A stretch of DNA of 60,680 nucleotides, counting the filler, from Hausera hauseri (Eukaryota), in assembly GCA_046269625.1 (NCBI GenBank). It is 12 parts of 12 records of this genome, joined end to end, with 100 filler letters (N's around TTAATTAATTAA, not from the genome) between each part and the next. Parts side by side here need not be neighbours in the genome. Positions count along the whole stretch, not along the records: positions 55,912 to 60,680 come from JBJURY010442357.1; 11 more parts are not named here. One strand, 5' to 3'. This document shows, piece by piece, positions 1 to 60,680 of this stretch. The number at the start of each line of letters is the position of its first letter. Within the stretch, counting starts at the first letter, position 1. A program made the translations under genes and the position numbers. A model generated the notes under the pieces. The model saw only the letters and a list, made by a program, of their open reading frames with translations, searched no databases and was not told the DNA's origin.

Positions 1-3000
1 TCCGCGTCGCTGAACACTGTTATGACTGGTTCTGTCTCTGATGAGAATAATAAGCTATTGTTTTTCGTAGTTTTGAGATATTTGATAATTCTTTTAACGG
101 CTTTCCAGTCCTTTTCACGAGGTTTTTCACATCTTCTGCTAAGTATATGTGTAGATGCAGCAATGTCAGGTCTTGTAAATGTAGAAATGTAAAGTAATGA
201 TCCAATAGCCTGTCTATATTTTCCATTTGATGGCAAAATATTTCCTTCTCCTGGAAGGTTATGGTAATTTGTTTCCATCGGCGTTGAAACTGGTTTTGCA
301 TCTTCTAATGAAAATTGTTTGATAAGTTGATCTATTTTATTTTGTTGGGATAACAAATAACTTCCATCGGACATCCTGGCAATTTCGATCCCTAAGAAAA
401 GTTTTGCTTCTCCAAGGTCTGAAATTTGATAGGTTTGTTTAATATTTTTAATAAATTTACGAATAGTTTCATCCTTTTCTGCGCTTATCAAAATATCATC
501 TACGTAAATAATGAGATGGATTAAGTCCGAATGTTCTTGTTTGGTGAATAGACAAGGATCTGATTTACTTTGTTTAAATTTCATATTTTCTAAGGTTTTC
601 TTTATTTCGTTGTTCCAGCATGTCGCTGCTTGTTTTAAGCCATATATTGATTTCTTTAATTTACAAACCTTTTCTTCCTGACCTTTTTCTTCAAATCCTT
701 CGGGCTGAATCATGAAAATTTCTTCTTCTAATTTTCCATACAAAAATGCTGTTTTTATATCTATGTGATGGACTTTATGCTTCCTGTATGCCGCACATGC
801 CAAGAAAGTCCTGATCGTTGTATGTTTCACGACTGGTGAGAAAGTTTCATCATAATCGATCCCATATCTTTGAGTAAATCCTTTGGCAACTAATCTGGCT
901 TTGTTTCTAATTTCTTCACCTTTTGCGTTATATTTTGTTTTGAAAATCCATTTATTCTTTACTGCGTGTTTACCCTTAGGTAGGTCAACTAAATCCCATG
1001 TGTCGTTTTCTTTTAGAGAATTCATTTCTTCTTTCATAGCAGCTATCCATTTTCGTTGTTGGAAACTCGGCAATTCCTGTACATCCGAAAAGGTTTCTGG
1101 ATCTTGATTCTTGAAATTATTTTCAACTTCTGCTTTGTATGACCAGCGGTTTGGAGGTATTCCTTTTGTCGATCTTGTAGATCGTTTCAGAATTTTTACC
1201 TTCTCCATTTTTTCGATCTGGCCTTTAGATACTGGGTTTTCTGTTTCTTCTGGAACATCGTTATTTTCTAATTTTATTTCTTTCTCAGGAGTATCTTCTG
1301 GATTTTCTTCAGTAAAGTTTTCATTTTCATTATGTTGATGAGGACGTATAATTTGAACTTCAGCGTTTCCGTTATTTTCCAAAAACTTAACGGTTCTGCA
1401 AATTTTAATTTTATCATCAGGAACCAGAATTCTGTATCCTGTACTTTTCGTGTCATACCCCATGAATATTCCTTCAATTGCAGTATTATCTAGTTTTCCT
1501 CTCTTTGATTTATGAATGTAAGCAAAGGCTTTGCATCCAAATACACGTAAATGTGAGAGAGTAGGTTTTCTTTTATTCCACATTTCATATGGAGTTTTAT
1601 TATGACACTTTGTGGGGACTCGATTTTGTATGTAATTTGCTGTTAATATTGCTTCTGCCCAATATTTATGAGCTAAACCGGAATCACTTAAGAGACATCT
1701 TGTCATTTCAACAAGTGTTCTATTTTTACGTTCACTAACACCATTTTGCGCAGGGCAATGGGGTACAGTTAGTTTATGTTGAATTCCGTGTTTTAAGAAA
1801 TATTCTTCTAACTCCTTATTTATATATTCCCCTCCATTGTCGCTTTTAATTATTTTGACTTTTCTCTTGAATTTATTGTTTGTGAGTGCAACGAATTGTT
1901 TTAATTTTGAAGTTACTTCATTTTTTCTCTTCATCAAATAAATCATAGTGAATCTGCTATAATCGTCCACGAAAGTCACGAAATATAAATTTCCACTGAC
2001 TGACGGTGTTTGAAAAGGTCCGCATACATCTGTATGAACAAGATCAAGCGGTTTCGATGATCTATATTCAGATTCTTTGTTATATGGAAAATCGCTTAAT
2101 TTACTTTTTATACATTGTGTGCATGTGTCGTTATGATTACAATTATCCAGATTTATTCCATCTGCGAGCTCTTTATTTTTAAGTTGTTTAATTGACTCAA
2201 TATTTCTATGACCTAGGCGTCTGTGCCAAAGTTGAATGCAATTTTTATTTTTACATTGAAAAGCTAAATTTACTGACGGTTCATCTTGGTCAATTGGTTT
2301 AATTTCGTAGAGGCTATTTGCATCACATTCTAAAACAGTTCTGTTGTCTTTTGCGATCTTACATTTATTCCCTTCAAAAAGAACTGAGAGACCTTTTTCT
2401 GTTATTTTCTTTACAGAGATTAAATTTGTTTTTAATTCAGGTACGAATAATACATCTGATAATATAACTTGTGCGATTTCTTTGTTTGGATTTAGAGTAT
2501 CAAAACGAACTGTACCTATTCCAGTAGTGCTTAATTTTGATCCGTTAGCTATAATTATATTTGAAGGATTTTTAGTTTTAAATTCAGAGAAATATTTCAT
2601 ACTGTTTACTAAATGATTACTGCAGCCACTATCAATAATGAAAGAATTTGTTTGTTGTTCCACTTCGTTGCTAGACAACGCAATTTGTTGCTCATTTTTA
2701 CTCACGGAGCCATTTTCGCATTTTTCAAGAGATACCTTTTCTGTTTTCACTTTATTCGTTGCTAGGTTACACGCGTTTCTGTTCTGGTTAGATTTAGAAT
2801 TTATAATGGCTTTATTATTATTATCATATGATGATATTTTATGATTAATGCGACCATATACCTTTTGTTTTGGCTTAGAGTTTAAATAAAAACACTCAGA
2901 CCTATTGTGATTATTTCGATGACAATAGGTACAATATTTTTCTTTCTTAGGTCTGTCTCGGAATAAAGCTTTAAATGCTTTTGATTCTGAGGAGTTATTT

Positions 3001-3557
3001 TCATTTTTCTTGTTAAATTCATCAATTAATTTACCTTTAATAAATTCGGGGGTTAATTCAATTTCTGGTCTTGCTTCGAGAGCGGTTATTAACGTATCAT
3101 AAGATCTCGGCAAGGAGCACAAAAGTAGGGCTGAAATATGATCATCTTTTATATTTTCACCTATTGCCTTTAATTTATCTATTAATTCAAATAATACATT
3201 TAAGTGGTTTTGCATGTCGCCATTTTCATCTAACTTTAAACTATAGAGTTTTCGTAAAAGAAACAGTTTACTTGACAAATTTGACCTTTCATGTACCTGC
3301 CTTAATTTTTCCCAAGTAGCTTTAGCTGATACTTCATATTTTACATGAATTATTTGATTATCTTCAATAAATAAATTTATCATTGCACGACACTGTCGAT
3401 CTTTTTTATTCCATTTTTCTGTTAATGGATTTGGAGGTTCATCTTCGATTACATCGTAAAGATCTTCCTTAATTAATAACATTTGCATTTTAAATTTCCA
3501 GGTCGAATAGTTACTTGAATTTAGTTTAACTATTTGTGACTGGTTTGACAGCATCAT
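1..3557 (-). CDS. Copia gag-pol polyprotein (gag, protease, integrase, RT); runs off the contig start and continues at 4577
   Basis: Manual translation from ATG 3557: MMLSNQSQIVKLNSSNYSTWKFKMQMLL; knuckle CTYCHRNNHNRSEC (2892-2933); protease FIIDSGCSNH (~2630); LWHRRLGH; integrase VHTDVCGP, SDNGGEY, QNGVSERKNRTL; RT YVDD (495-506). Missing from the ORF track because it has no stop inside the window. Confidence 0.93.
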   Translation of the reverse strand, partial: MMLSNQSQIVKLNSSNYSTWKFKMQMLLIKEDLYDVIEDEPPNPLTEKWNKKDRQCRAMINLFIEDNQIIHVKYEVSAKATWEKLRQVHERSNLSSKLFLLRKLYSLKLDENGDMQNHLNVLFELIDKLKAIGENIKDDHISALLLCSLPRSYDTLITALEARPEIELTPEFIKGKLIDEFNKKNENNSSESKAFKALFRDRPKKEKYCTYCHRNNHNRSECFYLNSKPKQKVYGRINHKISSYDNNNKAIINSKSNQNRNACNLATNKVKTEKVSLEKCENGSVSKNEQQIALSSNEVEQQTNSFIIDSGCSNHLVNSMKYFSEFKTKNPSNIIIANGSKLSTTGIGTVRFDTLNPNKEIAQVILSDVLFVPELKTNLISVKKITEKGLSVLFEGNKCKIAKDNRTVLECDANSLYEIKPIDQDEPSVNLAFQCKNKNCIQLWHRRLGHRNIESIKQLKNKELADGINLDNCNHNDTCTQCIKSKLSDFPYNKESEYRSSKPLDLVHTDVCGPFQTPSVSGNLYFVTFVDDYSRFTMIYLMKRKNEVTSKLKQFVALTNNKFKRKVKIIKSDNGGEYINKELEEYFLKHGIQHKLTVPHCPAQNGVSERKNRTLVEMTRCLLSDSGLAHKYWAEAILTANYIQNRVPTKCHNKTPYEMWNKRKPTLSHLRVFGCKAFAYIHKSKRGKLDNTAIEGIFMGYDTKSTGYRILVPDDKIKICRTVKFLENNGNAEVQIIRPHQHNENENFTEENPEDTPEKEIKLENNDVPEETENPVSKGQIEKMEKVKILKRSTRSTKGIPPNRWSYKAEVENNFKNQDPETFSDVQELPSFQQRKWIAAMKEEMNSLKENDTWDLVDLPKGKHAVKNKWIFKTKYNAKGEEIRNKARLVAKGFTQRYGIDYDETFSPVVKHTTIRTFLACAAYRKHKVHHIDIKTAFLYGKLEEEIFMIQPEGFEEKGQEEKVCKLKKSIYGLKQAATCWNNEIKKTLENMKFKQSKSDPCLFTKQEHSDLIHLIIYVDDILISAEKDETIRKFIKNIKQTYQISDLGEAKLFLGIEIARMSDGSYLLSQQNKIDQLIKQFSLEDAKPVSTPMETNYHNLPGEGNILPSNGKYRQAIGSLLYISTFTRPDIAASTHILSRRCEKPREKDWKAVKRIIKYLKTTKNNSLLFSSETEPVITVFSDA

Positions 3558-3709
3558 TTTTCAAGATAACTTTATTTATTTTAGCACTTGTATTGAATTA
3601 AAGAAAATTCTTAATACAGTTCTATCAAAATATCTTAAATAGATTCAATTATAACATAAAATAGGATAGCAAATATTTTCAGTTTCATAACATTCGTTTA
3701 AAAGCAAAC

Positions 3710-3724
3710 TCAGTCTCATAATCT
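3710..3724 (-). promoter_or_regulatory. Primer-binding site complementary to the elongator tRNA-Met anticodon arm (half-tRNA type)
   Basis: Minus-strand AGATTATGAGACTGA starts 1 nt after the LTR end. The plus strand TCAGTCTCATAATCT matches the anticodon stem-loop of eukaryotic elongator tRNA-Met(CAT). Confidence 0.75.
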
Positions 3725-3725
3725 T

Positions 3726-4114
3726 TGTTGGAGGGGTGTATTTTGATTTTGTAATTTATTATTATCGGTAGCTTCAGTATATTTAATCAGGATAAAAACC
3801 AAAAAAGAACTTTTAGGTGTTACATAAGTAGAGTTTGCAGGAAACACTGAAAAGAGTCAAATACTAACCAAAACGTTTTATATATATATTTGTGCATACA
3901 TAGCAATATAATTGAAGAAATAAATCATACATACATATCATCTAAGCGAAGAAAATCGCTGATTTTTATTTCTTCATCACAATTTACCAAACGACATTTT
4001 TGCTTCACATTTTTGGAGAGAGTTTATTAAGGTGTTGCCACACCTTTTTGAAAAAAAGAGGTTGATGTTTTTAGAGCGAAAAGGTTATTGAAATTTGAGG
4101 CGTTGAAGCTAACA
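3726..4114 (-). repeat. Copia LTR (389 bp, TGTTAG...CCAACA)
   Basis: TG...CA ends with an imperfect terminal inverted repeat, flanked by the PPT on one side and the PBS on the other. Confidence 0.85.
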
Positions 4115-4654
4115 TTCCCCCGGTTTCGCGAGAGAAACTTCAACAAGGTTTATGCCTTGTCGGCAGAATTCGAATTTAGCTTTTGGTAATGGCTTCGTCA
4201 TGATGTCGCCTAACATATCTTCACTCGGCTGGTACACTAATTTTATTATATTTTTGCTGTGTAGATCACGAACATGGTGATGCTTTGTATCAATGTGCTT
4301 TGTACGAGTGCTGTATTTTTCAGATTCTCCCAATTTTATTGTTGACTGGTTGTCTTCAAATACTTTTATTGGTAGGCTTTGTTTTAAATTTAACTCTTCA
4401 ACAAGTTTTAACAACCATGATAATTCCTGTAAAGATTGTGATAGGGCAACATATTCTGCTTCAGCTGATGATAAAGACACGCATGTTTGTTTCTTTGATG
4501 ACCATGTTATACAACTATCACCTAGAAAAATTAGGTTTCCTGAGGTTGATTTTCTATCATGTTTGTCTTGTGCCCAATCCGCGTCGCTGAACACTGTTAT
4601 GACTGGTTCTGTCTCTGATGAGAATAATAAGCTATTGTTTTTCGTAGTTTTGAG
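4109..4654 (-). CDS. C-terminal RNase H part of the same copia polyprotein
   Basis: FSDADWA..DRKSTSG...SSAEAEYVAL...EDNQS...KHID.KHH. In frame with 1-3557 across the 77-nt overlap; the joined ORF is 4026 nt (1341 aa). Confidence 0.93.
   Translation of the reverse strand, partial: LKTTKNNSLLFSSETEPVITVFSDADWAQDKHDRKSTSGNLIFLGDSCITWSSKKQTCVSLSSAEAEYVALSQSLQELSWLLKLVEELNLKQSLPIKVFEDNQSTIKLGESEKYSTRTKHIDTKHHHVRDLHSKNIIKLVYQPSEDMLGDIMTKPLPKAKFEFCRQGINLVEVSLAKPGEC
4115..4126 (-). promoter_or_regulatory. Polypurine tract
   Basis: AAACCGGGGGAA immediately precedes the LTR start TGTTAG. Confidence 0.7.
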
Positions 4655-4754
4655 NNNNNNNNNNNNNNNNNNNNNNNNNNNNNNNNNNNNNNNNNNNNTT
4701 AATTAATTAANNNNNNNNNNNNNNNNNNNNNNNNNNNNNNNNNNNNNNNNNNNN
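4655..4754. other. Artificial contig linker (first of 11)
   Basis: N44-TTAATTAATTAA-N44, a six-frame stop linker. Identical linkers at 8753-8852, 13328-13427, 22508-22607, 26914-27013, 31814-31913, 37029-37128, 41366-41465, 45644-45743, 49696-49795 and 55812-55911. Adjacency across linkers has no biological meaning. Confidence 0.98.
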
Positions 4755-7700
4755 ACACCAGAAATCGATCCATTCACACCTACTGAGGAAAAGGAATCAA
4801 CAGATTCGGTTAATGAAATCAACGAGATTTGTCCACTTCCTATTAGTGAGGAAGAAACGGAAGATATTGGTGATTTTGATCCAAAGAAATGGAAAGTTCG
4901 ACGTTCGTGGAAAAACGCCAATGAGTTAAAGAAAATGATAATTAGGTGTCACGACCCAGAAATACTACAGCGAAATTTAGAAAGGCTTAAACAGATTAGC
5001 GAACAAGTAGATATAACCGGAAAAGAACAACAGTATGCTGAGAGGTTATATAAAAGTCTAAAATTATGCAGCGAAGGAAAACTCGATGAAGCAATCAACC
5101 TGGACAACCCGAAGAGGTATCCACTGAGACGATGTCAAAATGGAAGCAAGAATTAAAATCATGGATTAAAAGTGGAGTCGAATTTTCCGAAGGATGGAGC
5201 AGAAACGAAGACAGCGTCGAAGTAAAAGTCACTAAAGCTCAGACGCTATTGTCTACTTTAGAAGCAAACCCAAAATTGAAGAGAATAGTACGCAATCTAG
5301 AGCGCACGATGGATGAAATTCGTTATGCAATGATTAATCGGCTTAGAGAAAAAACAGTTAGTAATCGAAGTAATATCGATTTAGAAATATTGGGTATAGA
5401 CCCAAAAGATATTCTTCCCTTGATGAAGATAATAAAAATCGCATTTGCTGTACCCAAACAATATACAAACCTAGAAAATCGAATCAAAATAGAAAATGTA
5501 AAGCGAGCACAGATTTATAGCTTGAGAAACCGAATTATTTTCCCAAATCACGAGTAGACTCAATACGTAGTAAAGGCTTGTATCATAGAATTGGACGAAT
5601 ATAAGGACGAGTTTAGTTATGTCAGCTGGATTATGAACTTCATAAAAGGGTCAGATGATGAGTTAAAAGGTGCATATAAAATGCTAGATAAGGCTATAAT
5701 CGCAAAGCCAATAATCGCCAACCAATTGTCAGAATGATCCGAATTAGTAACTCGACTAAGTAAATTAGTGGAAAACCGTAGGAAAGAATTTCCAGAAAGC
5801 GAGCCTTCTATAAAAAAACAGTTAGAAGAAAGTTCATGTAACCTAGACACAATAAAGACGGAGATAGATATCCGAATTCAATTTGAAGCATTACGACGAC
5901 TAAAATTTATGAAGAAGAAACAAGAAGCGACGATACTGGAAGAGATTTATAAAATGGTCGAAGAGACAAACTTTACAGAAAAGTGAAATATGACTTGCAA
6001 TTTTTACCAAAGATTGAAAAATGTCAGACTAGAAGAAGTCCAACATTTAACAGATAAACATATCTATGAGATCTCCGCCCAAGATATTGAAACACTAGAT
6101 ATTTGTCCGAAATATCAAGTCGCTTTGACGGACGCAATAAAATTTTTGCATAAAGCACAAGACTGGATGGCCGGATCAGGTCGGAATTTTTATACCGAGT
6201 TGACAAAGATAAGAGATGACCAACATCTTAGTTTTCAGGAAAATAGGTTCGTAAAGAAATTGTTGAATGCAATGGATCCCCACACAAAAGTCATAAATGA
6301 AATGTATGGGTTGGCAAACTTATTGGTAGAAATGGCAGAGATTAATGATGAGAATATGAGGCAATTGATGCCCAAATTACAGCAAGTAGAAGAAACGTGC
6401 ATCAGAACAAAACAAAGAGCAACAAGATTAGATGAACTAACAAAAGAGCTTGAAAGATACCGGAATAAATACGCCTTTACGGAATCAGATATCAAAAATA
6501 AGCAAGAATTTGTACAAAGATGGCAAAGGGATGTGATTATTGAACTAATAGATTATCACCAAAAAGGACTCATCAATTCTAATTAATTAGGCGAATTACT
6601 GAAAATGATTCAGTATTTCTGTGAAAACAGAATAGGTTTCCGAACTACGCAGATGAAAAAAATACAACCAAGATTGAAAGAGATTAGAGAAAATGTGCAA
6701 AGAACAAATACAGCCTTAGTGGGCTATGGACTTCCAGATGTTGGGAATGAACCGGAATGGTATGCGTATTTAGATGCGATGACGGCAGAGAAGCCCGTGA
6801 CTCCAGTACAGCTAAATGAGATAGAAACATGTCCGCAGAACAGGAGGTTTAATGTGGAGATGCTCCTGGATTCAGAGCTAACTGAAAAAGATTTAATCGA
6901 ACTAATTAACGTAAATATTACTGAAGGTAAGTTAAGGCAACTTATTCCTACATTAACTAAATTATCTAGTGAGAATACGATTTACAGCACGATGCCAAAA
7001 CTTTTGATAAGAGAATACTCTAAAATATTGAGGGCTAAACCTGAAGTAGGGATAAAAGTAATGGTATCGTCCGAGTGGATAGACGAAAAAGAATGTGAAT
7101 TAACTACATATTCCTATGTGAGAGACGTAAGAGAATGGTTATTAAACAATGGCGGAACGAATGAGCTAAATTATAGATTTTATTTCAGAGGAAGGATACT
7201 TGATGGTTTAGAACAATTAATAGATGTCGGGATTATACCCGATAAAACAAATCGAATAGTAGTAATAACAGCCAATGAACAAACTAAAAAAGAAACCGCG
7301 AGTAAGGCTAAAACAGAACAATGCGTAGGACAAATTATGGGTGTTCGAGACGCTGCAATATTTTTTGAGTATTTGCAAACGGGCGAAGATAAGGAACAAT
7401 ACGATATAAATTTAGTACCACTGAGTGAAATAACAACAAAAGGCCCAAGGCCGAAACGCACAGTTGGTAGGCCTAAAAAGACGCGAGAAGAAGTCGATTA
7501 CAATGGAGAATTGATCAGAGAACTAAGACAGATGTCGATTCCGACTTTCAGTACAAACAATGAGGAATTAAGCGAGTTAATGAAGAATTTAATACAAATT
7601 GTAAATTATTTAAGCCTTCGAGGTGATATATTAAATGATAAAGAAAAGATAATATTCGATGCAGCTAGAATGATGAGAAGTTAACGTTTTAAACTATCGA

Positions 7701-7993
7701 AAAGTAACTTAACGGATGAATCGGTAATCGAGATGATCATGGTAGAAAACACCAATGAAGAATTGAGAAAAGTATTACTATACTTAGCAATTAAAATAAA
7801 CCCTAATCGGGAGAATTAAATTAATAGGGCTATAAGCTTAGCGCAAAAAGCGGCAAGAAGACTGCTCTGCAAAGTAAATTGGTCAAAACTGTTTGACAAG
7901 GAAGAAGACAGACGGACTAGTAATAAACTTGACAACATGTTACGTAATTTAACAACGGCGGATGTTGGCTATCGGAAAAATGAATCAAACTGA
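4755..7993 (+). pseudogene. Large accessory protein (ORF X) of an env-bearing Ty3/gypsy element, copy A
   Basis: Track ORFs at 5132, 5768, 5990, 6605 and 8093 share one frame, broken only by point stops, plus one frameshift near 5120. Colinear with 56587-59830 (-). Contains a ubiquitin-like segment at 7052-7270. Confidence 0.8.
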
Positions 7994-8752
7994 TTAATTA
8001 GCCTACTGACCTTGATGATGCTAATAAAGCACATAAGCGCTGTTACCGTTAACGACTGAGATAAGTTTAAACTAGGGCAGAGATATTCCCTAATGGATCT
8101 GGAAGTGTGCGAAGATGCCAGACCACACAATTTGGAAACAAGAGAAAAAAATTACTTCCTGTACCAACAACAAGAACTGATATCGTTAAATGGAACGGAA
8201 TGCATGCTGAGACGATTGCGAAGCATTTTTTACTGTGGGCTAATACACGGACATTCCTCTATAATCAAGCCAACAACTCCGCTAATCCCAATGAACTTAG
8301 AACGCCAACACTGCAAACAACTTATGGAGACTTGAAGGATACAATGGACTGTATGCAATTAGAAATGCAACCGGGAGAGATGATTAGGGCATACAAAGTA
8401 GTGGTTGGAAGGTTAGATATGCATTGCGGACATTGTTACGGAGCTGAATACGACACCGGAAAAGGATTGCAAGCAAATGTGGTAGTCGTGGATTTCTACG
8501 AATCGGAGATGCGACCACAGAAAATAATGTTCCATAGTATCACTAAGTTATATACTGAGAATCATAAATGTCATTTACAAGACGGAACCTATGCTTTTAG
8601 AAGTTCTGTTATAATATGGGTACCTCCCTCTGGAAGAAGTTGCAATTTTATTAAAATTAAGGAACTGAAGTTTAATTAAACGACCGGAAAGCGATACGTG
8701 GATAGATTGGATACAAACTCAAGGACATGCGAAGACGTATCGGAACACTCTA
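7994..8752 (+). pseudogene. Chuvirus-like (class III) fusion glycoprotein N-terminal part, copy A
   Basis: Hydrophobic signal LISLLTLMMLI, then (Y/N)D(C/stop)...YSLMDLEVC...LYQQ...ECMLRR..IFYCGLIHGHSS. Frameshift near 8330; truncated by the contig end. Confidence 0.75.
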
Positions 8753-8852
8753 NNNNNNNNNNNNNNNNNNNNNNNNNNNNNNNNNNNNNNNNNNNNTTAA
8801 TTAATTAANNNNNNNNNNNNNNNNNNNNNNNNNNNNNNNNNNNNNNNNNNNN

Positions 8853-10300
8853 TCCGGTAGGTAGTATCGTGAGATTTCCTCAATTCGCCGACTGAGTCTA
8901 CATGTCCGGTTGTTTTCTCGCCCTTTTAAATTCGTGACAGCTTTATGGCCGGTAACAATAATGATTTTCTGCCCGTATACCTATACGTTAAAGTATCGTA
9001 GTGCTTCTTTTACAGCTAATGTTTTTAATTTTGTAACGGAATAAGTCTTCTTGGCTTTTTTTAACGAACGTCCTCCATATACAATTGATTGTTCCATTTC
9101 TTCATTTTCTCGCTTCTGATCTATTTGATATCCAATAACTTCTTTACCGACATCCGTCTTAATTATGAATGGCAAGTTAAACTCCGGGTATCATAAAATT
9201 GGTTCGCTTATTAAGATCTTTATTTCGTCGAAGGCTTTCTGTTCTATATCCGTCCTTTTCCATTTAATTCCTTTATTAAGTAAAAGATACAACAATGAAT
9301 TTACTTTTCAGTTGTCTGCTATATAAGTGGCGTATTATCCGCATAAACCTAGCTAGTGTCGTAACTCTTTCTGATTTTGTGCCTCCATGCAATCTGATAT
9401 TTTAGTCAGCAATGATTTATCTCGTTTTATCCTCCTTTTCCAACTATATGGCCAAGGTAGGGTACTGCGTTTTGAGCCAATATACATTTCTTGGAGTTTA
9501 GCTTTTATCCTGCTTGTTCTAATAGCATCAGTGTATCTTCGATATCCCTTAAATATTCTTCTGTTTTGAAGCTATCACTACGCCATCTAAGTATGCAAAT
9601 GCATGATCTAGTACCATCAGTATTTTATTCAACATTCTTGTAAAAACGGCTGGTCCGGTAGTAATATCAAACGGCATAGCATTAAGCTCATAAACAACAT
9701 CGGGCGTTTTTAACGCTGTTTTATTGCATTCTTCATCATTCATTTCTACTTGCCACTGTCCGGATTGTAAATCCCGAGTAATAATCCATTTTGCTCCAGA
9801 GAGCCTATCTAGAGCTTCTTTCACTGATGGCAGTGGGAAAGAATCTTTCATCATCAGATTATTCAATTCTCTATAATTAATGCAAAATCTGTGTTTTGCG
9901 CTACCTTTCTTTTTAACCCTAAGGATTGGCTTTTATTGACCCAATCTCTATTAGTTTTAGTGCTTGCAAGTCCATTGCTACGTTTGGTAGTCTTTTCAAT
10001 AGATCGCAGCCTAGAACTACATCGTCGGTTAATTGTTCCATAATTGCAAATTTGTGACGAAAAACTGTCCAACTGTGTGAACTTCTGTGTTCCATATAAA
10101 CATCGGTTTCAACATTTGGTCAAAGATTTCTGTGCTACCGGGATACTTCGTTGATGGTGGATACAACTATCCTCTTAACGTTTGAGAAATTGAATCATTT
10201 TTGATGCAAGACATCTTAGAACCTGTGTCGATTAGGGCGTAAACTTCCTAGTTTTCGATAGTGACTTTGGTGAAGGGTTTTCCTTATATTACCGTTTTGT
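8853..10300 (-). pseudogene. Ty3/gypsy pol (protease, RT, RNase H), decayed, copy B
   Basis: VYALIDTGSKMSCI (DTG at 10221-10229); RT DSFPLPSVKEALDRLSGAKW...MPF...FAYLDG; RNase H PFIIKTD...IVYGGRSL...YSVTKL.TLAV. Confidence 0.9.
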
Positions 10301-10949
10301 AACAATTGGTTGCCGCTATTTGGCGCTTAGTTGCCAATATTTTGTGACGGCTCATTCTGATTTTTGTGGAGGATACTATTTTTTCAGACCGTTATCTTAG
10401 TTCTCCATTTGAATATAGTATATTGTTCTCTATGTTTGATTCTAGATTTGTACTTCATTACCACTGATTAATGGTTTTTAATCATTCACATGTGGCTCTA
10501 TACTTGAAAAGTTTGTAACCTTTGATTTTCCACACGGGTTGTCTGGTTTCTATATTTCGATGTTCTCTATGGGAATATGACATTCTAGGATCGTCCGTAG
10601 GCTGTAGATAAAACATTCTTCGTAGGTATACGTAATGTTTCGTACCTTCGTAAGGGTCCGCCAGACTAATCGTTCTCTTATAGATTTATGTTTGATACGA
10701 ACCCATCGATTGCTTATCACAGTCTTCGTAGACGGTAGGGGAAGGGAGTAACATGGGCAATGCTGCCTTTATGATGGAATATGCATGATGTGTATCTATT
10801 TTAGAGAGGGCTTCTCCTCTCATAGGCTTCTCATCATATGAAATATTCATTAGCTTTTTGGGTTCGAGAAGCTTTCACATGTACAAAAATATATGTTTCC
10901 TTTTTCGTTTGCGATCGCGATAGTCGACGTGACATTCTACAATTATTTT

Positions 10950-12713
10950 CCATCTGCTTTCTTCATATGGCTTTAAAAACCTTTCGAAAGGTGTTATGAT
11001 CGCAATCAAGATTTTTCATGAGAATCTTGTCAACGTAGATATTTCGTATTCGTTAAATACTGCTTGGATTACTGTCTTCATTAGTTGTATTAAGAAATAT
11101 ATCGCTAGAAATGCGGATGCGGCTTGTCCAAGAATTAGAAATCTTCCACAAATTTTGTATAAGATTTCCGTGGTCACTCGTTGTTAATTGTTTGCACCGA
11201 GCAAAGAGTCCCATGGTATCGAGTATCGTCCACTACTGAGACAATGGCTCGGTTCAATTCATGTGTTCGTTGCAGCGGAAAAGCGAGATATTTTCAAAAG
11301 TCTTCGGTTTTTTTGACCCATATATACTTTCGATGAGATATTCTGGAATTTACCATTTGTAATTCCACTTACGAGATTAGTTCCTGTAAATTTAATTAGT
11401 GCTTCCATTTGGCAGGATTAACCAATCCGTTTCGCTATTTCTAAACATTGATTTTCCTAAACTTGCTTTACTTTCTGTAAGGATTGTTTGCTGAGTCGCA
11501 TTATCTAACAATACTCTAGTAAGTGGCATAACTAAATGAGGCATATTCTGGTATATAACTGCAAGTTCTTGTATGCACCTTTTTTCTTCGACATTGATTG
11601 ATACATCTCATTTTTCACATTCGTAAGTCAACAAGGCTGCACCAGTAACTCGACCGAAAATTCCTTTTGTCATGGAAATTATTAGTGATGCTAACTCCGG
11701 ATTTGAATAAATCAGCGCCAATTTTGTCCTCATGATTTCCGTCGCTTTTTTCATCTTGTGGTATAGTTCGGCTACCCTAACTTGTCCCTTGTAGTAAAAA
11801 TAGTCGTCTCGATTTTTCAAGTAATCCTATATTCGTTTGTTTTCGCACTTATTTCCGTTTGCTCGACTAAAACTCTTCGTAATTAGAGGCAAACATCACT
11901 CCTTCACAACGGGATGTTTTAATAAATGTTATTCCATGAGGGTCGGAGATTAACGTAGTAGGTGTAGAGTGTTCTGTTACATCTTCCCGTGTTTTCTTGT
12001 TGCTGTCAAACTTATTCATATATCGCTTAGCTGTAGTCTCATTGAATTTTAATTCCTTAATTTTAATAAAGTTAAAGTTCCTTTCAGATGGAGGTTCCCA
12101 TATTATAACAAAACTTCTGAAAGCACATATTCCATCCCGTAAATGACATCTTTCATTTTTGATATACAGTTTCGTGACGCTATAAAATATCATGTTCTGT
12201 GCTCGCATGTCCGTTTCGTAGAAATGCACGACTACTATGTTTGCTTCCATTCCTTTACCGATGTCATATTCTGCTCTAATACAGTTTCTGTTATGCATGT
12301 CTAGTCTTACGACCGCTACTTTATATGTTCTAATTATTTTTTCTTGTAGTATTTCAAGTTCTATACCGTCCTCTTGTATGCTTCCTGTTTCCTTAGCCTG
12401 CTTTTAATTATTTCGTTCTACATTCATCGAGATTAAGGGAATGTTTGGTTTGATTAGAGATGAATGTTAACGTGTCAATACTGCAGGACTGTCGTAACAT
12501 GCATCCCATTCCGTCTAATGGTACTAATTTTTGTTGTAGGTATGTGGAGTAGATTTTCTCTTTTGTCTCCAGTTTGTGTGGTCTGGTGTCTTTACACCAC
12601 TCTAAGTCCATCAAGAGGTATTTCTGTCCAAGTTTCAATTTATCGCAGTCATAGACTTTAACGGCACCTATCCGTTTTACTAACATCATCAGGGCAAGCA
12701 ACTGATTTGCCAA
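10950..12713 (-). pseudogene. Near full-length chuvirus-like fusion glycoprotein (env), decayed, copy B
   Basis: Signal + VYDCD N-terminus; GRVTGAALLTYEC..V......CIQELAVIYQN...VMPLTRVL core; C-terminal hydrophobic FLILGQAASAFLAIYFLIQLMKTVIQAVF and KILIAIITPF segments. Confidence 0.78.
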
Positions 12714-13170
12714 TTAGATTCGTTTCTTCGGTTATTATTATTTGTTTTGGTCAGATTTCGTACCATGTCTTCGAGTCTAAAACTATTACTGGACCGTTTG
12801 TCTTGTTCTTTCTCGAATAATTTTGACTAGTATACTTCTCGAGGCTATCTTCTAGCGGTTCTCCATGCCAAACTCGTAGCTTTGTTAAATTAACTGTCTC
12901 TATTGGGATTTCTTTTGATCGCTAAGTACATCAGTACTTTTCTTAGTTCTTATTTTGTGTCTTCTTTCATGATATTTTTATTATCAAATCGTCTGTTAGG
13001 TAAAGATGATAATTTCTTATTATTTTAGTTGTGTTAAATATTGCTTTCGCTTTATCGTGTAATATATTGCCATGGAGGCTTGAACAATTTACGATATGTA
13101 TTAATTTTTTTATTAACTCACTCAATTCTTCGTTTCTTCACTGAAAGTAGAAATTGTCATCTCACTTAAT
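12714..13170 (-). pseudogene. C-terminal part of accessory ORF X, copy B
   Basis: ELSEMTISTFS..NEELSELIKKLIHIVN.SSLHGNILHDKAKAIF aligns with ELRQMSIPTFSTNNEELSELMKNLIQIVNYLSLRGDILNDKEKIIF of copy A. It ends RRNESNW. Confidence 0.75.
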
Positions 13171-14239
13171 TCTCAAAACCAATTGTCAAAATATTTGGTT
13201 TTGACAATAAAAACACAAAAATCATAAATATACAAACAGTTATTAAACTGATTACATTGACGATTAAGCCCAGCACACATTTTTATTATTCAGTAAGCCA
13301 TGCATTAAAAAAATTTCACAGGGTGTGNNNNNNNNNNNNNNNNNNNNNNNNNNNNNNNNNNNNNNNNNNNNTTAATTAATTAANNNNNNNNNNNNNNNNN
13401 NNNNNNNNNNNNNNNNNNNNNNNNNNNTTTTGCACTTGTGTATATTTTAAATTTACGGTTTAGTTTAAATATTTCATTTGTGATTTTTTGGTCAATCCGA
13501 ACATCGTCAATATTTCAATATATTATTTGCTGCCATGATTTTCTTGAATTTTGTTTGGCAATGTCAATTTGTAAATTTTAAGTCAATTCGATTTTTATTG
13601 TGTTTGTCACATTTTATCAATTCAGCAATTTCAGATCATTTTTGGTGGTGACTCGATTTCTTAAAAACAATCAACTTGTGATTTTGCGTTTTAATTTCGT
13701 TGTAACTGAAAATAATTTCGTTATTTGTTTACAAAAAAATAATTTGTTTAAATGTTGTACAGATTTAAAATTTTTGGAAATAAAATTTTGAAATTGATTT
13801 CTGCCATTTTTCAATGAATCCTGCCATTTTGATTTTGTTTGCAATTTGAGAATTGTCGTTTCACTTATAGCAGTTTTCAACCGATTTATTTCAAGGATCT
13901 TGGTGCGTCTTTTTGAATAAGTTGTGGTTTCGACAATTGCGATTTTGAAGACATTTGTTCGGACATTCTGATTTTATATTTTGATCGTTTGACCAGTCAA
14001 AAGTTAGACATCTATTTATATCGTTTTAAAATCTATTTTAGTTATTGATTGTTAATTCCATAATTTAGTCATTTCAGTCATTTTTAATTATTCCTATCAT
14101 TTCGGATATCTTACAATTGCGGATTTTATCATATTGGTCGTTAGATTTCTCTAATTCTGAATTTTTGTCAGTTGACATTTTCACGTCTTTATTATGATTT
14201 TATCGTCGACTTGTTGCATTGTTACAAATAACAATCGGT

Positions 14240-15950
14240 ACATGCCTTTTGGCTTGCAAAATTCTTTCAACGCCACAGAGATGCTATACTTTCTGATTTC
14301 CCATATGCTTATCCCTATATCGATGATATATTAATCGTTTCTTCTTCAACTTAACAACACGAAAAACACCTTAGATCAATTTTTAGCGTTTACACCAGTA
14401 TAATCTGCAAATTAATTTCCAAAATGTCACTTTTCCAGAAGCTTATAAACTTCCTTGGTAACAATCTTCCGAAGGCCACTCGCCTCAGCCCGATCGAGTT
14501 GAAGAGCTAAAAAACGTACAGCTACCTCAAACAACAACAGAAATGAGGAGCTTTTTAGGAACTTAACACTTCGTTCACAAGTATGTGCCGTACTGCTCTA
14601 AACTTACCGCACCATTTGCTCACCTCAGTGGTAGAAAATAACACCAGCCAATACAATGGAACCCTGAACTAGTAAACAAATTCGAAAAGCTAAGAGAAGG
14701 TTTAAAAACTGTCGAGATATTAGCTTTCCCCAAGCATGATGCACAGCTGATCCTCACTACAGACGTCTCCACCACCTCTGTGGGCGCCATACTTCATCAA
14801 ATCTATAATGGAAAGAACCAGCCTTTGGAGTATTTTTCACGCAAGTTAACACCTCCTGAAACTAGGTACTCAACGTTTGAATGAGAATTATTGGCTATCG
14901 TTATCACTTTAAAGCATTTCTCCCACCTACTTGTCGCTCGCCATTTTACCATACAGACCGATCACAAGCCCTTGCTAAATATCATGGCTATAAAACATCT
15001 TTCCTCATGCCAAGAACGACAGATATCATATTTGTCGACATTTAAATCTGACATAAAACATATTAACGGGCTTAGTAATTTGGTTGCCGATTTTTTATCT
15101 ACGACGGTTGGTTCGATTAATTTTTCACCAATCTTCTCTCAAGTACAACTTCAACAGAACTAGCCACCTCAGGACATGCTTAATTCTTTTAAGTCTTGTA
15201 CAACTGTTGACGGCGTAGCTTTAGACACTTCCAAACCAGGTCATTCCGTTATAATTCTCGCACCACCTTTACAACGGCAGGCGTTTAACAATGTACATGT
15301 GCTACACCACCCTGGCGCTAAAGCCACCTTTCGTACTAGTTTGGCCGTCACTGCGTTACGATGTGCAAACCTGGGTTAAGGAGTGCGTGGCCTGCCAAAA
15401 GTACAAAACAACTAAGCATTTTAAGCCACCACTATTCCACTTTCCATGCATATGGCGTTTTGAATCCATGCATGTTGACATCGTCGGCCCTCTTCCTCCG
15501 AACAACGGTTATTAATTCATTCTCACCATGGTGGACCGTTCCTCGCGATGGCCAGAAGCCATTCCTCTACGGAGTACAAATACCGATACCGTAGCTGACG
15601 TTTATATTCGTACATCAATTAGCAGGTTTAAATAACCTCGCTTCATCATCACGGATCTAGGTCCACAGTTTGAATCCAACGTGTTCAAATCCCTTATTAA
15701 CCGATTGGGAATCCAGCACATACATACTAGGCCTTACCATCCCCAATCGAATGGCCTTTTAGAAAGTTTCCACCGAACATGGAAAACGTCAGTAAGAATT
15801 CTTGCAGAGTCGAACACTAGTTGGACGAATCTTCTTCCGTTTTTTCTGCTTGGCTGGCGGAATACTCCGTCTACTTATGCAGGATGCTCACCCACTGAAG
15901 CCTTATTCGGAGCTCCTGTACGGTCATTATTCGAACTTACTGCCCTAGAC
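14240..15950 (+). pseudogene. CsRn1/Kabuki-like Ty3/gypsy pol fragment (RT C-terminus, RNase H, integrase)
   Basis: MPFGL, YPYIDDILI, LTTD.STTSVGA.LHQ, TDHKPL, HVDIVGPLP, RWPEAIPL, YHPQSNGLLE.FHRT; many frameshifts. Confidence 0.9.
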
Positions 15951-17155
15951 GATTGTTGTGTCCAACAAGGACTTGGCTGTCTAATCTGTCCAAATCTGTA
16001 TTTAAAACTGACTCTCTTACTTTTGAAATACTGTAGGTATACATCATCATAGATATTTGTCTAATCGAAAAATATCCATTGGGAGAGGAAAAAAGCTATA
16101 GACAACCAGCGTTATAAAATTTCAAATTTAAAAAAAGAATTGTATGATAGGATGTTTGAAAAATAACCTTCAATATCGAAAGAAATACCCAAACTAAATT
16201 TCCAAAATGGTTAACAAAACTTCAATTCAAAATGTTGAATAATTATTTATTATTAAAACAAGAAGAAATTTTTAAGACAATAGAATGTATTATTTGATAT
16301 CGATAATGTTGGATGGGTGGGTGGACTGCTACGATCATCAGTCAGATCAATGAACTGATTCTTTTTTATTGGAACTTCAAGGACATCATCATCATCATCA
16401 ACGAAATCCTGTTTGTTCTTTAATAATTTTGGTCTTTTCAAAATTTTATCATCCTTTATCGTTGTCTTAATTTTAATTGGTAGGTCAGGCAATTTCCTGG
16501 TGCCGATATATGTATCTTTCGCAGCAAAGGACACTATACATTTTTAAAACAAATGGATTTATTAAAATATCGTTCGAACAGCTCAATATCGCTGATAATT
16601 TTTGGCTACCAATCTTTTCCTCGGTTAATTTGAATTGCATAATCGCCGTTGGTAAAATGCATATCGGAAATTTAATCGTTCTGCAAAATTGCACTGTTTC
16701 ATTTACGCTTTCAAATCCAAGAAGTTTTGAAAAAAAATTTATGCGGAACCGGATTAACTTTCTCAGAAACTTTGAAATTAACGTAAGCTTTATTGATAGC
16801 TTGAAAAGCATGAGTACGCACTTTATTGATAAAACGATGTATTAAACAACTAAACAGAAGTTCCGATTGTTTTAGTATGCAAAAGAACTGAACGCAATTT
16901 TTAAAATAAATCACACTCAAAATTCCTTTGCCAACTTAACAAATGGGGACTCGAACACATCTGTTTGAAAACTCTGAGCTTTGCTGACGATATCGTCATA
17001 AGTCAAGAGCATCATATCACTGAGAAATTCCGCTTCTTCAGCAAGTATTGCAATTTGGTCGATATGATATCTTTACTCTGGAACAGATTTTTGCTCATTT
17101 GTTAAAGCGGTGGAAGAAATGTATTATTTTCGACGTTCGCCGATTTGACTTCAAA

Positions 17156-20100
17156 TGTGTCAGATGAACTCGACGTAACTTCTTTCGAGGCGGAAGATTG
17201 GGCCTGCCTATGGTCCCGATGCGGTGAAAACGGACGCCCGGCCGTGTTCAACCAAATGGGTCAGAGGGCGCCGGGCACTGTGGGCATTACATCACCCCCT
17301 CCCAGGTCTAGAGGTTAAAACTATAAAAGAGCAAAATATACAGAAAAAAAACCGCAAAACGAAAAAGTATCTGTGTCAGTCGGTCTTACTGTGGACAAGA
17401 CATTTGGTGCCTTTTACTGATTTTCCCCTGCTATACTTGCTGAATGTGACTCTGCGTGTTTTGTTTTTTATACTATGTGTGTGCTTGCAGTGTTTGAATT
17501 TGGGGAAAAATTGTCAGATTTTGTTGTAAGTGTTGCATCGTACAAAGATGAGTCAGAGTAAAGAGAAGGAGAAAGCGAAGGAGGAAGAGAGATTGTTGAA
17601 GACGAAGGAATGATTAAAGGTGTAGTGACGATAAAGGAAAAGAGAAAGAAGTTGGAGTAGAAACCGAAATGAAATTGTGTGAAAGAGCAGAAGTGGAAGA
17701 TGAAACAGAGGTATTGGTAGAGAAAGAAAAAGACATGGGGATAGAAGTAAACAAAGGAGAAATTCGCGAAGTCGACGTGAAAGGGGCGGAAGACGATGTG
17801 TGAGGAGAAAGGGAAAAGAAAGCGCCGAAGATGAGGAAGGTGTAGAAACAGAAGGAGAGAGAAGACGGCGAAGAGGTACAAAACGCAAGACAGCAGAAAG
17901 ATGGAGAAGGCGAAGGAAACTAACTGAAAAGTGATGTGCAAGAGGTTGGAATGATGAAAGGTGTAGATGGAGAGATTGGTGAAGTCGAAGTGGTGTTTGA
18001 TGGAGAAAGTACTGCAAAAGGCAAAAGCAGGTTGTTATCAGGGGATGGAAGAGGTATTGGAAGGCTTGAAGGTGCAAAATCGGATGGGGAGAAAGAGGTT
18101 GAATTGTTAGAAGAAATTGAAGTGTAAGTTTTGGGAGAAAAGGTAGGAGAAATTGGATTAAGACATTGAGCAGAGATGGAAGGTGAATTGTAGGATTGCT
18201 GCGCGTCGTATGAAGAGGTTGGTGTAGAAGTGACTTCGATTGGAGACGTATCGTCGATGAAGAAATCCGGCTTAGCATTATTAATGTGAACGGTTACTTC
18301 TTTACCGTCTTTGAGAATACTGATGTTGTGGACGTATAATCGAATTACCTTGTAAGGGCCGACATACTGAGATTGAAAACCACACCGCGTCTGATTCTTT
18401 AGCCAAACGAACTTGGCAGTATATAAATCGTCGGATATGCAAGGTTTATTTGCGTGTAACAATCTGCAATATGAGTCTTTGCTGATCGCAATAAAGTGTC
18501 TCTGTACCGCTTGTATGGTTTCTTCTGTTGGAGTATTTTCCAGCTCAGTCAGCTTAATTAATTATCTGATGGCAGTGCCAAATAATGCTTCTGCAGATAA
18601 ACAGCCTGTAGAAGTAGATGGTGTGTTCCGCCAGCCAAGCAGAACGTACGGATGGAGTGTGGTCCAACTGCGATTGGACTCTGCAAGGATTTTAGGAGAC
18701 GTTTCCATCGTTCGGTGAAAGCGCTCGAGAAGGCCATTTGATTGGGGATGATATGGTGACGTTTGAATGTGGTTAATTCCCAATCGATTGACCAGTGCTT
18801 TAAACAGGTTGGATTCAAACTGTGGACCTTGGTTCGAAATGATGTGGCGAGATGATCAAAACCTGCTGATCCAAGTGCGGATTAAAACGTCTGCGATGGT
18901 TTCTGTGTTGGTGCTCCGAAGCGGGACGGCCTCTAAGCATAGCGACAAACGGTCCATCATTGTGAGGATGAACTGATGACCGTTGTTTAAGGGTACTGAG
19001 CCTACAAGATCAATGTGCACAGATTCGAAACGAGACGTGCTGGGAAAATGAAATAGTGGTGGCTTTAGGTGCTTAGTAACTTTGTATTTTTGGCATGCCA
19101 CAAACTGCGTAACTTATGGCTGCACGTCATAGCGCATCGACGGCCATACTATTTGGCGTTGTAAAAGCGAAAAGTGGCCTTGGCACCGGGATGATGCAAC
19201 GAATGAATGCTATTGAATGCTTCTTTTTGAAGCGATTCAGAAAGAATGATTTTGGGATTATTAGGTTTGGAGGTGTCAAAGGCCACACCGTCGATGGTTT
19301 CGTATGATGTAAAAGATTTAAGGATGTCAGGAGGTGGCTGGTTTTGCTGAAGTTTGGATTGAGGAAAAATTGGTGTAAAATCAATTGAGCTGACCGACCA
19401 GGACATAAAGTCCGCTACTAAATTGTCGACTCCGTTTAGATGCTTAATTACAAAATTAAATATTGACAAATGTGAAATGGATGCAGCTGTTATGGATGCG
19501 TCCGTGGTTAAGAAGTGTTCTGCATGGGAATTTGGATAGGCCAGGATTTCTACAGTTTTTAAATTGTCTTTGAGGTGATCGAAAGCATTGACTAGTTTGA
19601 CGGTCTATTGAATAGGCTGTTTCTTCCGGCCAGAGCTTAGTGATGCAAATGGAGCAGTTAGAGTAGAACAGTGAGGAACATAATTATGAATGAAGTGCGA
19701 GTTTCGAGAAAAAAACGCTTCTCTGTTCATGTACGTGGTAGCTGTATGTTTTTGAGCTGTGTGATGCGCTCCTGCTGAGGTGAATATCCGGAGGAGCTAA
19801 TAACATGTCCTAGGAAGTTGACCTTATGTTGAAAAAAGAGCATTTGGCGAAATTAATTTGCAAATTGTTTTGGTGCAAGCGCTGGAAGATTAGACGTAAG
19901 TGTTCAGAATGTTGTTTCGTGGAATATGAGGCAATTAGGATATTATCACTATAAGAATAAGCAAAGTTTAAACCTGATAGGACTGTATCTATATGCCTTT
20001 GGAAGGTTTGGGAAGCTCTAGGGAGTCCAAAAGCATAAAAAGGTACTCAAAAAAGCCAAAAAGTGTAATGACAACCGTTTTCAGAATGTCTTCTGGAGCC

Positions 20101-22507
20101 ACCGGAATTTGGCGGTATGCTTTGTGTACGTCAATACAGGAAAAGATAGTCGAATCATGGAGCCTGTGAAGGATATTGTTGATTAATGGTAGAGGGTAGG
20201 CATCGATGGTTGTTATGATGTTGAGTTGTATGTAATCACCGCATGGGCGAAAGGTACCATCTTTTTTTGGAACCACGTGCAGTGGTGAAGACCACGGGGA
20301 TTTAAATCTTCTGATTATGCCTGATCTTTCCAGTTCGAGAAACTCAGCCTACACTGCCTGTCTGCGGCGAGGCGATAGCAGGCGGGCCTTTGCTGTATTG
20401 GTCTTTGATGTGCTGTTATTACGTGATAAAAGATGGATTGAGGTGGTACGAATGATTTATCCTTTTGCAACAGACGCGTGCAGGAAGACGAAATATATTG
20501 TTGTAGATCAGAAGGCAACGATGAAAACTTATCAGGTGGTGTCGATGCATGGTGACTGGATGCAGTTGAGGTATGAGTTGTAGACAAGGTGTTTTGACTA
20601 GGTGGTATTTGGTTCAGGATGTTCGTGTTGAAGATGGTGTTGGCAGCTTTACTATCAGTAATAGGTGTCACACAGTTGGCAATATCGTATTTGTCACCGC
20701 AGTAAAAATTTCTGTATAATGAATGATTATCAAAATAATTTAAATCGGAAGTCGTTTTCTTCGGTATTTACTTGCTGGAAGCGATCGTCCGGGTGGCCAC
20801 CGAAATGCTGCTAAACTGATTAAGATTATTTCCGCACTTTAAGGAACATCGTTTGCAATCTACAAGTAAATTGTAGTGGGATAGGAAGTCTGAACCCAAT
20901 ATAGGTGTGCGTACATTGGCTATTGTAAATTTCCAAGTGAATGTGTTTGGGAAATTTGGGAGTGTGAAAGTTAATTTAGTAACACCAAGAGTTTGTAAAA
21001 GTTCAGCGGACGCAGTGAACAGTTGCTTTTTTGAAGTGAAATTGTTTTGAATGTGTTGTGTTGGTGGTAGTAAAGAGATTGCTGCGCCGGTGTCTATAAG
21101 AAAGTTAATGTTTTGCTTTGTTGGAGTGACAACTGCCGCTTCCAACGTGAATACAGCAAAGGAAATGTGTCGGCTATCTTTTAGCAGGTTGGTGCCTTTG
21201 CTAGGACTTGACGTGTGTCCTAGCGGCAAAATAAGTTTTTTGTAGCTGGTGAGTTTGGCCTACTGTTTTGTGTGAACATAGTAGTGTTGATCTTATTGTG
21301 TGTGTTGTAGTTACAACCAGTTAGGAATTTTTGTGCTTTTGTGTCAAATTTTGAGTGATAGAGGCAAACGATATTGCCTGTATTAAAGTTATGGGAGTAA
21401 ATTTAGCAACCTATGTAGCATTTCTGAGCATTGTTACCACATTTGCCATGATAATAGCAAATAGATGACCGTGTGGGCAAAGGCGACCGTCTTTGACGTT
21501 GATTAAATACATTAGGGGAAGCAGCCCTAGAAAAAGCCCGTAGAGGCAGCGTTCATTCGATTAATTTTTCGTTTATGTCGTTAATTGTCTTCTGTAACTT
21601 TTCATTTTCCGTGCGTAATTGCGCAATTTATTGCTGCAGCATTGCACTTTGTTGTTATTGGTCTGCTGTCAATGCTGCAGAGACGGTTGGTGTTGTGTGA
21701 GTGCAGTACTTCATATGCATTGTCTGTCAGTTTGGCTAGCTTGTCCAGAGCCACTGAGTCTTCGACCACGGTAAGCAAAGCTCTTATTTGAAGGGCTAAT
21801 GCATTTAAAAAATAGCGACTATTAAGTTCTGAACTATGATCAGATGTTACGCCAAGGGTGTTGAGGTGAGACAAGGATGTGCGTAAGAATTCAGAAGGCT
21901 TCTGAAGGCCCATGGAGTTATCGTTGAAGAACCTTTAATGATGAAGTCGATTGACGGCTCAGTAAGCTTGAGAACGGCATTGTAAAGTTGAGTATATGGG
22001 TCAGTGTGATGAAGTATATCGATGATATTGGTAATTTTGGTTTTGATGGAATCAGATAAATGAAAAAACAGGCTATTGGCTTTGGATAAAGAGTCGACGA
22101 CGTTTTGTGATTGGAGCCAAAATTGGTGCAGTTTTAGCCAAGTCTGAGTAGAGTTTTGGCTGTCGAGGAAGTATTCTGTGCAGGGTGAATGAGTGAGGAG
22201 GGTGTGTTATGTCGAGGTGTTTGAAGCGCTTTGTTTGGGTAAATGAATGATAGGGATCTGTGGTTTGGTGAGTTTGTCCGGGCGTCAGTTGTGGGTGATG
22301 TATCCATGCCACCAAGGACACGGAAGTGAATGTTAAGGCAGACAAAAGTTGCAGAAGTTTGGAGGGGTTCAGCGAAAGGCACTACAGATCTATTGTATGT
22401 GAGGTAGAAGTCAGAGAAGTGGAGTAAGGTAGAGATGAAGTTGTAAATGGCCGGAGTGTGTAGGTGTAATGCTCTATATGTATGAATATATTAGTAGTGT
22501 AAAAATG
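17156..22507 (-). mobile_element. CsRn1/Kabuki-like Ty3/gypsy element, near full length, decayed
   Basis: Gag (~22300-21300) with CHCC fingers; protease FLIDTGAAISLLP; RT (20276-); RNase H with an internal deletion near 19480 relative to the copy at 47400-47650; integrase; S/T/P-rich tail. PPT GGGAGGGGGTGA (17292-17303) precedes LTR start TGTAATGC at 17291. A matching LTR end GCATTACA lies at 22465. The left boundary is uncertain. Confidence 0.88.
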
Positions 22508-22641
22508 NNNNNNNNNNNNNNNNNNNNNNNNNNNNNNNNNNNNNNNNNNNNTTAATTAATTAANNNNNNNNNNNNNNNNNNNNNNNNNNNNNNNNNNNNN
22601 NNNNNNNACAACAACTAACTATATACAATGTTGTTATCGAG

Positions 22642-25600
22642 CTACTGAGTGGCAGACTCTTTTACAAGCTCCTCAAGTGGAACTTCCTTATCCTCCTCAT
22701 CCTCTTCGGCGTATTTAATGTCTCGCCTCCTACAGGCTTCCCACCAGTTCTGCACAGCAGGCATTGGATCATACTGAGTCTCAGATGGAGACAACAGTAC
22801 AATTCTCAACAGCATGTTGAGATTTTCCCCACTCAGCCGAGTCCTGGTGTCCGTCTTTATCAGCTTCATTTCACTGAACCCCCTCTCAGCCTCAGCAGAT
22901 GTAGCGGGGATGGTGAGGATGAGATCAATCAATCGCAGGAAGTTTGGGGCGATGCTGCCATAACGCCTGTTGATTTCACCCCACATCATCTGCAGCAAGT
23001 CACTGGGGTGTCTAAAGGGAATAAAAATCAGAAATAAGTTTTTAAACAACCTGAAAAAAATATTACAATAAGACTTCTTTATAGGAATAGTGGAACTAAC
23101 AATGACTTTCTAGTCCTATTGTTAGTCACTGGTGATATTTTACCGTATACTAATTTTGGTTGTCCACTAAAATTAAGTATTTATACATCCATAAATGTTT
23201 GTCTTAATATTTTTTCCCCATGTTTTTACCTTTTGTACAGGATGTTCTTTAGCAGTGTCCAGTCAGGCAAGATGCAGTCCACATCTATCTCAGCTCTGCT
23301 TAGATTTTCTTTGAAATGTTCTGACAACACTTGAATGTGGTCATCACCAAAATCTGCAAACAAAGAAAATATCCTTAGTAAATGCTGCAAGAATAAAGGG
23401 TGTCAGACATTTCAGGAGTAAACTATTAATTTATTTTAATGCAAATTTGTTAGACATGCTTGTGTTTCTAAAATGTCAGTCATTTTGGTAATATAATAAT
23501 ACCTAAACTTTAAGAAAATGACAAGTTGAAGCACTAACAATTTGAAAATGGCAATTTATTCATTAATCTTGACTGAATTTTACTCATATACATTTTCTAT
23601 CAACAGTCATGATCAATTAGATGCGAGTTTGAAATTAAAGTTCACATTTCTTCTGGCTTCTTCATAATCAGTTGGCCAGGTCTTTAGGTCAGCCAATGAA
23701 GTTGCAGACACAACAGCATCAGTTGTGTCCAACCGGTCCCTCAGGCTTTGAATGAGGTCAATGCAGACAGTTCCAGTGGTCTCCTCTGAGGGGGGGCTGC
23801 CTTCTCTTGTCTGGATGTGCCATCTTTCAATGTCACTCCATCCAGCACATCTAACTCCCGTACCTTATGCAGCTTAGGGCCACACCTGCAAGGTACTTTG
23901 GGAGGAATTAATACTTGCTACTTGTGTCTAATTGCTTTATCAATGGATGTGTTCAACATGCTATAATTATAGCATGCTGAACACAAGTTATGCTTTTGAT
24001 TCATTTTAAACCTGTTAAGGAAGTTTCAGTAATTGCCTCCAATTTGGTAAACATGTTGCATTGGACATTTTACACTTACTGCTCAGTATATTTCTGCAGG
24101 ACTGCAATGTGGGCCTCAAGTTGGTCAGCCACCTCTGCCACTGACAGGGTCCTTCTCTGCAAGAACGTTGAGAGACGAGCCAGACAGATAACTATGTCCC
24201 ACAGGAAGTGGCCAAACAGCACCATGGTCCTGGATGTCAGCTGGTCATGGAACTTGCGTGCTTTCCCCTTGGCCTCCACAGATTGACCATTATCCTTCAC
24301 CTAAAATTATAATTAGTTTCTTTTAAGTTATATCTCAGAAGAGCTGATTGTGAATTGAAATTGCTGGTTAAATGTTTCAGTAATTGAAATTGTTATAACT
24401 CAAACTCACTGGAGAAATTCTCAGATGTATTCAAGACTGTTTTTAGAACAGATCTTTTATGTGAATAATTTATACCTAAAATTGTAAATAATTGTGCTAC
24501 TTAACATTACATTATGACTTTCCAATAAGACTTTTATAATCACACTGCTGTTCTCTTTGCAGAGATATAGGATTTTATTTGATGTCATGACTTACTTGGG
24601 ACAAATGTAAAACAAGTGCAGGATAGATGACCCATAGGTTGTTCAATGCTTGCAGGGTATGGGCCAGCCATCTTGTCCCTCCCACCCGTGTAGGAATAAG
24701 GGGCCTGACTCCTGAAGCACTGCATGCCTCCTTCAGGTTGGACCGGTTGAGTGGACTGTAAAACAGAATAAAATTGCAGATTAGTATTTTAACAGGCATT
24801 TGCTAGTATAGGCAGGTTATTAACTGTTAATAGATTAGGTATCAATTAAAGTAACTTCAGTAATCCAATCAAAATTCCAACAATACATTTTAATGTTGGA
24901 TATTAATGTAACTAACACTAATTTTATGTAGAAAACTTAAAGAAAACTTTAATTAGAGTTACCTCTGTTGATAAAATAAGTAGACATCCAGGAGCAGCTT
25001 CTCGAAAGAAGCATAGCATGGATGCTTTTTCACAACATCCTTTGCTGCAAGCTCGAGGCGATGGGCATAGCAGTGAATTCCTACCAGGGATGGTGCCAGC
25101 TTCTGCACCCTGGTTACCACCCCGTTCTTCCTCCCTATCATCACTGCTGCACCATCTGTTCCCATTGCAACAAGCTTTGGGGCAAAGTCAGTCAGCGATG
25201 TTTGTAGCCCTTGTACTAGTGCTGTGTCCAATGCAGTCAGGATACCTTGACTATCAGCCTTTGCGGTCGCCACCACACCAAGAAAATCAACAGTTACTTT
25301 CCCCTCTGTGCAGGTCCTCGCATACACCATATTTTGGTCCTGTACAGAGGTGTCTGTTGATCCATCCATGACCACACTGGCAAAGTTGGCCCGGCTGACG
25401 CGTTCCTTGACTTTCAGCCTCTCAACCTAGGAGAAAAGAAGAAGGGGAAAAAGTGTTTTAGCAATAAAAGGGACTATTTGTAGTTGATTTATGTGAATAT
25501 TTGATGCTATAAAAAACTGAAAATTTTAAAGAAGACTTATGGTTAGAACAATTCACAACAACCTGATCTACATATTGCAGGTCATATGTTAAACCAATAT

Positions 25601-26588
25601 TTTTTAGCTTCAGGCCCAGAATCTTGGGACCTCAGAAATTACTGTTTTGTGTATGCAAATGTTAGCATATTCCTACAATACTGCTTTTATGCCTATGTAT
25701 TTTTTTGCAATAATTGTGAAACTATTTCATTAACCATTTATTTGCATTAATTGAAAAACTATGGTCGAGCAATTAATACATGGTTGAAAGCCCAAATTCA
25801 CCAACAAAATATAGGTAGCCTTCAGATCCAGGCCTCCCTTGAAAAAGAGATCTGTGATCTCATGGGATTAGTCTGGTTAAAAAATAGTAAAATAAATATC
25901 AGAATTACAACATGATATAAATTTGAGGACGATAGAAACGACAAAATAAAATATCTGTAAGTGAGATGTTACTGGTTCTGAAAGAAATATAGCTCTCACT
26001 CACCTCTCCTATGTGGAATGCAAACTTGGTAGCACATTTGTCTGAGGCATACTCGGTTCTGGCTCCGACATCCAGGCCTTTTAAGCTATCCAAGGCATTC
26101 ATCCACACGAAGTCAGTGTAGGGTCGGTGGTGTTTGGCCAAAGCATGAACTGTCCGGAATTTGAGACACATTCGTTCCAGCTTATCTTGGTTCATTTTTG
26201 CTAGCATCTGCTCTGCAGGGCTCCTCAATGGCGAGATCTCTGCTGCGTTCTCGGCGGCCTGCTCTCTACGGTGCCTCTCGCTGTGCTCGTGCTTAACTAC
26301 TGATGTTAATTGAAATGATTTTGAACCTACCGCAAAGCTGCATTTCGCATCTGCTTGACCATAGTTGTTGTCTCTGCACAAAGAGCAGAACATGAGGTCC
26401 TGCGCCTTATCGAATACAAGCCATGGCCGACCAGAGGCCCACGAAGTCCGATAATCTCTCTTCCTCCTATTTTTATCATATTCCATATCAGCCTTTCGTT
26501 TTTCCGCCTTACTTTGCTGGTTGTGAGAGGCTGTGGAGGGAACCTTCAGTTTCAGTGCCTCAAACATAGATATCTGTCGGTTCGCCAT
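22642..26588 (-). CDS. Spliced hAT-family transposase, ZNF862-like (TTF zinc finger, DUF4371, hAT dimerisation); probably lesioned in exon 5
   Basis: GT-AG exons: 26588-26004, 25426-24963, 24755-24596, 24300-24080, 23885-~23647, 23353-23230, 23011-22642. Motifs RPWLVFD..MFCSLC, VMDGSTD, GTDGAAVM, HCYAHRLELA, GTRWL, TIPATSAEAERGFSEMKLIKT..R.RL. Confidence 0.85.
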
Positions 26589-27013
26589 GATCTCGTCGCT
26601 TTCTCCGAACTACTTTAGTAAAGTTGTGAATTGTCGGCAACTAATAAACAAACTATCCGAAGCACGCGTTGTGCTCATCCGCGGAACTACTTGACAGCCT
26701 CGCCGAGTAAAGTTTGATGATTTCACTGTCAGTGAGGTACAGAAATTCAATATTTTCACTAATAGTAATCACATATAGCGAACTCTTTCTTTGCAAGCTT
26801 TAAAAAAAAACACTTTGAGCAAGTATTTGTATTCATGCGCATTGAGACGAGTTCGAACGGGCGGTGTTGTACTAAATTCAGTTCCCCTGTGTTGGGAGCG
26901 CCTCCCTCATGTTNNNNNNNNNNNNNNNNNNNNNNNNNNNNNNNNNNNNNNNNNNNNTTAATTAATTAANNNNNNNNNNNNNNNNNNNNNNNNNNNNNNN
27001 NNNNNNNNNNNNN

Positions 27014-30000
27014 AATAAATAATTTGGATTACAATAAAAATTTCTACTGGTGTTTACTTTTCAATGAGTAATCTCAAACAATCCAATTCTAATTCAGCAG
27101 ACATACCAGAGGGAGGGTATTTTAAAACCTTACCCCGGCTGGGCGATGACGTGGACGGTGTGGATGCGCACGCAGCCAACAGTAGCAATTGATACTGAGA
27201 ATATCTGTATGAGAGACACGAGCGGTCCAAATGATATAGTTTTCACTACTCCTTACGGGCATTCTTGAAGGGTATTTATGTTTCCGAGAAAACACATTAC
27301 AGTGTTATCAACATTCTCTTCGTCGTTCAACTGCAAGACGATCTCATGTATAATCAAACACATGCGAATCAACACGGAAACATCTAACGAAACAAAACAA
27401 GGCTGCATTGATGGGAGTAGAATGACTGATAAAGCCTTTGATTTTTTGAAACAACGGTTAATATATGTAATTAGAAGTTTGATTCTATTGATCGACAACA
27501 TCCATCTCGTCCATCAGCCGACCCAAACGCCTCTAAAGGCAAAACCATCGGACACTTATTTGACATTTATTTGTTTTAATTTTTACAAACTTCAATGCAA
27601 CGATATCGTAAAGCGTCTCGTATAGAATAATTTACATCAGATTCTGGATGATCGGCGACTGTTGTTTTGGGTGGCGTGATGCGAGAAACGGTTTTTTGGA
27701 CTGAATAAAACTGGAACTCAACGACAAATCCGTCCACAAGCTCCCTGGAAGATTTGAAGAACTGTTTGAGCTTTTCATTGAAAGAATTGTGGTCGGACTG
27801 TGGAGGCGCCCGAGTCCGCATCACCACACTACCCCCCGTTATAAAATGACACTGTCGGGGCGAAAGCAAGAAGATAAAGCAGAGAGGTGTACGCGAACTG
27901 TTGAAAGAAGTAAATTTTTTATGTGATAGAAGCAAAAGCGTGGAAAGAATACTTTTTATGAGCTATTGAATCTTTATATGAACAAGGCATTGAATTTTGT
28001 CGACATTCATTTCTCTGCTGTATTTGCTGAAAGTGACTGTCTTGTGTTTTTTTTCTTGTTGTTTGATTGTTTGCTGAGTTGGCTGGTATAAAGTTAAATT
28101 TTGATTTGGCGTGTCAGCAGCTTGAGAAGTAGTCGGTATGTTGTCTAGCGTAGTGTGTTGTGTTGATGCGGGTTTTGGAACAGCATATAGTCGTGTAGGC
28201 AGAATGGAAGAAGAATTAAAGGAATCAAGAAAGGTTTGTGTAAACTCGGGTAAGGATTCTGTTGTGTCATTAACAAAGAATGCGGGTTTCACGTTAGTTA
28301 TGTGAACGTTTTGTTCTTTATCATTTTTAATATGGTAACTGTGTGTGAGGTAAGATTGAGGACTTTAAATGGTCCTAAATAGTTTTGTTGAAAACCGAAA
28401 GGTGAAGGGCCTTTTAACCAAACGACTTTTGCGTTGAATAGTGAATCGGGTAAATATGTTTTATCGCCATGTACTATTTTGCAGAAAGAGTCCTTACTTA
28501 ACTGGACAAAGTGATTTTGTGCAGACATAATAGTTTCGTCAGTTGGTGTGTTGTCCAAATTGGTGAGCTCAAACAGTGCACGAATTGTGGTACCAAAAAG
28601 TGCTTCAGCAAGTGCGCAACCGGTGGTAATAGATGGCGTGTTGCGACACTCGAGTAAAACAAAAGGAAGGATGGTTATCTAATTCCTATTACTTTCGGCT
28701 AGGATTTTTAACGAGATCTTGAGAGTGCGATGAAAGCGTTTTAATAAGCCGTTCGACTGGGGGTAGTATGGAGTTGTGCGTATGTGATTTATGCCCAGTC
28801 GATTAACTTGAGATTTGAATAGGGTCGATTCAAATTGGGGACCTTGGTCTGTCATTATATAGCGAGGTGAACGAAACCGGCTAATCCAAATCTTTATAAA
28901 TGCGTCAGCAATGGAGTCTATATTGATGGAGCGCAAAGGGACGGCTTCCGGCCAACGAGACGCGCGGTCCATCATTGTTAAGATGAATTGGTGGCCGTTA
29001 TCGAAAGGTAATGGGCCGATGATATCTATGTGGACTGATTCAAGGCGGGATGTACATGGGAAATGGAATAATGGTGGTTTAAGATATTTAGCTACTTTGA
29101 ACTTTTGGCAAGCTACGCATTGACTAACCCAGTACTGTATATCAGACCTCATTGATGGCCATGTTACGTGGCATTTTAGAAGGTGGAATCTAGCCTTGGA
29201 ACCTGTGTAATGCAAAAAATGAACATGTTGAAATGAAGTTTGTTGGAGAGGTGTCAAAATTGGCAAATGTTGTCCAGGTGTCGAAATATCCATGACTATT
29301 CCATCGATGACTTGCATGGATTTGCATTGTTCCAGTATTTCATTGGAAGGTGGAGTTTGAATTAACTGGTCCTTTGAGAATATTGGTGACGCTAACTGCC
29401 CCAACTGACTGTGATAAGTCGGCTATTAAATTATCTGTGCCGTAAATATGGCGAATTTTGAAGTTACATGTTGACAGATATGAGATATGGGATTCTTGTC
29501 GCAGTGATGGTTGTTTCATATTCATTACGTGAACAAGAGGTTTGTGGTCCGTTTGGATAGTGAAGGAACGAGCGATAAGCAAATGTGAAAAATGTTTCAG
29601 AGCTAAAACAATGGCCAGGAGTTCTCTATCGAAGGTAGAATAATGGAGTTCTTGTGGCTGCAGCTTGCGTGAATAGAATTCTAGCGGCTCATTTATACCT
29701 TGAGATATTTGATGAAGAACTGCTCCCACTGCTGTAGTTGATGCGTCGGTTGTTAAAATGAGATCAGCATCAGGTTTTGGGAAAACTAAAATTTCGACTG
29801 TTTTAAGCTTCTTGTTCAGTTCATCGAACTGGTTAACAAGTTCTGGTGTCCAATATGAGCTTTTTCCTCCGTCCTGTTCCTAGTTGAGCGAGAGGAACAG
29901 TTAACTGGCTACAGTGTGGGACGCATTTATGGACAAAATGTAAAGTCCCAAGGATACTACGCATATAAGTAGTGGTTTTTGGTAGCTCGATGTTTCGTAG

Positions 30001-31813
30001 CTGACGGATTCTACCAGGTTGTGGACTGTGACCGTCAGGTGTGATGACGTGGCCAAGGAAATTTACCTTTTTCTGAAAGAAGGAACATTTTGAAAAGTTC
30101 ACTTGCAAATTGTAGTTCTGCATGCGTTGGAAAACTAGTCTGAGATGTTCTTCGTGTTGTTTGGGCAGTGCCGATGCGACTAGTATGCCATCAATGTATG
30201 GATATGCAAATGGCAAACCTGAAAGAACTGAATCGATGTGCCATTGGAAAGTTTCTGCTGCGTTCTTTAAACCGAACGGCATGAATGCGTATTCGAAAAG
30301 ATCAAAAGGTGTTATTATGGCCGTTTTTGGATGTCTTCTGGTGCTACCGGTATTTGGTGGTAGGCTTTTCCGAGATCTATAGTCGAATAGATTGTTGTCT
30401 TGTGTAAGGAATGTAATATATCCTTAATCAAAGGTAGAAAATAAGCGTCCATGGTAGTGACGTTATTAAGTTGTCGATGATCGCTGCATGGACGGAATGT
30501 TCCATCTTTCTTTGGGACGACGTGGAGTGCTGATGCCCACGGTGATTTTGAGCGTTTCATGATGCCAGCTTGCTCGAGTGCAGAGAATTCCGCTTGTACT
30601 GTCTGTCGATGGCGTGATGAAAGTGGGCGGAGTTTCTGCCTAAAGGGCCTAGGATTTTCTGTGATATGATGAAGCGTCATGTTAGCCGGTCGAAATGCTG
30701 GGTCTTTTTTAATTGTATGGAAACAAGACTTCACTAAGTATTGTTGCATTTCCTGGCTAAGTGTAGTAAAGGCTGTTGTTGTTATAGCAGTGGATTAATG
30801 GGATTTAGTGTGAAAAACGCTAGAAATCGAGTCGCATAAATAGTACTTATCAACGCTTTTGTTCCTCTATTACCGGACTGCAACAAAAACGTTGGATTAT
30901 TTATATTGGTATTAATGATGTTATTATTTGCGGTGGCTGATGGTTCTTTTAACATCGATTTTATAGGCGAGATAAATTGCATGATCAGTTGGTTATTTGC
31001 AGAGGTCGGTTTTGTTAAACTACTTTTAATGATCCGACGTTGTCTACAATCTACAAGGAAGTTGCAGAAGGATAAGAAATCAGACCCAAGTGTTGGAGAT
31101 TGTGTCGGTAACGATGAATGTCCAACTGAAAATGTCGGAAAATGGTGCTAAAGTGAATGCAACTTTGGACGTGCCGAAAATGCGTAAAGCTTGGCAGTTA
31201 GCTGTATAATTTAGTGCTAGATGGTGAGATAAATGGTGTTTTGATGGATGGTGGTAACAAAAAAACAGCAGCCCCAGAGTCAATGAGGAAGTTGATTGAT
31301 TGATTGGGTTTGAATGTTAAGAAGGCTTGAAATGTGAAAACAGTGTAGGTACGGCTATTAGAATGAAGACGTTTGCCTCGGCCAGTATGTGCCGAAACAT
31401 CTGGCGGCTTTGCCAGTTTTTTTGGATAGTAGAATTTGGTGAGTCGGGAGAATTATAATGGAATTGGTTAAGTCGACTGGAAAATGTGCCACCGTTGATG
31501 CCGTTTCGGGCTTTATTGCTGAACCTATTATGATGAATGAAAACAATGTCAGATTTTTGAAAATCTGATGTAAAGAATTTACACCCAAACAATATTTGCT
31601 GGATTGGTTCTTGAATTTAGTGATAATAGCACACCATAGGTCGAGTAGGGGACCTAGCGGATCTAGAATTTTGCGATGAAGGACGGCTAGGATTGGGTGT
31701 GAATCGACCTCGTCGCGGCATGGATACATTGTCCAATTTAGAAGTTAAAGCAGAAATGGCTTGGTGTATTGCCGTGTTTTCAGCCCGGAGAGCATTTATT
31801 TGGTTATTTAGCG
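27014..31813 (-). mobile_element. CsRn1/Kabuki-like Ty3/gypsy element, decayed (gag C-terminus to 3' LTR)
   Basis: NFLIDSGA protease; SPWASALHVVPKKDGTFRPC RT; RNase H YSTFDRELLA; integrase HIDIIGPLP, RWPEAVPL. PPT GGGGGGTAG (27829-27837) precedes TGTGGTG at 27828, the putative LTR start. Confidence 0.88.
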
Positions 31814-32335
31814 NNNNNNNNNNNNNNNNNNNNNNNNNNNNNNNNNNNNNNNNNNNNTTAATTAATTAANNNNNNNNNNNNNNNNNNNNNNNNNNNNNNN
31901 NNNNNNNNNNNNNTTTTGTTTAACTGTCTATTTATGTTAATTTTTTTGGACTATGAATCCAATAATAATAATATAAATAATAATATTAAACAAATGGTTA
32001 AAGAAATAAAAAAATTGATTTTCAATAAAAAACATTTATTGAATTAAAACCTTTTCAATTTTGTTGTAGTTGTCGCCATTTTTTTCTCATTATCATTGAT
32101 TACAATAACAGAAATTTTTACAAACTTTTTTCTTCATAATAATAATTTCATCGTCGGTATAAATGTATAGAACAATAACATAAACAATTATTAAAGTCGT
32201 TGTGTATATCTGTAATTCGAATAGAAGTACTAAGAATGACGATATTAATGTCGCAATACAGAGCGAGAGAAATGCTACGTTTAAAAAATATATACAAGAC
32301 TGTGGTTAATCGAATCAGTAAAGTAATAATAATAA

Positions 32336-35300
32336 TCATATCAAACACATATCAAAGTCGTTCAGTTCTTGATTGTTCTGTAAAAAACTGTTACGTTTGT
32401 AATCAATAGTTTGACTTAAATCTTTAAAGCTTGACCCGCCATTGGGATGATAGGACATTTCTTTGACAGTTATTTTTGACATAGCTATTTTATATGGACC
32501 GTAATGAGACAATGTAAATGCAGAATCCGTATGGTCTTTTTCATGATGAGCTAACACACTGGCACGTGAATTGAACAATTGTTCGCAGATACTGCATGTA
32601 TGAGCTGGAATTCCGAGATGTTCGCGTACAATATGACCTTTACTATTTCCGACAAAACGTGATTCATATTCACAGATGGAACATTTGTATGCGACTTCCG
32701 ACTGTTTGTGACGGACTACAACGTGAAATTCATCGGGTACGATTATCTCGCTGGAACTGTTGAAACCCAAACTATCATCATTCACTTCGTCACTTAGTTG
32801 GCTCGTATCGCTTTTTGGATTTGATCGATTTTTCGACTGAGGTTCTGAATTCATTAAATTTTGCATCGATAATGATGCGTCGAGAAGCGAATAGAATTTG
32901 GATTTGTTCACATTTTTTGACTTTCCTTCCCAATTTTTCTTTGAAAATGTCTTAATGCGATCTTCGACGGACAGTTCGGCAAGCGGTTTAATAACGCTTC
33001 CTTTCCATTTCATTTTTGCCAATTGCAATAAAAGATGATCTGGCAGAAGTGAAGTATCCTCGCGGCTTAAACGCGAACAATGCATGGCTGCGGCTTTGAA
33101 TCTTTCAGGAATGCGTGCATGTACGCCGAGAATATGTTTCTTCACGTCTCCCATACCGTGTGGCGAAGATGATGGGCACCCACTACAGCAAAATATCCTG
33201 CGACCATCACGACGGATGATAAAAATTTTATATTTTGAGTAAATGTTCATTTTTTCTTGAAGAACGGGAAAAAAACTTGGTTCACAATATCCATCAGTGA
33301 GACACTTGAGAGCTTCGAGTGAGTATGGTAAGTGGATTATTCGTTCAATTTTGCTTTTTTCATTGTCCAATCGAGAAGTAGCATTTTCTTCGGCAGAAAC
33401 TAAAGATTGACTGTGATCGGCATTAGCTATCGAAGGGTCTTGTAGTAATAATGCGGATTGTACAGCTTCTTTCGTGTCTAATTCTGGTACATAATCCACT
33501 TTGAAAGTTGAAATGAGAAATGAATTCGTTTTCGGGACAGCGTTTTCAGCACCGGATGAAACAGAGTGATCCAATACTGATGGATATGGCGAAGACAAAT
33601 CTTGGTCGTTAATTGGAGAATTTTGTTCAAGTAGATCGGCAGAACTAGCACCTGTTTGGTCATTTTGATAATCTCCGGATTTGACACTGAGTGGATCTGT
33701 TGTAGCGTTTAATTTAGGTTGTCCGTCAGGGAATTTTGATTGGCGTTCTGAGGCTAATTGAAGGAGCATGTCGTCTGAGTAGATTTGAAAGTCATTTTCG
33801 CGGCAAATTCGTGATGCTTGACAACAAACTGTGATAAGAGACTGAGGGATTTTTGCATGGACTCCCATGACATGTCGTCGAGCATCGGCCAGAGTTGCAG
33901 CGCGCATTTTCAAATCAGGAATTCGAGCTGTATGAAAAACTCGCCCACAGGGACATTGAAACGCAACTGTCCGGTCATTCTTGCATAATCGCTTCAAACT
34001 GTATGTGGAATAAAGACGCATCTTAATCACGATTCCATTAACTTGCTCGTCTGGAACCATCGACTGCAAAAGAGTTTTTAACACACTTTCAGAGAACGGA
34101 AGAGACAAACTAAAGCTGGAATCTGCATTCAAATGCAACGAGCTCAAACCCTTTCGACCACCTAATGAATGTTGTCCATGAATGACGCTTTCCATTTTAA
34201 TTGGTGACTTTGCTAGGATATATTCTTTGGACGAGGAAAATGAGTACGCTCTCTTTTTAGCTGCCCAACCAGCTTTCTGAGAACGAGTATTATGTGTTGA
34301 GCTTGATAAACTGACAGATTTTTGTTTTGTTCGCCTACTGAGGTCTTTGGCAAAACTGAGAATTTTGTCGTCAGGAAGCAAGGTAAATTCATTAGGGTCG
34401 AAACGGGATGCCTGTAGACAAAATCAAAAATGTTTTGTGGAAATTCCACGATGGGAAACCATTATGTGTTTTCGCACATGTGCAAGAGCATATGGTGATG
34501 AGTAAGTACATTGGTTCCACAGAAATCGCCGACTGTTATCATAGTTCTGTATAAGAATTGAAATGGTACTATAAGCACGCATCTTCTCTGCAAGATATTG
34601 TTGCATTAACGTCGGGAGGAATTCGGTCAGTTTGCGCAAAGCCAGAATTGAACACGACAAAGGCACTTTCATTTTGTCTTTATCGATTGTCTTTGGCCGC
34701 ATATTCCGCATAGTCAATTGTTCCTGCATATCTTGAAATTTATTGCTGCTTTTCGGTAACCGAGTATATTTCAAGCATTCTTTTACAAATTCCTTTTCAA
34801 TGTCCAAATGCACGGCTATAAAGTGGCGTTTGAAATCACCGAATCCATATGTAAAGACTTTGTGGCACTCTGGACATTCTGGAATGCGTCCATAATTTTC
34901 TTTTCCAACAATGTTAATCTAATACTGACTCAACTGACGCATTTTGGCAACAACCATTTCTTTCTGCTGATGAGGAATGAGTGGTGTGTGATCATTGTCG
35001 TCAGAATCATTGATCAACACTGAGAAGGTGTTTTCCGCTGCACAAATGCGATAGTCGCAAATTTCTGAGTTGCCGCCGCACGAGTAAAATGGCAACAGTG
35101 GTTTATAAGACTCATCATCTGGTTGGGTGATTATAGAACCGCAAACGGCGGAATACGTCAATCTACAGAGGTAGTGTCGCCATGATCCTCTTCCGTCGAT
35201 GTCTTCATAGACATTCAATTTGCTCGTACATTCTTCCGTGAGATATTGTTTCAGCCATGCATCAAGGTACACGTTGTCTGAAAACAAACTACAATGTGGA

Positions 35301-36661
35301 ACACTAATCGGTAACCGAAATGAACATCGGTCTGTGCTCAGATCCTGTGCATTTAAAATGAAAGAAGCAACATTGGTAAAACAAGGATCACGATCAGCTT
35401 TCTGGGATTTATTGTATACTTTATTGACAGAATCACAAGAACTAATTAGTTTCTTCAATGGAGTTTCGGCGACTTTTTCTTTAATTTGGATTTTTTCATA
35501 CTTCTGCGAAACAGTAATATAAAACACCTCATACACCAACCGGAAATCCGATGGCAAAGGACTAAATTTCATCGACTCAAATATTTCCAATCGCTCCAAA
35601 GAACTGTGCGACAAACCGAATGCAGCTGCCTTCTTTTCCGGAACAAGAGTATAAACATGGGGCTTGGATATGTCCGTTTTTCCATGGGGGCGGACGAACG
35701 CGACAGAGTGGAACAGATACGACGGTTTGTCAATGTGAATACTGCATCCGCCTTTGATCAATTCAGAAAAACTGACGAAAGCAAATCAATTGCGAATAGA
35801 AAATTGTAAATTTTCAACACGAACTGTTCCAACGAATGCGCTTTGCTTACTTGTCTGTATGTTAGTACTCTCAGCAACGACCTTTGGCTTGAGACAGTTT
35901 TCTACCAATGTCGAACACGGCTGGATGTGTTCGGCACCGCCTAATTGAAATCGATTTTCCAGCAGCAACGCATTAATGGCTTTAGCTGCACCTTTGGATT
36001 GATCACGAGTAACATGGGCTTTATACTTCAATTGATTGTAATTAACGACCTCGACTGGTGATTTGTCCAGGTAGGAAGTGTCCCGTTCGTCTGTGAGTTT
36101 GCTGTCATTGTCTTGGCTATACGATACTGTCGATGACCCTTCAGAAGAACTTGGAAAAATAACTTCAACATCTTCCGACCCATTCAGTGCACGAGCTGAT
36201 TGGTCTACTGAGCGACGAGATTTTATGGTAACGACTTCAAATTCCGGAACCGATGATTCCAAAAATACACTTTCGTTCGATTTAGAATCCAAACTAATCG
36301 ATGACATATCATAGAAACTTCGGTAGAAATCCGCCATTGTGTATGGAGAACTACTGTCCATGTCGGGTGAAAAGTAATTTCTTTCTTACGAACTCTTTTT
36401 AATTTCATTCATTAATGAAAATGATTCATGCAAATTTGAAATATTCTCCATGGAATCTAATTGAGAAACCGAAGGGAAATTACAAGTTGATGGTAAATTG
36501 TGATTGGACAATTGTTCATTGATACTTTCATTTTCAACGTCCTCATAACTTAAATTGTCAGAATTAATCCGTGATATTTAAGCAGGTGTCAAAACGCATT
36601 CATCGCTTAAATTTTCTTTCTCATCAACATCATGTTTCGCATGGTTTTCAAATGTAAATAA
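32336..36661 (-). pseudogene. Multi-C2H2 zinc-finger protein gene, one large exon with five in-frame stops; 3' 681-aa part open
   Basis: Track ORFs 35786-36361, 34919-35761, 34424-34813 and 32336-34381 share one frame. Splice acceptor (tttcag) at 36662. Fingers include CPECHKVF..FKRHFIAVH, CSICEYES..SKGHIVREH and CSICEQLF..VLAHHEKDH. Confidence 0.75.
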
Positions 36662-37128
36662 CTGAAATTTTGAATTTGATCACAAATCAGACGGATTTTG
36701 TCAAATAACACTTGGTCGATTCCGAGAAACAATATAGGTTTGAGTACTGGGATTATTTGCAATTTAACCATGACGAAATAGTTTTCAGCTTCTCACACCA
36801 TTGTTACGATTCAAATCGATAAAAATTATTCCGAAAGCTAATTTCAAAAAAAGCCAAGTACGATTTCAAAAGTTTTCTATTGTCTGGTAGAATATTAAAA
36901 CAAAAAATTAAAATAATACAAGCGCACACAAAGCTGACTCCATGCGATCAGTACAAGTCAAATAAAAAGGTCGCTCTGTTTTAGGCACACTAATATCGAT
37001 TAGTTTCATCAAGATTTCGTGCACACATNNNNNNNNNNNNNNNNNNNNNNNNNNNNNNNNNNNNNNNNNNNNTTAATTAATTAANNNNNNNNNNNNNNNN
37101 NNNNNNNNNNNNNNNNNNNNNNNNNNNN

Positions 37129-37993
37129 TTTCTTTCACTAATTTCTTTACGTCAATTCCTCTGGATCCCAATCGACAAATCTCTACCAATCCCAAACCCC
37201 CCTTACACAATATATACAGATATAAAAATACATTTAATTCAATTTTTTCAATTTTCGCAGCCATTGTTTTCGGAGTGCTGCTCTCCGGGGGAGTTTCTCC
37301 ACCGTTAATCTTGTGGTCCAGAACATGCATACGGAATTTGTCAATCATACATACATCATGACCCCTGGCCGGGTGCATCAAACGAAATAAACAAGAATAA
37401 ACCATAACAATATTATTTACATAACACTCAAATACCTTCAACATTCCTGTCACTTCAAACGTAAAAGCATCAGTAGCATCCCATTTCTGTATTAGATTTG
37501 AGCTTTGAGTGTTTTTCTCTTTAGCTATAACTTCGTTTAGATCACAATTATCCAAGGAATTGACATCTTTAAATGAAGCAGACACATCCCGCCGAATAAG
37601 GTTTGGAATGGTCAATGAATCTGATATAAATTTTCCACATTTATTCTCGTTATTAAGTTGTGCATATTCATCCTTCAGTTTGGCATTCAGTAGGTAATTT
37701 GGAACAATTAATAATTCTTGAGTTCTTTGGATGAATTCTTGTAATTGAAAATAATGCATTAGTTTTTGTAAATACGACGATTGGGACAGTTTTGATCGTC
37801 TATATTTCTGAGGCTTCTCCTGGCCTGACTTTTTCATATTTTTTGGTGAGGAACCAGAGCCATGGCCCTCGAACTCGTCCGCATCGACAGATATCATTTT
37901 TTCTCCAATTCTGTTAATTTTTCTCATAAAATTTAGCTTGTCTGATTTTGTCCATAACAGGACTTTTGGATCAGATATTTCAAAATTTACCAT
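37129..37993 (-). CDS. Hypothetical protein, 3'-truncated by the contig end
   Basis: About 288 open codons from an ATG in AT-rich DNA; no family recognised. Confidence 0.45.
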
Positions 37994-38231
37994 TACAAAT
38001 TCAATTTTAATTATTGACCAATTTTGTATTTCTTAATGAGAATATTCACGGTTGATTTTCACATTCCCATTCGCATCCATTAGAATTAGCTTAAAATAAG
38101 GACCTTATTTCTCCTCATTTCTCTATACAAGTCTGTATTTTTGATGTAAATCCAAAGTAAAATGTTCACAAAATATCAAATAATAATGTATCAATATTCT
38201 TGTAAATTATTAGACACGATATACATTAATA

Positions 38232-38360
38232 TTAATATGAAATAAAGTCACCGTTAATGACTTCTAACGCAGCTCTTTCGCCACTTTCTACAGCACCTTC
38301 CATAAAACCCATCCATATTCTACCCAATTCACTCAATGCAAATGAATTCCATTTTCAGCA
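38232..38360 (-). pseudogene. Flavin amine oxidase (MAO-like) terminal exon fragment
   Basis: GIH(frameshift)...SELGRIWMGFMEGAVESGERAALEV, the conserved C-terminal amine-oxidase motif. Confidence 0.7.
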
Positions 38361-38959
38361 TGCCGTAAGTTGTTATTTAAGTATTTGGCTACTCCCGGTA
38401 ACTAAATATATACAGACAGATTTGTCTCTTTCTCAGGCTGAATTTCATTTTTTTTCTCCTGTATTTCGAAGCTAGTATTCAATGGATGTTTTGTCGAATT
38501 ATAAACTTTTTACCTAACCTGAGGAAGGTAATACGTAGTTGTTCCTGTGTGATATAAATATAATACAACTACCAAGCTTATAGAGGTGTATGAAACGAAT
38601 ACCGGTTATTATTTAATACCTGTAATTTAAATTACTTCGTTGAATGATGGTGAATGAGCTCCTTTCTAATAGTACATGGTCTAATAATTAAATCCCTGGA
38701 CTGATTTCCATCTGTTTACATAGGAAAAATTTGCGAAATTAATTATCAGACCATCTATTTCGTTTTCCTGTCGCCTCAATCAATAGAGACAACTTTCATT
38801 ATTTTGTTTTGTTGTCGTGGAAAATAGATTTCCCAATGTTGATTGTTTGACATTGTTTTCCAGATCCTCATCTTATTCATGGGAATGAAGCATAACTAAA
38901 TGTACTTTCAGAAAAGGCTGACTGTCTAAACCCATTGATTTTTTGTGCAGACTTTCCGA

Positions 38960-39435
38960 ACTTTAATGTACCGGCTTGTAGATATAAATTGCAAACCGGT
39001 TGGCTATTTTTATTGCGCACAGACCGCTTGAATTTCGTCGTCGCATCACTGTTAATTGACTGAGAAACTGACAATTTGTGTTGCACGGATAATAAATGCA
39101 TTCGATGCGTTACATCCGGATTAGACAAACCGCAATAACGAAGCATCGACGATTAGGAAGAAGACGGCGAATAATCTCCATCAGTACCATTTGTCAAATA
39201 GGAATCATGATAGATCAGAGAACGAAAACCGGGATCTGTCGGAGTAATTGCTATGATTAATATTTATCGTTCCACGAAAAATTCCATCTACTATCGTTCC
39301 ATAAACGCGACTGAAAGGCAAATTTTCCACCGAACCTTTGACCGGAATTAAATCACTAATCAAATGTTTGGTGTTTCCACTAATCACTTCAGTTCCCGAA
39401 TGAAATATCGAATCATTGGATTTGTTTTTCCTCTA
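38960..39435 (-). pseudogene. ADAM10/kuzbanian-like prodomain and start of the metalloprotease domain, fragment
   Basis: KGSVENLPFSRVYGTIVDGIFRGTI; cysteine-switch-like YCGL; basic cleavage site KFKRS; CNLYLQA. No HExxH found. Confidence 0.65.
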
Positions 39436-39766
39436 GCAGGCATATCATGCAATTATAAAACAATAACGACCGTCTACATCTTACTACTCTCGGCGAACCA
39501 TGATTATTGTCGTCTCTCAGTCGTCTGAACCCTGCCAGGGGTCATGTATTCATCATCTTGCATACTGCTTTTGTATCACGCACACTCATTTAACCATTCT
39601 AACCTTTAACAACCCGATTTTTAACAACCAGTACACACAGTGCAACCAACATGAGCACACATACATTCATATATACATTATATATAATTTTATATAATTA
39701 CATTATATACATTTTATGCATCCCCTATACCTCTTCTGTTGAAGATCGACCGGATTCCCCAACTGG

Positions 39767-41365
39767 TCAATCTGGTTCCAACATTTCCCCCCTCCTTGGG
39801 GCAATCCGGTCCATGGACGTTTCTTCAATTAAGGCTGAACTTCTCCTTACCATTTTCAATGACTCATTTAATTTTTTCTTTCGAGTATCCATCTTTTGAA
39901 TTATTTGATCCCAATGAGTGTTAAGAGTTGAATTCAACTTCTCTACGTAACTTTTGACCATTGGGCAGTTTGACAAAATAATTGGACCGTCATCATTGAA
40001 TTCGTTTATTATTAATCGTTTGTCTCTCATGGAATTATTAAATGCTTCGTGTTCCTTGATGAACATAATCAATTCCTTCTCATTTTGAAATTTCTGTAGA
40101 GGTTTTTTGAAGTATTTTTTGGCTTTCATCATCCAACATAGTATATCTGCTGATCGAAGATTAAAACTGCTTGCAACAACCAAACTTTCCTCGAAATTCT
40201 TGATCTTTTTATTTAAATTTTCATTATATTTCAAAGGATTTTGTCCAACCTTCCTCACAGTATTACGAATTTCGCTCCCTTGATAATCTTTTATTTCTTT
40301 GAACATTCGCTGTTTAAGTTTTTCGAAATCTTTCATATGACTATCAGCTTCTTGCTTAGTAACTTGGCAATCACTGATGAGACTTTCAACCGTATCCAAT
40401 TCACCATGAGTTTTCATTGTTTCATCAAAGTGGATGCCATAACGAATTGTGTAGTGGAATTTAGCACACTGGGAACTCAGCTTTAACATTTCTAAGATCA
40501 AGAACTTTCGACTGTTCTTGTTTAAAGCTGTCCAGCAAATTATAACTCTCATCCAACCAATTGTCAAAATTATTGTATGAATTCGAAAAAGGTTTACCTT
40601 CACGATATGCCTGATTGAAAATTCGCAATCTGCTCCGTAGGAATTTTTGGATTTTTCCTATTTTTAAGTTATATTCTTTAAATTCAATGCTCATTTGGGC
40701 ATTTTCTACTCGACTGCCAAGTTCGTGAATGTCAAAAGTTTTAGTTCGAAGATTTTGTATGTCCTCAAAGTGGCGATGCGCTTTAGCAATATCCGCCCTA
40801 AGTTGTTCCGTACGTTTAGTGGTGATTTTACTGGGTACTAATTTTCGTAAAGAAAAATTTTCGAATTTAAGGATTTCCGTCATTAACTGTTGTTTCTCTA
40901 AGTCTAACTCTAAATTACGTTGAACAGCTGCATCCAATTTCAATTTCCGATTGTTTACTAAATACAAACAACGTTTGAGTACCCGATTCATGTATTTCAG
41001 TAACGTTCCTGAATATACACATTTCTCTTCGGGACTGTTTTCAATAAATCCCGAAACATTAGTTGTCAACATTTCTAGTTCGTTCCTTTTTTCAATTAGC
41101 TGACTAAAACATTCCATGTATTTTATATTTTGTTCAATGAATTCACGAGTGAAACCAATTACTGGACATTGTGTTAAAACCTGATTGATTTCCTTAATTT
41201 GAGATATTCGTCCTCGTACGTTCTTTGACATTTTCTTTTCTTTGTTTAGAATAGCTTTTAGCAATTTCTCCTTATCTGGAATTAGAATTTTAATGAATTT
41301 ATTTAGACCATCAATTTCCGCTTCTTTGCAGAGTATTGATAAAGTACATCTAGATTTAAGGAGTC
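39767..41365 (-). pseudogene. Spectrin-repeat (dystonin/MACF-like) protein fragment, frameshifted
   Basis: Helical repeats with the spectrin pattern F...ADILCWM..A...IKEHEAF....RDKR..I..F...G..I...LNTHWDQI..KM..RKKKLNESL. Two overlapping ORFs. Confidence 0.65.
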
Positions 41366-41465
41366 NNNNNNNNNNNNNNNNNNNNNNNNNNNNNNNNNNN
41401 NNNNNNNNNTTAATTAATTAANNNNNNNNNNNNNNNNNNNNNNNNNNNNNNNNNNNNNNNNNNNN

Positions 41466-44400
41466 GTGACGTGGAGATTGGGATGGTAGAGTCCCGATCT
41501 ACTAACATGAAGACCAACGCTTAAAGAGACTTCTTTGAGAAGAAATTGATGCGCAAAGAATTCCAGAATGGTGATAACGTGGAAATCTTTATTGGAAAAT
41601 GCAAGCCATACTTCGACTTCATAAAGATGCCGGAGACAAACCGGGAAACTGTGGTCCTGTGCCTGTTGGCGGAAGAAGCACAGGAATAATTCAATCTGGG
41701 GAACCAGAAGGTTAAGGGGTACCAAAACCGGTTGAGAAAAGCATTTTCAAAACCTACAATGCTGTGCGGCGATATGCATGAGGACTTGAACTACAGAATG
41801 AGGGGGCAGAACCGGACGCCTACTTCAACAAAATCGAACAACTGGCGAAGAGCATTCTCAGCCACAAAGTAACACTGGAAGCTTTATCAGAGGAATTGAT
41901 GATCCAATGTTGCAACAATCCGGAGATGAGAAAAAAAATCTACCGCAGTGACGAAAAAGGCATAGAACAAATCATAGAGAAAATACGGAAAGTCCACAAA
42001 GTGGCAGCAAAGACGGAACAGATAAACACAATCAGAGAATACGCTACAGAAGGTCGACAGAGTTACCGGGATGTGGCGGTGCACAAATTTGATAAACCAA
42101 GACAGGAAAGGAGGGAATTTAAACTGCACAATACGCAGGCAAGGTGCACGATGAAATGCTGGTCGTGTCAAAAAGACGGGCATACAAGCAGGACATGCAA
42201 ACTCCAACATGCACCGAGATGTTTAGGTTGCGAGAAAGAAGGGCACATTAACAGAAATTGCCCGGAAAGGAAACCTATTTTGTGCTATGAGTGCGGTCAG
42301 CAAGGGCACATAAGGCGAAACTGCATAAACATAGAATGCAATAGATTTCACAATAGAGGGCGCATGGAAGAAGAATGTTGTACAAAATTGGAGAAGAGAA
42401 GAACAGGACAGAATACGTATAATAATAATTTCAAAATTACGGGGTATGGTCAAAAAAGATGTGGAGAGGGGGTGAACATCAGGCACGCACTCGTTGCAAA
42501 TATTGATGAAGACTATGAAAAATAAATCACAGAGTCGACAAATACAAAAGGTAGAGCCTCGACAGAAGTGGAGTTAGTCGGGGTATTATATTAAACAACC
42601 CCAAGGGCTCCAAAAATGTTCAAAAAATGGACAAAGTATTGAAGAAATGAAGAAAAGAACAGAGAAAAAGATACGCAAGTTCATAAAAAGCAAACATTTG
42701 GGGACAGAAACAAAAAAGTACAGTTTACAAAAAGTCAAAACGAGAGCCTCCATGAAAACAAGATTTTTTCCCAAGAAGGCTTGATGGAAAAGAGAATCAC
42801 GTACGATAAACTATAAGGATGGCCAGGTATAAAAATAAAGATACCAGGTAGATGGGAAGACTGCCTATTTGACATAGTGGCACGGGTAAACTTGATGAGT
42901 AGGATGATTTTTGAAACATTGACACACATCCAGCTTGAGAAATCAAATAACACACTCCGTTGTGCAAATGGTAGCCAATAGACTGCATCGGTGAATTGTC
43001 CGTAAATGTGGAACTCAAGGGAGTACAGAAGCGAGTAACTTTCATAGTAGTGACAGTCACATCACCAGAAATAATAGGAGGAATGGAACTGCAAAAGATT
43101 TTTGGAATCGAATTAGATTGGAGACAGAAAGACGGAGAGGAACAGAGGTATGATGTATGCAACTTAGAAGCAAAATTTGGTCGAAAAGTGACGAATGAAG
43201 AACAATTCAAAAGAGCGAAGGAGATTCTGCGGATAAACGAAAACGCAGTGGTATGGGATATACTGCGGAAGAACTAAGAAGTCTTCATGGCGGACAAATG
43301 GGATATAGGCCGCACGACATTGATCAAGCATGGAATAGACACAAAAGGTGCACCAATTAATATCAAGCCGCATAGACAACCGGTGAATTTAGAAAGAAAA
43401 ATCGATGAGACCATCTAAAACTTATTAAAAAACAATATCATCAAGAAATGTAATTTACCTCGGAATACTCCGATGATCTGCGTCTGGAAGAAAGAGAAAA
43501 ACGATATTAGAATTTATCTAGACAGTTGAACATCGGCACAGAGAGACAAGCGTACCCCATGCCGAATATGATGGAAATGATGGATAAACTATATGGGGCT
43601 AGATATTTCACTTCATTCGATCTGGGAAACGCATACTATCAGGTCAAACTAGAGGAAGAATGCAAGTTGAAAATAGCTTTTTCGACTAAAAAGGGACAAT
43701 TCTGTTTCAACAGAATGCCTCTTGGTATAGCAGCAGCACCAAGTACATTCCAAGAACTAATGACCAAAGTACTGGGAGATATCGAACAAACAACAATATA
43801 CCTGGACGATATATTGATTTTTTCGAAATAATTAGAAGAACATTATGTAATACTAGAAAAAGTACCCGATCAGATCAAAAAGGCGGGATTGAGAATAAAC
43901 CCAGAGAAATGCCACATATTGAAAAGAGAGGTAAAATTCTTGGGACATATTGCGAATAACAAAGGAATACAAACGGATCCCTCCAAGCTGGATGCCATAA
44001 CATCGTTCGAGAAACCAAAATGTGTAAGAAATCTTAGAAGCTTATTGGGGATTTGCAATTACTACGGGAGATTTATTCAAGGATACGCCACAAAAGCTAA
44101 GGCATTAGAACAAAAAACTGGTATGGACCGAGTCTTGCAAGGAAGAATTTGAAGCAATAAAGATGGCTTTGGCATCTCCGCCAATACTAGGGTTCCTAGA
44201 TTTCAACAAGGAATTTATTCTGGATACCGATGCTAGCTTTGATACGATTGGAGCAGTATTATCACAGAAAGATAGCACCGGACATGAAAGAGTGATTGCA
44301 TATGGATCACACGGAATGAATAATCACGAAAAGGGCTATTGCATTGCACGAAAGGAGTTGCTAGGTATATATTACTTCTGTCAACATTTTAATCACTACT

Positions 44401-45643
44401 TGTATGGGAGAAGGCTCACAGTGACGACGGATCACAAGACCATTACCTTCATGTTGAAAACAAAAAAGCTGATAACGGCACAATTCCAAACCTGGATAAA
44501 CTATTTATCAAGTCTAGACATAAGGCTGGAATACAGAAAAGGAGCAGATCACGCAAACGCCGACATGTTATCCCGGACCAATTGCGGCACATGCAGTCAA
44601 TGCTTGTTAGCTCACGAAGAGACCAAAACACATAAGATCAAGACTCGGAGGATAAACGCAGTTGAAGCAACAGAAGCACATCCATATCAAAGAGGCAGCA
44701 AAGAAATTGAAGAAATAAAAGAAGACACCTCAAAGAAAAAACATTGGAAATTCTTAGTAGAAAATGGCATAGTAAAGACAAGAACAGACAAGATATAAAC
44801 ACAAATGAATAAGAGGAGAGAAATGATAAGGCAGTGCCACGTCATTCTACCCCACACCGGAATAGAAAAGTAACAAAATATATAAGCAATAACTACGATA
44901 TGACAAACATAAAAGACACCGTCAAGGAAGTGATTGGACCCTGTGAGGCATGTCAACGAAATAAGACCGTGTCAACGGATACGAAGGAAAAGACCCTAAA
45001 ACTCATCGCAAACGAACCATTCGAGAAGATCTATATTGACATTTTCGGATGTTAAAAGAAAGCTGGAGGAAGAAAAAATATACATTGGCCATCATAGACC
45101 AGTTTAGCAGATACACATCACTATAGGCTATAGCAAAACAGGATGAAGTAACAATAAAGGACACGGTGCTAAAAACATGGATTCTCAAATTCGGCGCATC
45201 GAAAGAAATATACACAGATTGCGGAAAAGCATTTCAATCTAATGTATTTAGAGACATGATGGCGTCAATGGGCATCAAGATGTGCCATTCGAGCCCATAT
45301 TAACAAAACACGAATGGCATAGTGGAAAGACAATTCCGCACAATTAGAGAATATATTGGTGCGACTCTCCACGATCGACGACGAACAAATTGGGAAGAGA
45401 TACTACAAGAATTAGAATTCACGCTGAACGCCACAGTTCAGAATACAACAGAGTAGATAGATGTGAGGACATTGCGCCAGACCCCCCAGGATTCAGCCAA
45501 TGAGAGATGAACTCGTCATCGGAGTAAGGGAAACTGGCCGATCAGCAATGTATACGTCATCGGGGGGGTAAGGGGAACTGACCGATCATAGGACAGTATT
45601 CAGCAGACCCAATAACACCTGGCGCAGAATGGATTTCACTATT
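41466..45643 (+). mobile_element. Ty3/gypsy element, decayed, multi-knuckle gag, integrase truncated
   Basis: Gag with CWSCQKDGHTSRTC, CLGCEKEGHINRNC, CYECGQQGHIRRNC; degenerate protease CLFDIVARVNLM; RT FDLGNAYYQV, IYLDDILI; RNase H FILDTDASFDTIGAVLSQ; integrase to ~45450. A probable LTR start TG at 45462 has a ~35-40 bp internal duplication. Confidence 0.88.
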
Positions 45644-45743
45644 NNNNNNNNNNNNNNNNNNNNNNNNNNNNNNNNNNNNNNNNNNNNTTAATTAATTAAN
45701 NNNNNNNNNNNNNNNNNNNNNNNNNNNNNNNNNNNNNNNNNNN

Positions 45744-48700
45744 CAGAGGGAGGAAGAAAACGTCGAAGATGAGGAAGGTGTGGAAGGAAAAAAGTGAGAG
45801 AAAGGGGCGAAAAGGTACAAAACAGAAGAGAGCAAGAAGATGGAAAGGGCAAAGGAAAGTAGTTGGAATGTGGTATGCAAGAGGTTGAAATGATGAAAGA
45901 GGTAGATGGAGAGATTGGTGAAATCGAAGTGGTGTTTGATGGAGTAGGTATTGTAAAAGAAGAAAGCAGGTTGTTATCAGGAGTGAAAGAGGTGTGAAAG
46001 GGCTTGAAGGTGCAAAATGGGATGGGGAAAAAGGCTGAACTGTTAGAAGATATTGAAGTAGAAGTCGTGGGAGAAAACGTAGGGAAAAGTAGATTACGAA
46101 ATGGAGCAGAGATGGAAGGTGAATTGTTAGATTGCTGCGCGTCCTGTAAAGATGTTGGTGGAGAAGTGGTTTCGATGGGAGACGTATCGCGAATGAAGAA
46201 AGCCGGCTTAGCGTTGTTGATGTGGACTGTTATTTCTTTGTCGTCCTTGAGAATGATGATGTGTGAGAGTGTAACCAAATTACTTTGTAAGAACCAACAT
46301 AATGAGGTTGAAAACCACACGGCATCTGATACTTTAGCCATACAAACTTGGCAGTATATAAATCGTCGGGTATGTAAGGCTTATTGCCGTGTAATAGTCT
46401 ACAAAATGAGTCATTGCTGATCTCAACGAAGTGTCTCTGGGCTTGTATGGTTTCGTCTGTAGAAATATTGTCCAGCTCAGCCAGCTCAAATAATGATCTG
46501 ATAGAAGTGTCAAATAATGCTTCTGCAGGTGAACACCCTGTAGACGTAGATGGTGTGTTCCGCCAACCAAGCAGAACGTATGGAAAGAGTGTGGTCCAAC
46601 TGCGATTGGACTCAGCAAGGATTTTAAGAGACGTTTTCATTGTTCGGTTAAAGCGTTAGAGAAGGCCATTCGACTGAGGATGATATGGTGACGTGTGAAT
46701 GCGTTCAATTCCCAATCGATTGACAAGAGATTTAAACAGGTTGGATTGGAACTGTGGGTCTTGGTCCGAAATGATGCGGCCAGGTGATCCAAACCTGCTG
46801 ATCCATGTTCGGATAAAAACGTCTTCGATTGTTTCTGTGCTGGTGCGCCGAAACGGGACAGCCTCTGGCCATAGCGAGGAACAGTCCATCATTGTGAGAA
46901 TAAACTGATGGCCGTTATCTAAAGGTAATGGGCCTACAAGGTCAATGTAAACAGATTCAAAATGAGACGTGCAGGGAAAATGATATAGTGGTGGCTTTAA
47001 GTGCTTAGTAACTTTGTATTATTGGCATGCCACACACTACCTAATCCATGCCTGCACGCCAGAGCGCATCGACGGACATACTACTTGGCGTTGTAAGAGT
47101 CGAAAAGTGGCCTTGACAGCAGAATGGTGCAACGAATGGATGTTGTTGAATGCTTCTTTTTGAAGCGATTCAGAAAGAATGACTTTAGGATTATTAGGCT
47201 TGGTGGTGTCAAACGACACACCGTCGATGGTTTTGCCCGATTTAAAAGATTTAAGGATGTCAGGAGGTGGCTGGTTTTGTTGAAGTTTGGATTGAGGAAA
47301 AACTGGTGTAAAATCAATCGAGCTGACCGACCGAAACAAAAAGTCAGCTTCTAAATTGTCGACTCCGTGTAGGTGCTTAATTTCAAAATTAAATATGGAC
47401 AAATACGATATTTGCCTCTCCTGACGTGAAGAAGGCAATATCATGGTGAGAATTTGAAGCAAGGGATTGTGGTCCGTTTGTATTGTAAAAGTTCGTGCAG
47501 TTAGTAGATGTTTAAAGTGTTTTACCGCAAGGACCGTTGCAAGCAACTCTCGGTCAAAGGTGGAATATCTTTGCTCTTGTGCCGTGAATATTCGACAGAA
47601 GAATTCTAATGGCTCAGGGGATCCATTTTTGACTTGATGGAGGACAGCACCTGCAGCTGTTGTGGATGCATGCGTGGTTAAGAAGAGGGTCGGGATAGGC
47701 CAGGATTTCCACGGTTTTTAGATTATCTTTGAGGTGATCGAAAGCGTTGACTAGCTTAGGGGTCCATTAAATAGGCGATTTTTCTTGCTAGAGCTTAATG
47801 ATGCAAATGGAGCGGTTAGAGTGGAGCAGTGTGAAATAAACTTATGAATAAAGTGCAAGGTTTCGAGGAAAGAACGCATCTCTGTTGATGTACGTGGTAG
47901 CTGTATGTTTTTGAGCTGTGTAATGCGCTCTGGCTTAGGTGAATGTCCGGAAGAGCAAATAACATGTCCTAGGAAGTTGACCTTATGTTGAAAAAAGAGC
48001 ATTTGGAGAAATTAATTTGCAAGTTGTTTTGGTGCAAGCACTGGAAGATTAAACGTCAAAGGTCGGAGTGTTGTTTTGAGGAAGATGATGCAATTAGGAT
48101 ATCATCGCAATAGGGATAAGCAAAGTCTAAACCTGAAAGAACTGTATCAATATGCCTTTGGAAGTTCTGGGAAGCGCTACGGAGTCCAAAAGGCATGAAA
48201 AGGTATTCGAAAAGGCCAAAAGGTGTAATGTCAGCCGTTTTTGGAATGTCTGCTGGTGCCACCGTAACTTGGTGGTATGCTTTGTGTAAATCAATGCAGG
48301 AAAAAATGGTCGAACCATGCAGCCTGTGAAGGATATCGTTGATTAATGGTAGAGGGTAGGCATCCATTGTTGTTATGATGTTGAGTTGGCGGTAATCAAC
48401 GCATGGGCAAAAGGTACCATCCTTTTTGGAACCACATGTAGGGGCGAAGACCACGGGGATTTGGACCTTCTGATTATTCCTGATTTTTCCAGTTCGAGAA
48501 ACTCAATTTCCACTGCCTGTATGCGGCGAGGCGATAGCGGGAGGACCTTTTGATGTATTAGTCTTTAATGTGCTGTTACTATGTGATGAAAAGTGGATTG
48601 AGGTGGTACGAATAATTTGTCCTTTTGCAACAAACGCGTGCAGGAAGACGAAATATATTGCTGTAGGTCAGAAGGCAACGATGAAAAGTTTTCAGATGGT

Positions 48701-48840
48701 GTTGTGACAAGGTGGTATTAGGTGCAGGATGTTCATGTTGAAGATGGTGTTGGCAGCTGTACTATCAGTAATAGGTTCCATGCAGTTAGCAATATCGTAT
48801 TTGTTGCCGTAATAAAAATATCTATATGAATGATTGTAAA
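45744..48840 (-). mobile_element. CsRn1/Kabuki-like Ty3/gypsy fragment (RT-RH-IN-tail), close relative of 17156-22507
   Basis: Colinear nucleotide similarity to ~17800-20750; YPYCDDILI; YHPQSNGLL; 5'-truncated before the protease. Confidence 0.9.
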
Positions 48841-49512
48841 AAATAATTATTTTGTACGTAAAATACCATGCAAGCTATTAAAATGAAATGAAGTAATATC
48901 ATTTTCAGCAACTGCATAAGTTTCTAATAGCTCCGTATGTTCTAATAGATCTTTATGTTCTTAAAAGCTATTCGGACATAAAGAAAAACTTTGCAATTCA
49001 GGAAACTGAGATGGAGTTGCAATTCCAGCAAAGTAAAACGAGTCCCACCAGCAAGTATTGAAATTTATAGAAATCGTTATAATGTTTAGTCTCGGTCCAT
49101 TTTTGGTAATTTTGTGATTCGAGGAGCAGTTTAGCAGAATTTCTGTGATTGCGGCAATGAAGGAAATCGCTAGTAATGGAATGATGTTGGAGACATATTT
49201 AGTAGATTTTTAATGTTGGAATATTGGCATGTAATGTGATTTTTTAATTCTGATGATATTCGTACTTTACGTGGATTGTTGATATTGGAATCTGGGAGAA
49301 GACGGTTGCCGGTTATAACTTAATTTAATATTGAATAATGGAATAAAGTAATCAGCCTTCAAACTATGTTTCGGATTATTTTGCTCAAGTTTTGAATGAA
49401 TGAAAAGACCTTTTCAGAGTGGATCAAACGGTTGGAATTGATCAACGAGTTAGAATGATGTAATTAGATAAAATGGAGTTCTATTGGTGTAGCCAGTGGA
49501 AGAAATGTGAAA

Positions 49513-49695
49513 TACAGGGTGGGCCAGAAGTTAAGGGGCAGTGACATAAATTATTCAATCACTCACCTACACATCTAACAAGCGCTGAGATTAATAATAT
49601 TTATATCTAGCTTGTTTATATATGCTGTTTTTATTAAATTTAGCTTGTTTATATCCACGCGCGCAGTTTGAAATGATAAATTGAGTATTTTCATT
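49513..49695 (+). mobile_element. Possible Tc1/mariner-type terminus (MITE end)
   Basis: TA followed by CAGGGTGGGCCAGAAGT, resembling TA-CAGGGTG mariner-family TIR starts. The second TIR is not visible. Confidence 0.3.
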
Positions 49696-49795
49696 NNNNN
49701 NNNNNNNNNNNNNNNNNNNNNNNNNNNNNNNNNNNNNNNTTAATTAATTAANNNNNNNNNNNNNNNNNNNNNNNNNNNNNNNNNNNNNNNNNNNN

Positions 49796-52700
49796 AACTC
49801 ACCGCAATGAGTTGAGTCGAAAAAAATTTTGGACTGACCCAGTTCCGCACACCTGCATATTCAAACTCACCGCAATGAGTTGAGTCGAAAAAAATTTTGA
49901 ACTGACCCAGTTCCTCACACCTGCATATTCCAGATCACCGCAATGAGTTGAGTCGAAAAAAATTTTGGACCGACGCTGTTCCGAACACCTGCATATTCCA
50001 AATCTCCGCAATAAGTTGAGTCTAAAAAATTTGTATCTACCCAATTCCGAACCCCAGTATATTCCAACTCACCGCAATAAATTGAGTCGAAAATAATTTG
50101 GACTGACCCAGTTCCGAACACCTGCATATTCAAACTCACCGCAATGAGTTGAGTCGAAAGAAATTTTGGACTGACCCAGTTCCGCACACCTGCATATTCA
50201 AACTCACCGCAATGAGTTGAGTCGAAAAAAATTTTGGACTGACCCAGTTCCGCACACCTGCATATTCAAACTCACCGGAATATGTTAATTTGAAAAAAAT
50301 TTTGGACTGAAGCAGTTCCGGCCACCTGTACATTCCAACTCACTACAATTAGTTGAGTCGAAAAATATTTGGACTGACACAATTCCGGACACCTGCATAT
50401 TCCAACTTACGGCGATGAGTTGAGTCAAAAAAATATTTTGTTGTGACCTAGTTCCGGACACCTGCATAATCGGACTCACCGCAATCACTTGATTCAAAAA
50501 AAGTTTTGGACTGACCCAGTTCCGGATACCTGCATTTTCCAACTCACCGCAATGAGTTGGGTCGAAAATAATTTTGGACTCCCCCATTTCCGGATACCTG
50601 CACATTCCATGTCACCGAAAAGCGTTAAGTCTAAAAAAATTTTGTACTGTCCCAGTTTCGGACAGCTGCATATTCAAACTCACGGCAATGTGTTGAGTCG
50701 AAAAAAATGTCGGAATGACACAATTCAGAGATCCTGTACATTCCAACGCACCGCATGAGTTGAGTCGAAAAAAATTTTGGACTGACAGTTCTGAACACCT
50801 GCATATTCCAGCGCACCGCAATCCGTTGAGTCGAAAAAAATTTTGGGCTGATTCAGTTCCGAACACTTGCATATTCCAGCTCACCGCAATCCGTTGAGTC
50901 GAAAAAAATTTTCGATTGACCCAGTTCCGAATACCTGCATATTCGTACCCACCGCAGTCAGTTGAGTCTCAAAATAAATTTATCTGACCCACTTCCAAAA
51001 ACCTGCATATTTCAACTGACCGCAATGAGTTGAGCCTCGGAAAAATTTTTGACTAATCCAATTCAGGACACCTGCACATTCCAACCCACCGCAATAAGTT
51101 CAGTCGAAAAAAATTTTGCACTGACACAGTTTCGGATACCTGCACATTCCAGTTCACCGCTATGAGTTAAGTTAAAAAAAATTTAGGACTTACCCAGTTC
51201 CGGACACCTCCATATTCGAACTCACCGCAATGAGTTGAGTCTCAAAATAGTTTTTATCTGACCCAGTTCCGGATACTTGAATATTCCAACTCACGGCGAT
51301 GAGTTGAGTCGAGAAACAATTTGGTCTGACCCAGTTCCGGACACCTGCATATTCAAACTCACCGCAATGAGTTGAGTCGAAAACAATTTGGTACGGACCC
51401 AGTTCCGGACACCTGCATAATCGAACTCACTGCAATCAGTTAAGTAGAAAAAATTTTGGACTGACCTAGATCCGGATACCTGCATTTTCCAACTCACTGC
51501 AATCAGTTGATTCGAAGAAAATTTTGGACTGACACAGTTCGGGACACCTGCATATTTGATCTCACCGCAATGAGTTGAGTCTCAAAAGAGTTTTTGTCTT
51601 ATCCAGTTCCGAACTGCTGCATATTCGTACTCACCGCAATGAGTTGAGTCGAAAAAATTATTGGACTGACACAGTTCCGAACACCTGCATATTCCAGCGC
51701 TCCGAAATTCGTTGAGTCGAAAAAAATTTTCGTTTGACCCAGTTCCGAATACCTGCATATTCGTACCCACCGCAGTCAGTTGAGTCTCAAAATAGATTTA
51801 TCTGACCCAGTTCCGAAAACCTGCATATTCCAACCCACCGCAATGAGTTGAGTCGAAAAAAATTTTGCACTGACACAGTTCCGTACACCTGCATATTCCA
51901 GCGCACCGAAATCCGTTGAGTCGAAAAGGATTTTCGATTGGCCAGTTCCGAATACCTGCATATTCGTACCCACCGTAGTCAGTTGAGTCTCAAAATAGAT
52001 TTATCTGATCCAGTTCCGAACACCTGCATATTTCAACTGACCGCAATGAGTTGAGCCTCAGAAAAATTTTTGACTAATCCAATTCAGGACACCTGCACAT
52101 TCCAACCCACCGCAATAAGTTGAGTCGAAAAAAATTTTGGACTGACCCAGTTTCGGACACCCGCATATTCGTATTCACCGCAGTGAGTTGTGTCGAAAAA
52201 ATTTTTTTACTGACCCTGTTCCGGACCCTTGCATATTCCAACTCACCGCCATTACTTCAGTCGAAAAAAATTTTGGGCTGACCCAGTTCCGGACACCTCC
52301 ATAGTCGAACTCAGCGCAATGAGTTGAGTCTCAAAATAGTTTTTATCTGACCCAGTTCATAATTTCTGCATATTCTTACTCACCGCAATAAGTTGAGTCT
52401 CAAAATAGTTTTTATCTGACCCAGTTCCGGACACTTGAATATTCCAACTCACGGCGATGAGTTGAGTCGAAAAAAATTTTGGTCTGACCTAGTTCCGGAC
52501 ACTTGCACATTCCAACTTACCGCAATGAGTTGAGTCGAAAATTTTTGTACGGACCCAGTTCCGGACACCTGCATTTTCCAACTCACCGCATTCAGTAGAG
52601 TCGAAAAAAATTTTAGACTGACCCAGTTCGGGACACCTGCATATTTGATCTCACCGTAATGAGTTGAGTCTCAAAATAGTTTTTGTTTTATCCGGTTCCG

Positions 52701-53240
52701 AACTGCTGCATATTCGTACTCACCGCAATGAGGTGAGTCAAAACAAATTTTGGACTGACCCAGTTCCGTACACCTGCATATTACATCTCACCGCAATGAG
52801 TTGAGTCAAAAAAATTTTGACTGACCCAGTTCCGTACACCTGCATATTCGAACTCACCGCAATCACTTGAGTCGAAAGAAATTTGGGCCTGACCCAGTTC
52901 CGGACACGTGCACATTCCAACTCACATCAATGAGTTGAATCTGAAAATATTTTGGACTGACCCAGTTCCTGTTACCTGCATATTCCAACTCACCGCAGTG
53001 AGTTGAGTCTAAAAAAATTTTGGTCTGACCCTGTTCCGAACATCTGAAAATTCGTACTCTCCTTAATGAGTTGAGTCGAAAAAAATTTTGACTTACCCAG
53101 TTTTTTACACCTGCATATTCGAACTCACCGCAATGGTTTGAATCTCAAAAAATTTTTTCACTAACCCAGTTCCGGACACCTGCATATATCATACTCACAG
53201 CAATGAGTTAAGTCGAAAATAATTTTGAACTTACACAGTT
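49796..53240. repeat. Tandem satellite, 68-bp unit, about 50 copies
   Basis: Unit AACTCACCGCAATGAGTTGAGTCGAAAAAAATTTTGGACTGACCCAGTTCCGCACACCTGCATATTCA (49796-49863), head-to-tail, with diverged copies. Confidence 0.97.
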
Positions 53241-53329
53241 GCAGGTTCATCCACAGTAATATGGGTGTTTTCTTAAGCATAATGAGCAGTTATATGAGCA
53301 GTATAATGAGCAGTTATATATTGTTTGGA

Positions 53330-55811
53330 TTTGTCAATCTTTTTCGTAGGGATGATTGGGAAGTATCATAGTTTCTTTGGAAATTATTACTGCTTTATTA
53401 CTAACTTTTAGTCTGGCTTCTCCTTGATTGGTAATTATAGCACATGGTGGATCGTTCCTTTTAATAGGATATCGGTATTTTTAAGTATGCTTTATCGATG
53501 CCTTCCATACAAATCAATCCTTGGGTGGCAATATCTTCAAACTCTATTCGGCTGGACTTTCTGTTAATGAATATTTTATCTTAGTTTTGAACTGCATCTA
53601 TGTCCAGACGCTGTAATTTTACCTCCGGAATTAGGGTGGTGTTACATTTTGTTTTTCGTTGGGGATGTCACTCGTCCTTATAAAGAGTCTGCTTGGACGG
53701 TTAAGTTTAATTTTGTATTCTTGTCACAGATTGGTTAATCGTTGGGATAATGTACTTTCTCTTTTCCATTGATCACTTGGTAAATAAAAATTTTGATCTA
53801 CATTAATCGTACCGAAGATGCCTGTTTCATTTAACTGTATTTTCTTAAATAAACACAGTAATTCAATTCCTACAATACGTTTTCCACAGAGTAACTATCT
53901 GAGGCTTTTAGCGCATTTCTCTTTTTCGAGATATAAATTTTTTAACTCAACTATCAAATCACCTTCGATGTTCTCCATTCTTATTCGATTGATTTCCGGT
54001 TCCTGCTCGTCTTCAATAGTTCTTTTACTGCTACGAAAGTTAAGAGTAAGTTTTTGATTTCCTTTCTTTTTGACAATAACATATACAGAAGCGTATTATT
54101 TTCGATATTTGGTACTTTTCATTCTGCTTGATCCAAATATTTTCTCATTATTAAGGGTTTTTCTAAAATAAACATGTTGGATAATGGTTTGCATGTAATT
54201 TTTTCGTGTTCTATTACTGGTTTGGCCATTAATAGTCCCTTAAAGCTAATTTAGCTTGTTCGTTGAAAGTTACTGAGCGATGGGTTGAAACATTCCTTCC
54301 GTCGCTATTACTTTTTTTATTGTCTGACGAGCTTTCTCTTTCTTTTGTGGAATTATTATATGTTGGTATTGCTAAATCAATTTTTCTGTCATTTGGATAC
54401 TTAAGATGTTCCAGAGTCATATTTTTATCATACCTAGATGGGGAAGTATTTCCATTTGATAATAACTTATTTCGTCTTAAGCTATAGTCCAGTGATCGAA
54501 CATATCTGTCGTTATCGTAACTTAGACTGGGAGAAGGGATTAGATTTCGGTCTCTTTGAGCATACAGACTGGGTTTCCTATTATATCTATTCGATTCTAG
54601 TCCATGTGTGGTATAGTAATGTATTCTGTCATAATTCCCAAATCTCGAATCGTTATACCTATTTCTATTATCATTTCCTGAATTACATCTCACTCTACTA
54701 TCACTTCGTCGGTTATCTCTTTCTCTGCTATCATTTCTGTTGAAATTCTCGGCTAAAATCCCTTCTAAGCTTGTCGGGGCTTTCGTTTCGCCTATTGTTG
54801 CGACAGTTGATTCTTAGTCCTTCTGACCGATTAGTTGGATATCGTGTTCGGCTATCATCTCGTCTATAATATGGGTTTACTTAATCATTTTTATTATCAT
54901 AACGATTGGAATATCTATCATTACTGTACCTTTCTCTACTAGGAAATTAGTTTCTGTTGTCATTTCTATCTCTCGAGTAATCTCGTGGTTTATCGTATCT
55001 GGTATCATTCCGCTGTCGATCATCTTAATATATTCTATTTCTTTGATATGAGGTATCTTTTGGATTATTGTTGTAGTCTCTGGATGATTGGTTATAATTC
55101 TCTTTTTCTGAAGCATTACCTGTCTGTGGTATATCACTGTCTTGTCAATTATGGCTTTGGATTCTCGAAGGATCTCTCCTAGTTGAATTAGTACGATTTG
55201 CTACATCTGGTCGTACTAGCAATGGCGTCGTAGCTATTGCTGCGATTTGTGTTTGATTAGTCCAGATAGGAGTTTTGTCTATCCGAGTTGCCATTCGTCG
55301 GGTATATTCTATCAGCTTGTTAAAATTATTTGCTGTGTGAAATTTGACTCCTTCTCGTAAAGGCGGTAAAAGTCCAAGTACAAATGGCTTCATGATCATA
55401 GCCCAAAAAGCTTGTGCGTTCAGACCGAAATATCTATCCATTGCGGTTTTGAACCTATTGATATATGTTAAGGCTTCTTCATTCTGTTTCTGTTTACAGT
55501 TTTAAAATCTTAAATGTCGGTTTTCTTTTATATTAATCTGCTGATTTTGTAAAATTCTTTCTCGATGTTGTGCCCAATTTTTGTCGACACGTATAGGTAA
55601 GCGTGTTATAGCCATTCTTAAGTCATTATTCATATGGACTGGTAAAAGGGATATTTTCTCTGCGTCATCCCAATGCATGGCGGTCGCCAACGAATCATAT
55701 TCGTCTAAAAAATCCTATAAATCGGATACCCGTCCTTCATATAGTTGAAGGCGAAAGAGCATTTGATGTTTGTGTCGTCTCCTTCTTTCATTAATTTTTG
55801 GTAGGTCATAA
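53330..55811 (-). pseudogene. Ty3/gypsy gag (capsid + R/D/N/Y-rich region) followed by an unidentified decayed coding region
   Basis: YEG..SDL.DFLDEYDSLATAMHWDDAEKISLLP...F.NCKQKQNEEALTYINRF...FVLGLLPPLREGV, a retrotransposon capsid pattern, then a long low-complexity tract. Confidence 0.7.
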
Positions 55812-55911
55812 NNNNNNNNNNNNNNNNNNNNNNNNNNNNNNNNNNNNNNNNNNNNTTAATTAATTAANNNNNNNNNNNNNNNNNNNNNNNNNNNNNNNNN
55901 NNNNNNNNNNN

Positions 55912-56586
55912 TAGTTTCTTAATTTTAATAAAATTGCAGTTCCTTCCCTAGGGAGGTTCCCATATTATAACCGAGCTTCTAAAAGTATAGGTTGCATCTT
56001 GTAAATGACATTTTTGATTCTCAGTATACAATTTAGTGACACTATGAAACATTAACTTTTGTGATCTCATTTCTGATTTGTAGAAGTCTACAACCACTAC
56101 ATTTGCTTCCAACCCTTTTCCAGTGTCGTATTCTGCTCAATTACAATGTCCGCTATGCATATCCAACCTTCTAGCCACTATTTTGTATGCCCTGATTATT
56201 TTACCTGGCTGCATCTTTAATTGCATATTATCCCACTGTATTCTTCCAGTTTCTCTAGCTTGCTTGCAGTGTTGGCGTTCTAAGTTCATTGGAATTAATG
56301 GAGTCGTTGGCTTGATTATGGATGAGTGTTAATGAACTAATCCACAGTGAAAAATGCTACGTGATCGTCTCAGCATACATTCCATTCCATCTAGTGATAT
56401 CAATTCTTGCTGCTGATACAGGAAGTAATTTTTCTCTTTTGTTTCTAACTTGTGTGATCTGGCATCTTCACATATTTCTAGATCCATTAGGGAATATCTC
56501 TGTCCCAGTTTGAATTTATCGCAGTCGTAGACAGTTACAGCGCCTATATGCTTAATTAGCATCATCAAGGTGAGTAGATTAATTAG
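55912..56586 (-). pseudogene. Chuvirus-like fusion glycoprotein N-terminal part, copy C
   Basis: LINLLTLMMLIKHIGA-VTVYDCDKFKLGQRYSLMDLEICED...LYQQQ...ECMLRRSRSIFHCGLVH; colinear with 7994-8680. Confidence 0.78.
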
Positions 56587-59500
56587 TCAATTTGATTCAT
56601 TCTTTCGGCATTCAACGTCGTTTGTTGTTAAATTTCGTAACATATCGTCGAGTCTATTACCGTTTCGTCTATCTTCTTCACTGTCAAATAATCTTGACCA
56701 ATTTACTTCGTAAGGCAATCTTTTTGCTGCTTTTCGTGCTAAACTTACCGCTCTATTGATTTTATTCTCTCGATTAGGGTTTATTTTGACAGCTAAGTAT
56801 AATGGTATTTTTCTTAATTCCTCGTAAGTGTTTTCTATCATGAGCTTTTCGATTACAGCTTCTTCGATTAAATTACTCTTCAATAGTTTAAAACGTGAGC
56901 TTCTCATCGTTCTAGCTGCATTAAATATTATCTTTTCTTTCTTGTCTAATATATCACCTTAAAGGCTTAAATAATTTACAATTTGTATTAAATTTTTCAT
57001 TAATTCGCCTAATTCTTCATTGTTGGTACTAAGGGTCGGAATTGACATCTGTCTCAGTTCCTTAATTAGTTCTCCATTGTAATCTACTTTTTCTCGCGTC
57101 TTCCTAAGCCTACCGACTGGACGTTTCGGCCTTTGTCCTTTCGTTGTTATTTCACTCAGTGGTACTAAATTTATGTCATATTGTTCCTTATCTTCATCTG
57201 TTTACAAATATTCGAAATACAAGGCAGCGTCTCCGACTGCCATAATTTGTCCTACGCATTGTTCTGTTTTAGCTTTGAGTGTGGCTTCTTCTTTAGTCTG
57301 TTCGTTAGCTACTGTTGCTACTACTCCGTTTATTTCGCCGGGAATGATTTCGACCTCTATTAATTGCTCTAGGTCATCAAGCATTTTACCCCTAAAATAG
57401 AATCTCTAATTTAGTTCGTTTGTTCCACCGTTATTTAATAACCATTCTCTCACGTCCCTTACATATGAATGCGTGGTTAACCCACATTCTTTTTCGTTCA
57501 TCCACTCTAATAATATTAATACCTTCATTATTTCTCCGGTTTATCCCTTAAAATTTTAGCGAATTTTTTTATCAAAAGTTTCGGCACCGTTCTGTAAATC
57601 GTATTTTCACTAGACAATTTAGTCAAAGTTGGAACATGTTGTCTTAACTTATTTTCAGTAATATTTACGTTAATTAGTTTAATTAAATCTTTTGCAGTTA
57701 GCGCTGAATCCAGGAGCATCTCCACATCTAATCTCCTGTTTTGTGGGCATGCTTCTACCATTTATTTGTACTGGAGTCATGAGTTTTTCGGCCAGTATTG
57801 CGTCGAAATATGCGTCCCACTCCGGCTCATTTCCGACATGTGGAAGTCCAGAGCCTACCAAGGCTACACTCGTTCTTTGCACATTATCTCGAATTTCTTT
57901 CAACCTGGGCTGTATTTCCGTCATCTGCGTACTCCGGAAACCTACTCCATTCTTACAGGCATACTGAATCATTTTCAGTAATTCACCGAATTCGTTGGAA
58001 TCAACGAGGCCTTTTTGGTTTTAATCCGTTAATTCAATAATTACATTCTTTTGCCATCTTTGTACGAATTCTCGCTTATTTTTGATTTCTGATTCTGTAA
58101 AAGCATATTTGTTTCGGTAGCTTCCGAGTTCTTTTGCTAATTCATCTAGTCTCGTCGCTCTTTGTTTTGTTTTGATGCATGTTTCAATTCGGTGTGGAAA
58201 TTCTGATCTGATCCGGCCACCCATTCTTGCGGTTTGTGCAAAAATCTTATCACGTCTATTATCGTAGCTCGGTGTTCCGGACAGATGTCTAGGGTCTCGA
58301 TATCTTGGACCGAGATCTCATCGATAAGTTTATCTATTAGATGTTGACCTCCTTCTAGTCAGACATTTCTCAATTTTGGATAGAAATTGTATGTCATATT
58401 CCGTTTCTCCGTAAAATTCGTCTCTTTGACCATCTTATAAATTTCTTCCAATAACGTTGCTTCTTGCTTCTTTTTCTTGAATTTAAGTCTTCGTAGTGCT
58501 TCAAACCTCGTTCGGATATCTATTTCTGTTAATACCGTATCCAAATTACGTGCACTCTCTTCTAACTGTTTCTTCACAGAGGGCTCGCTTCCTGGAAATT
58601 CTTTTTTTTGGTCTTCCACTATTTTGCATAATCTCATTACTAATTCAGACCATTCCGACAACTGATGGGCGATTATTGGCTTTGCCATTATAGCCTTATC
58701 TAACATTTTGTATGCGTCTTTTAATTCATCATCTGGTTCTTTTATAAAGCTAATAATCCGGCTAACATAACTAAATTCGTCTTTATATTCGTCAAATTTC
58801 AGGATGCATGCTTTTACTACGTATTTAGTTTCTTCATTGTTTGGAGACATAATCCGATTTCTCAGACTATAAATCTGAGTTCGTTTTTTATTTTCTATTT
58901 TGACCAGATTTTCCAAATTCGTATATTGTTTGGGCACAGCAAATGCGATTTTTATCATTTCCATTAAAGGAGGCATATCTATTGGGTCTATACCCAATAT
59001 TTCTAAGTCTACATTACTTTGACTATTAACCGATTTTTTTCTGAGTCAATTGACCATCGTGCAACGAATTTCATTCATCATACGTTCTAAATTTCGAACT
59101 ACTCTCTTTAGTTTTGGATTCGCTTCTAGGCTAGCCAAAAGTGTTTTAGTCTTAGTGACTTTTATATCCACTCTATCTTCGTTTTTGTTCCATCCTTCTG
59201 AAAATTCTACTCCGCTTTTAATTCATGCTTCTAATTTATGCTTCCATTTTGACAATGTTTCATGTGATATCTCTTCAGGTTGCCCTAAGTCAATTGCTTC
59301 GGCGAGCTTTCCTTCATTGCATAGTTTTAAGCTTTTATAAAGTCTCTCAGCAAACTGCTGTTCTTTTCCGGATATATCCACTTGTTCTCTAATCTGCTTG
59401 AGCCTCTCTAAATTTCGCTGTAGTACTTCTGGTTTGAGGCACCTAATTCTCATTTTCTTTAGTTCATCGGCGTTCTTCCATGAACGTCTTACTTTCCATT

Positions 59501-59830
59501 TTTTGGGTCACAATCGTCAGTATTTTCCATTTCTTTCTCATTAATGGGAAGCGGACAAATCTCGTTATTCTCGTTCGTTGATCCTATAGACTCTGCGGTT
59601 TCGACAGGCGTGAGTGACCCGATTTCTGATGTATTTACATTATGTCCTATGCCGTCTTCTATAACGATGTTCGGACTTTCTGTTTCTTCAATTCTCTGTC
59701 TAGTTACTTGAGAACGTGAACGACTCATACGTTTCGTCTTAAATGAAGGGCTACGACCTCTATTTTTTGTAATTTTAAGTATTAATGGCTCCATAAATTC
59801 CCTTTCTGCTGTATCGTCCTTAATAAACTT
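56587..59830 (-). pseudogene. Large accessory protein (ORF X), copy C
   Basis: Series of ORF pieces colinear with copy A from CPLPI to RKNESN; ~190-bp internal deletion near 58190. Confidence 0.8.
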
Positions 59831-60680
59831 ATCTACTTCTCAACCGTGAACTCAGGCGCTGCGTCTAAGTCGACTTCCGTTGAGGAGCCTGGTTTATCCA
59901 ATGGTTTATTACTTGTTGGAACACCCTTTTTTCCGTGTCATGTCGCTTCGTTTGGTGCTATCACTTGCTCATAGTAGTTTCTGGTTTCACTAATCCATGA
60001 AATACTTCTAGTAGCCTTAGTTTATTTCCGTACTTTTTTTTAGCCATCAAAATTTGTGGATTACTGGATTCAGGCTGAGTGTCTAAAAACTTCCGTAAAT
60101 CTTGTATATCGATGATAGTGCCTGTATCCCCTCGAACGCCATACTTCGCTTCTAAATTTTCGTCAGTTCTGATCATACTAGTCTTATTTGGCTTAGTAAA
60201 TAAAACGCTACGTGGGTTTGAACATGATCTCGAAATATTTCCTTCTTTACCACAAGTAAAACAGACTAGATTCCCATTTCTACCGACTTTTGTCGACCGT
60301 CTTTGTTCACTCGTGACTTGGATCTGTTCATACTTTTATTATATTGGTTTGACGAACTTTAGGCATTATCTACATTTCGTCGATTACCCATATTTCGATT
60401 ATCGCCATTTTGATATGAGTAATTCGAGCATTTACCATTTTTTTCTATTCCTATCCCAGTTCAAATCTGATCTATTTGTATTAGTATAATTGTTACCTCC
60501 GCCATTCTTGTAACTGCTATTTCGATTCCCATAATTTTTGTTATCCGTAAATCGTCTGTCATCTCTTCCACGATTGTCGTACCGATTTTTACCGTTACGG
60601 TCGTTTCGATCGTTATTCCTATCATTTCTATCGTTATGTCTGGCGTATCTATCGAGTGCCATTTCTAAATCTTGGGCTAA
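59831..60680 (-). pseudogene. Gag C-terminal region (R/D/N-rich tract + zinc knuckle), copy C
   Basis: RNDRNDRNNDRNDRN tract; CFTCGKEGNISRSC at 60222-60263 (CCHC knuckle with H>N, a one-base change). Confidence 0.72.

Follow-up and report, generated by a model that had tools for sequence, protein, structure and literature searches.

The window, by which we mean the whole 60,680-nucleotide stretch analysed here, consists of 12 contigs (K1 to K12) with N-padded spacers between them. Three of these, namely K2 (4755-8752, plus strand), K3 (8853-13327, minus strand) and K12 (55912-60680, minus strand), carry the following retroelement features.

K12, 60300-60680 (-): gag end, an R/N/D-rich low-complexity linker seen in translation; the capsid lies past the contig end
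K12, 60219-60266 (-): gag NC, in the form of a degenerate CCHC zinc knuckle; zf-CCHC in Pfam at E=0.024, short of the cut-off
K12, 56590-60218 (-): ORF X, an accessory region of ~1,200 codons, its frame broken by frameshifts and stops
K12, 56587-56589 (-): TGA at the ORF X/env junction, common to K2
K12, 55912-56586 (-): N-terminal third of the glycoprotein including a hydrophobic signal stretch, the rest cut off by the contig end; PF24664 positions 5-227, E=2e-15
K2, 4755-7990 (+): ORF X, largely in one frame
K2, 6884-7285 (+): helical segment, then a ubiquitin-like domain (7040-7285), from Atlas, profile and tblastn
K2, 7466-7477 (+): GRPK motif, which we take to be AT-hook-like
K2, 7499-7990 (+): helical domain where relatives have a Bcl-2 fold, from alignments
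K2, 7991-7993 (+): TGA at the ORF X/env junction, the sole stop common to K12
K2, 7994-8752 (+): N-terminal part of the glycoprotein with one frameshift, the rest cut off by the contig end, from the relatives' env profile
K3, 12714-13170 (-): decayed C-terminal tail of ORF X; homology to K2 and K12 begins near 13170
K3, 10980-12713 (-): Monjiviricetes/gB-type fusion glycoprotein, full extent, broken by stops and frameshifts
K3, 10290-10979 (-): env-to-protease linker of ~230 codons in the frame of the env tail and protease, no known family
K3, 9952-10289 (-): aspartic protease (PR) with DTG at 10229, spread over two frames; RVP E=0.02, weak
K3, 9430-9932 (-): Ty3/gypsy reverse transcriptase (RT) with a degenerate catalytic motif, N-terminal part missing; RVT_1 9932-9552, E=3e-14
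K3, 8853-9429 (-): connection and RNase H (RH), the contig ending before integrase; RT_RNaseH ~9250-8864, E=1e-17 to 1e-19

K3 thus reads ORF X tail, glycoprotein, protease, RT and RNase H, with a Ty3/gypsy-type pol in the order PR-RT-RH. Profile and Pfam searches bear out this order, which had been proposed in the initial annotation, and also the full extent of the K3 glycoprotein, but not its intactness, given the stops and frameshifts. The orders proposed for K12 (gag knuckle, ORF X, glycoprotein) and K2 (ORF X, glycoprotein) were confirmed as well, the knuckle being degenerate. The three contigs had, however, been regarded as three copies. K2 and K12 share 80-81% nucleotide identity (dS ~0.8) and K3 shares 68.6% with either, and by this measure they are different, diverged subfamilies, not copies of one. 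The element copies on all three are dead or decayed. Capsid, integrase, LTRs and the primer-binding site (PBS) lie beyond the ends of these 4-5 kb contigs, and gag through pol is found on no single window contig.

Gag end, accessory region and glycoprotein

The K12 knuckle matched the knuckle regions of the relatives P0005 (E=1.6e-4) and L001 (E=1.1e-4) by tblastn, and R/N-rich linkers before the knuckle also occur, as judged by eye, in P0009 and P0010. Downstream of it, the dN/dS of 0.15 between K2 and K12 over 976 codons indicates that purifying selection acts on ORF X. On K3, the AT-rich DNA that precedes the ORF X tail did not match K2 or K12. About 600 aa of ORF X belong to no known family. 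The N-terminal part in K2 has a single relative, P0004 (38% over ~150 aa), and a homologue search with the middle of ORF X among longer proteins returned none of 3,879 candidates. Atlas leads for the N-terminal part were unnamed or dynein-helical only, at low recognition (1136), and were rejected; weak Pfam matches to BLOC1_2, Helicase_Sgs1, TAtT and Cas9_PI2 were discarded as chance, and searching PDB sequences with individual pieces of the window yielded nothing meaningful.

Towards env, the ubiquitin-like domain of K2 fell into Atlas ubiquitin/SUMO-like clusters at 0.90-0.92 and was matched by a four-relative profile (E=6e-13) and by L001 in tblastn (E=4e-9), while a Pfam search of the window sequence itself gave no match. 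The GRPK motif likewise lies ahead of env in P0005, P0006, P0009, P0015, P0021 and L001. The pre-env domain of the relatives had a Pfam Bcl-2 match in four of four cases (best E=3e-5), and a model of this domain from L001 (pLDDT 69) had only Bcl-2-family chains among the structural matches listed. For the pre-env helical domain in the window, scores against Bcl-2 and the relatives' profile were not significant (56 and 13 of 500 shuffles scored at least as high), hhalign found no match across the window copies of this domain, and the predicted fold of the K2 stretch from ubiquitin to env reached a pLDDT of 30. Bcl-2 identity is hence demonstrable in the relatives, but not in the window copies. 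Taken together, window fragments and relatives suggest that a ubiquitin-like, AT-hook-like and Bcl-2-like cassette before env is a conserved trait of the group.

An env profile built from relatives only matched K3 at 12701-12477, 12469-11828, 11841-11407 and 11216-10992, covering positions 10-615 of the 651 in the profile, in several frames. The C-terminal piece matched Pfam PF24664 (E=5e-9), and hydropathy predicted a transmembrane helix near 11138-11082. At the level of sequence, the window env is thus of class III (gB/Monjiviricetes-like) with a signal stretch and a transmembrane helix. By eye, cysteine spacing in its N-terminal half is closer to the Platyhelminthes C1a rows than to the Bryozoa or Nematoda rows shown in PMC13524379.

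Relatives with the same gene order

A query consisting of K2 ORF X and the start of env retrieved 17 proteins, 16 of which carry PF24664; P0005 aligns to query residues 586-1075 as one stretch. A protease follows env in the same ORF in seven of these 16 relatives, three of them with RT-RH-IN (IN, integrase) too, and RT precedes env in none. Two more ORFs running from env to IN are P0021 and L002, and capsid and knuckle open P0019 and L002, the only relatives in which the whole order was seen on one molecule. Because intact relatives encode env-PR-RT-RH-IN in single ORFs, two of them led by gag, the composite order gag-ORF X-env-pol, which had been stitched together by homology, is sound. The proposal that the pieces represent a single Ty3/gypsy lineage, its accessory and env sequence placed between gag and pol, holds, with an interval nearer 6 kb than the ~5 kb first given. 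Viral contigs searched with ORF X, RT and an env alignment contained no relative, nor did the genome contigs scanned, and a metagenome scan revealed at least two loci. The host is likely a flatworm, as judged from a host gene on K7 (a contig other than K2, K3 and K12) that has 13 homologues, of which all nine named ones are flatworm proteins.

We consider it highly probable that K2, K3 and K12 are decayed pieces of related Ty3/gypsy elements, likely of flatworm origin and of the GAG-ENV-POL, Burro-like kind already published, with a gB/chuvirus-type env upstream of PR-RT-RH and an accessory region of ~1,200 codons, including a ubiquitin-like domain, between the gag knuckle and env. In active ancestors, translation of one long frame would have yielded Gag-accessory-Env-Pol. 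The hydrophobic stretch with which env begins, internal to this product, would serve as a signal peptide, so that the ectodomain enters the ER lumen and is cut from Gag-accessory, and the transmembrane helix of env would bring the chain back into the cytosol with PR-RT-RH-IN still on the env tail. The enzymes would thereby be tied to the budding membrane, until the element's own protease finally frees PR-RT-RH-IN. The ubiquitin-like and possibly Bcl-2-like cargo may modulate protein turnover and cell death in the host.

The junction stop and the pol region of K3

ORF X and env share one frame, yet K2 and K12 have a common stop before env, and a plain single ORF fits poorly because of it. Over 1,207 aligned codons, K2 and K12 contain 18 in-frame stops, of which the junction TGA alone is shared, and the only stop in ~1,400 codons of L001 is also a TGA at this junction; the junction TGA is therefore a candidate programmed stop. 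As a refinement of the Burro-like reading, the K2/K12 branch might thus have used two ORFs, with Gag-accessory ending at a programmed TGA and Env-Pol made more scarcely via readthrough or a subgenomic or spliced RNA. In keeping with this, env downstream of the shared TGA still diverged under purifying selection (dN/dS 0.09, K2 versus K12), the hydrophobic signal stretch begins directly after the stop, and four of the 16 env matches start within 23 residues of the mature-env motif, as known from protein sequence alone. On the other hand, at least nine relatives read through the ORF X/env junction without a stop, the 3′ contexts of the junction stops differ between copies, and a search for a stimulatory RNA structure after the stop was negative (z -0.4 to +0.8). 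Moreover, an independent double hit on a Trp codon is possible, about 1 in 13 Trp codons having turned into a stop in each copy; the chance of some shared Trp-stop site is ~8% and that of the junction site <1%, for a site picked after the fact. K3 is uninformative here because it is frameshifted at the junction. On balance, we regard the two-ORF arrangement as a tentative possibility.

With respect to pol, the stretch at 8853-10300 could instead belong to an unrelated gypsy element, nested behind or by chance adjacent to an env-bearing element with its own pol elsewhere. The K3 linker, in fact, has nearly no homology to the linkers of relatives (only the ~35 codons nearest PR match, to P0021), and PR abuts RT on K3, ~200 aa of the relatives' PR-RT interval being absent. 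Against a nested element, however, the check for an LTR between env and pol that was proposed initially turned up no LTR-like repeat anywhere within K3, and the linker proved to be in frame and poor in stops. It contains 6 stops in 240 codons, where 16.7 would be expected and the other two frames have 18 and 15. Against 5,000 Markov shuffles, P is 0.007 when the best of the three frames is taken; the narrower stretch 10900-10300 gives P=0.03.

Assembly of the linker was assessed in run X1, which contains exact K3 pieces and is possibly K3's own source run. One X1 contig, placed at 80% likeness, bridges 10948 to 10267, much of the linker is spanned by overlapping diverged contigs, and overlapping exact pieces support most of it as assembled. 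Differences in X1 by codon position, inspected by hand, were uninformative, and the known coding PR was likewise without bias.

The pol domains themselves also point to the env-first group. The C-terminus of the K3 PR matches P0006 (E=0.003), whereas the other window proteases give no such match, and the RT motif before the catalytic aspartates resembles that of env-first relatives. The K3 RT has 40-45% identity to five RTs from this group, versus 25-32% to five other gypsy rows of the window, figures that favour the relatives of P0006 because they are anchored on P0006. Tree support is weak: a small RT tree placed K3 with the env-first pols at 69/56, in an enclosing clade that includes K9 and P0036, neither of which is known to carry env, and an RT homologue search was uninformative (one match among 155 candidates). 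Pol, finally, lies downstream of env in every RT-bearing relative of the window env. We therefore deem the K3 pol very likely not a nested foreign element, and an unrelated pol quite improbable.

That the glycoprotein stands alone as an endogenous chuvirus-like gene or is part of a BEL/Pao element, with the gypsy parts as neighbours or misassembly, seems most improbable: although the PF24664 family is one of negative-strand viruses and there are BEL/Pao elements bearing glycoproteins of this type (cited in PMC13524379), the ORF X-env joint is repeated, under joint selection, in three subfamilies that have diverged, the RT and RNase H find their matches among gypsy-type pols and sit 3′ of env, the exact X1 pieces back most of the linker assembly, and the intact gag-env-pol ORFs in relatives largely refute it. 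A BEL/Pao-type pol with env 3′ of integrase does not fit, the gypsy-type RT and RNase H lying 3′ of env.

Relation to known elements with env before pol

The nematode elements described by Sacco and colleagues reportedly have a continuous ORF. Such non-canonical endogenous retroviruses of nematodes are not known to carry ubiquitin/Bcl-2 cargo. As cited in PMC13524379, Sacco et al. (2022) described nematode endogenous retroviruses in which env and pol are flipped, a metavirus with an RNA-virus-type glycoprotein, and it is by their nematode hosts that these differ from the window element.

Env normally lies 3′ of pol, as the initial annotation stated, but the published exceptions include Burro and the GAG-ENV-POL elements, so that the architecture itself cannot be claimed as novel (PMC6431247; PMC13524379). 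Burro, or GYPSM1, comprises giant gypsy-like planarian LTR retrotransposons (Arkhipova and Yushenova 2019, PMC6431247, citing Grohme 2018). According to that description, env is in frame and follows ubiquitin-like and BCL2-like domains, with gag before it and pol after it, and ORF1 of 4,873-5,140 aa carries MATH, BIR and ankyrin domains in an element of >25-30 kb. The window element shares with it the knuckle, the ubiquitin/SUMO-like domain ahead of env, then (in relatives) the BCL2-like domain, a mononegavirus-like env and PR-RT-RH, as well as a likely flatworm host. Unlike Burro as so described, its accessory region spans only ~1,200 aa, no Pfam match to MATH, BIR or ankyrin was obtained in any coding-strand frame of K2, K3 and K12, and Bcl-2 is demonstrable in its relatives alone. 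The PR-RT interval, dUTPase-like in Burro, is moreover missing in K3, and two subfamilies share the pre-env stop.

GAG-ENV-POL Ty3/gypsy errantiviruses with HSV/gB-type ENV have been reported from Platyhelminthes, Nematoda and Bryozoa (Chary and Hayashi, eLife 2026, PMC13524379). By their description, Smed_errantivirus_1-6 resemble the window element in gene order, Ty3/gypsy pol and env class, and the spans of Smed_5 and Smed_6 (~17-18 kb with flanks) leave room for a similar accessory region; the window copies differ from these errantiviruses in being decayed. The text of that paper mentions neither polyprotein, readthrough nor frameshift, and its passages on these elements describe no accessory domains between gag and env. 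The gene order is thus already known, and what is new is the longer selected accessory region and, possibly, a programmed stop before env. A search for literature on a programmed stop or an anti-apoptotic Burro found nothing relevant within its coverage, which left subscription literature mostly outside.

With the window fragments, the Burro design reaches a more compact lineage, whose flatworm host has probably not been sequenced. In this compact branch of Burro-like flatworm retroviruses, it is conceivable, if still doubtful, that a single programmed UGA before the env signal peptide sets the Gag : Env-Pol ratio, so that one leaky stop would ration the fusion protein together with the replication enzymes; the unusually long selected accessory region would meanwhile be made at Gag levels. 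The shared junction stop provides a concrete test site for the processing and dosage of a membrane-spanning Gag-Env-Pol polyprotein.

Domain order, kinship and accessory content

The initial annotation described a Ty3/gypsy element with env upstream of pol, and all of its domain positions were borne out by an env profile derived from eight relatives, by Pfam, RVT_1 and RNase H matches, and by the protease DTG motif. The env-before-pol observation is real and was correctly read. The window is made up of 12 separate contigs with spacers between them, three of which are relevant here. Their features are:

4755–8752, plus strand: contig K2, ORF X (accessory region) and env
8853–13327, minus strand: contig K3
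12701 to 10992, minus strand: K3 env (fusion glycoprotein), four profile matches covering positions 10–615 of 651
10229, minus strand: start of the K3 protease DTG motif, followed by reverse transcriptase (RT; RVT_1, E=3e-14) and then RNase H (E=1e-17 to 1e-19)
55912–60680, minus strand: contig K12, degenerate knuckle ~1,200 codons upstream of env

Pfam PF24664 (Monjiviricetes_fusion) matched on both K3 and K12, and hydrophobic stretches were present at the start and near the end of env. Stops and frameshifts interrupt every copy, and the K3 protease–RT interval lacks ~200 residues found in relatives.

K2 and K12 share 80–81% identity over 3.6 kb, and K3 shares 68.6% with either over 1.1–1.2 kb. 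Differences between K2 and K12 were distributed 177/125/387 over the three codon positions (1,207 codons); dN/dS was 0.15 in ORF X and 0.09 in env. Because of this codon-position pattern and the ORF X ratio, we regard ORF X as a selected protein in active lineages. The same data mark K2, K12 and K3 as subfamilies rather than, as initially read, three copies of one lineage.

No known family was found for the N-terminal ~600 residues of ORF X, which had a single relative (P0004, 38%). The C-terminal part is collinear with database protein P0005 (query residues 586–1075) and with metagenome locus L001, and contains a GRPK motif and a ubiquitin-like domain (0.92 in the Atlas protein cluster resource; E=6e-13 with the relatives' profile); L001 and P0005 themselves gave weak Pfam ubiquitin matches. 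ORF X ends with a helical domain directly before the env signal stretch. In relatives this pre-env domain is a Bcl-2 domain, matching Pfam Bcl-2 in 4/4 (best E=3e-5), and the L001 model (pLDDT 69) retrieved only Bcl-2-family chains among the matches listed, mostly at probability 0.96–1.0 and E 0.04–0.1. For the window copies we only infer this identity, their domains aligning by position without significance (56 and 13 of 500 shuffles were as good).

Origin of the K3 pol region

A separate pol insertion on K3, the alternative raised by the initial annotation, was not borne out: the linker is in frame and no LTR-like repeat was found in K3. A single frame runs from 11225 to 10030 through the transmembrane region of env, the linker and the protease. 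Over the 240 codons of the linker this frame contains 6 stops, where 16.7 would be expected and the two alternative frames have 18 and 15 (P=0.007, allowing for the choice among three frames; P=0.03 for a narrower stretch). In X1, the only sequencing run listed, 3,588 contigs were placed on K3 at ≥80% likeness; overlapping diverged contigs covered much of the linker, and one contig linked position 10948 in the env tail with 10267 in the protease. This joint is a single contig, and X1 contains exact K3 pieces and may be its source, so that it is not independent for assembly.

With K2 ORF X and the start of env as query, a full HMMER scan retrieved 17 proteins, 16 of which carry PF24664. Among these 16, the protease continues the same ORF in 7 and RT–RNase H–integrase in 3, and none has RT upstream of env. 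The same env-then-pol order was found in P0021, a cluster mate, and in metagenome locus L002, where one 2,693-codon frame encodes capsid, knuckle, env, protease, RT, RNase H and integrase. The K3 RT is 40–45% identical to env-first pols versus 25–32% to other gypsy elements in the window, figures anchored on one relative. In RT trees (without K1; K4p was dropped from the second for too few RT columns), K3 and the env-first pols split from K4, K6 and K10, used as outgroups only, at 100/100; the placement of K3 itself was weak (69/56), and the same group takes in K9 and P0036, neither of which is known to carry env. Taken together, frame continuity, absence of an LTR-like repeat in K3, the X1 joint, the relatives' order and RT likeness make a nested foreign pol unlikely.

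In several relatives (P0006, P0008, P0009, P0015 and P0021), aspartic-protease-like domains are repeated in the interval from env to RT; P0021 has as many as 6 such stretches, some of them after integrase. A long post-integrase extension in P0006, P0007, P0021 and L002 looks like a second membrane protein.

Other contigs and the host

K4 (13428–22507; two gypsy pol copies in opposite orientation), K6 (27014–31813) and K10 (45744–49695) carry related decayed gypsy pols, 64–85% alike. K9 (41466–45643) holds a decayed gypsy element with knuckle, RT, RNase H and integrase pieces; its RT lies near the env-first clade in small trees, although the env profile gave no match to this contig. In K11 (49796–55811), a ~3.4 kb tandem array (unit ~68 bp) adjoins a gypsy capsid region (55750–55196; E~1e-6 to 1e-7 to P0019 and L002), followed by an R/N/D-rich linker like that of K12. 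No nucleotide match between K11 and K12 was found, and K11 may represent a different family of elements, one whose interior is filled by repeats. In K1 (1–4654), a copia gag-pol frame (RVT_2, rve, gag) runs for 1,186 codons without interruption; because the two ends of this contig overlap by 77 identical bases, it is either a young element present in multiple copies or an assembly that was circularised. K5 (22608–26913) contains hAT transposase remnants (Dimer_Tnp_hAT, zf-C17orf113), and K8 (39767–41365) a fragment of a spectrin-repeat host gene.

The long C2H2 zinc-finger frame of K7 (32336–36385) has 13 homologues, 9 of them named. Because the named ones are all flatworm proteins (9/9; 32–41% identity over longer matches), the host is probably a flatworm with no closely related sequenced species, if the contigs come from one organism. 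Three in-frame stops fall in one frame of K7, which may represent a pseudogene or carry short introns that preserve the frame.

The junction stop and relation to known elements

The K2/K12 alignment contains 18 in-frame stops, of which a single one, a TGA, is common to both; it sits precisely at the boundary of ORF X with the env signal stretch. At the equivalent junction, L001 (61–4266) has its single stop, also TGA, in ~1,400 otherwise open codons. Since selection acted on the downstream env while it diverged, there are two possibilities: two origins of the stop, both after insertion, or expression of env despite it. While these positions favour a programmed stop, the junction stop is absent from at least nine relatives, its sequence contexts differ, no RNA structure was found downstream of it, and K3 is frameshifted at the junction; we consider a programmed stop possible but less likely than not. 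A literature search of partial coverage, and hence weak as evidence, found no published account of one. The cleanest example of the candidate is L001, where an open gag-knuckle-ubiquitin-Bcl-2-like ORF of 999 aa is followed by one TGA and then env in frame.

The novelty initially suspected for the env-before-pol order did not hold, as two papers already describe it. PMC6431247 (Arkhipova and Yushenova) reports Burro elements in which Ubi2/SUMO-like and then BCL-2 domains are followed by a mononegavirus-like env that lies in frame, with gag before it and pol after it. PMC13524379 (Chary and Hayashi), citing Sacco 2022 for the nematode elements, reports GAG-ENV-POL elements from Nematoda, Bryozoa and Platyhelminthes, six of them in Schmidtea; judged by eye, our env resembles its Platyhelminthes C1a rows. 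The likeness to Burro is one of way of working, and the element also fits the GAG-ENV-POL class. A search of the element turned up no MATH, BIR or ankyrin domain and no giant ORF1, so it is better kept apart from Burro proper.

Domain order, frame continuity, selection and hydrophobic env stretches are observed; in the model that we propose, the element would be translated as one Gag-accessory-Env-Pol chain. An internal signal peptide would serve as a cleavage point within it, the env ectodomain would be lumenal, and Pol would be carried on the env cytoplasmic tail and released by the element's own protease; the cargo domains may target the ubiquitin and cell-death pathways of the host. The element is a new, decayed and compact member of a known architecture with an uncharacterised accessory region, and the junction stop is its testable point.

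Follow-up and report, generated by a model that had tools for sequence, protein, structure and literature searches.

A broken chuvirus-like envelope gene ahead of pol in a decayed Ty3/gypsy element of Hausera hauseri

The window, i.e., the whole 60,680-nucleotide stretch of Hausera hauseri DNA that was analysed, includes 11 identical artificial linkers of 100 bases (44 N, ttaattaattaa and another 44 N) and hence consists of 12 short contigs, so that the proximity of genes across a linker carries no meaning. An env-like gene is found in three copies, here denoted A, B and C, each on its own contig (Table 1). At the nucleotide level, B and C share about 80-81% identity, as against 69% between A and either of them. 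The env of B and C is cut by the contig end after about a third of its length, and only in copy A is a reverse transcriptase (RT) present on the same contig. Altogether 2,465 contigs of one DNA sequencing run align to contig A at 85% or higher, over env and pol alike, which shows that this is a repeated family, without making a copy number derivable from that count; none of the listed pieces of this run spans contig A. The sequencing runs listed for the element comprise one of the DNA type, which may be where the window itself comes from, and none of the RNA type.

Table 1. Positions of the linkers, the three env-bearing copies and their features in the window
Feature	Positions	Strand	Evidence or remark
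Linkers	11 sites: 4655-4754, 8753-8852, 13328-13427 ... 55812-55911		
Copy A contig	8853-13327	-	element on minus strand
Copy A env (signal, ectodomain, transmembrane helix), broken	10950..12713	-	PF24664 E 8e-9; four profile pieces
Hydrophobic internal signal sequence, copy A	12660..12713	-	hydropathy 1.55 over 15 aa; ends before VYDC, putative cleavage
Predicted transmembrane helix (LILGQAASAFLAIYFLIQL), copy A	11082..11138	-	hydropathy 1.88
Decayed 3' end of cargo (ORF-X) before env, copy A	12720..13174	-	
Aspartic protease remnant (ALIDTGS), copy A	10188..10280	-	RVP E 0.035 (under the cut-off); tblastn gives weak matches to proteases of relatives
Ty3/gypsy RT, broken, copy A	9430..9929	-	RVT_1 E 6e-13; Ty3 RT 4OL8 E 4e-19
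RNase H, copy A	8864..9250	-	RT_RNaseH_2 E 1e-19; RT_RNaseH E 6e-18
Copy B contig	4755-8752	+	
Copy B cargo (ORF-X), >1,000 codons	4755..7990	+	from 5090 on in frame with env
In-frame TGA just before env signal core, copy B	7991..7993	+	
N-terminal part of copy B env, truncated at the contig end	7994..8752	+	PF24664 E 9.5e-8
Copy C contig	55912-60680	-	
Gag zinc knuckle (CFTCGKEGNISRSC) after R/D/N-rich gag tail, upstream of ORF-X, copy C	60219..60266	-	zf-CCHC E 0.09, below cut-off
Copy C cargo (ORF-X)	56590..60200	-	about 80% identical to copy B
Same TGA, copy C	56587..56589	-	
First 225 codons (N-terminal) of copy C env, the best preserved; truncated at the contig end	55912..56586	-	PF24664 E 2e-15

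A Pfam scan of the window frames, run with X at stop codons, matches PF24664 (Monjiviricetes_fusion) in all three copies, with 34.4 bits for A, 30.9 for B and 56.2 for C against the curated cut-off of 27; the match falls in the last third (the C-terminal piece) of A and at the start of B and of C. An env profile of 634 positions, derived from 12 relatives that are intact, aligns to copy A in four pieces, each in a single frame (profile positions 6-84, 94-318, 321-467 and 539-611; E from 5e-13 to 3e-29), and this coverage is, by sequence comparison, far beyond chance. Given that positions 6-611 of 634 are matched in four frames, copy A is full length but carries at least three frameshifts (near 12480, near 11835 and between 11400 and 11250); eight stops were counted in the four pieces. 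Conserved cysteine columns are kept at 9 of 14 in A and at 8 of the 9 spanned in C. Of 13 relatives, 11 have a hydropathy peak where env begins, and all 13 have one matching the transmembrane helix. An Atlas search with one env piece gave no usable match. Judged by these features, the copy A gene is a real, broken glycoprotein gene of the PF24664 family. The motif string that the earlier note had reported across the three copies is a composite, the window being 12 joined contigs: exact searches find F.CG..H.H.S and LYQQ in B and C only, YDC in A and C only, and C..V...C.QEL.V.Y.N, PLTR.L and F..LG..ASA.L.IY in A only, with the whole set in no single copy.

The differences at the three codon positions amount to 0.14/0.06/0.32 between the env genes of B and C and to 0.25/0.18/0.44 between those of A and C. 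Because the copies differ mostly at third positions, env and the cargo ahead of it were under selection while the lineages replicated; B and C diverged under purifying selection. At present, all three copies are dead; in particular, copy A, with its three or more frameshifts and eight stops, is not infectious. The potential cell-to-cell infectivity suggested earlier hence does not extend to A, B or C, all of which are broken.

The fold was assessed with an AlphaFold2 model of an intact relative, P0002 (mean pLDDT 72), which is only 26% identical but matches copy A at the start, in the middle and at the end. In the Foldseek PDB list for this model, the top matches are all herpesvirus gB (E 3e-13), and in VIA-align four gB chains rank first with Z from 10.0 to 7.7 (the best with rmsd 9.3 over 372 aligned residues). 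In BFVD, the G protein of Tacheng tick virus 4 leads (E 2e-40), and the leading matches are G proteins of chuviruses, chu-like viruses, qin-related viruses and xinmoviruses (E 2e-40 to 1e-28). The TM-scores are low (0.27-0.49) and the rmsd values high, as expected for a monomer model with domains arranged differently. The window's own partial model, for the ORF-X fold and the env gB-fold check alike, is poor (pLDDT 46). The class III assignment is sound, and it extends to the window env by homology, through the model of P0002. This agrees with the class III, chuvirus-related glycoprotein proposed in the earlier note, which had suggested a Foldseek search with a corrected consensus; the gB and chuvirus G matches were obtained with the intact relative instead. 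The G proteins of chuviruses (Wenzhou crab virus 2, Tacheng tick virus 4) share with the window env PF24664, the class III fold and the cysteine spacing, but are encoded by stand-alone viral genes and, in the trees described below, fall outside the window env clade.

On the minus strand of contig A, env is followed by about 670 nt of badly decayed sequence, a protease remnant, the RT, in which the catalytic YxDD reads YLDG, and RNase H. The contig ends in RNase H, so that an integrase and long terminal repeats (LTRs) are not visible for this copy. No Pao family is listed for the window frames or for the 19 relatives scanned with Pfam. By these domain matches, the carrier of copy A is a Ty3/gypsy element with the protease-RT-RNase H order, in accord with the earlier attribution to gypsy rather than BEL/Pao; of the linkage claimed between the env genes and a gypsy RT, the type of the RT is borne out, whereas the shared contig is limited to copy A. 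Given the succession of gag knuckle, cargo and env on contig C and of cargo, env and pol on contig A, the order of genes is gag-cargo-env-pol instead of gag-pol-env. This order was pieced together from two copies, with an overlap of about 1.1 kb of homology between contigs C and A; no single contig of the window carries gag, env and pol together. The non-insect host assumed in the earlier note would be in keeping with this layout.

A homolog search with the copy C env identifies 44 proteins (best E 2e-26), and the closest relatives are envs embedded in gag-env-pol polyproteins, not chuvirus G. The only named chuvirus G among them, that of Wenzhou crab virus 2 (P0038), ranks 38 of 44 with E 1e-4 and is only 28% identical over 150 amino acids. 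An alignment-based homolog search returned only 4 proteins, a right-frame search for env homologs among longer proteins found none, and a related-locus search from P0048 yielded 31 pattern matches and 0 relatives. Among the 19 relatives scanned, 10 have a protease above the cut-off after env and in the same frame, followed in 5 of these 10 by RT, RNase H and integrase in gypsy order; a gag knuckle precedes env in P0001 and P0003. In the intact P0003, P0004, P0039, P0045 and P0048, env and RT are separated by a stretch with two to four aspartic-protease domains, and P0045 (4,844 aa) additionally contains a C2H2 finger and ankyrin repeats.

In each of the three copies, env is preceded by the same cargo, which is about 1,100-1,200 codons long and runs into env in frame on contig C; in copy A, the end of ORF-X together with env is 69% identical at the nucleotide level to positions 7518-8752 of copy B. 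The gag knuckle region of copy C has a tblastn match to residues 173-246 of P0001 (E 2e-4). The cargo of copy B aligns with P0001 396-896 (E 4e-19, over a stretch that takes in the env start) and with P0048 534-662 (E 5e-9), and no Pfam family is found above the cut-off in the ORF-X of copy B. This cargo possibly includes a ubiquitin-like stretch near 7050-7265 and, possibly as well, a helical Bcl-2-like stretch near 7560-7860. Both domain names come from sub-threshold matches in P0001 only, which has, ahead of env, a gag knuckle, a weak ubiquitin match (E 0.03) and a weak Bcl-2 match (E 0.055). The N-terminus of P0002 retrieves Bcl-2 in VIA-align at Z 5.9, at rank 36. For the window's own cargo, the two labels are not confirmed by PDB, Pfam, profile or fold searches: the ORF-X sequence has no match in PDB, its model has no Foldseek match and a best Z of 6.6 on unrelated helical bundles, and the Atlas gives 0.75 to an unnamed cluster. 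A profile search retrieves, over the putative ubiquitin-like stretch, only 1wx8, a ubiquitin-like structure, at E 1.4.

We consider it highly probable that copy A is the broken env of a Ty3/gypsy element, with gag and cargo before it and protease, RT and RNase H after it, which likely once produced a class III fusogen from the middle of a polyprotein and likely served to move particles between cells. One long reading frame would yield Gag and the cargo in the cytosol, and the internal signal would thread the Env ectodomain into the endoplasmic reticulum, to be cut before VYDC. The transmembrane helix would stop the transfer, leaving the enzymes in the cytosol to be freed by the protease of the element. 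Budding Gag particles would acquire membrane-borne Env trimers and then fuse with neighbouring or germ-line cells; for the env of copies A-C, trimer formation and membrane fusion are predicted functions. Fusion of this kind has been proposed for the soma-to-germ-line spread of Drosophila errantiviruses (PMC13524379).

A variant of this scheme concerns the border between cargo and env. In copies B and C, the two share a frame with an in-frame TGA between them, flanked by the conserved RKNESN on one side and the hydrophobic core of the signal on the other, whereas decay hides the env-pol frame; given this TGA, the B/C lineage may have lacked one uninterrupted polyprotein. This is the only stop common to the two copies (1 of 8 stops in B and 1 of 10 in C, over 1008 aligned codons). 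In the B/C sublineage, Gag and cargo could thus end at a real stop, with Env and Pol produced by UGA read-through or from a spliced RNA and Gag in excess, a possibility that appears unlikely. It is compatible with the position of the sole shared stop exactly at the border, with flanks conserved at the protein level (RKNESN and LI[SN]LLTLMM) in two copies that diverged under purifying selection, and with the UGA CUA of copy C, a leaky context known from alphaviruses. However, independent decay predicts 0.27-0.41 shared stops in the B/C alignment, so that chance would account for the shared TGA in roughly one quarter to one third of cases. Furthermore, only two copies are informative, copy A being frameshifted at the site, and no stop interrupts the relatives P0001 and P0048 there. 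No RNA structure common to B and C was seen downstream of the TGA in a comparison run without a shuffle control. The fuller version, in which a Burro-like sublineage would have a leaky UGA in the env signal, make Env and the enzymes by read-through and carry a ubiquitin-like and Bcl-2-like cargo on abundant Gag, is similarly doubtful.

The descent of env was addressed with two quick trees, the first including 37 of 54 fetched proteins (those with the N-terminal domain covered) and two window rows, and the second 18 chosen proteins and two window rows; the rows, chosen for their similarity to the query, include one named chuvirus and no Anakin, Burro, nematode or Pao RT sequence. In both env trees, the window rows, which are long and gappy, fall among the polyprotein envs, apart from the viral-G rows (SH-aLRT 94 and 100). 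Of the phylogeny suggested in the earlier note, with chuvirus G and Anakin env, these trees cover the chuvirus G part: the window env lies outside the clade of Wenzhou crab virus 2 G, from the one named chuvirus. Holding the window rows with two virus-G-like rows costs 92 log units and is rejected (AU p 5e-54). The nearest tree rows of the copy A RT are P0006, P0045 and P0004, all env-bearing polyproteins. For the P0006 env-pol polyprotein, the NCBI record (HBK71150.1) belongs to a Flavobacteriaceae metagenome-assembled genome, probably as a result of eukaryotic contamination.

These results bear on the independent env capture favored in the earlier note, according to which a gypsy lineage took up a chuvirus glycoprotein separately from other env-bearing elements. 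Such an event would fit the best viral structure matches, which are chuvirus and chu-like G proteins, the long branch of the window env, and the published GAG-ENV-POL elements, which are not monophyletic in pol (PMC13524379), so that several captures are possible. Nevertheless, it is very improbable here: the polyprotein envs outscore the Wenzhou crab virus 2 G (2e-26 vs 1e-4), the grouping with virus-like rows is rejected, and the relatives indicated by env and by RT coincide. Because the window env groups with polyprotein envs, independent capture is not supported; an old Burro-like lineage is the likely source of both env and pol, as opposed to a fresh uptake of env from a virus. Least plausible of all is an origin of env as a stray glycoprotein of a virus or of a BEL/Pao (Anakin-type) element, with the gypsy pol as a chance neighbour, nested insertion or assembly chimera. 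In its favor are the finding of such glycoproteins mostly by fragmentary gypsy pieces (Dezordi et al. 2023, PMC10084718), the heavy decay of the 670 nt that separate env from the protease, and the fragmented assembly. Against it, the strand, spacing and order equal those of 10 intact relatives, the same cargo lies ahead of env in all three copies, and no Pao family appears in the window pieces or the relatives.

Other contigs of the window contain further mobile elements and a few other long frames. The segment 53301-55811 (-), which is on a different contig from copy C although the two touch in the window, encodes a decayed gag and cargo with 41-71% identity to P0021 (residues 24-634), a polyprotein whose PF24664 match is at 1345-1952, and probably represents another env-bearing family. 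A decayed gypsy element at 41782-45450 (+) retains a zinc knuckle, RT, RNase H and integrase; its contig has no env match, and the RT at 43520 groups on the same side as the env-bearing RTs in the RT tree. A further gypsy family is represented by four copies, all decayed and 64-85% alike, at 14265-15953, 17816-20740, 28446-30695 and 45754-48848. A Ty1/copia gag-pol, open over 1,186 codons, occupies 3-3560 (-) and 4109-4654 (-); positions 4578-4654 are an exact repeat of the window's initial 77 bases, which points to a contig that was circularised or to a very young element. The zf-C17orf113 zinc finger at 25908-26609 (-) (E 8e-13) is probably a part of a DNA transposase. The region 49796-53240 consists of about 51 copies of a 68-bp tandem repeat with 77% matches. 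A frame at 32336-36385 (-), nearly open over about 1,350 codons in four stop-to-stop pieces, has a weak C2H2 finger match only. Finally, 37130-41363 (-) contains long open frames, one of them with spectrin repeats (E 3e-8) and no match in PDB, and is probably a host gene.

Several known systems resemble the reconstructed element. In the planarian Burro/GYPSM1, Gag, a cargo with ubiquitin/SUMO-like and BCL2-like motifs, and an env similar to mononegavirus fusion glycoproteins precede the protease in frame, in one polyprotein of about 5,000 aa (Arkhipova & Yushenova 2019, PMC6431247). The shared traits, judged from the published description with no Burro sequence compared, are an env between gag and protease that resembles mononegavirus fusion glycoproteins, and a long cargo between gag and env; of the ubiquitin/SUMO-like and BCL2-like motifs before env, the counterparts here are sub-threshold matches in the closest relative P0001. 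Unlike Burro, the window copies are in decay and seem to be more compact, with the sole visible protease about 670 nt from env, and MATH, BIR, ankyrin and dUTPase are not seen here. Gypsy elements with gB-type env occur across animals, including 114 with Anakin-homologous glycoproteins in arthropods, and an ancient origin has been argued (Chary & Hayashi, eLife 2026, PMC13524379). The GAG-ENV-POL order is reported there for Nematoda, Bryozoa and Platyhelminthes; these "ancient errantiviruses" likewise combine a Ty3/gypsy pol with a preceding gB-type env homologous to Anakin and chuvirus G, but are intact and often LTR-flanked, in contrast to the decayed window copies. By description only, the flipped env/pol order also likens the element to the non-canonical endogenous retroviruses of nematodes, which belong to Ty3/gypsy (metavirus) (Sacco et al. 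2022, cited in PMC13524379). Mosquito Anakin elements are LTR retroelements with a chuvirus-like glycoprotein as well (Dezordi et al. 2020, PMC7642597), differing, again by description, in their BEL/Pao carrier versus gypsy here. Given that Dezordi et al. 2023 (PMC10084718) saw no clear gypsy capture of the glycoprotein, the combination with gypsy would look new until the 2019 and 2026 papers are counted; both this combination and the env-before-pol layout are already published (PMC13524379; PMC6431247).

The element of H. hauseri thus adds one more divergent family (about 30% identity to any relative found), apparently abundant, to the published class of gypsy elements with an env. This is in line with the view that gB-type envelopes have long accompanied gypsy pol, as opposed to being fresh captures. 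If the shared UGA of copies B and C is functional, it would show a solution to the Gag-to-Env/Pol ratio problem of a single polyprotein.

Follow-up and report, generated by a model that had tools for sequence, protein, structure and literature searches.

The coding stretch between the gag zinc knuckle and env of a retroelement family in Hausera hauseri, the accessory region referred to here as X, is probably the middle of a Burro-like, env-carrying Ty3/gypsy polyprotein, an assessment that extends to the overall mechanism proposed below. X is real coding sequence, translated and selected, which has co-diverged with env, and it likely comprises a disordered linker, a coiled-coil scaffold, a ubiquitin/SUMO-like domain and a BCL-2-like domain. 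For the planarian element Burro/GYPSM1 the published order is Gag-Smc-MATH-Ubi2/SUMO-BCL2-Env-PR-RT (PMC6431247). X is probably not an orphan, since its domain order matches this published polyprotein, and the original prediction of an unknown orphan protein of about 1000 amino acids is mostly explained by that architecture.

Copies and order of the element

The window analysed, a stretch of 60,680 nucleotides, consists of 12 unrelated contigs with N44-linker-N44 spacers at the joins. Three of these contigs, of 4-5 kb each, carry truncated copies of the element, all of which are dead:

4755-8752, + strand: copy A, on its own contig, truncated
8853-13327, - strand: copy B, on its own contig, truncated
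55912-60680, - strand: copy C, on its own contig, truncated

Copies A and C match at 79.8% over 1,384 nt and 81.4% over 2,276 nt, and copies A and B at 68.6% over 1,242 nt (blastn). Copy C runs from the knuckle through X to env, and copy B from X through env to protease (PR), RT and RNase H (RH); the order gag-X-env-pol was assembled by overlapping these two related copies, no contig carrying all parts. A further gag fragment (55001-55810) is not demonstrably a member of this family: it gave no tblastn match with the A translation and no tblastx row against copy C among the matches listed. Downstream of X the following features were found:

55912..56529, - strand: N-terminal part of env, copy C, class III (gB/mononegavirus-type), cut by the contig end
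7994..8752, + strand: env N-terminus, copy A (PF24664 profile positions 19-116, E 2.2e-7)
10983..12713, - strand: env, copy B (PF24664, E 1.6e-8 and 1.8e-9)
near 11144-11055, - strand: env transmembrane helix, copy B (hydropathy 1.88)
8864..10280, - strand: pol, copy B, downstream of env
10280-10188, - strand: protease, copy B (RVP, E 0.078 and 0.014)
9917-9552, - strand: RT, copy B (RVT_1, E 1.5e-12)
9250-8864, - strand: RNase H, copy B (RT_RNaseH_2, E 3.3e-19)

PF24664 scored above its curated cut-off in three of the four env segments scanned, and the profile did not match a fifth segment, B 11870-12403. In copy B a single frame takes in the latter half of env, the spacer and PR. As regards Ty3/gypsy membership, the PR-RT-RH order is present in copy B and the integrase position lies beyond its contig end. 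No dUTPase match was found in copy B between PR and RT (PR motif at 10280, RVT_1 start at 9917), where there is no room for such a domain because only about 120 codons separate the two; the domain may have been deleted from this decayed copy.

Reading frame and selection

On the Gag side of X, copy C shows:

60219..60266, - strand: Gag CCHC zinc knuckle (Pfam zf-CCHC, E 0.023, below the curated cut-off)
upstream of the knuckle, reaching the window end at 60680, - strand: R/N/D-rich spacer, from the translation
59500..60218, - strand: low-complexity linker, probably disordered, with frame changes near 59975, 59845 and 59501

This single weak knuckle is what is seen of Gag, the capsid region lying beyond the window end. 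The stop-free linker stretch 59492-59839 has a FoldIndex of -0.12; the segment 59632-60218 is covered by copy C alone, and linker dN/dS is 0.15 where copy A overlaps. X had been proposed to be a Gag-fused extension, and coding does continue after the knuckle in copy C, the only copy covering the gag/X junction, although with the frame changes near 59975 and 59845. Because this sole junction copy has two frame changes, X could conceivably be an ORF of its own or be reached by a programmed shift; we consider a continuous Gag-X fusion likely. The coding remains in the other two copies are:

4755..7990, + strand: accessory region, copy A, in a single frame from 5102, with six stops
12714..13174, - strand: remnant of the accessory C-terminus, copy B (tblastn 46-56% to A; dN/dS against A 0.06, dS saturated)

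In copy A the interval 5102-8329 is one frame, broken by 8 stops and free of intron-like interruptions, and X and env lie in that same frame. Relative to A, copy C carries further indels at C 59501, 59286, 58185, 57759 and 57537, the one at 58185 being a deletion of 190 nt (A 6202-6391). This deletion is larger than the small frameshifts that were expected after the knuckle. As copy C is without these 190 nt present in A, X is longer than the predicted 1000 amino acids or so: the long coding stretch is real, and it measures about 1,270 codons if counted from the knuckle, or about 1,150 if counted from 59839.

Copies A and C can be aligned over 998 codons and have different lesions, as had been claimed: 15 of the 16 stop positions listed in the A frame of this alignment are private to one copy, and one is common to both. 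Conservation in all three copies applies to the last ~150 codons. Copy B does keep the C-terminus, its homology beginning at about 13174-13146, 150-180 nt from its contig end, and the rest is absent from it, cut by that end. The composition (E 10.6, L 10.0, K 8.8, I 8.5%) agrees with the E/K/L-rich character noted before, the largely helical nature is judged to be supported, and no Pfam match to PR, RT or IN was found in X.

Comparison of A with C over the 998 codons gave a dN/dS of 0.14 (95% CI 0.11-0.17; dS 0.91), and the shifted-frame controls gave 0.94 and 1.10. A value near 1, which would have spoken against the original prediction, was therefore seen in the control frames and not in X. 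dN/dS was 0.10-0.18 in each of seven sub-regions, indicating that the entire accessory stretch, including the parts without a domain call, is under purifying selection. Since this selection is nearly as strong as in env (dN/dS 0.08, dS 0.94, A vs C), X was needed for replication, and it is almost certainly element-encoded and under selection. That X derives from a host gene, or from another transposon that landed behind gag, is on these data highly improbable and largely refuted. Such an origin would agree with the lack of database relatives beyond one 150-aa fragment and with the ultimately host-like nature of the ubiquitin-like and BCL-2-like domains; X is, however, in frame with env in A, adjoins env in all three copies and has the same dS as env, both being under purifying selection, and the A frame is free of intron-like interruptions.

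Domains of the accessory region

The following features were assigned after the linker:

57546..59499, - strand: helical block, copy C, Smc-like by analogy only (dN/dS 0.10-0.18)
~58837-58527, - strand: first amphipathic stretch, copy C, with heptad periodicity
~58297-58087, - strand: second amphipathic/heptad stretch, copy C, partly lost in the 190-nt deletion
57301..57545, - strand (A 7034-7279, +): ubiquitin/SUMO-like domain, an Atlas lead to PF00240/PF11976
56668..57039, - strand (A 7541-7912, +; B ~12776-13146, -): helical domain, probably BCL-2-like

Of the 31 windows into which the A translation was divided, 7 reached a heptad-period z of 2.7-3.9; for an Smc-like identity there are the two heptad blocks and no Pfam SMC match in X. 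The sole phmmer match among 1.84 billion representatives was one ENA relative, P0003 (E 1.5e-18), on C 58248-57811. For the ubiquitin-like stretch of copy A, five of the 30 Atlas hits were Pfam-named and all five were PF00240 or PF11976 (score 0.91-0.92), with 158-168 features in common, under the Atlas guide of 170. The segment gave no Pfam HMM match, and its best PDB profile was IQUB at E 0.57. A ubiquitin/SUMO-like domain in X is quite likely. MATH, BIR, ankyrin and midasin had no Pfam match in X and the BIR pattern was also absent; any upstream accessory ORFs would fall outside the window. The idea that X is an N/P/M block captured from a mononegavirus, where it precedes G, was considered and rejected, there being no Pfam or fold support for it and the ubiquitin-like lead arguing against it.

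The last domain before env carries BH3-, BH1- and BH2-like motifs, read by eye against the BH consensus. The BCL-2 fold is a helical bundle with a hydrophobic helix at its centre and BH1-BH3 motifs. AlphaFold2 gave six helices at pLDDT 47, and a second model pLDDT 33, both of low confidence; Foldseek against the pdb and viral sets returned no match at E<=0.001. The best hits of the VIA fold search had Z 6.3, 6.0 and 5.8 with models of pLDDT below 50. In the fold alignment, BCL-2 family members filled 9 of 50 rows, the PDB having numerous Bcl-xL entries; most span model positions 38-140 onto Bcl-xL 91-195. The BCL-2 rows score Z 3.1-3.5 and are outscored by unrelated rows (Z 5-6). The domain had no Pfam match and no PDB profile match. 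Atlas on the stop-free last ORF of copy C, a query that leaves out the first 35-40 domain residues, returned unnamed helical clusters and a sigma70_r2 set only, and PDB sequence searches with the ubiquitin-like segment, the last domain and an env piece found nothing under E 0.2.

It had been suggested that the last ~160 amino acids are a candidate matrix or assembly domain, as all three copies keep them. This argument is weak, since copy B is cut by its contig end and the dN/dS of this part (0.11) is no lower than elsewhere (0.10-0.18). What may be said for a matrix or assembly domain of an otherwise unrelated orphan extension is that an all-helical domain adjoins a membrane helix, that the matrix proteins of HTLV-1 and HTLV-II are matched at Z 5.5 and 4.8, and that a longer model brings retroviral/retrotransposon capsid chains in 7 of 50 rows (best Z 5.8). 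Those Z values are, however, within the stated background for helical models, and on these models the fold tests do not distinguish a BCL-2 bundle from one of matrix or capsid-CTD type. Retroviral matrix is the membrane-targeting helical domain at the N-terminus of Gag; the present domain is not N-terminal, and its position and motifs match the BCL2-like domain of Burro as described in PMC6431247. A matrix identity thus seems improbable; BCL-2-like fits better by position and motifs, and on this basis we lean towards a BCL-2-like last domain.

The border between X and env

Two features mark the border:

56587..56589, - strand (A 7991-7993, +): UGA, common to A and C
56530..56586, - strand: hydrophobic signal/anchor helix, copy C, directly after the stop

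The helix is the top Kyte-Doolittle 19-mer of the 1,076-aa A translation (1.92, against a best value of 1.09 elsewhere among the top 8 listed), and the PF24664 match starts just after it. The +4 base after the UGA differs between A and C, and no RNA structure was found after it (single-sequence z 0.2-0.6, consensus energy -8.8 kcal/mol). The stop common to both copies and the downstream pol are points absent from the original prediction.

The UGA could simply be the normal stop of X, if X were a separate accessory ORF with its own start or a programmed frameshift and env were expressed from a spliced mRNA. In insect errantiviruses, env is usually made from a spliced mRNA. That precedent, the two frame changes at the gag junction, the presence of the UGA in both A and C and the occurrence of some domains as separate accessory ORFs in Burro relatives (PMC6431247) are weighed against several observations. 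Between the stop and the first Met lie seven codons whose hydrophobic coding pattern is conserved among the copies; a start at this Met would put only ~9 residues ahead of the env match, not enough for a signal; at the corresponding position copy B reads a sense codon; and no AG acceptor common to all three copies lies right after the stop. A separate X with spliced env is hence considered unlikely.

It is quite likely that the UGA is a real feature of the border, and readthrough as its mechanism has a slightly less than even chance. The data suggest that leaky termination sets the Gag:Env-Pol ratio, and a stop in two well-diverged copies is a candidate answer to how a single-frame gag-env-pol element adjusts Gag against Env/Pol. 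For Burro, no publication describing a stop codon between X and env came up in the literature search; Grohme et al. 2018, outside its scope, may describe such variants.

Proposed mechanism

Under the Burro-like reading, Gag-X would be made in the cytosol, and the single hydrophobic helix after X would act as an internal signal sending the Env ectodomain into the ER, the Env transmembrane helix then bringing the chain back to the cytosol for PR-RT-RH. Once the signal is cleaved, Gag-X would retain the helix as a tail anchor like that of cellular BCL-2 proteins, and this anchor could fasten Gag to the membrane at budding with no need for an N-terminal matrix. In the producer cell, the most likely role of the BCL-2-like and ubiquitin-like domains would be to keep apoptosis at bay or to act on ubiquitin pathways; the earlier suggestion of a host-modulating function is judged plausible, and a specifically anti-apoptotic role is possible but somewhat doubtful. 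In the A/C subfamily, the UGA before the helix would give mostly soluble Gag-X, with a minority of readthrough giving anchored Gag-X and Env-Pol.

A more far-reaching picture, which we put forward only tentatively, is that of a Burro-like subfamily forming enveloped particles from Gag-coiled-coil-Ubl-BCL2/Env/Pol, with a captured BCL-2 tail anchor that serves as Env signal and replaces matrix, and with a programmed leaky UGA just ahead of this helix as the switch from soluble Gag-X to anchored Gag-X with Env-Pol. If true, a retrotransposon would here unite stop suppression with a flavivirus-like polyprotein topology, and its host might lie outside Dugesiidae.

Comparison with known systems

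In PMC6431247, Burro elements are described as giant (over 25-30 kb with LTRs), from a dugesiid host, with retrotrans_gag and 2-3 CCHC knuckles, a Ubi2/SUMO domain (PF11976), an env resembling mononegavirus glycoproteins, a dUTPase-like domain between PR and RT, and MATH_TRAF_C, BIR and ankyrin domains that vary among members; the role of the accessory domains is called worthy of experimental confirmation. The present element shares with Burro/GYPSM1 a CCHC knuckle, here weak, a long helical stretch that may be Smc-like, the ubiquitin-like lead, the candidate BCL2-like domain and PR-RT-RH, as well as an env of mononegavirus fusion type placed between gag and pol. It differs in the undetected MATH, BIR, ankyrin and midasin, in the lack of dUTPase room in copy B, in its single knuckle, the region upstream being cut off here, and in the UGA that breaks the A/C frame ahead of env, ORF1 of Burro being described as continuous.

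No sequence search returned a Burro protein, which the libraries may not include. Word-based searches found no homologue of whole X among proteins of 1,687-4,815 aa and none of the copy B RT among 23 candidates of 2,611-5,000 aa, and a profile of the last domain and env start found none among proteins of 491-2,000 aa, such blanks being weak evidence.

According to PMC13524379, GAG-ENV-POL elements with HSV/gB-type env occur in Platyhelminthes, Nematoda and Bryozoa, are not monophyletic, and in some cases have ectodomains between two transmembrane helices. The present element resembles them in ORF order, in its class III env and in an ectodomain possibly between two membrane helices, and the 14.3-18 kb of the Schmidtea and Prostheceraeus members is compatible with a large accessory region; the words accessory, ubiquitin, readthrough and frameshift do not occur in the main text of that paper. 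That this group is not monophyletic, together with the undetected MATH, BIR and dUTPase and the missing direct Burro match, would suit an independent gag-X-env-pol lineage with similar captured ubiquitin-like and helical domains. We consider this improbable, because a ubiquitin-like domain followed by a BH-motif domain, the same env class and pol is a specific order to have arisen twice, and env resembles, by eye, six Schmidtea env rows of the supplement. A Burro-like architecture is considered quite probable.

In-frame stop suppression is described in PMC2194720 for MuLV gag/pol, the Tca2 gag/pol UGA and SIRE1 pol/env. As in these systems, a single in-frame stop between coding blocks could set a ratio here; unlike in them, it lies between a Gag accessory region and Env-Pol, and its readthrough is a candidate, with no downstream structure found. 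Compared with viral BCL-2 homologues (pox, herpes, adintovirus), the putative fold of the last domain differs in lying inside a Gag-side polyprotein, with a tail that would double as env signal; like them, the domain is helical, with BH-like motifs and then a hydrophobic tail, and an anti-apoptotic role is plausible.

A selected accessory region between gag and env

The accessory region between the gag zinc knuckle and env, here called X, is a real and functional coding region, selected and encoded by the retrotransposon itself, with pol following env. Three decayed copies of this element were compared among the 12 contigs, which are parted by N44-linker-N44 spacers.

Copies of the env-carrying retrotransposon in the window
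4755-8752, + strand: copy A, on a separate 4-5 kb contig
8853-13327, - strand: copy B, on a separate 4-5 kb contig
55912-60680, - strand: copy C, on a separate 4-5 kb contig

In self-blastn, A and C are ~80-81% identical over two blocks, between which C lacks 190 nt, and A and B are 69% identical; no LTR or integrase of the family is visible in the window. The CCHC knuckle of C is a weak profile match (E 0.023), beyond which the reading frame of the coding sequence shifts near 59975 and 59845, and A keeps a single frame from 5102 to 8329 (8 stops) in which X passes directly into env, bearing out the original prediction of coding sequence that continues past the knuckle through small frameshifts. 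Including the 190 nt absent from C, X measures ~1,150 codons from 59839 or ~1,270 from the knuckle. The claimed conservation in three copies applies only to the last ~150 codons of X: the homology of B begins at ~13174-13146, and its contig ends 150-180 nt away. The T-rich start of B (13175-13327) has no match to A, C or anything substantial in the window and looks like either a breakpoint or upstream sequence of another kind. Profile matches to PF24664 (Monjiviricetes fusion glycoprotein) mark env in A and, twice, in B. Downstream of env, copy B has a transmembrane helix, ~270 codons with no domain call, and then protease, RT and RNase H; a single frame, broken by stops, covers the latter half of env, the spacer and the protease. 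Overlapping C with B gives the order gag-X-env-pol. The spacer itself (10280-11050, - strand), from the env transmembrane helix to the protease, lacks a Pfam match and constitutes a second unassigned segment of this element.

Across 998 aligned codons, counting only those free of gaps and stops in both copies, dN/dS between A and C is 0.14 (bootstrap 0.11-0.17; dN 0.12, dS 0.91), far from the value near 1 against which the original prediction had been staked. All seven sub-regions of X fall between 0.10 and 0.18, env gives 0.08 and shifted-frame controls give 0.94 and 1.10; of the aligned stops listed in the main frame of A, 15/16 are private to one copy. A later insertion of X, as a host gene or another transposable element, is made unlikely by the equal dS of X and env. 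The ~160 residues before env, singled out as retained in all three copies, form a weak case, B being cut by its contig end and these codons (dN/dS 0.11) being no more tightly constrained than the remainder.

A shared UGA at the X/env border

The same UGA codon occurs in A (7991-7993) and C (56589-56587), where B has a sense codon. In the A translation it immediately precedes the one helix that is strongly hydrophobic. It is possible that A and C share it by coincidence; given the rates of private stops, chance would yield 0.07-0.11 shared stops over all 1,235 codons and 0.0002-0.004 at one named site, the latter figure applying to a site picked after the fact. Because this site is a domain border, the UGA is nevertheless probably real in the A/C lineage.

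As env is under selection in A and C, it must be expressed past the UGA. A start at the first Met, 7 codons downstream, would leave ~9 residues ahead of the env match, which is not enough for a signal, and the codons in between retain a hydrophobic coding pattern. The simplest explanation is readthrough. Two observations count against it: structure prediction found no RNA structure downstream of the UGA, and C at +4, which favours a leaky UGA, is present in copy C and absent from A. Splicing could possibly carry env expression past the UGA instead. For readthrough of in-frame stops, the relevant section of PMC2194720 offers MuLV, Tca2 and SIRE1 as precedents.

Domain anatomy of X

X begins with a low-complexity linker. 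The helical block after it shows heptad periodicity (z 2.7-3.9) in 7/31 windows, which form two clusters. A search of 1.84 billion proteins gave a single relative, an unnamed 150-aa ENA fragment (36-38% identity), which overlaps the second cluster. For the next 82 residues, all Pfam-named Atlas neighbours (5/5 named, 30 in total; feature counts 158-168, short of the guide value of 170) are ubiquitin or Rad60-SLD; HMM searches of this stretch did not confirm either, and it is a ubiquitin/SUMO-like candidate as a lead only. The last folded domain is predicted to have about six helices and by eye carries what we take to be an LxxxGD BH3-like motif, a hydrophobic central helix and a Trp-containing BH2-like end. 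Its models have pLDDT 33 and 47 and no Foldseek match at E 0.001; in a second fold alignment, BCL-2 chains occupied 9/50 rows at Z 3.1-3.5, below unrelated folds; in separate fold alignments, likewise from low-pLDDT models, HTLV matrix reached Z 5.5 and retro-capsid chains Z 5.8.

Other elements and genes in the window

A Ty1/copia element (1-4654, - strand) has an unbroken 1,186-aa gag-pol ORF; the first and last 77 nt of its contig are identical and the ORF continues across them, which suggests that the contig represents a young repeat family, collapsed and circularised. Another gag (53240-55811, - strand; Retrotrans_gag E 0.006) has a very long spacer rich in R/N/D and, downstream, ~1 kb of decayed sequence left unassigned by Pfam in three frames. 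It does not match the A translation and may represent a second large-gag family. A 68-bp satellite (~51 copies, 77% matches) occupies 49796-53240. Decayed Ty3/gypsy elements at 14265-21260, 27960-31150, 41780-45600 (with several knuckles) and 45744-48850 are mostly interrelated at 64-85%, with no env noticed, and hAT transposase fragments (Dimer_Tnp_hAT, zf-C17orf113) lie at 22645-26609 (- strand). Host sequence includes a spectrin-repeat gene fragment (39770-41360, - strand; PF00435, E 2.6e-8) and a long host-like gene (32339-36385, - strand) with C2H2-type zinc-finger-like repeats by eye and no convincing Pfam match, running in one frame through three stops, apparently within short in-frame GT-AG introns.

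Proposed mechanism and comparison with known elements

The gag-X junction is spanned only by decayed copy C, which makes a Gag-X fusion a candidate only. The hydrophobic helix after X could serve as an internal signal for Env and later as a tail anchor for Gag-X, and the Env membrane helix would bring Pol back to the cytosol. The putative ubiquitin-like and BCL-2-like domains might influence ubiquitin and cell-death pathways in the producer cell, with the coiled-coil part as a putative spacer or scaffold. If the UGA is leaky in the A/C subfamily, it would determine how much soluble Gag-X is made relative to anchored Gag-X plus Env-Pol.

X is most likely the known accessory block of Burro-type elements in compact form, apart from the shared UGA, a variant feature that this does not account for. 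As outlined in PMC6431247, ORF1 of Burro/GYPSM1, giant Ty3/gypsy elements of planarians, starts with a Gag with knuckles, Smc, MATH, Ubi2/SUMO-like PF11976 and BCL2-like domains and continues with a mononegavirus-fusion-like Env, PR, dUTPase, RT, RH and IN. The domain order given there matches the one read for our element, with the Smc-like, ubiquitin/SUMO-like and BCL-2-like parts as candidates; MATH, BIR, ankyrin and dUTPase were not detected in it. The family is named Burro-like rather than a proven member because protein searches with X, the RT of B and the last domain plus env start returned no Burro protein among their matches. PMC13524379 describes GAG-ENV-POL elements with a gB-type env from flatworms, nematodes and bryozoans, which are not monophyletic and whose Schmidtea members span 14.5-18 kb; Schmidtea env rows in its supplement resemble our env by eye. 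BURRO1 transcripts occur in intestinal cells upon PIWI loss, as stated in PMC8532177.
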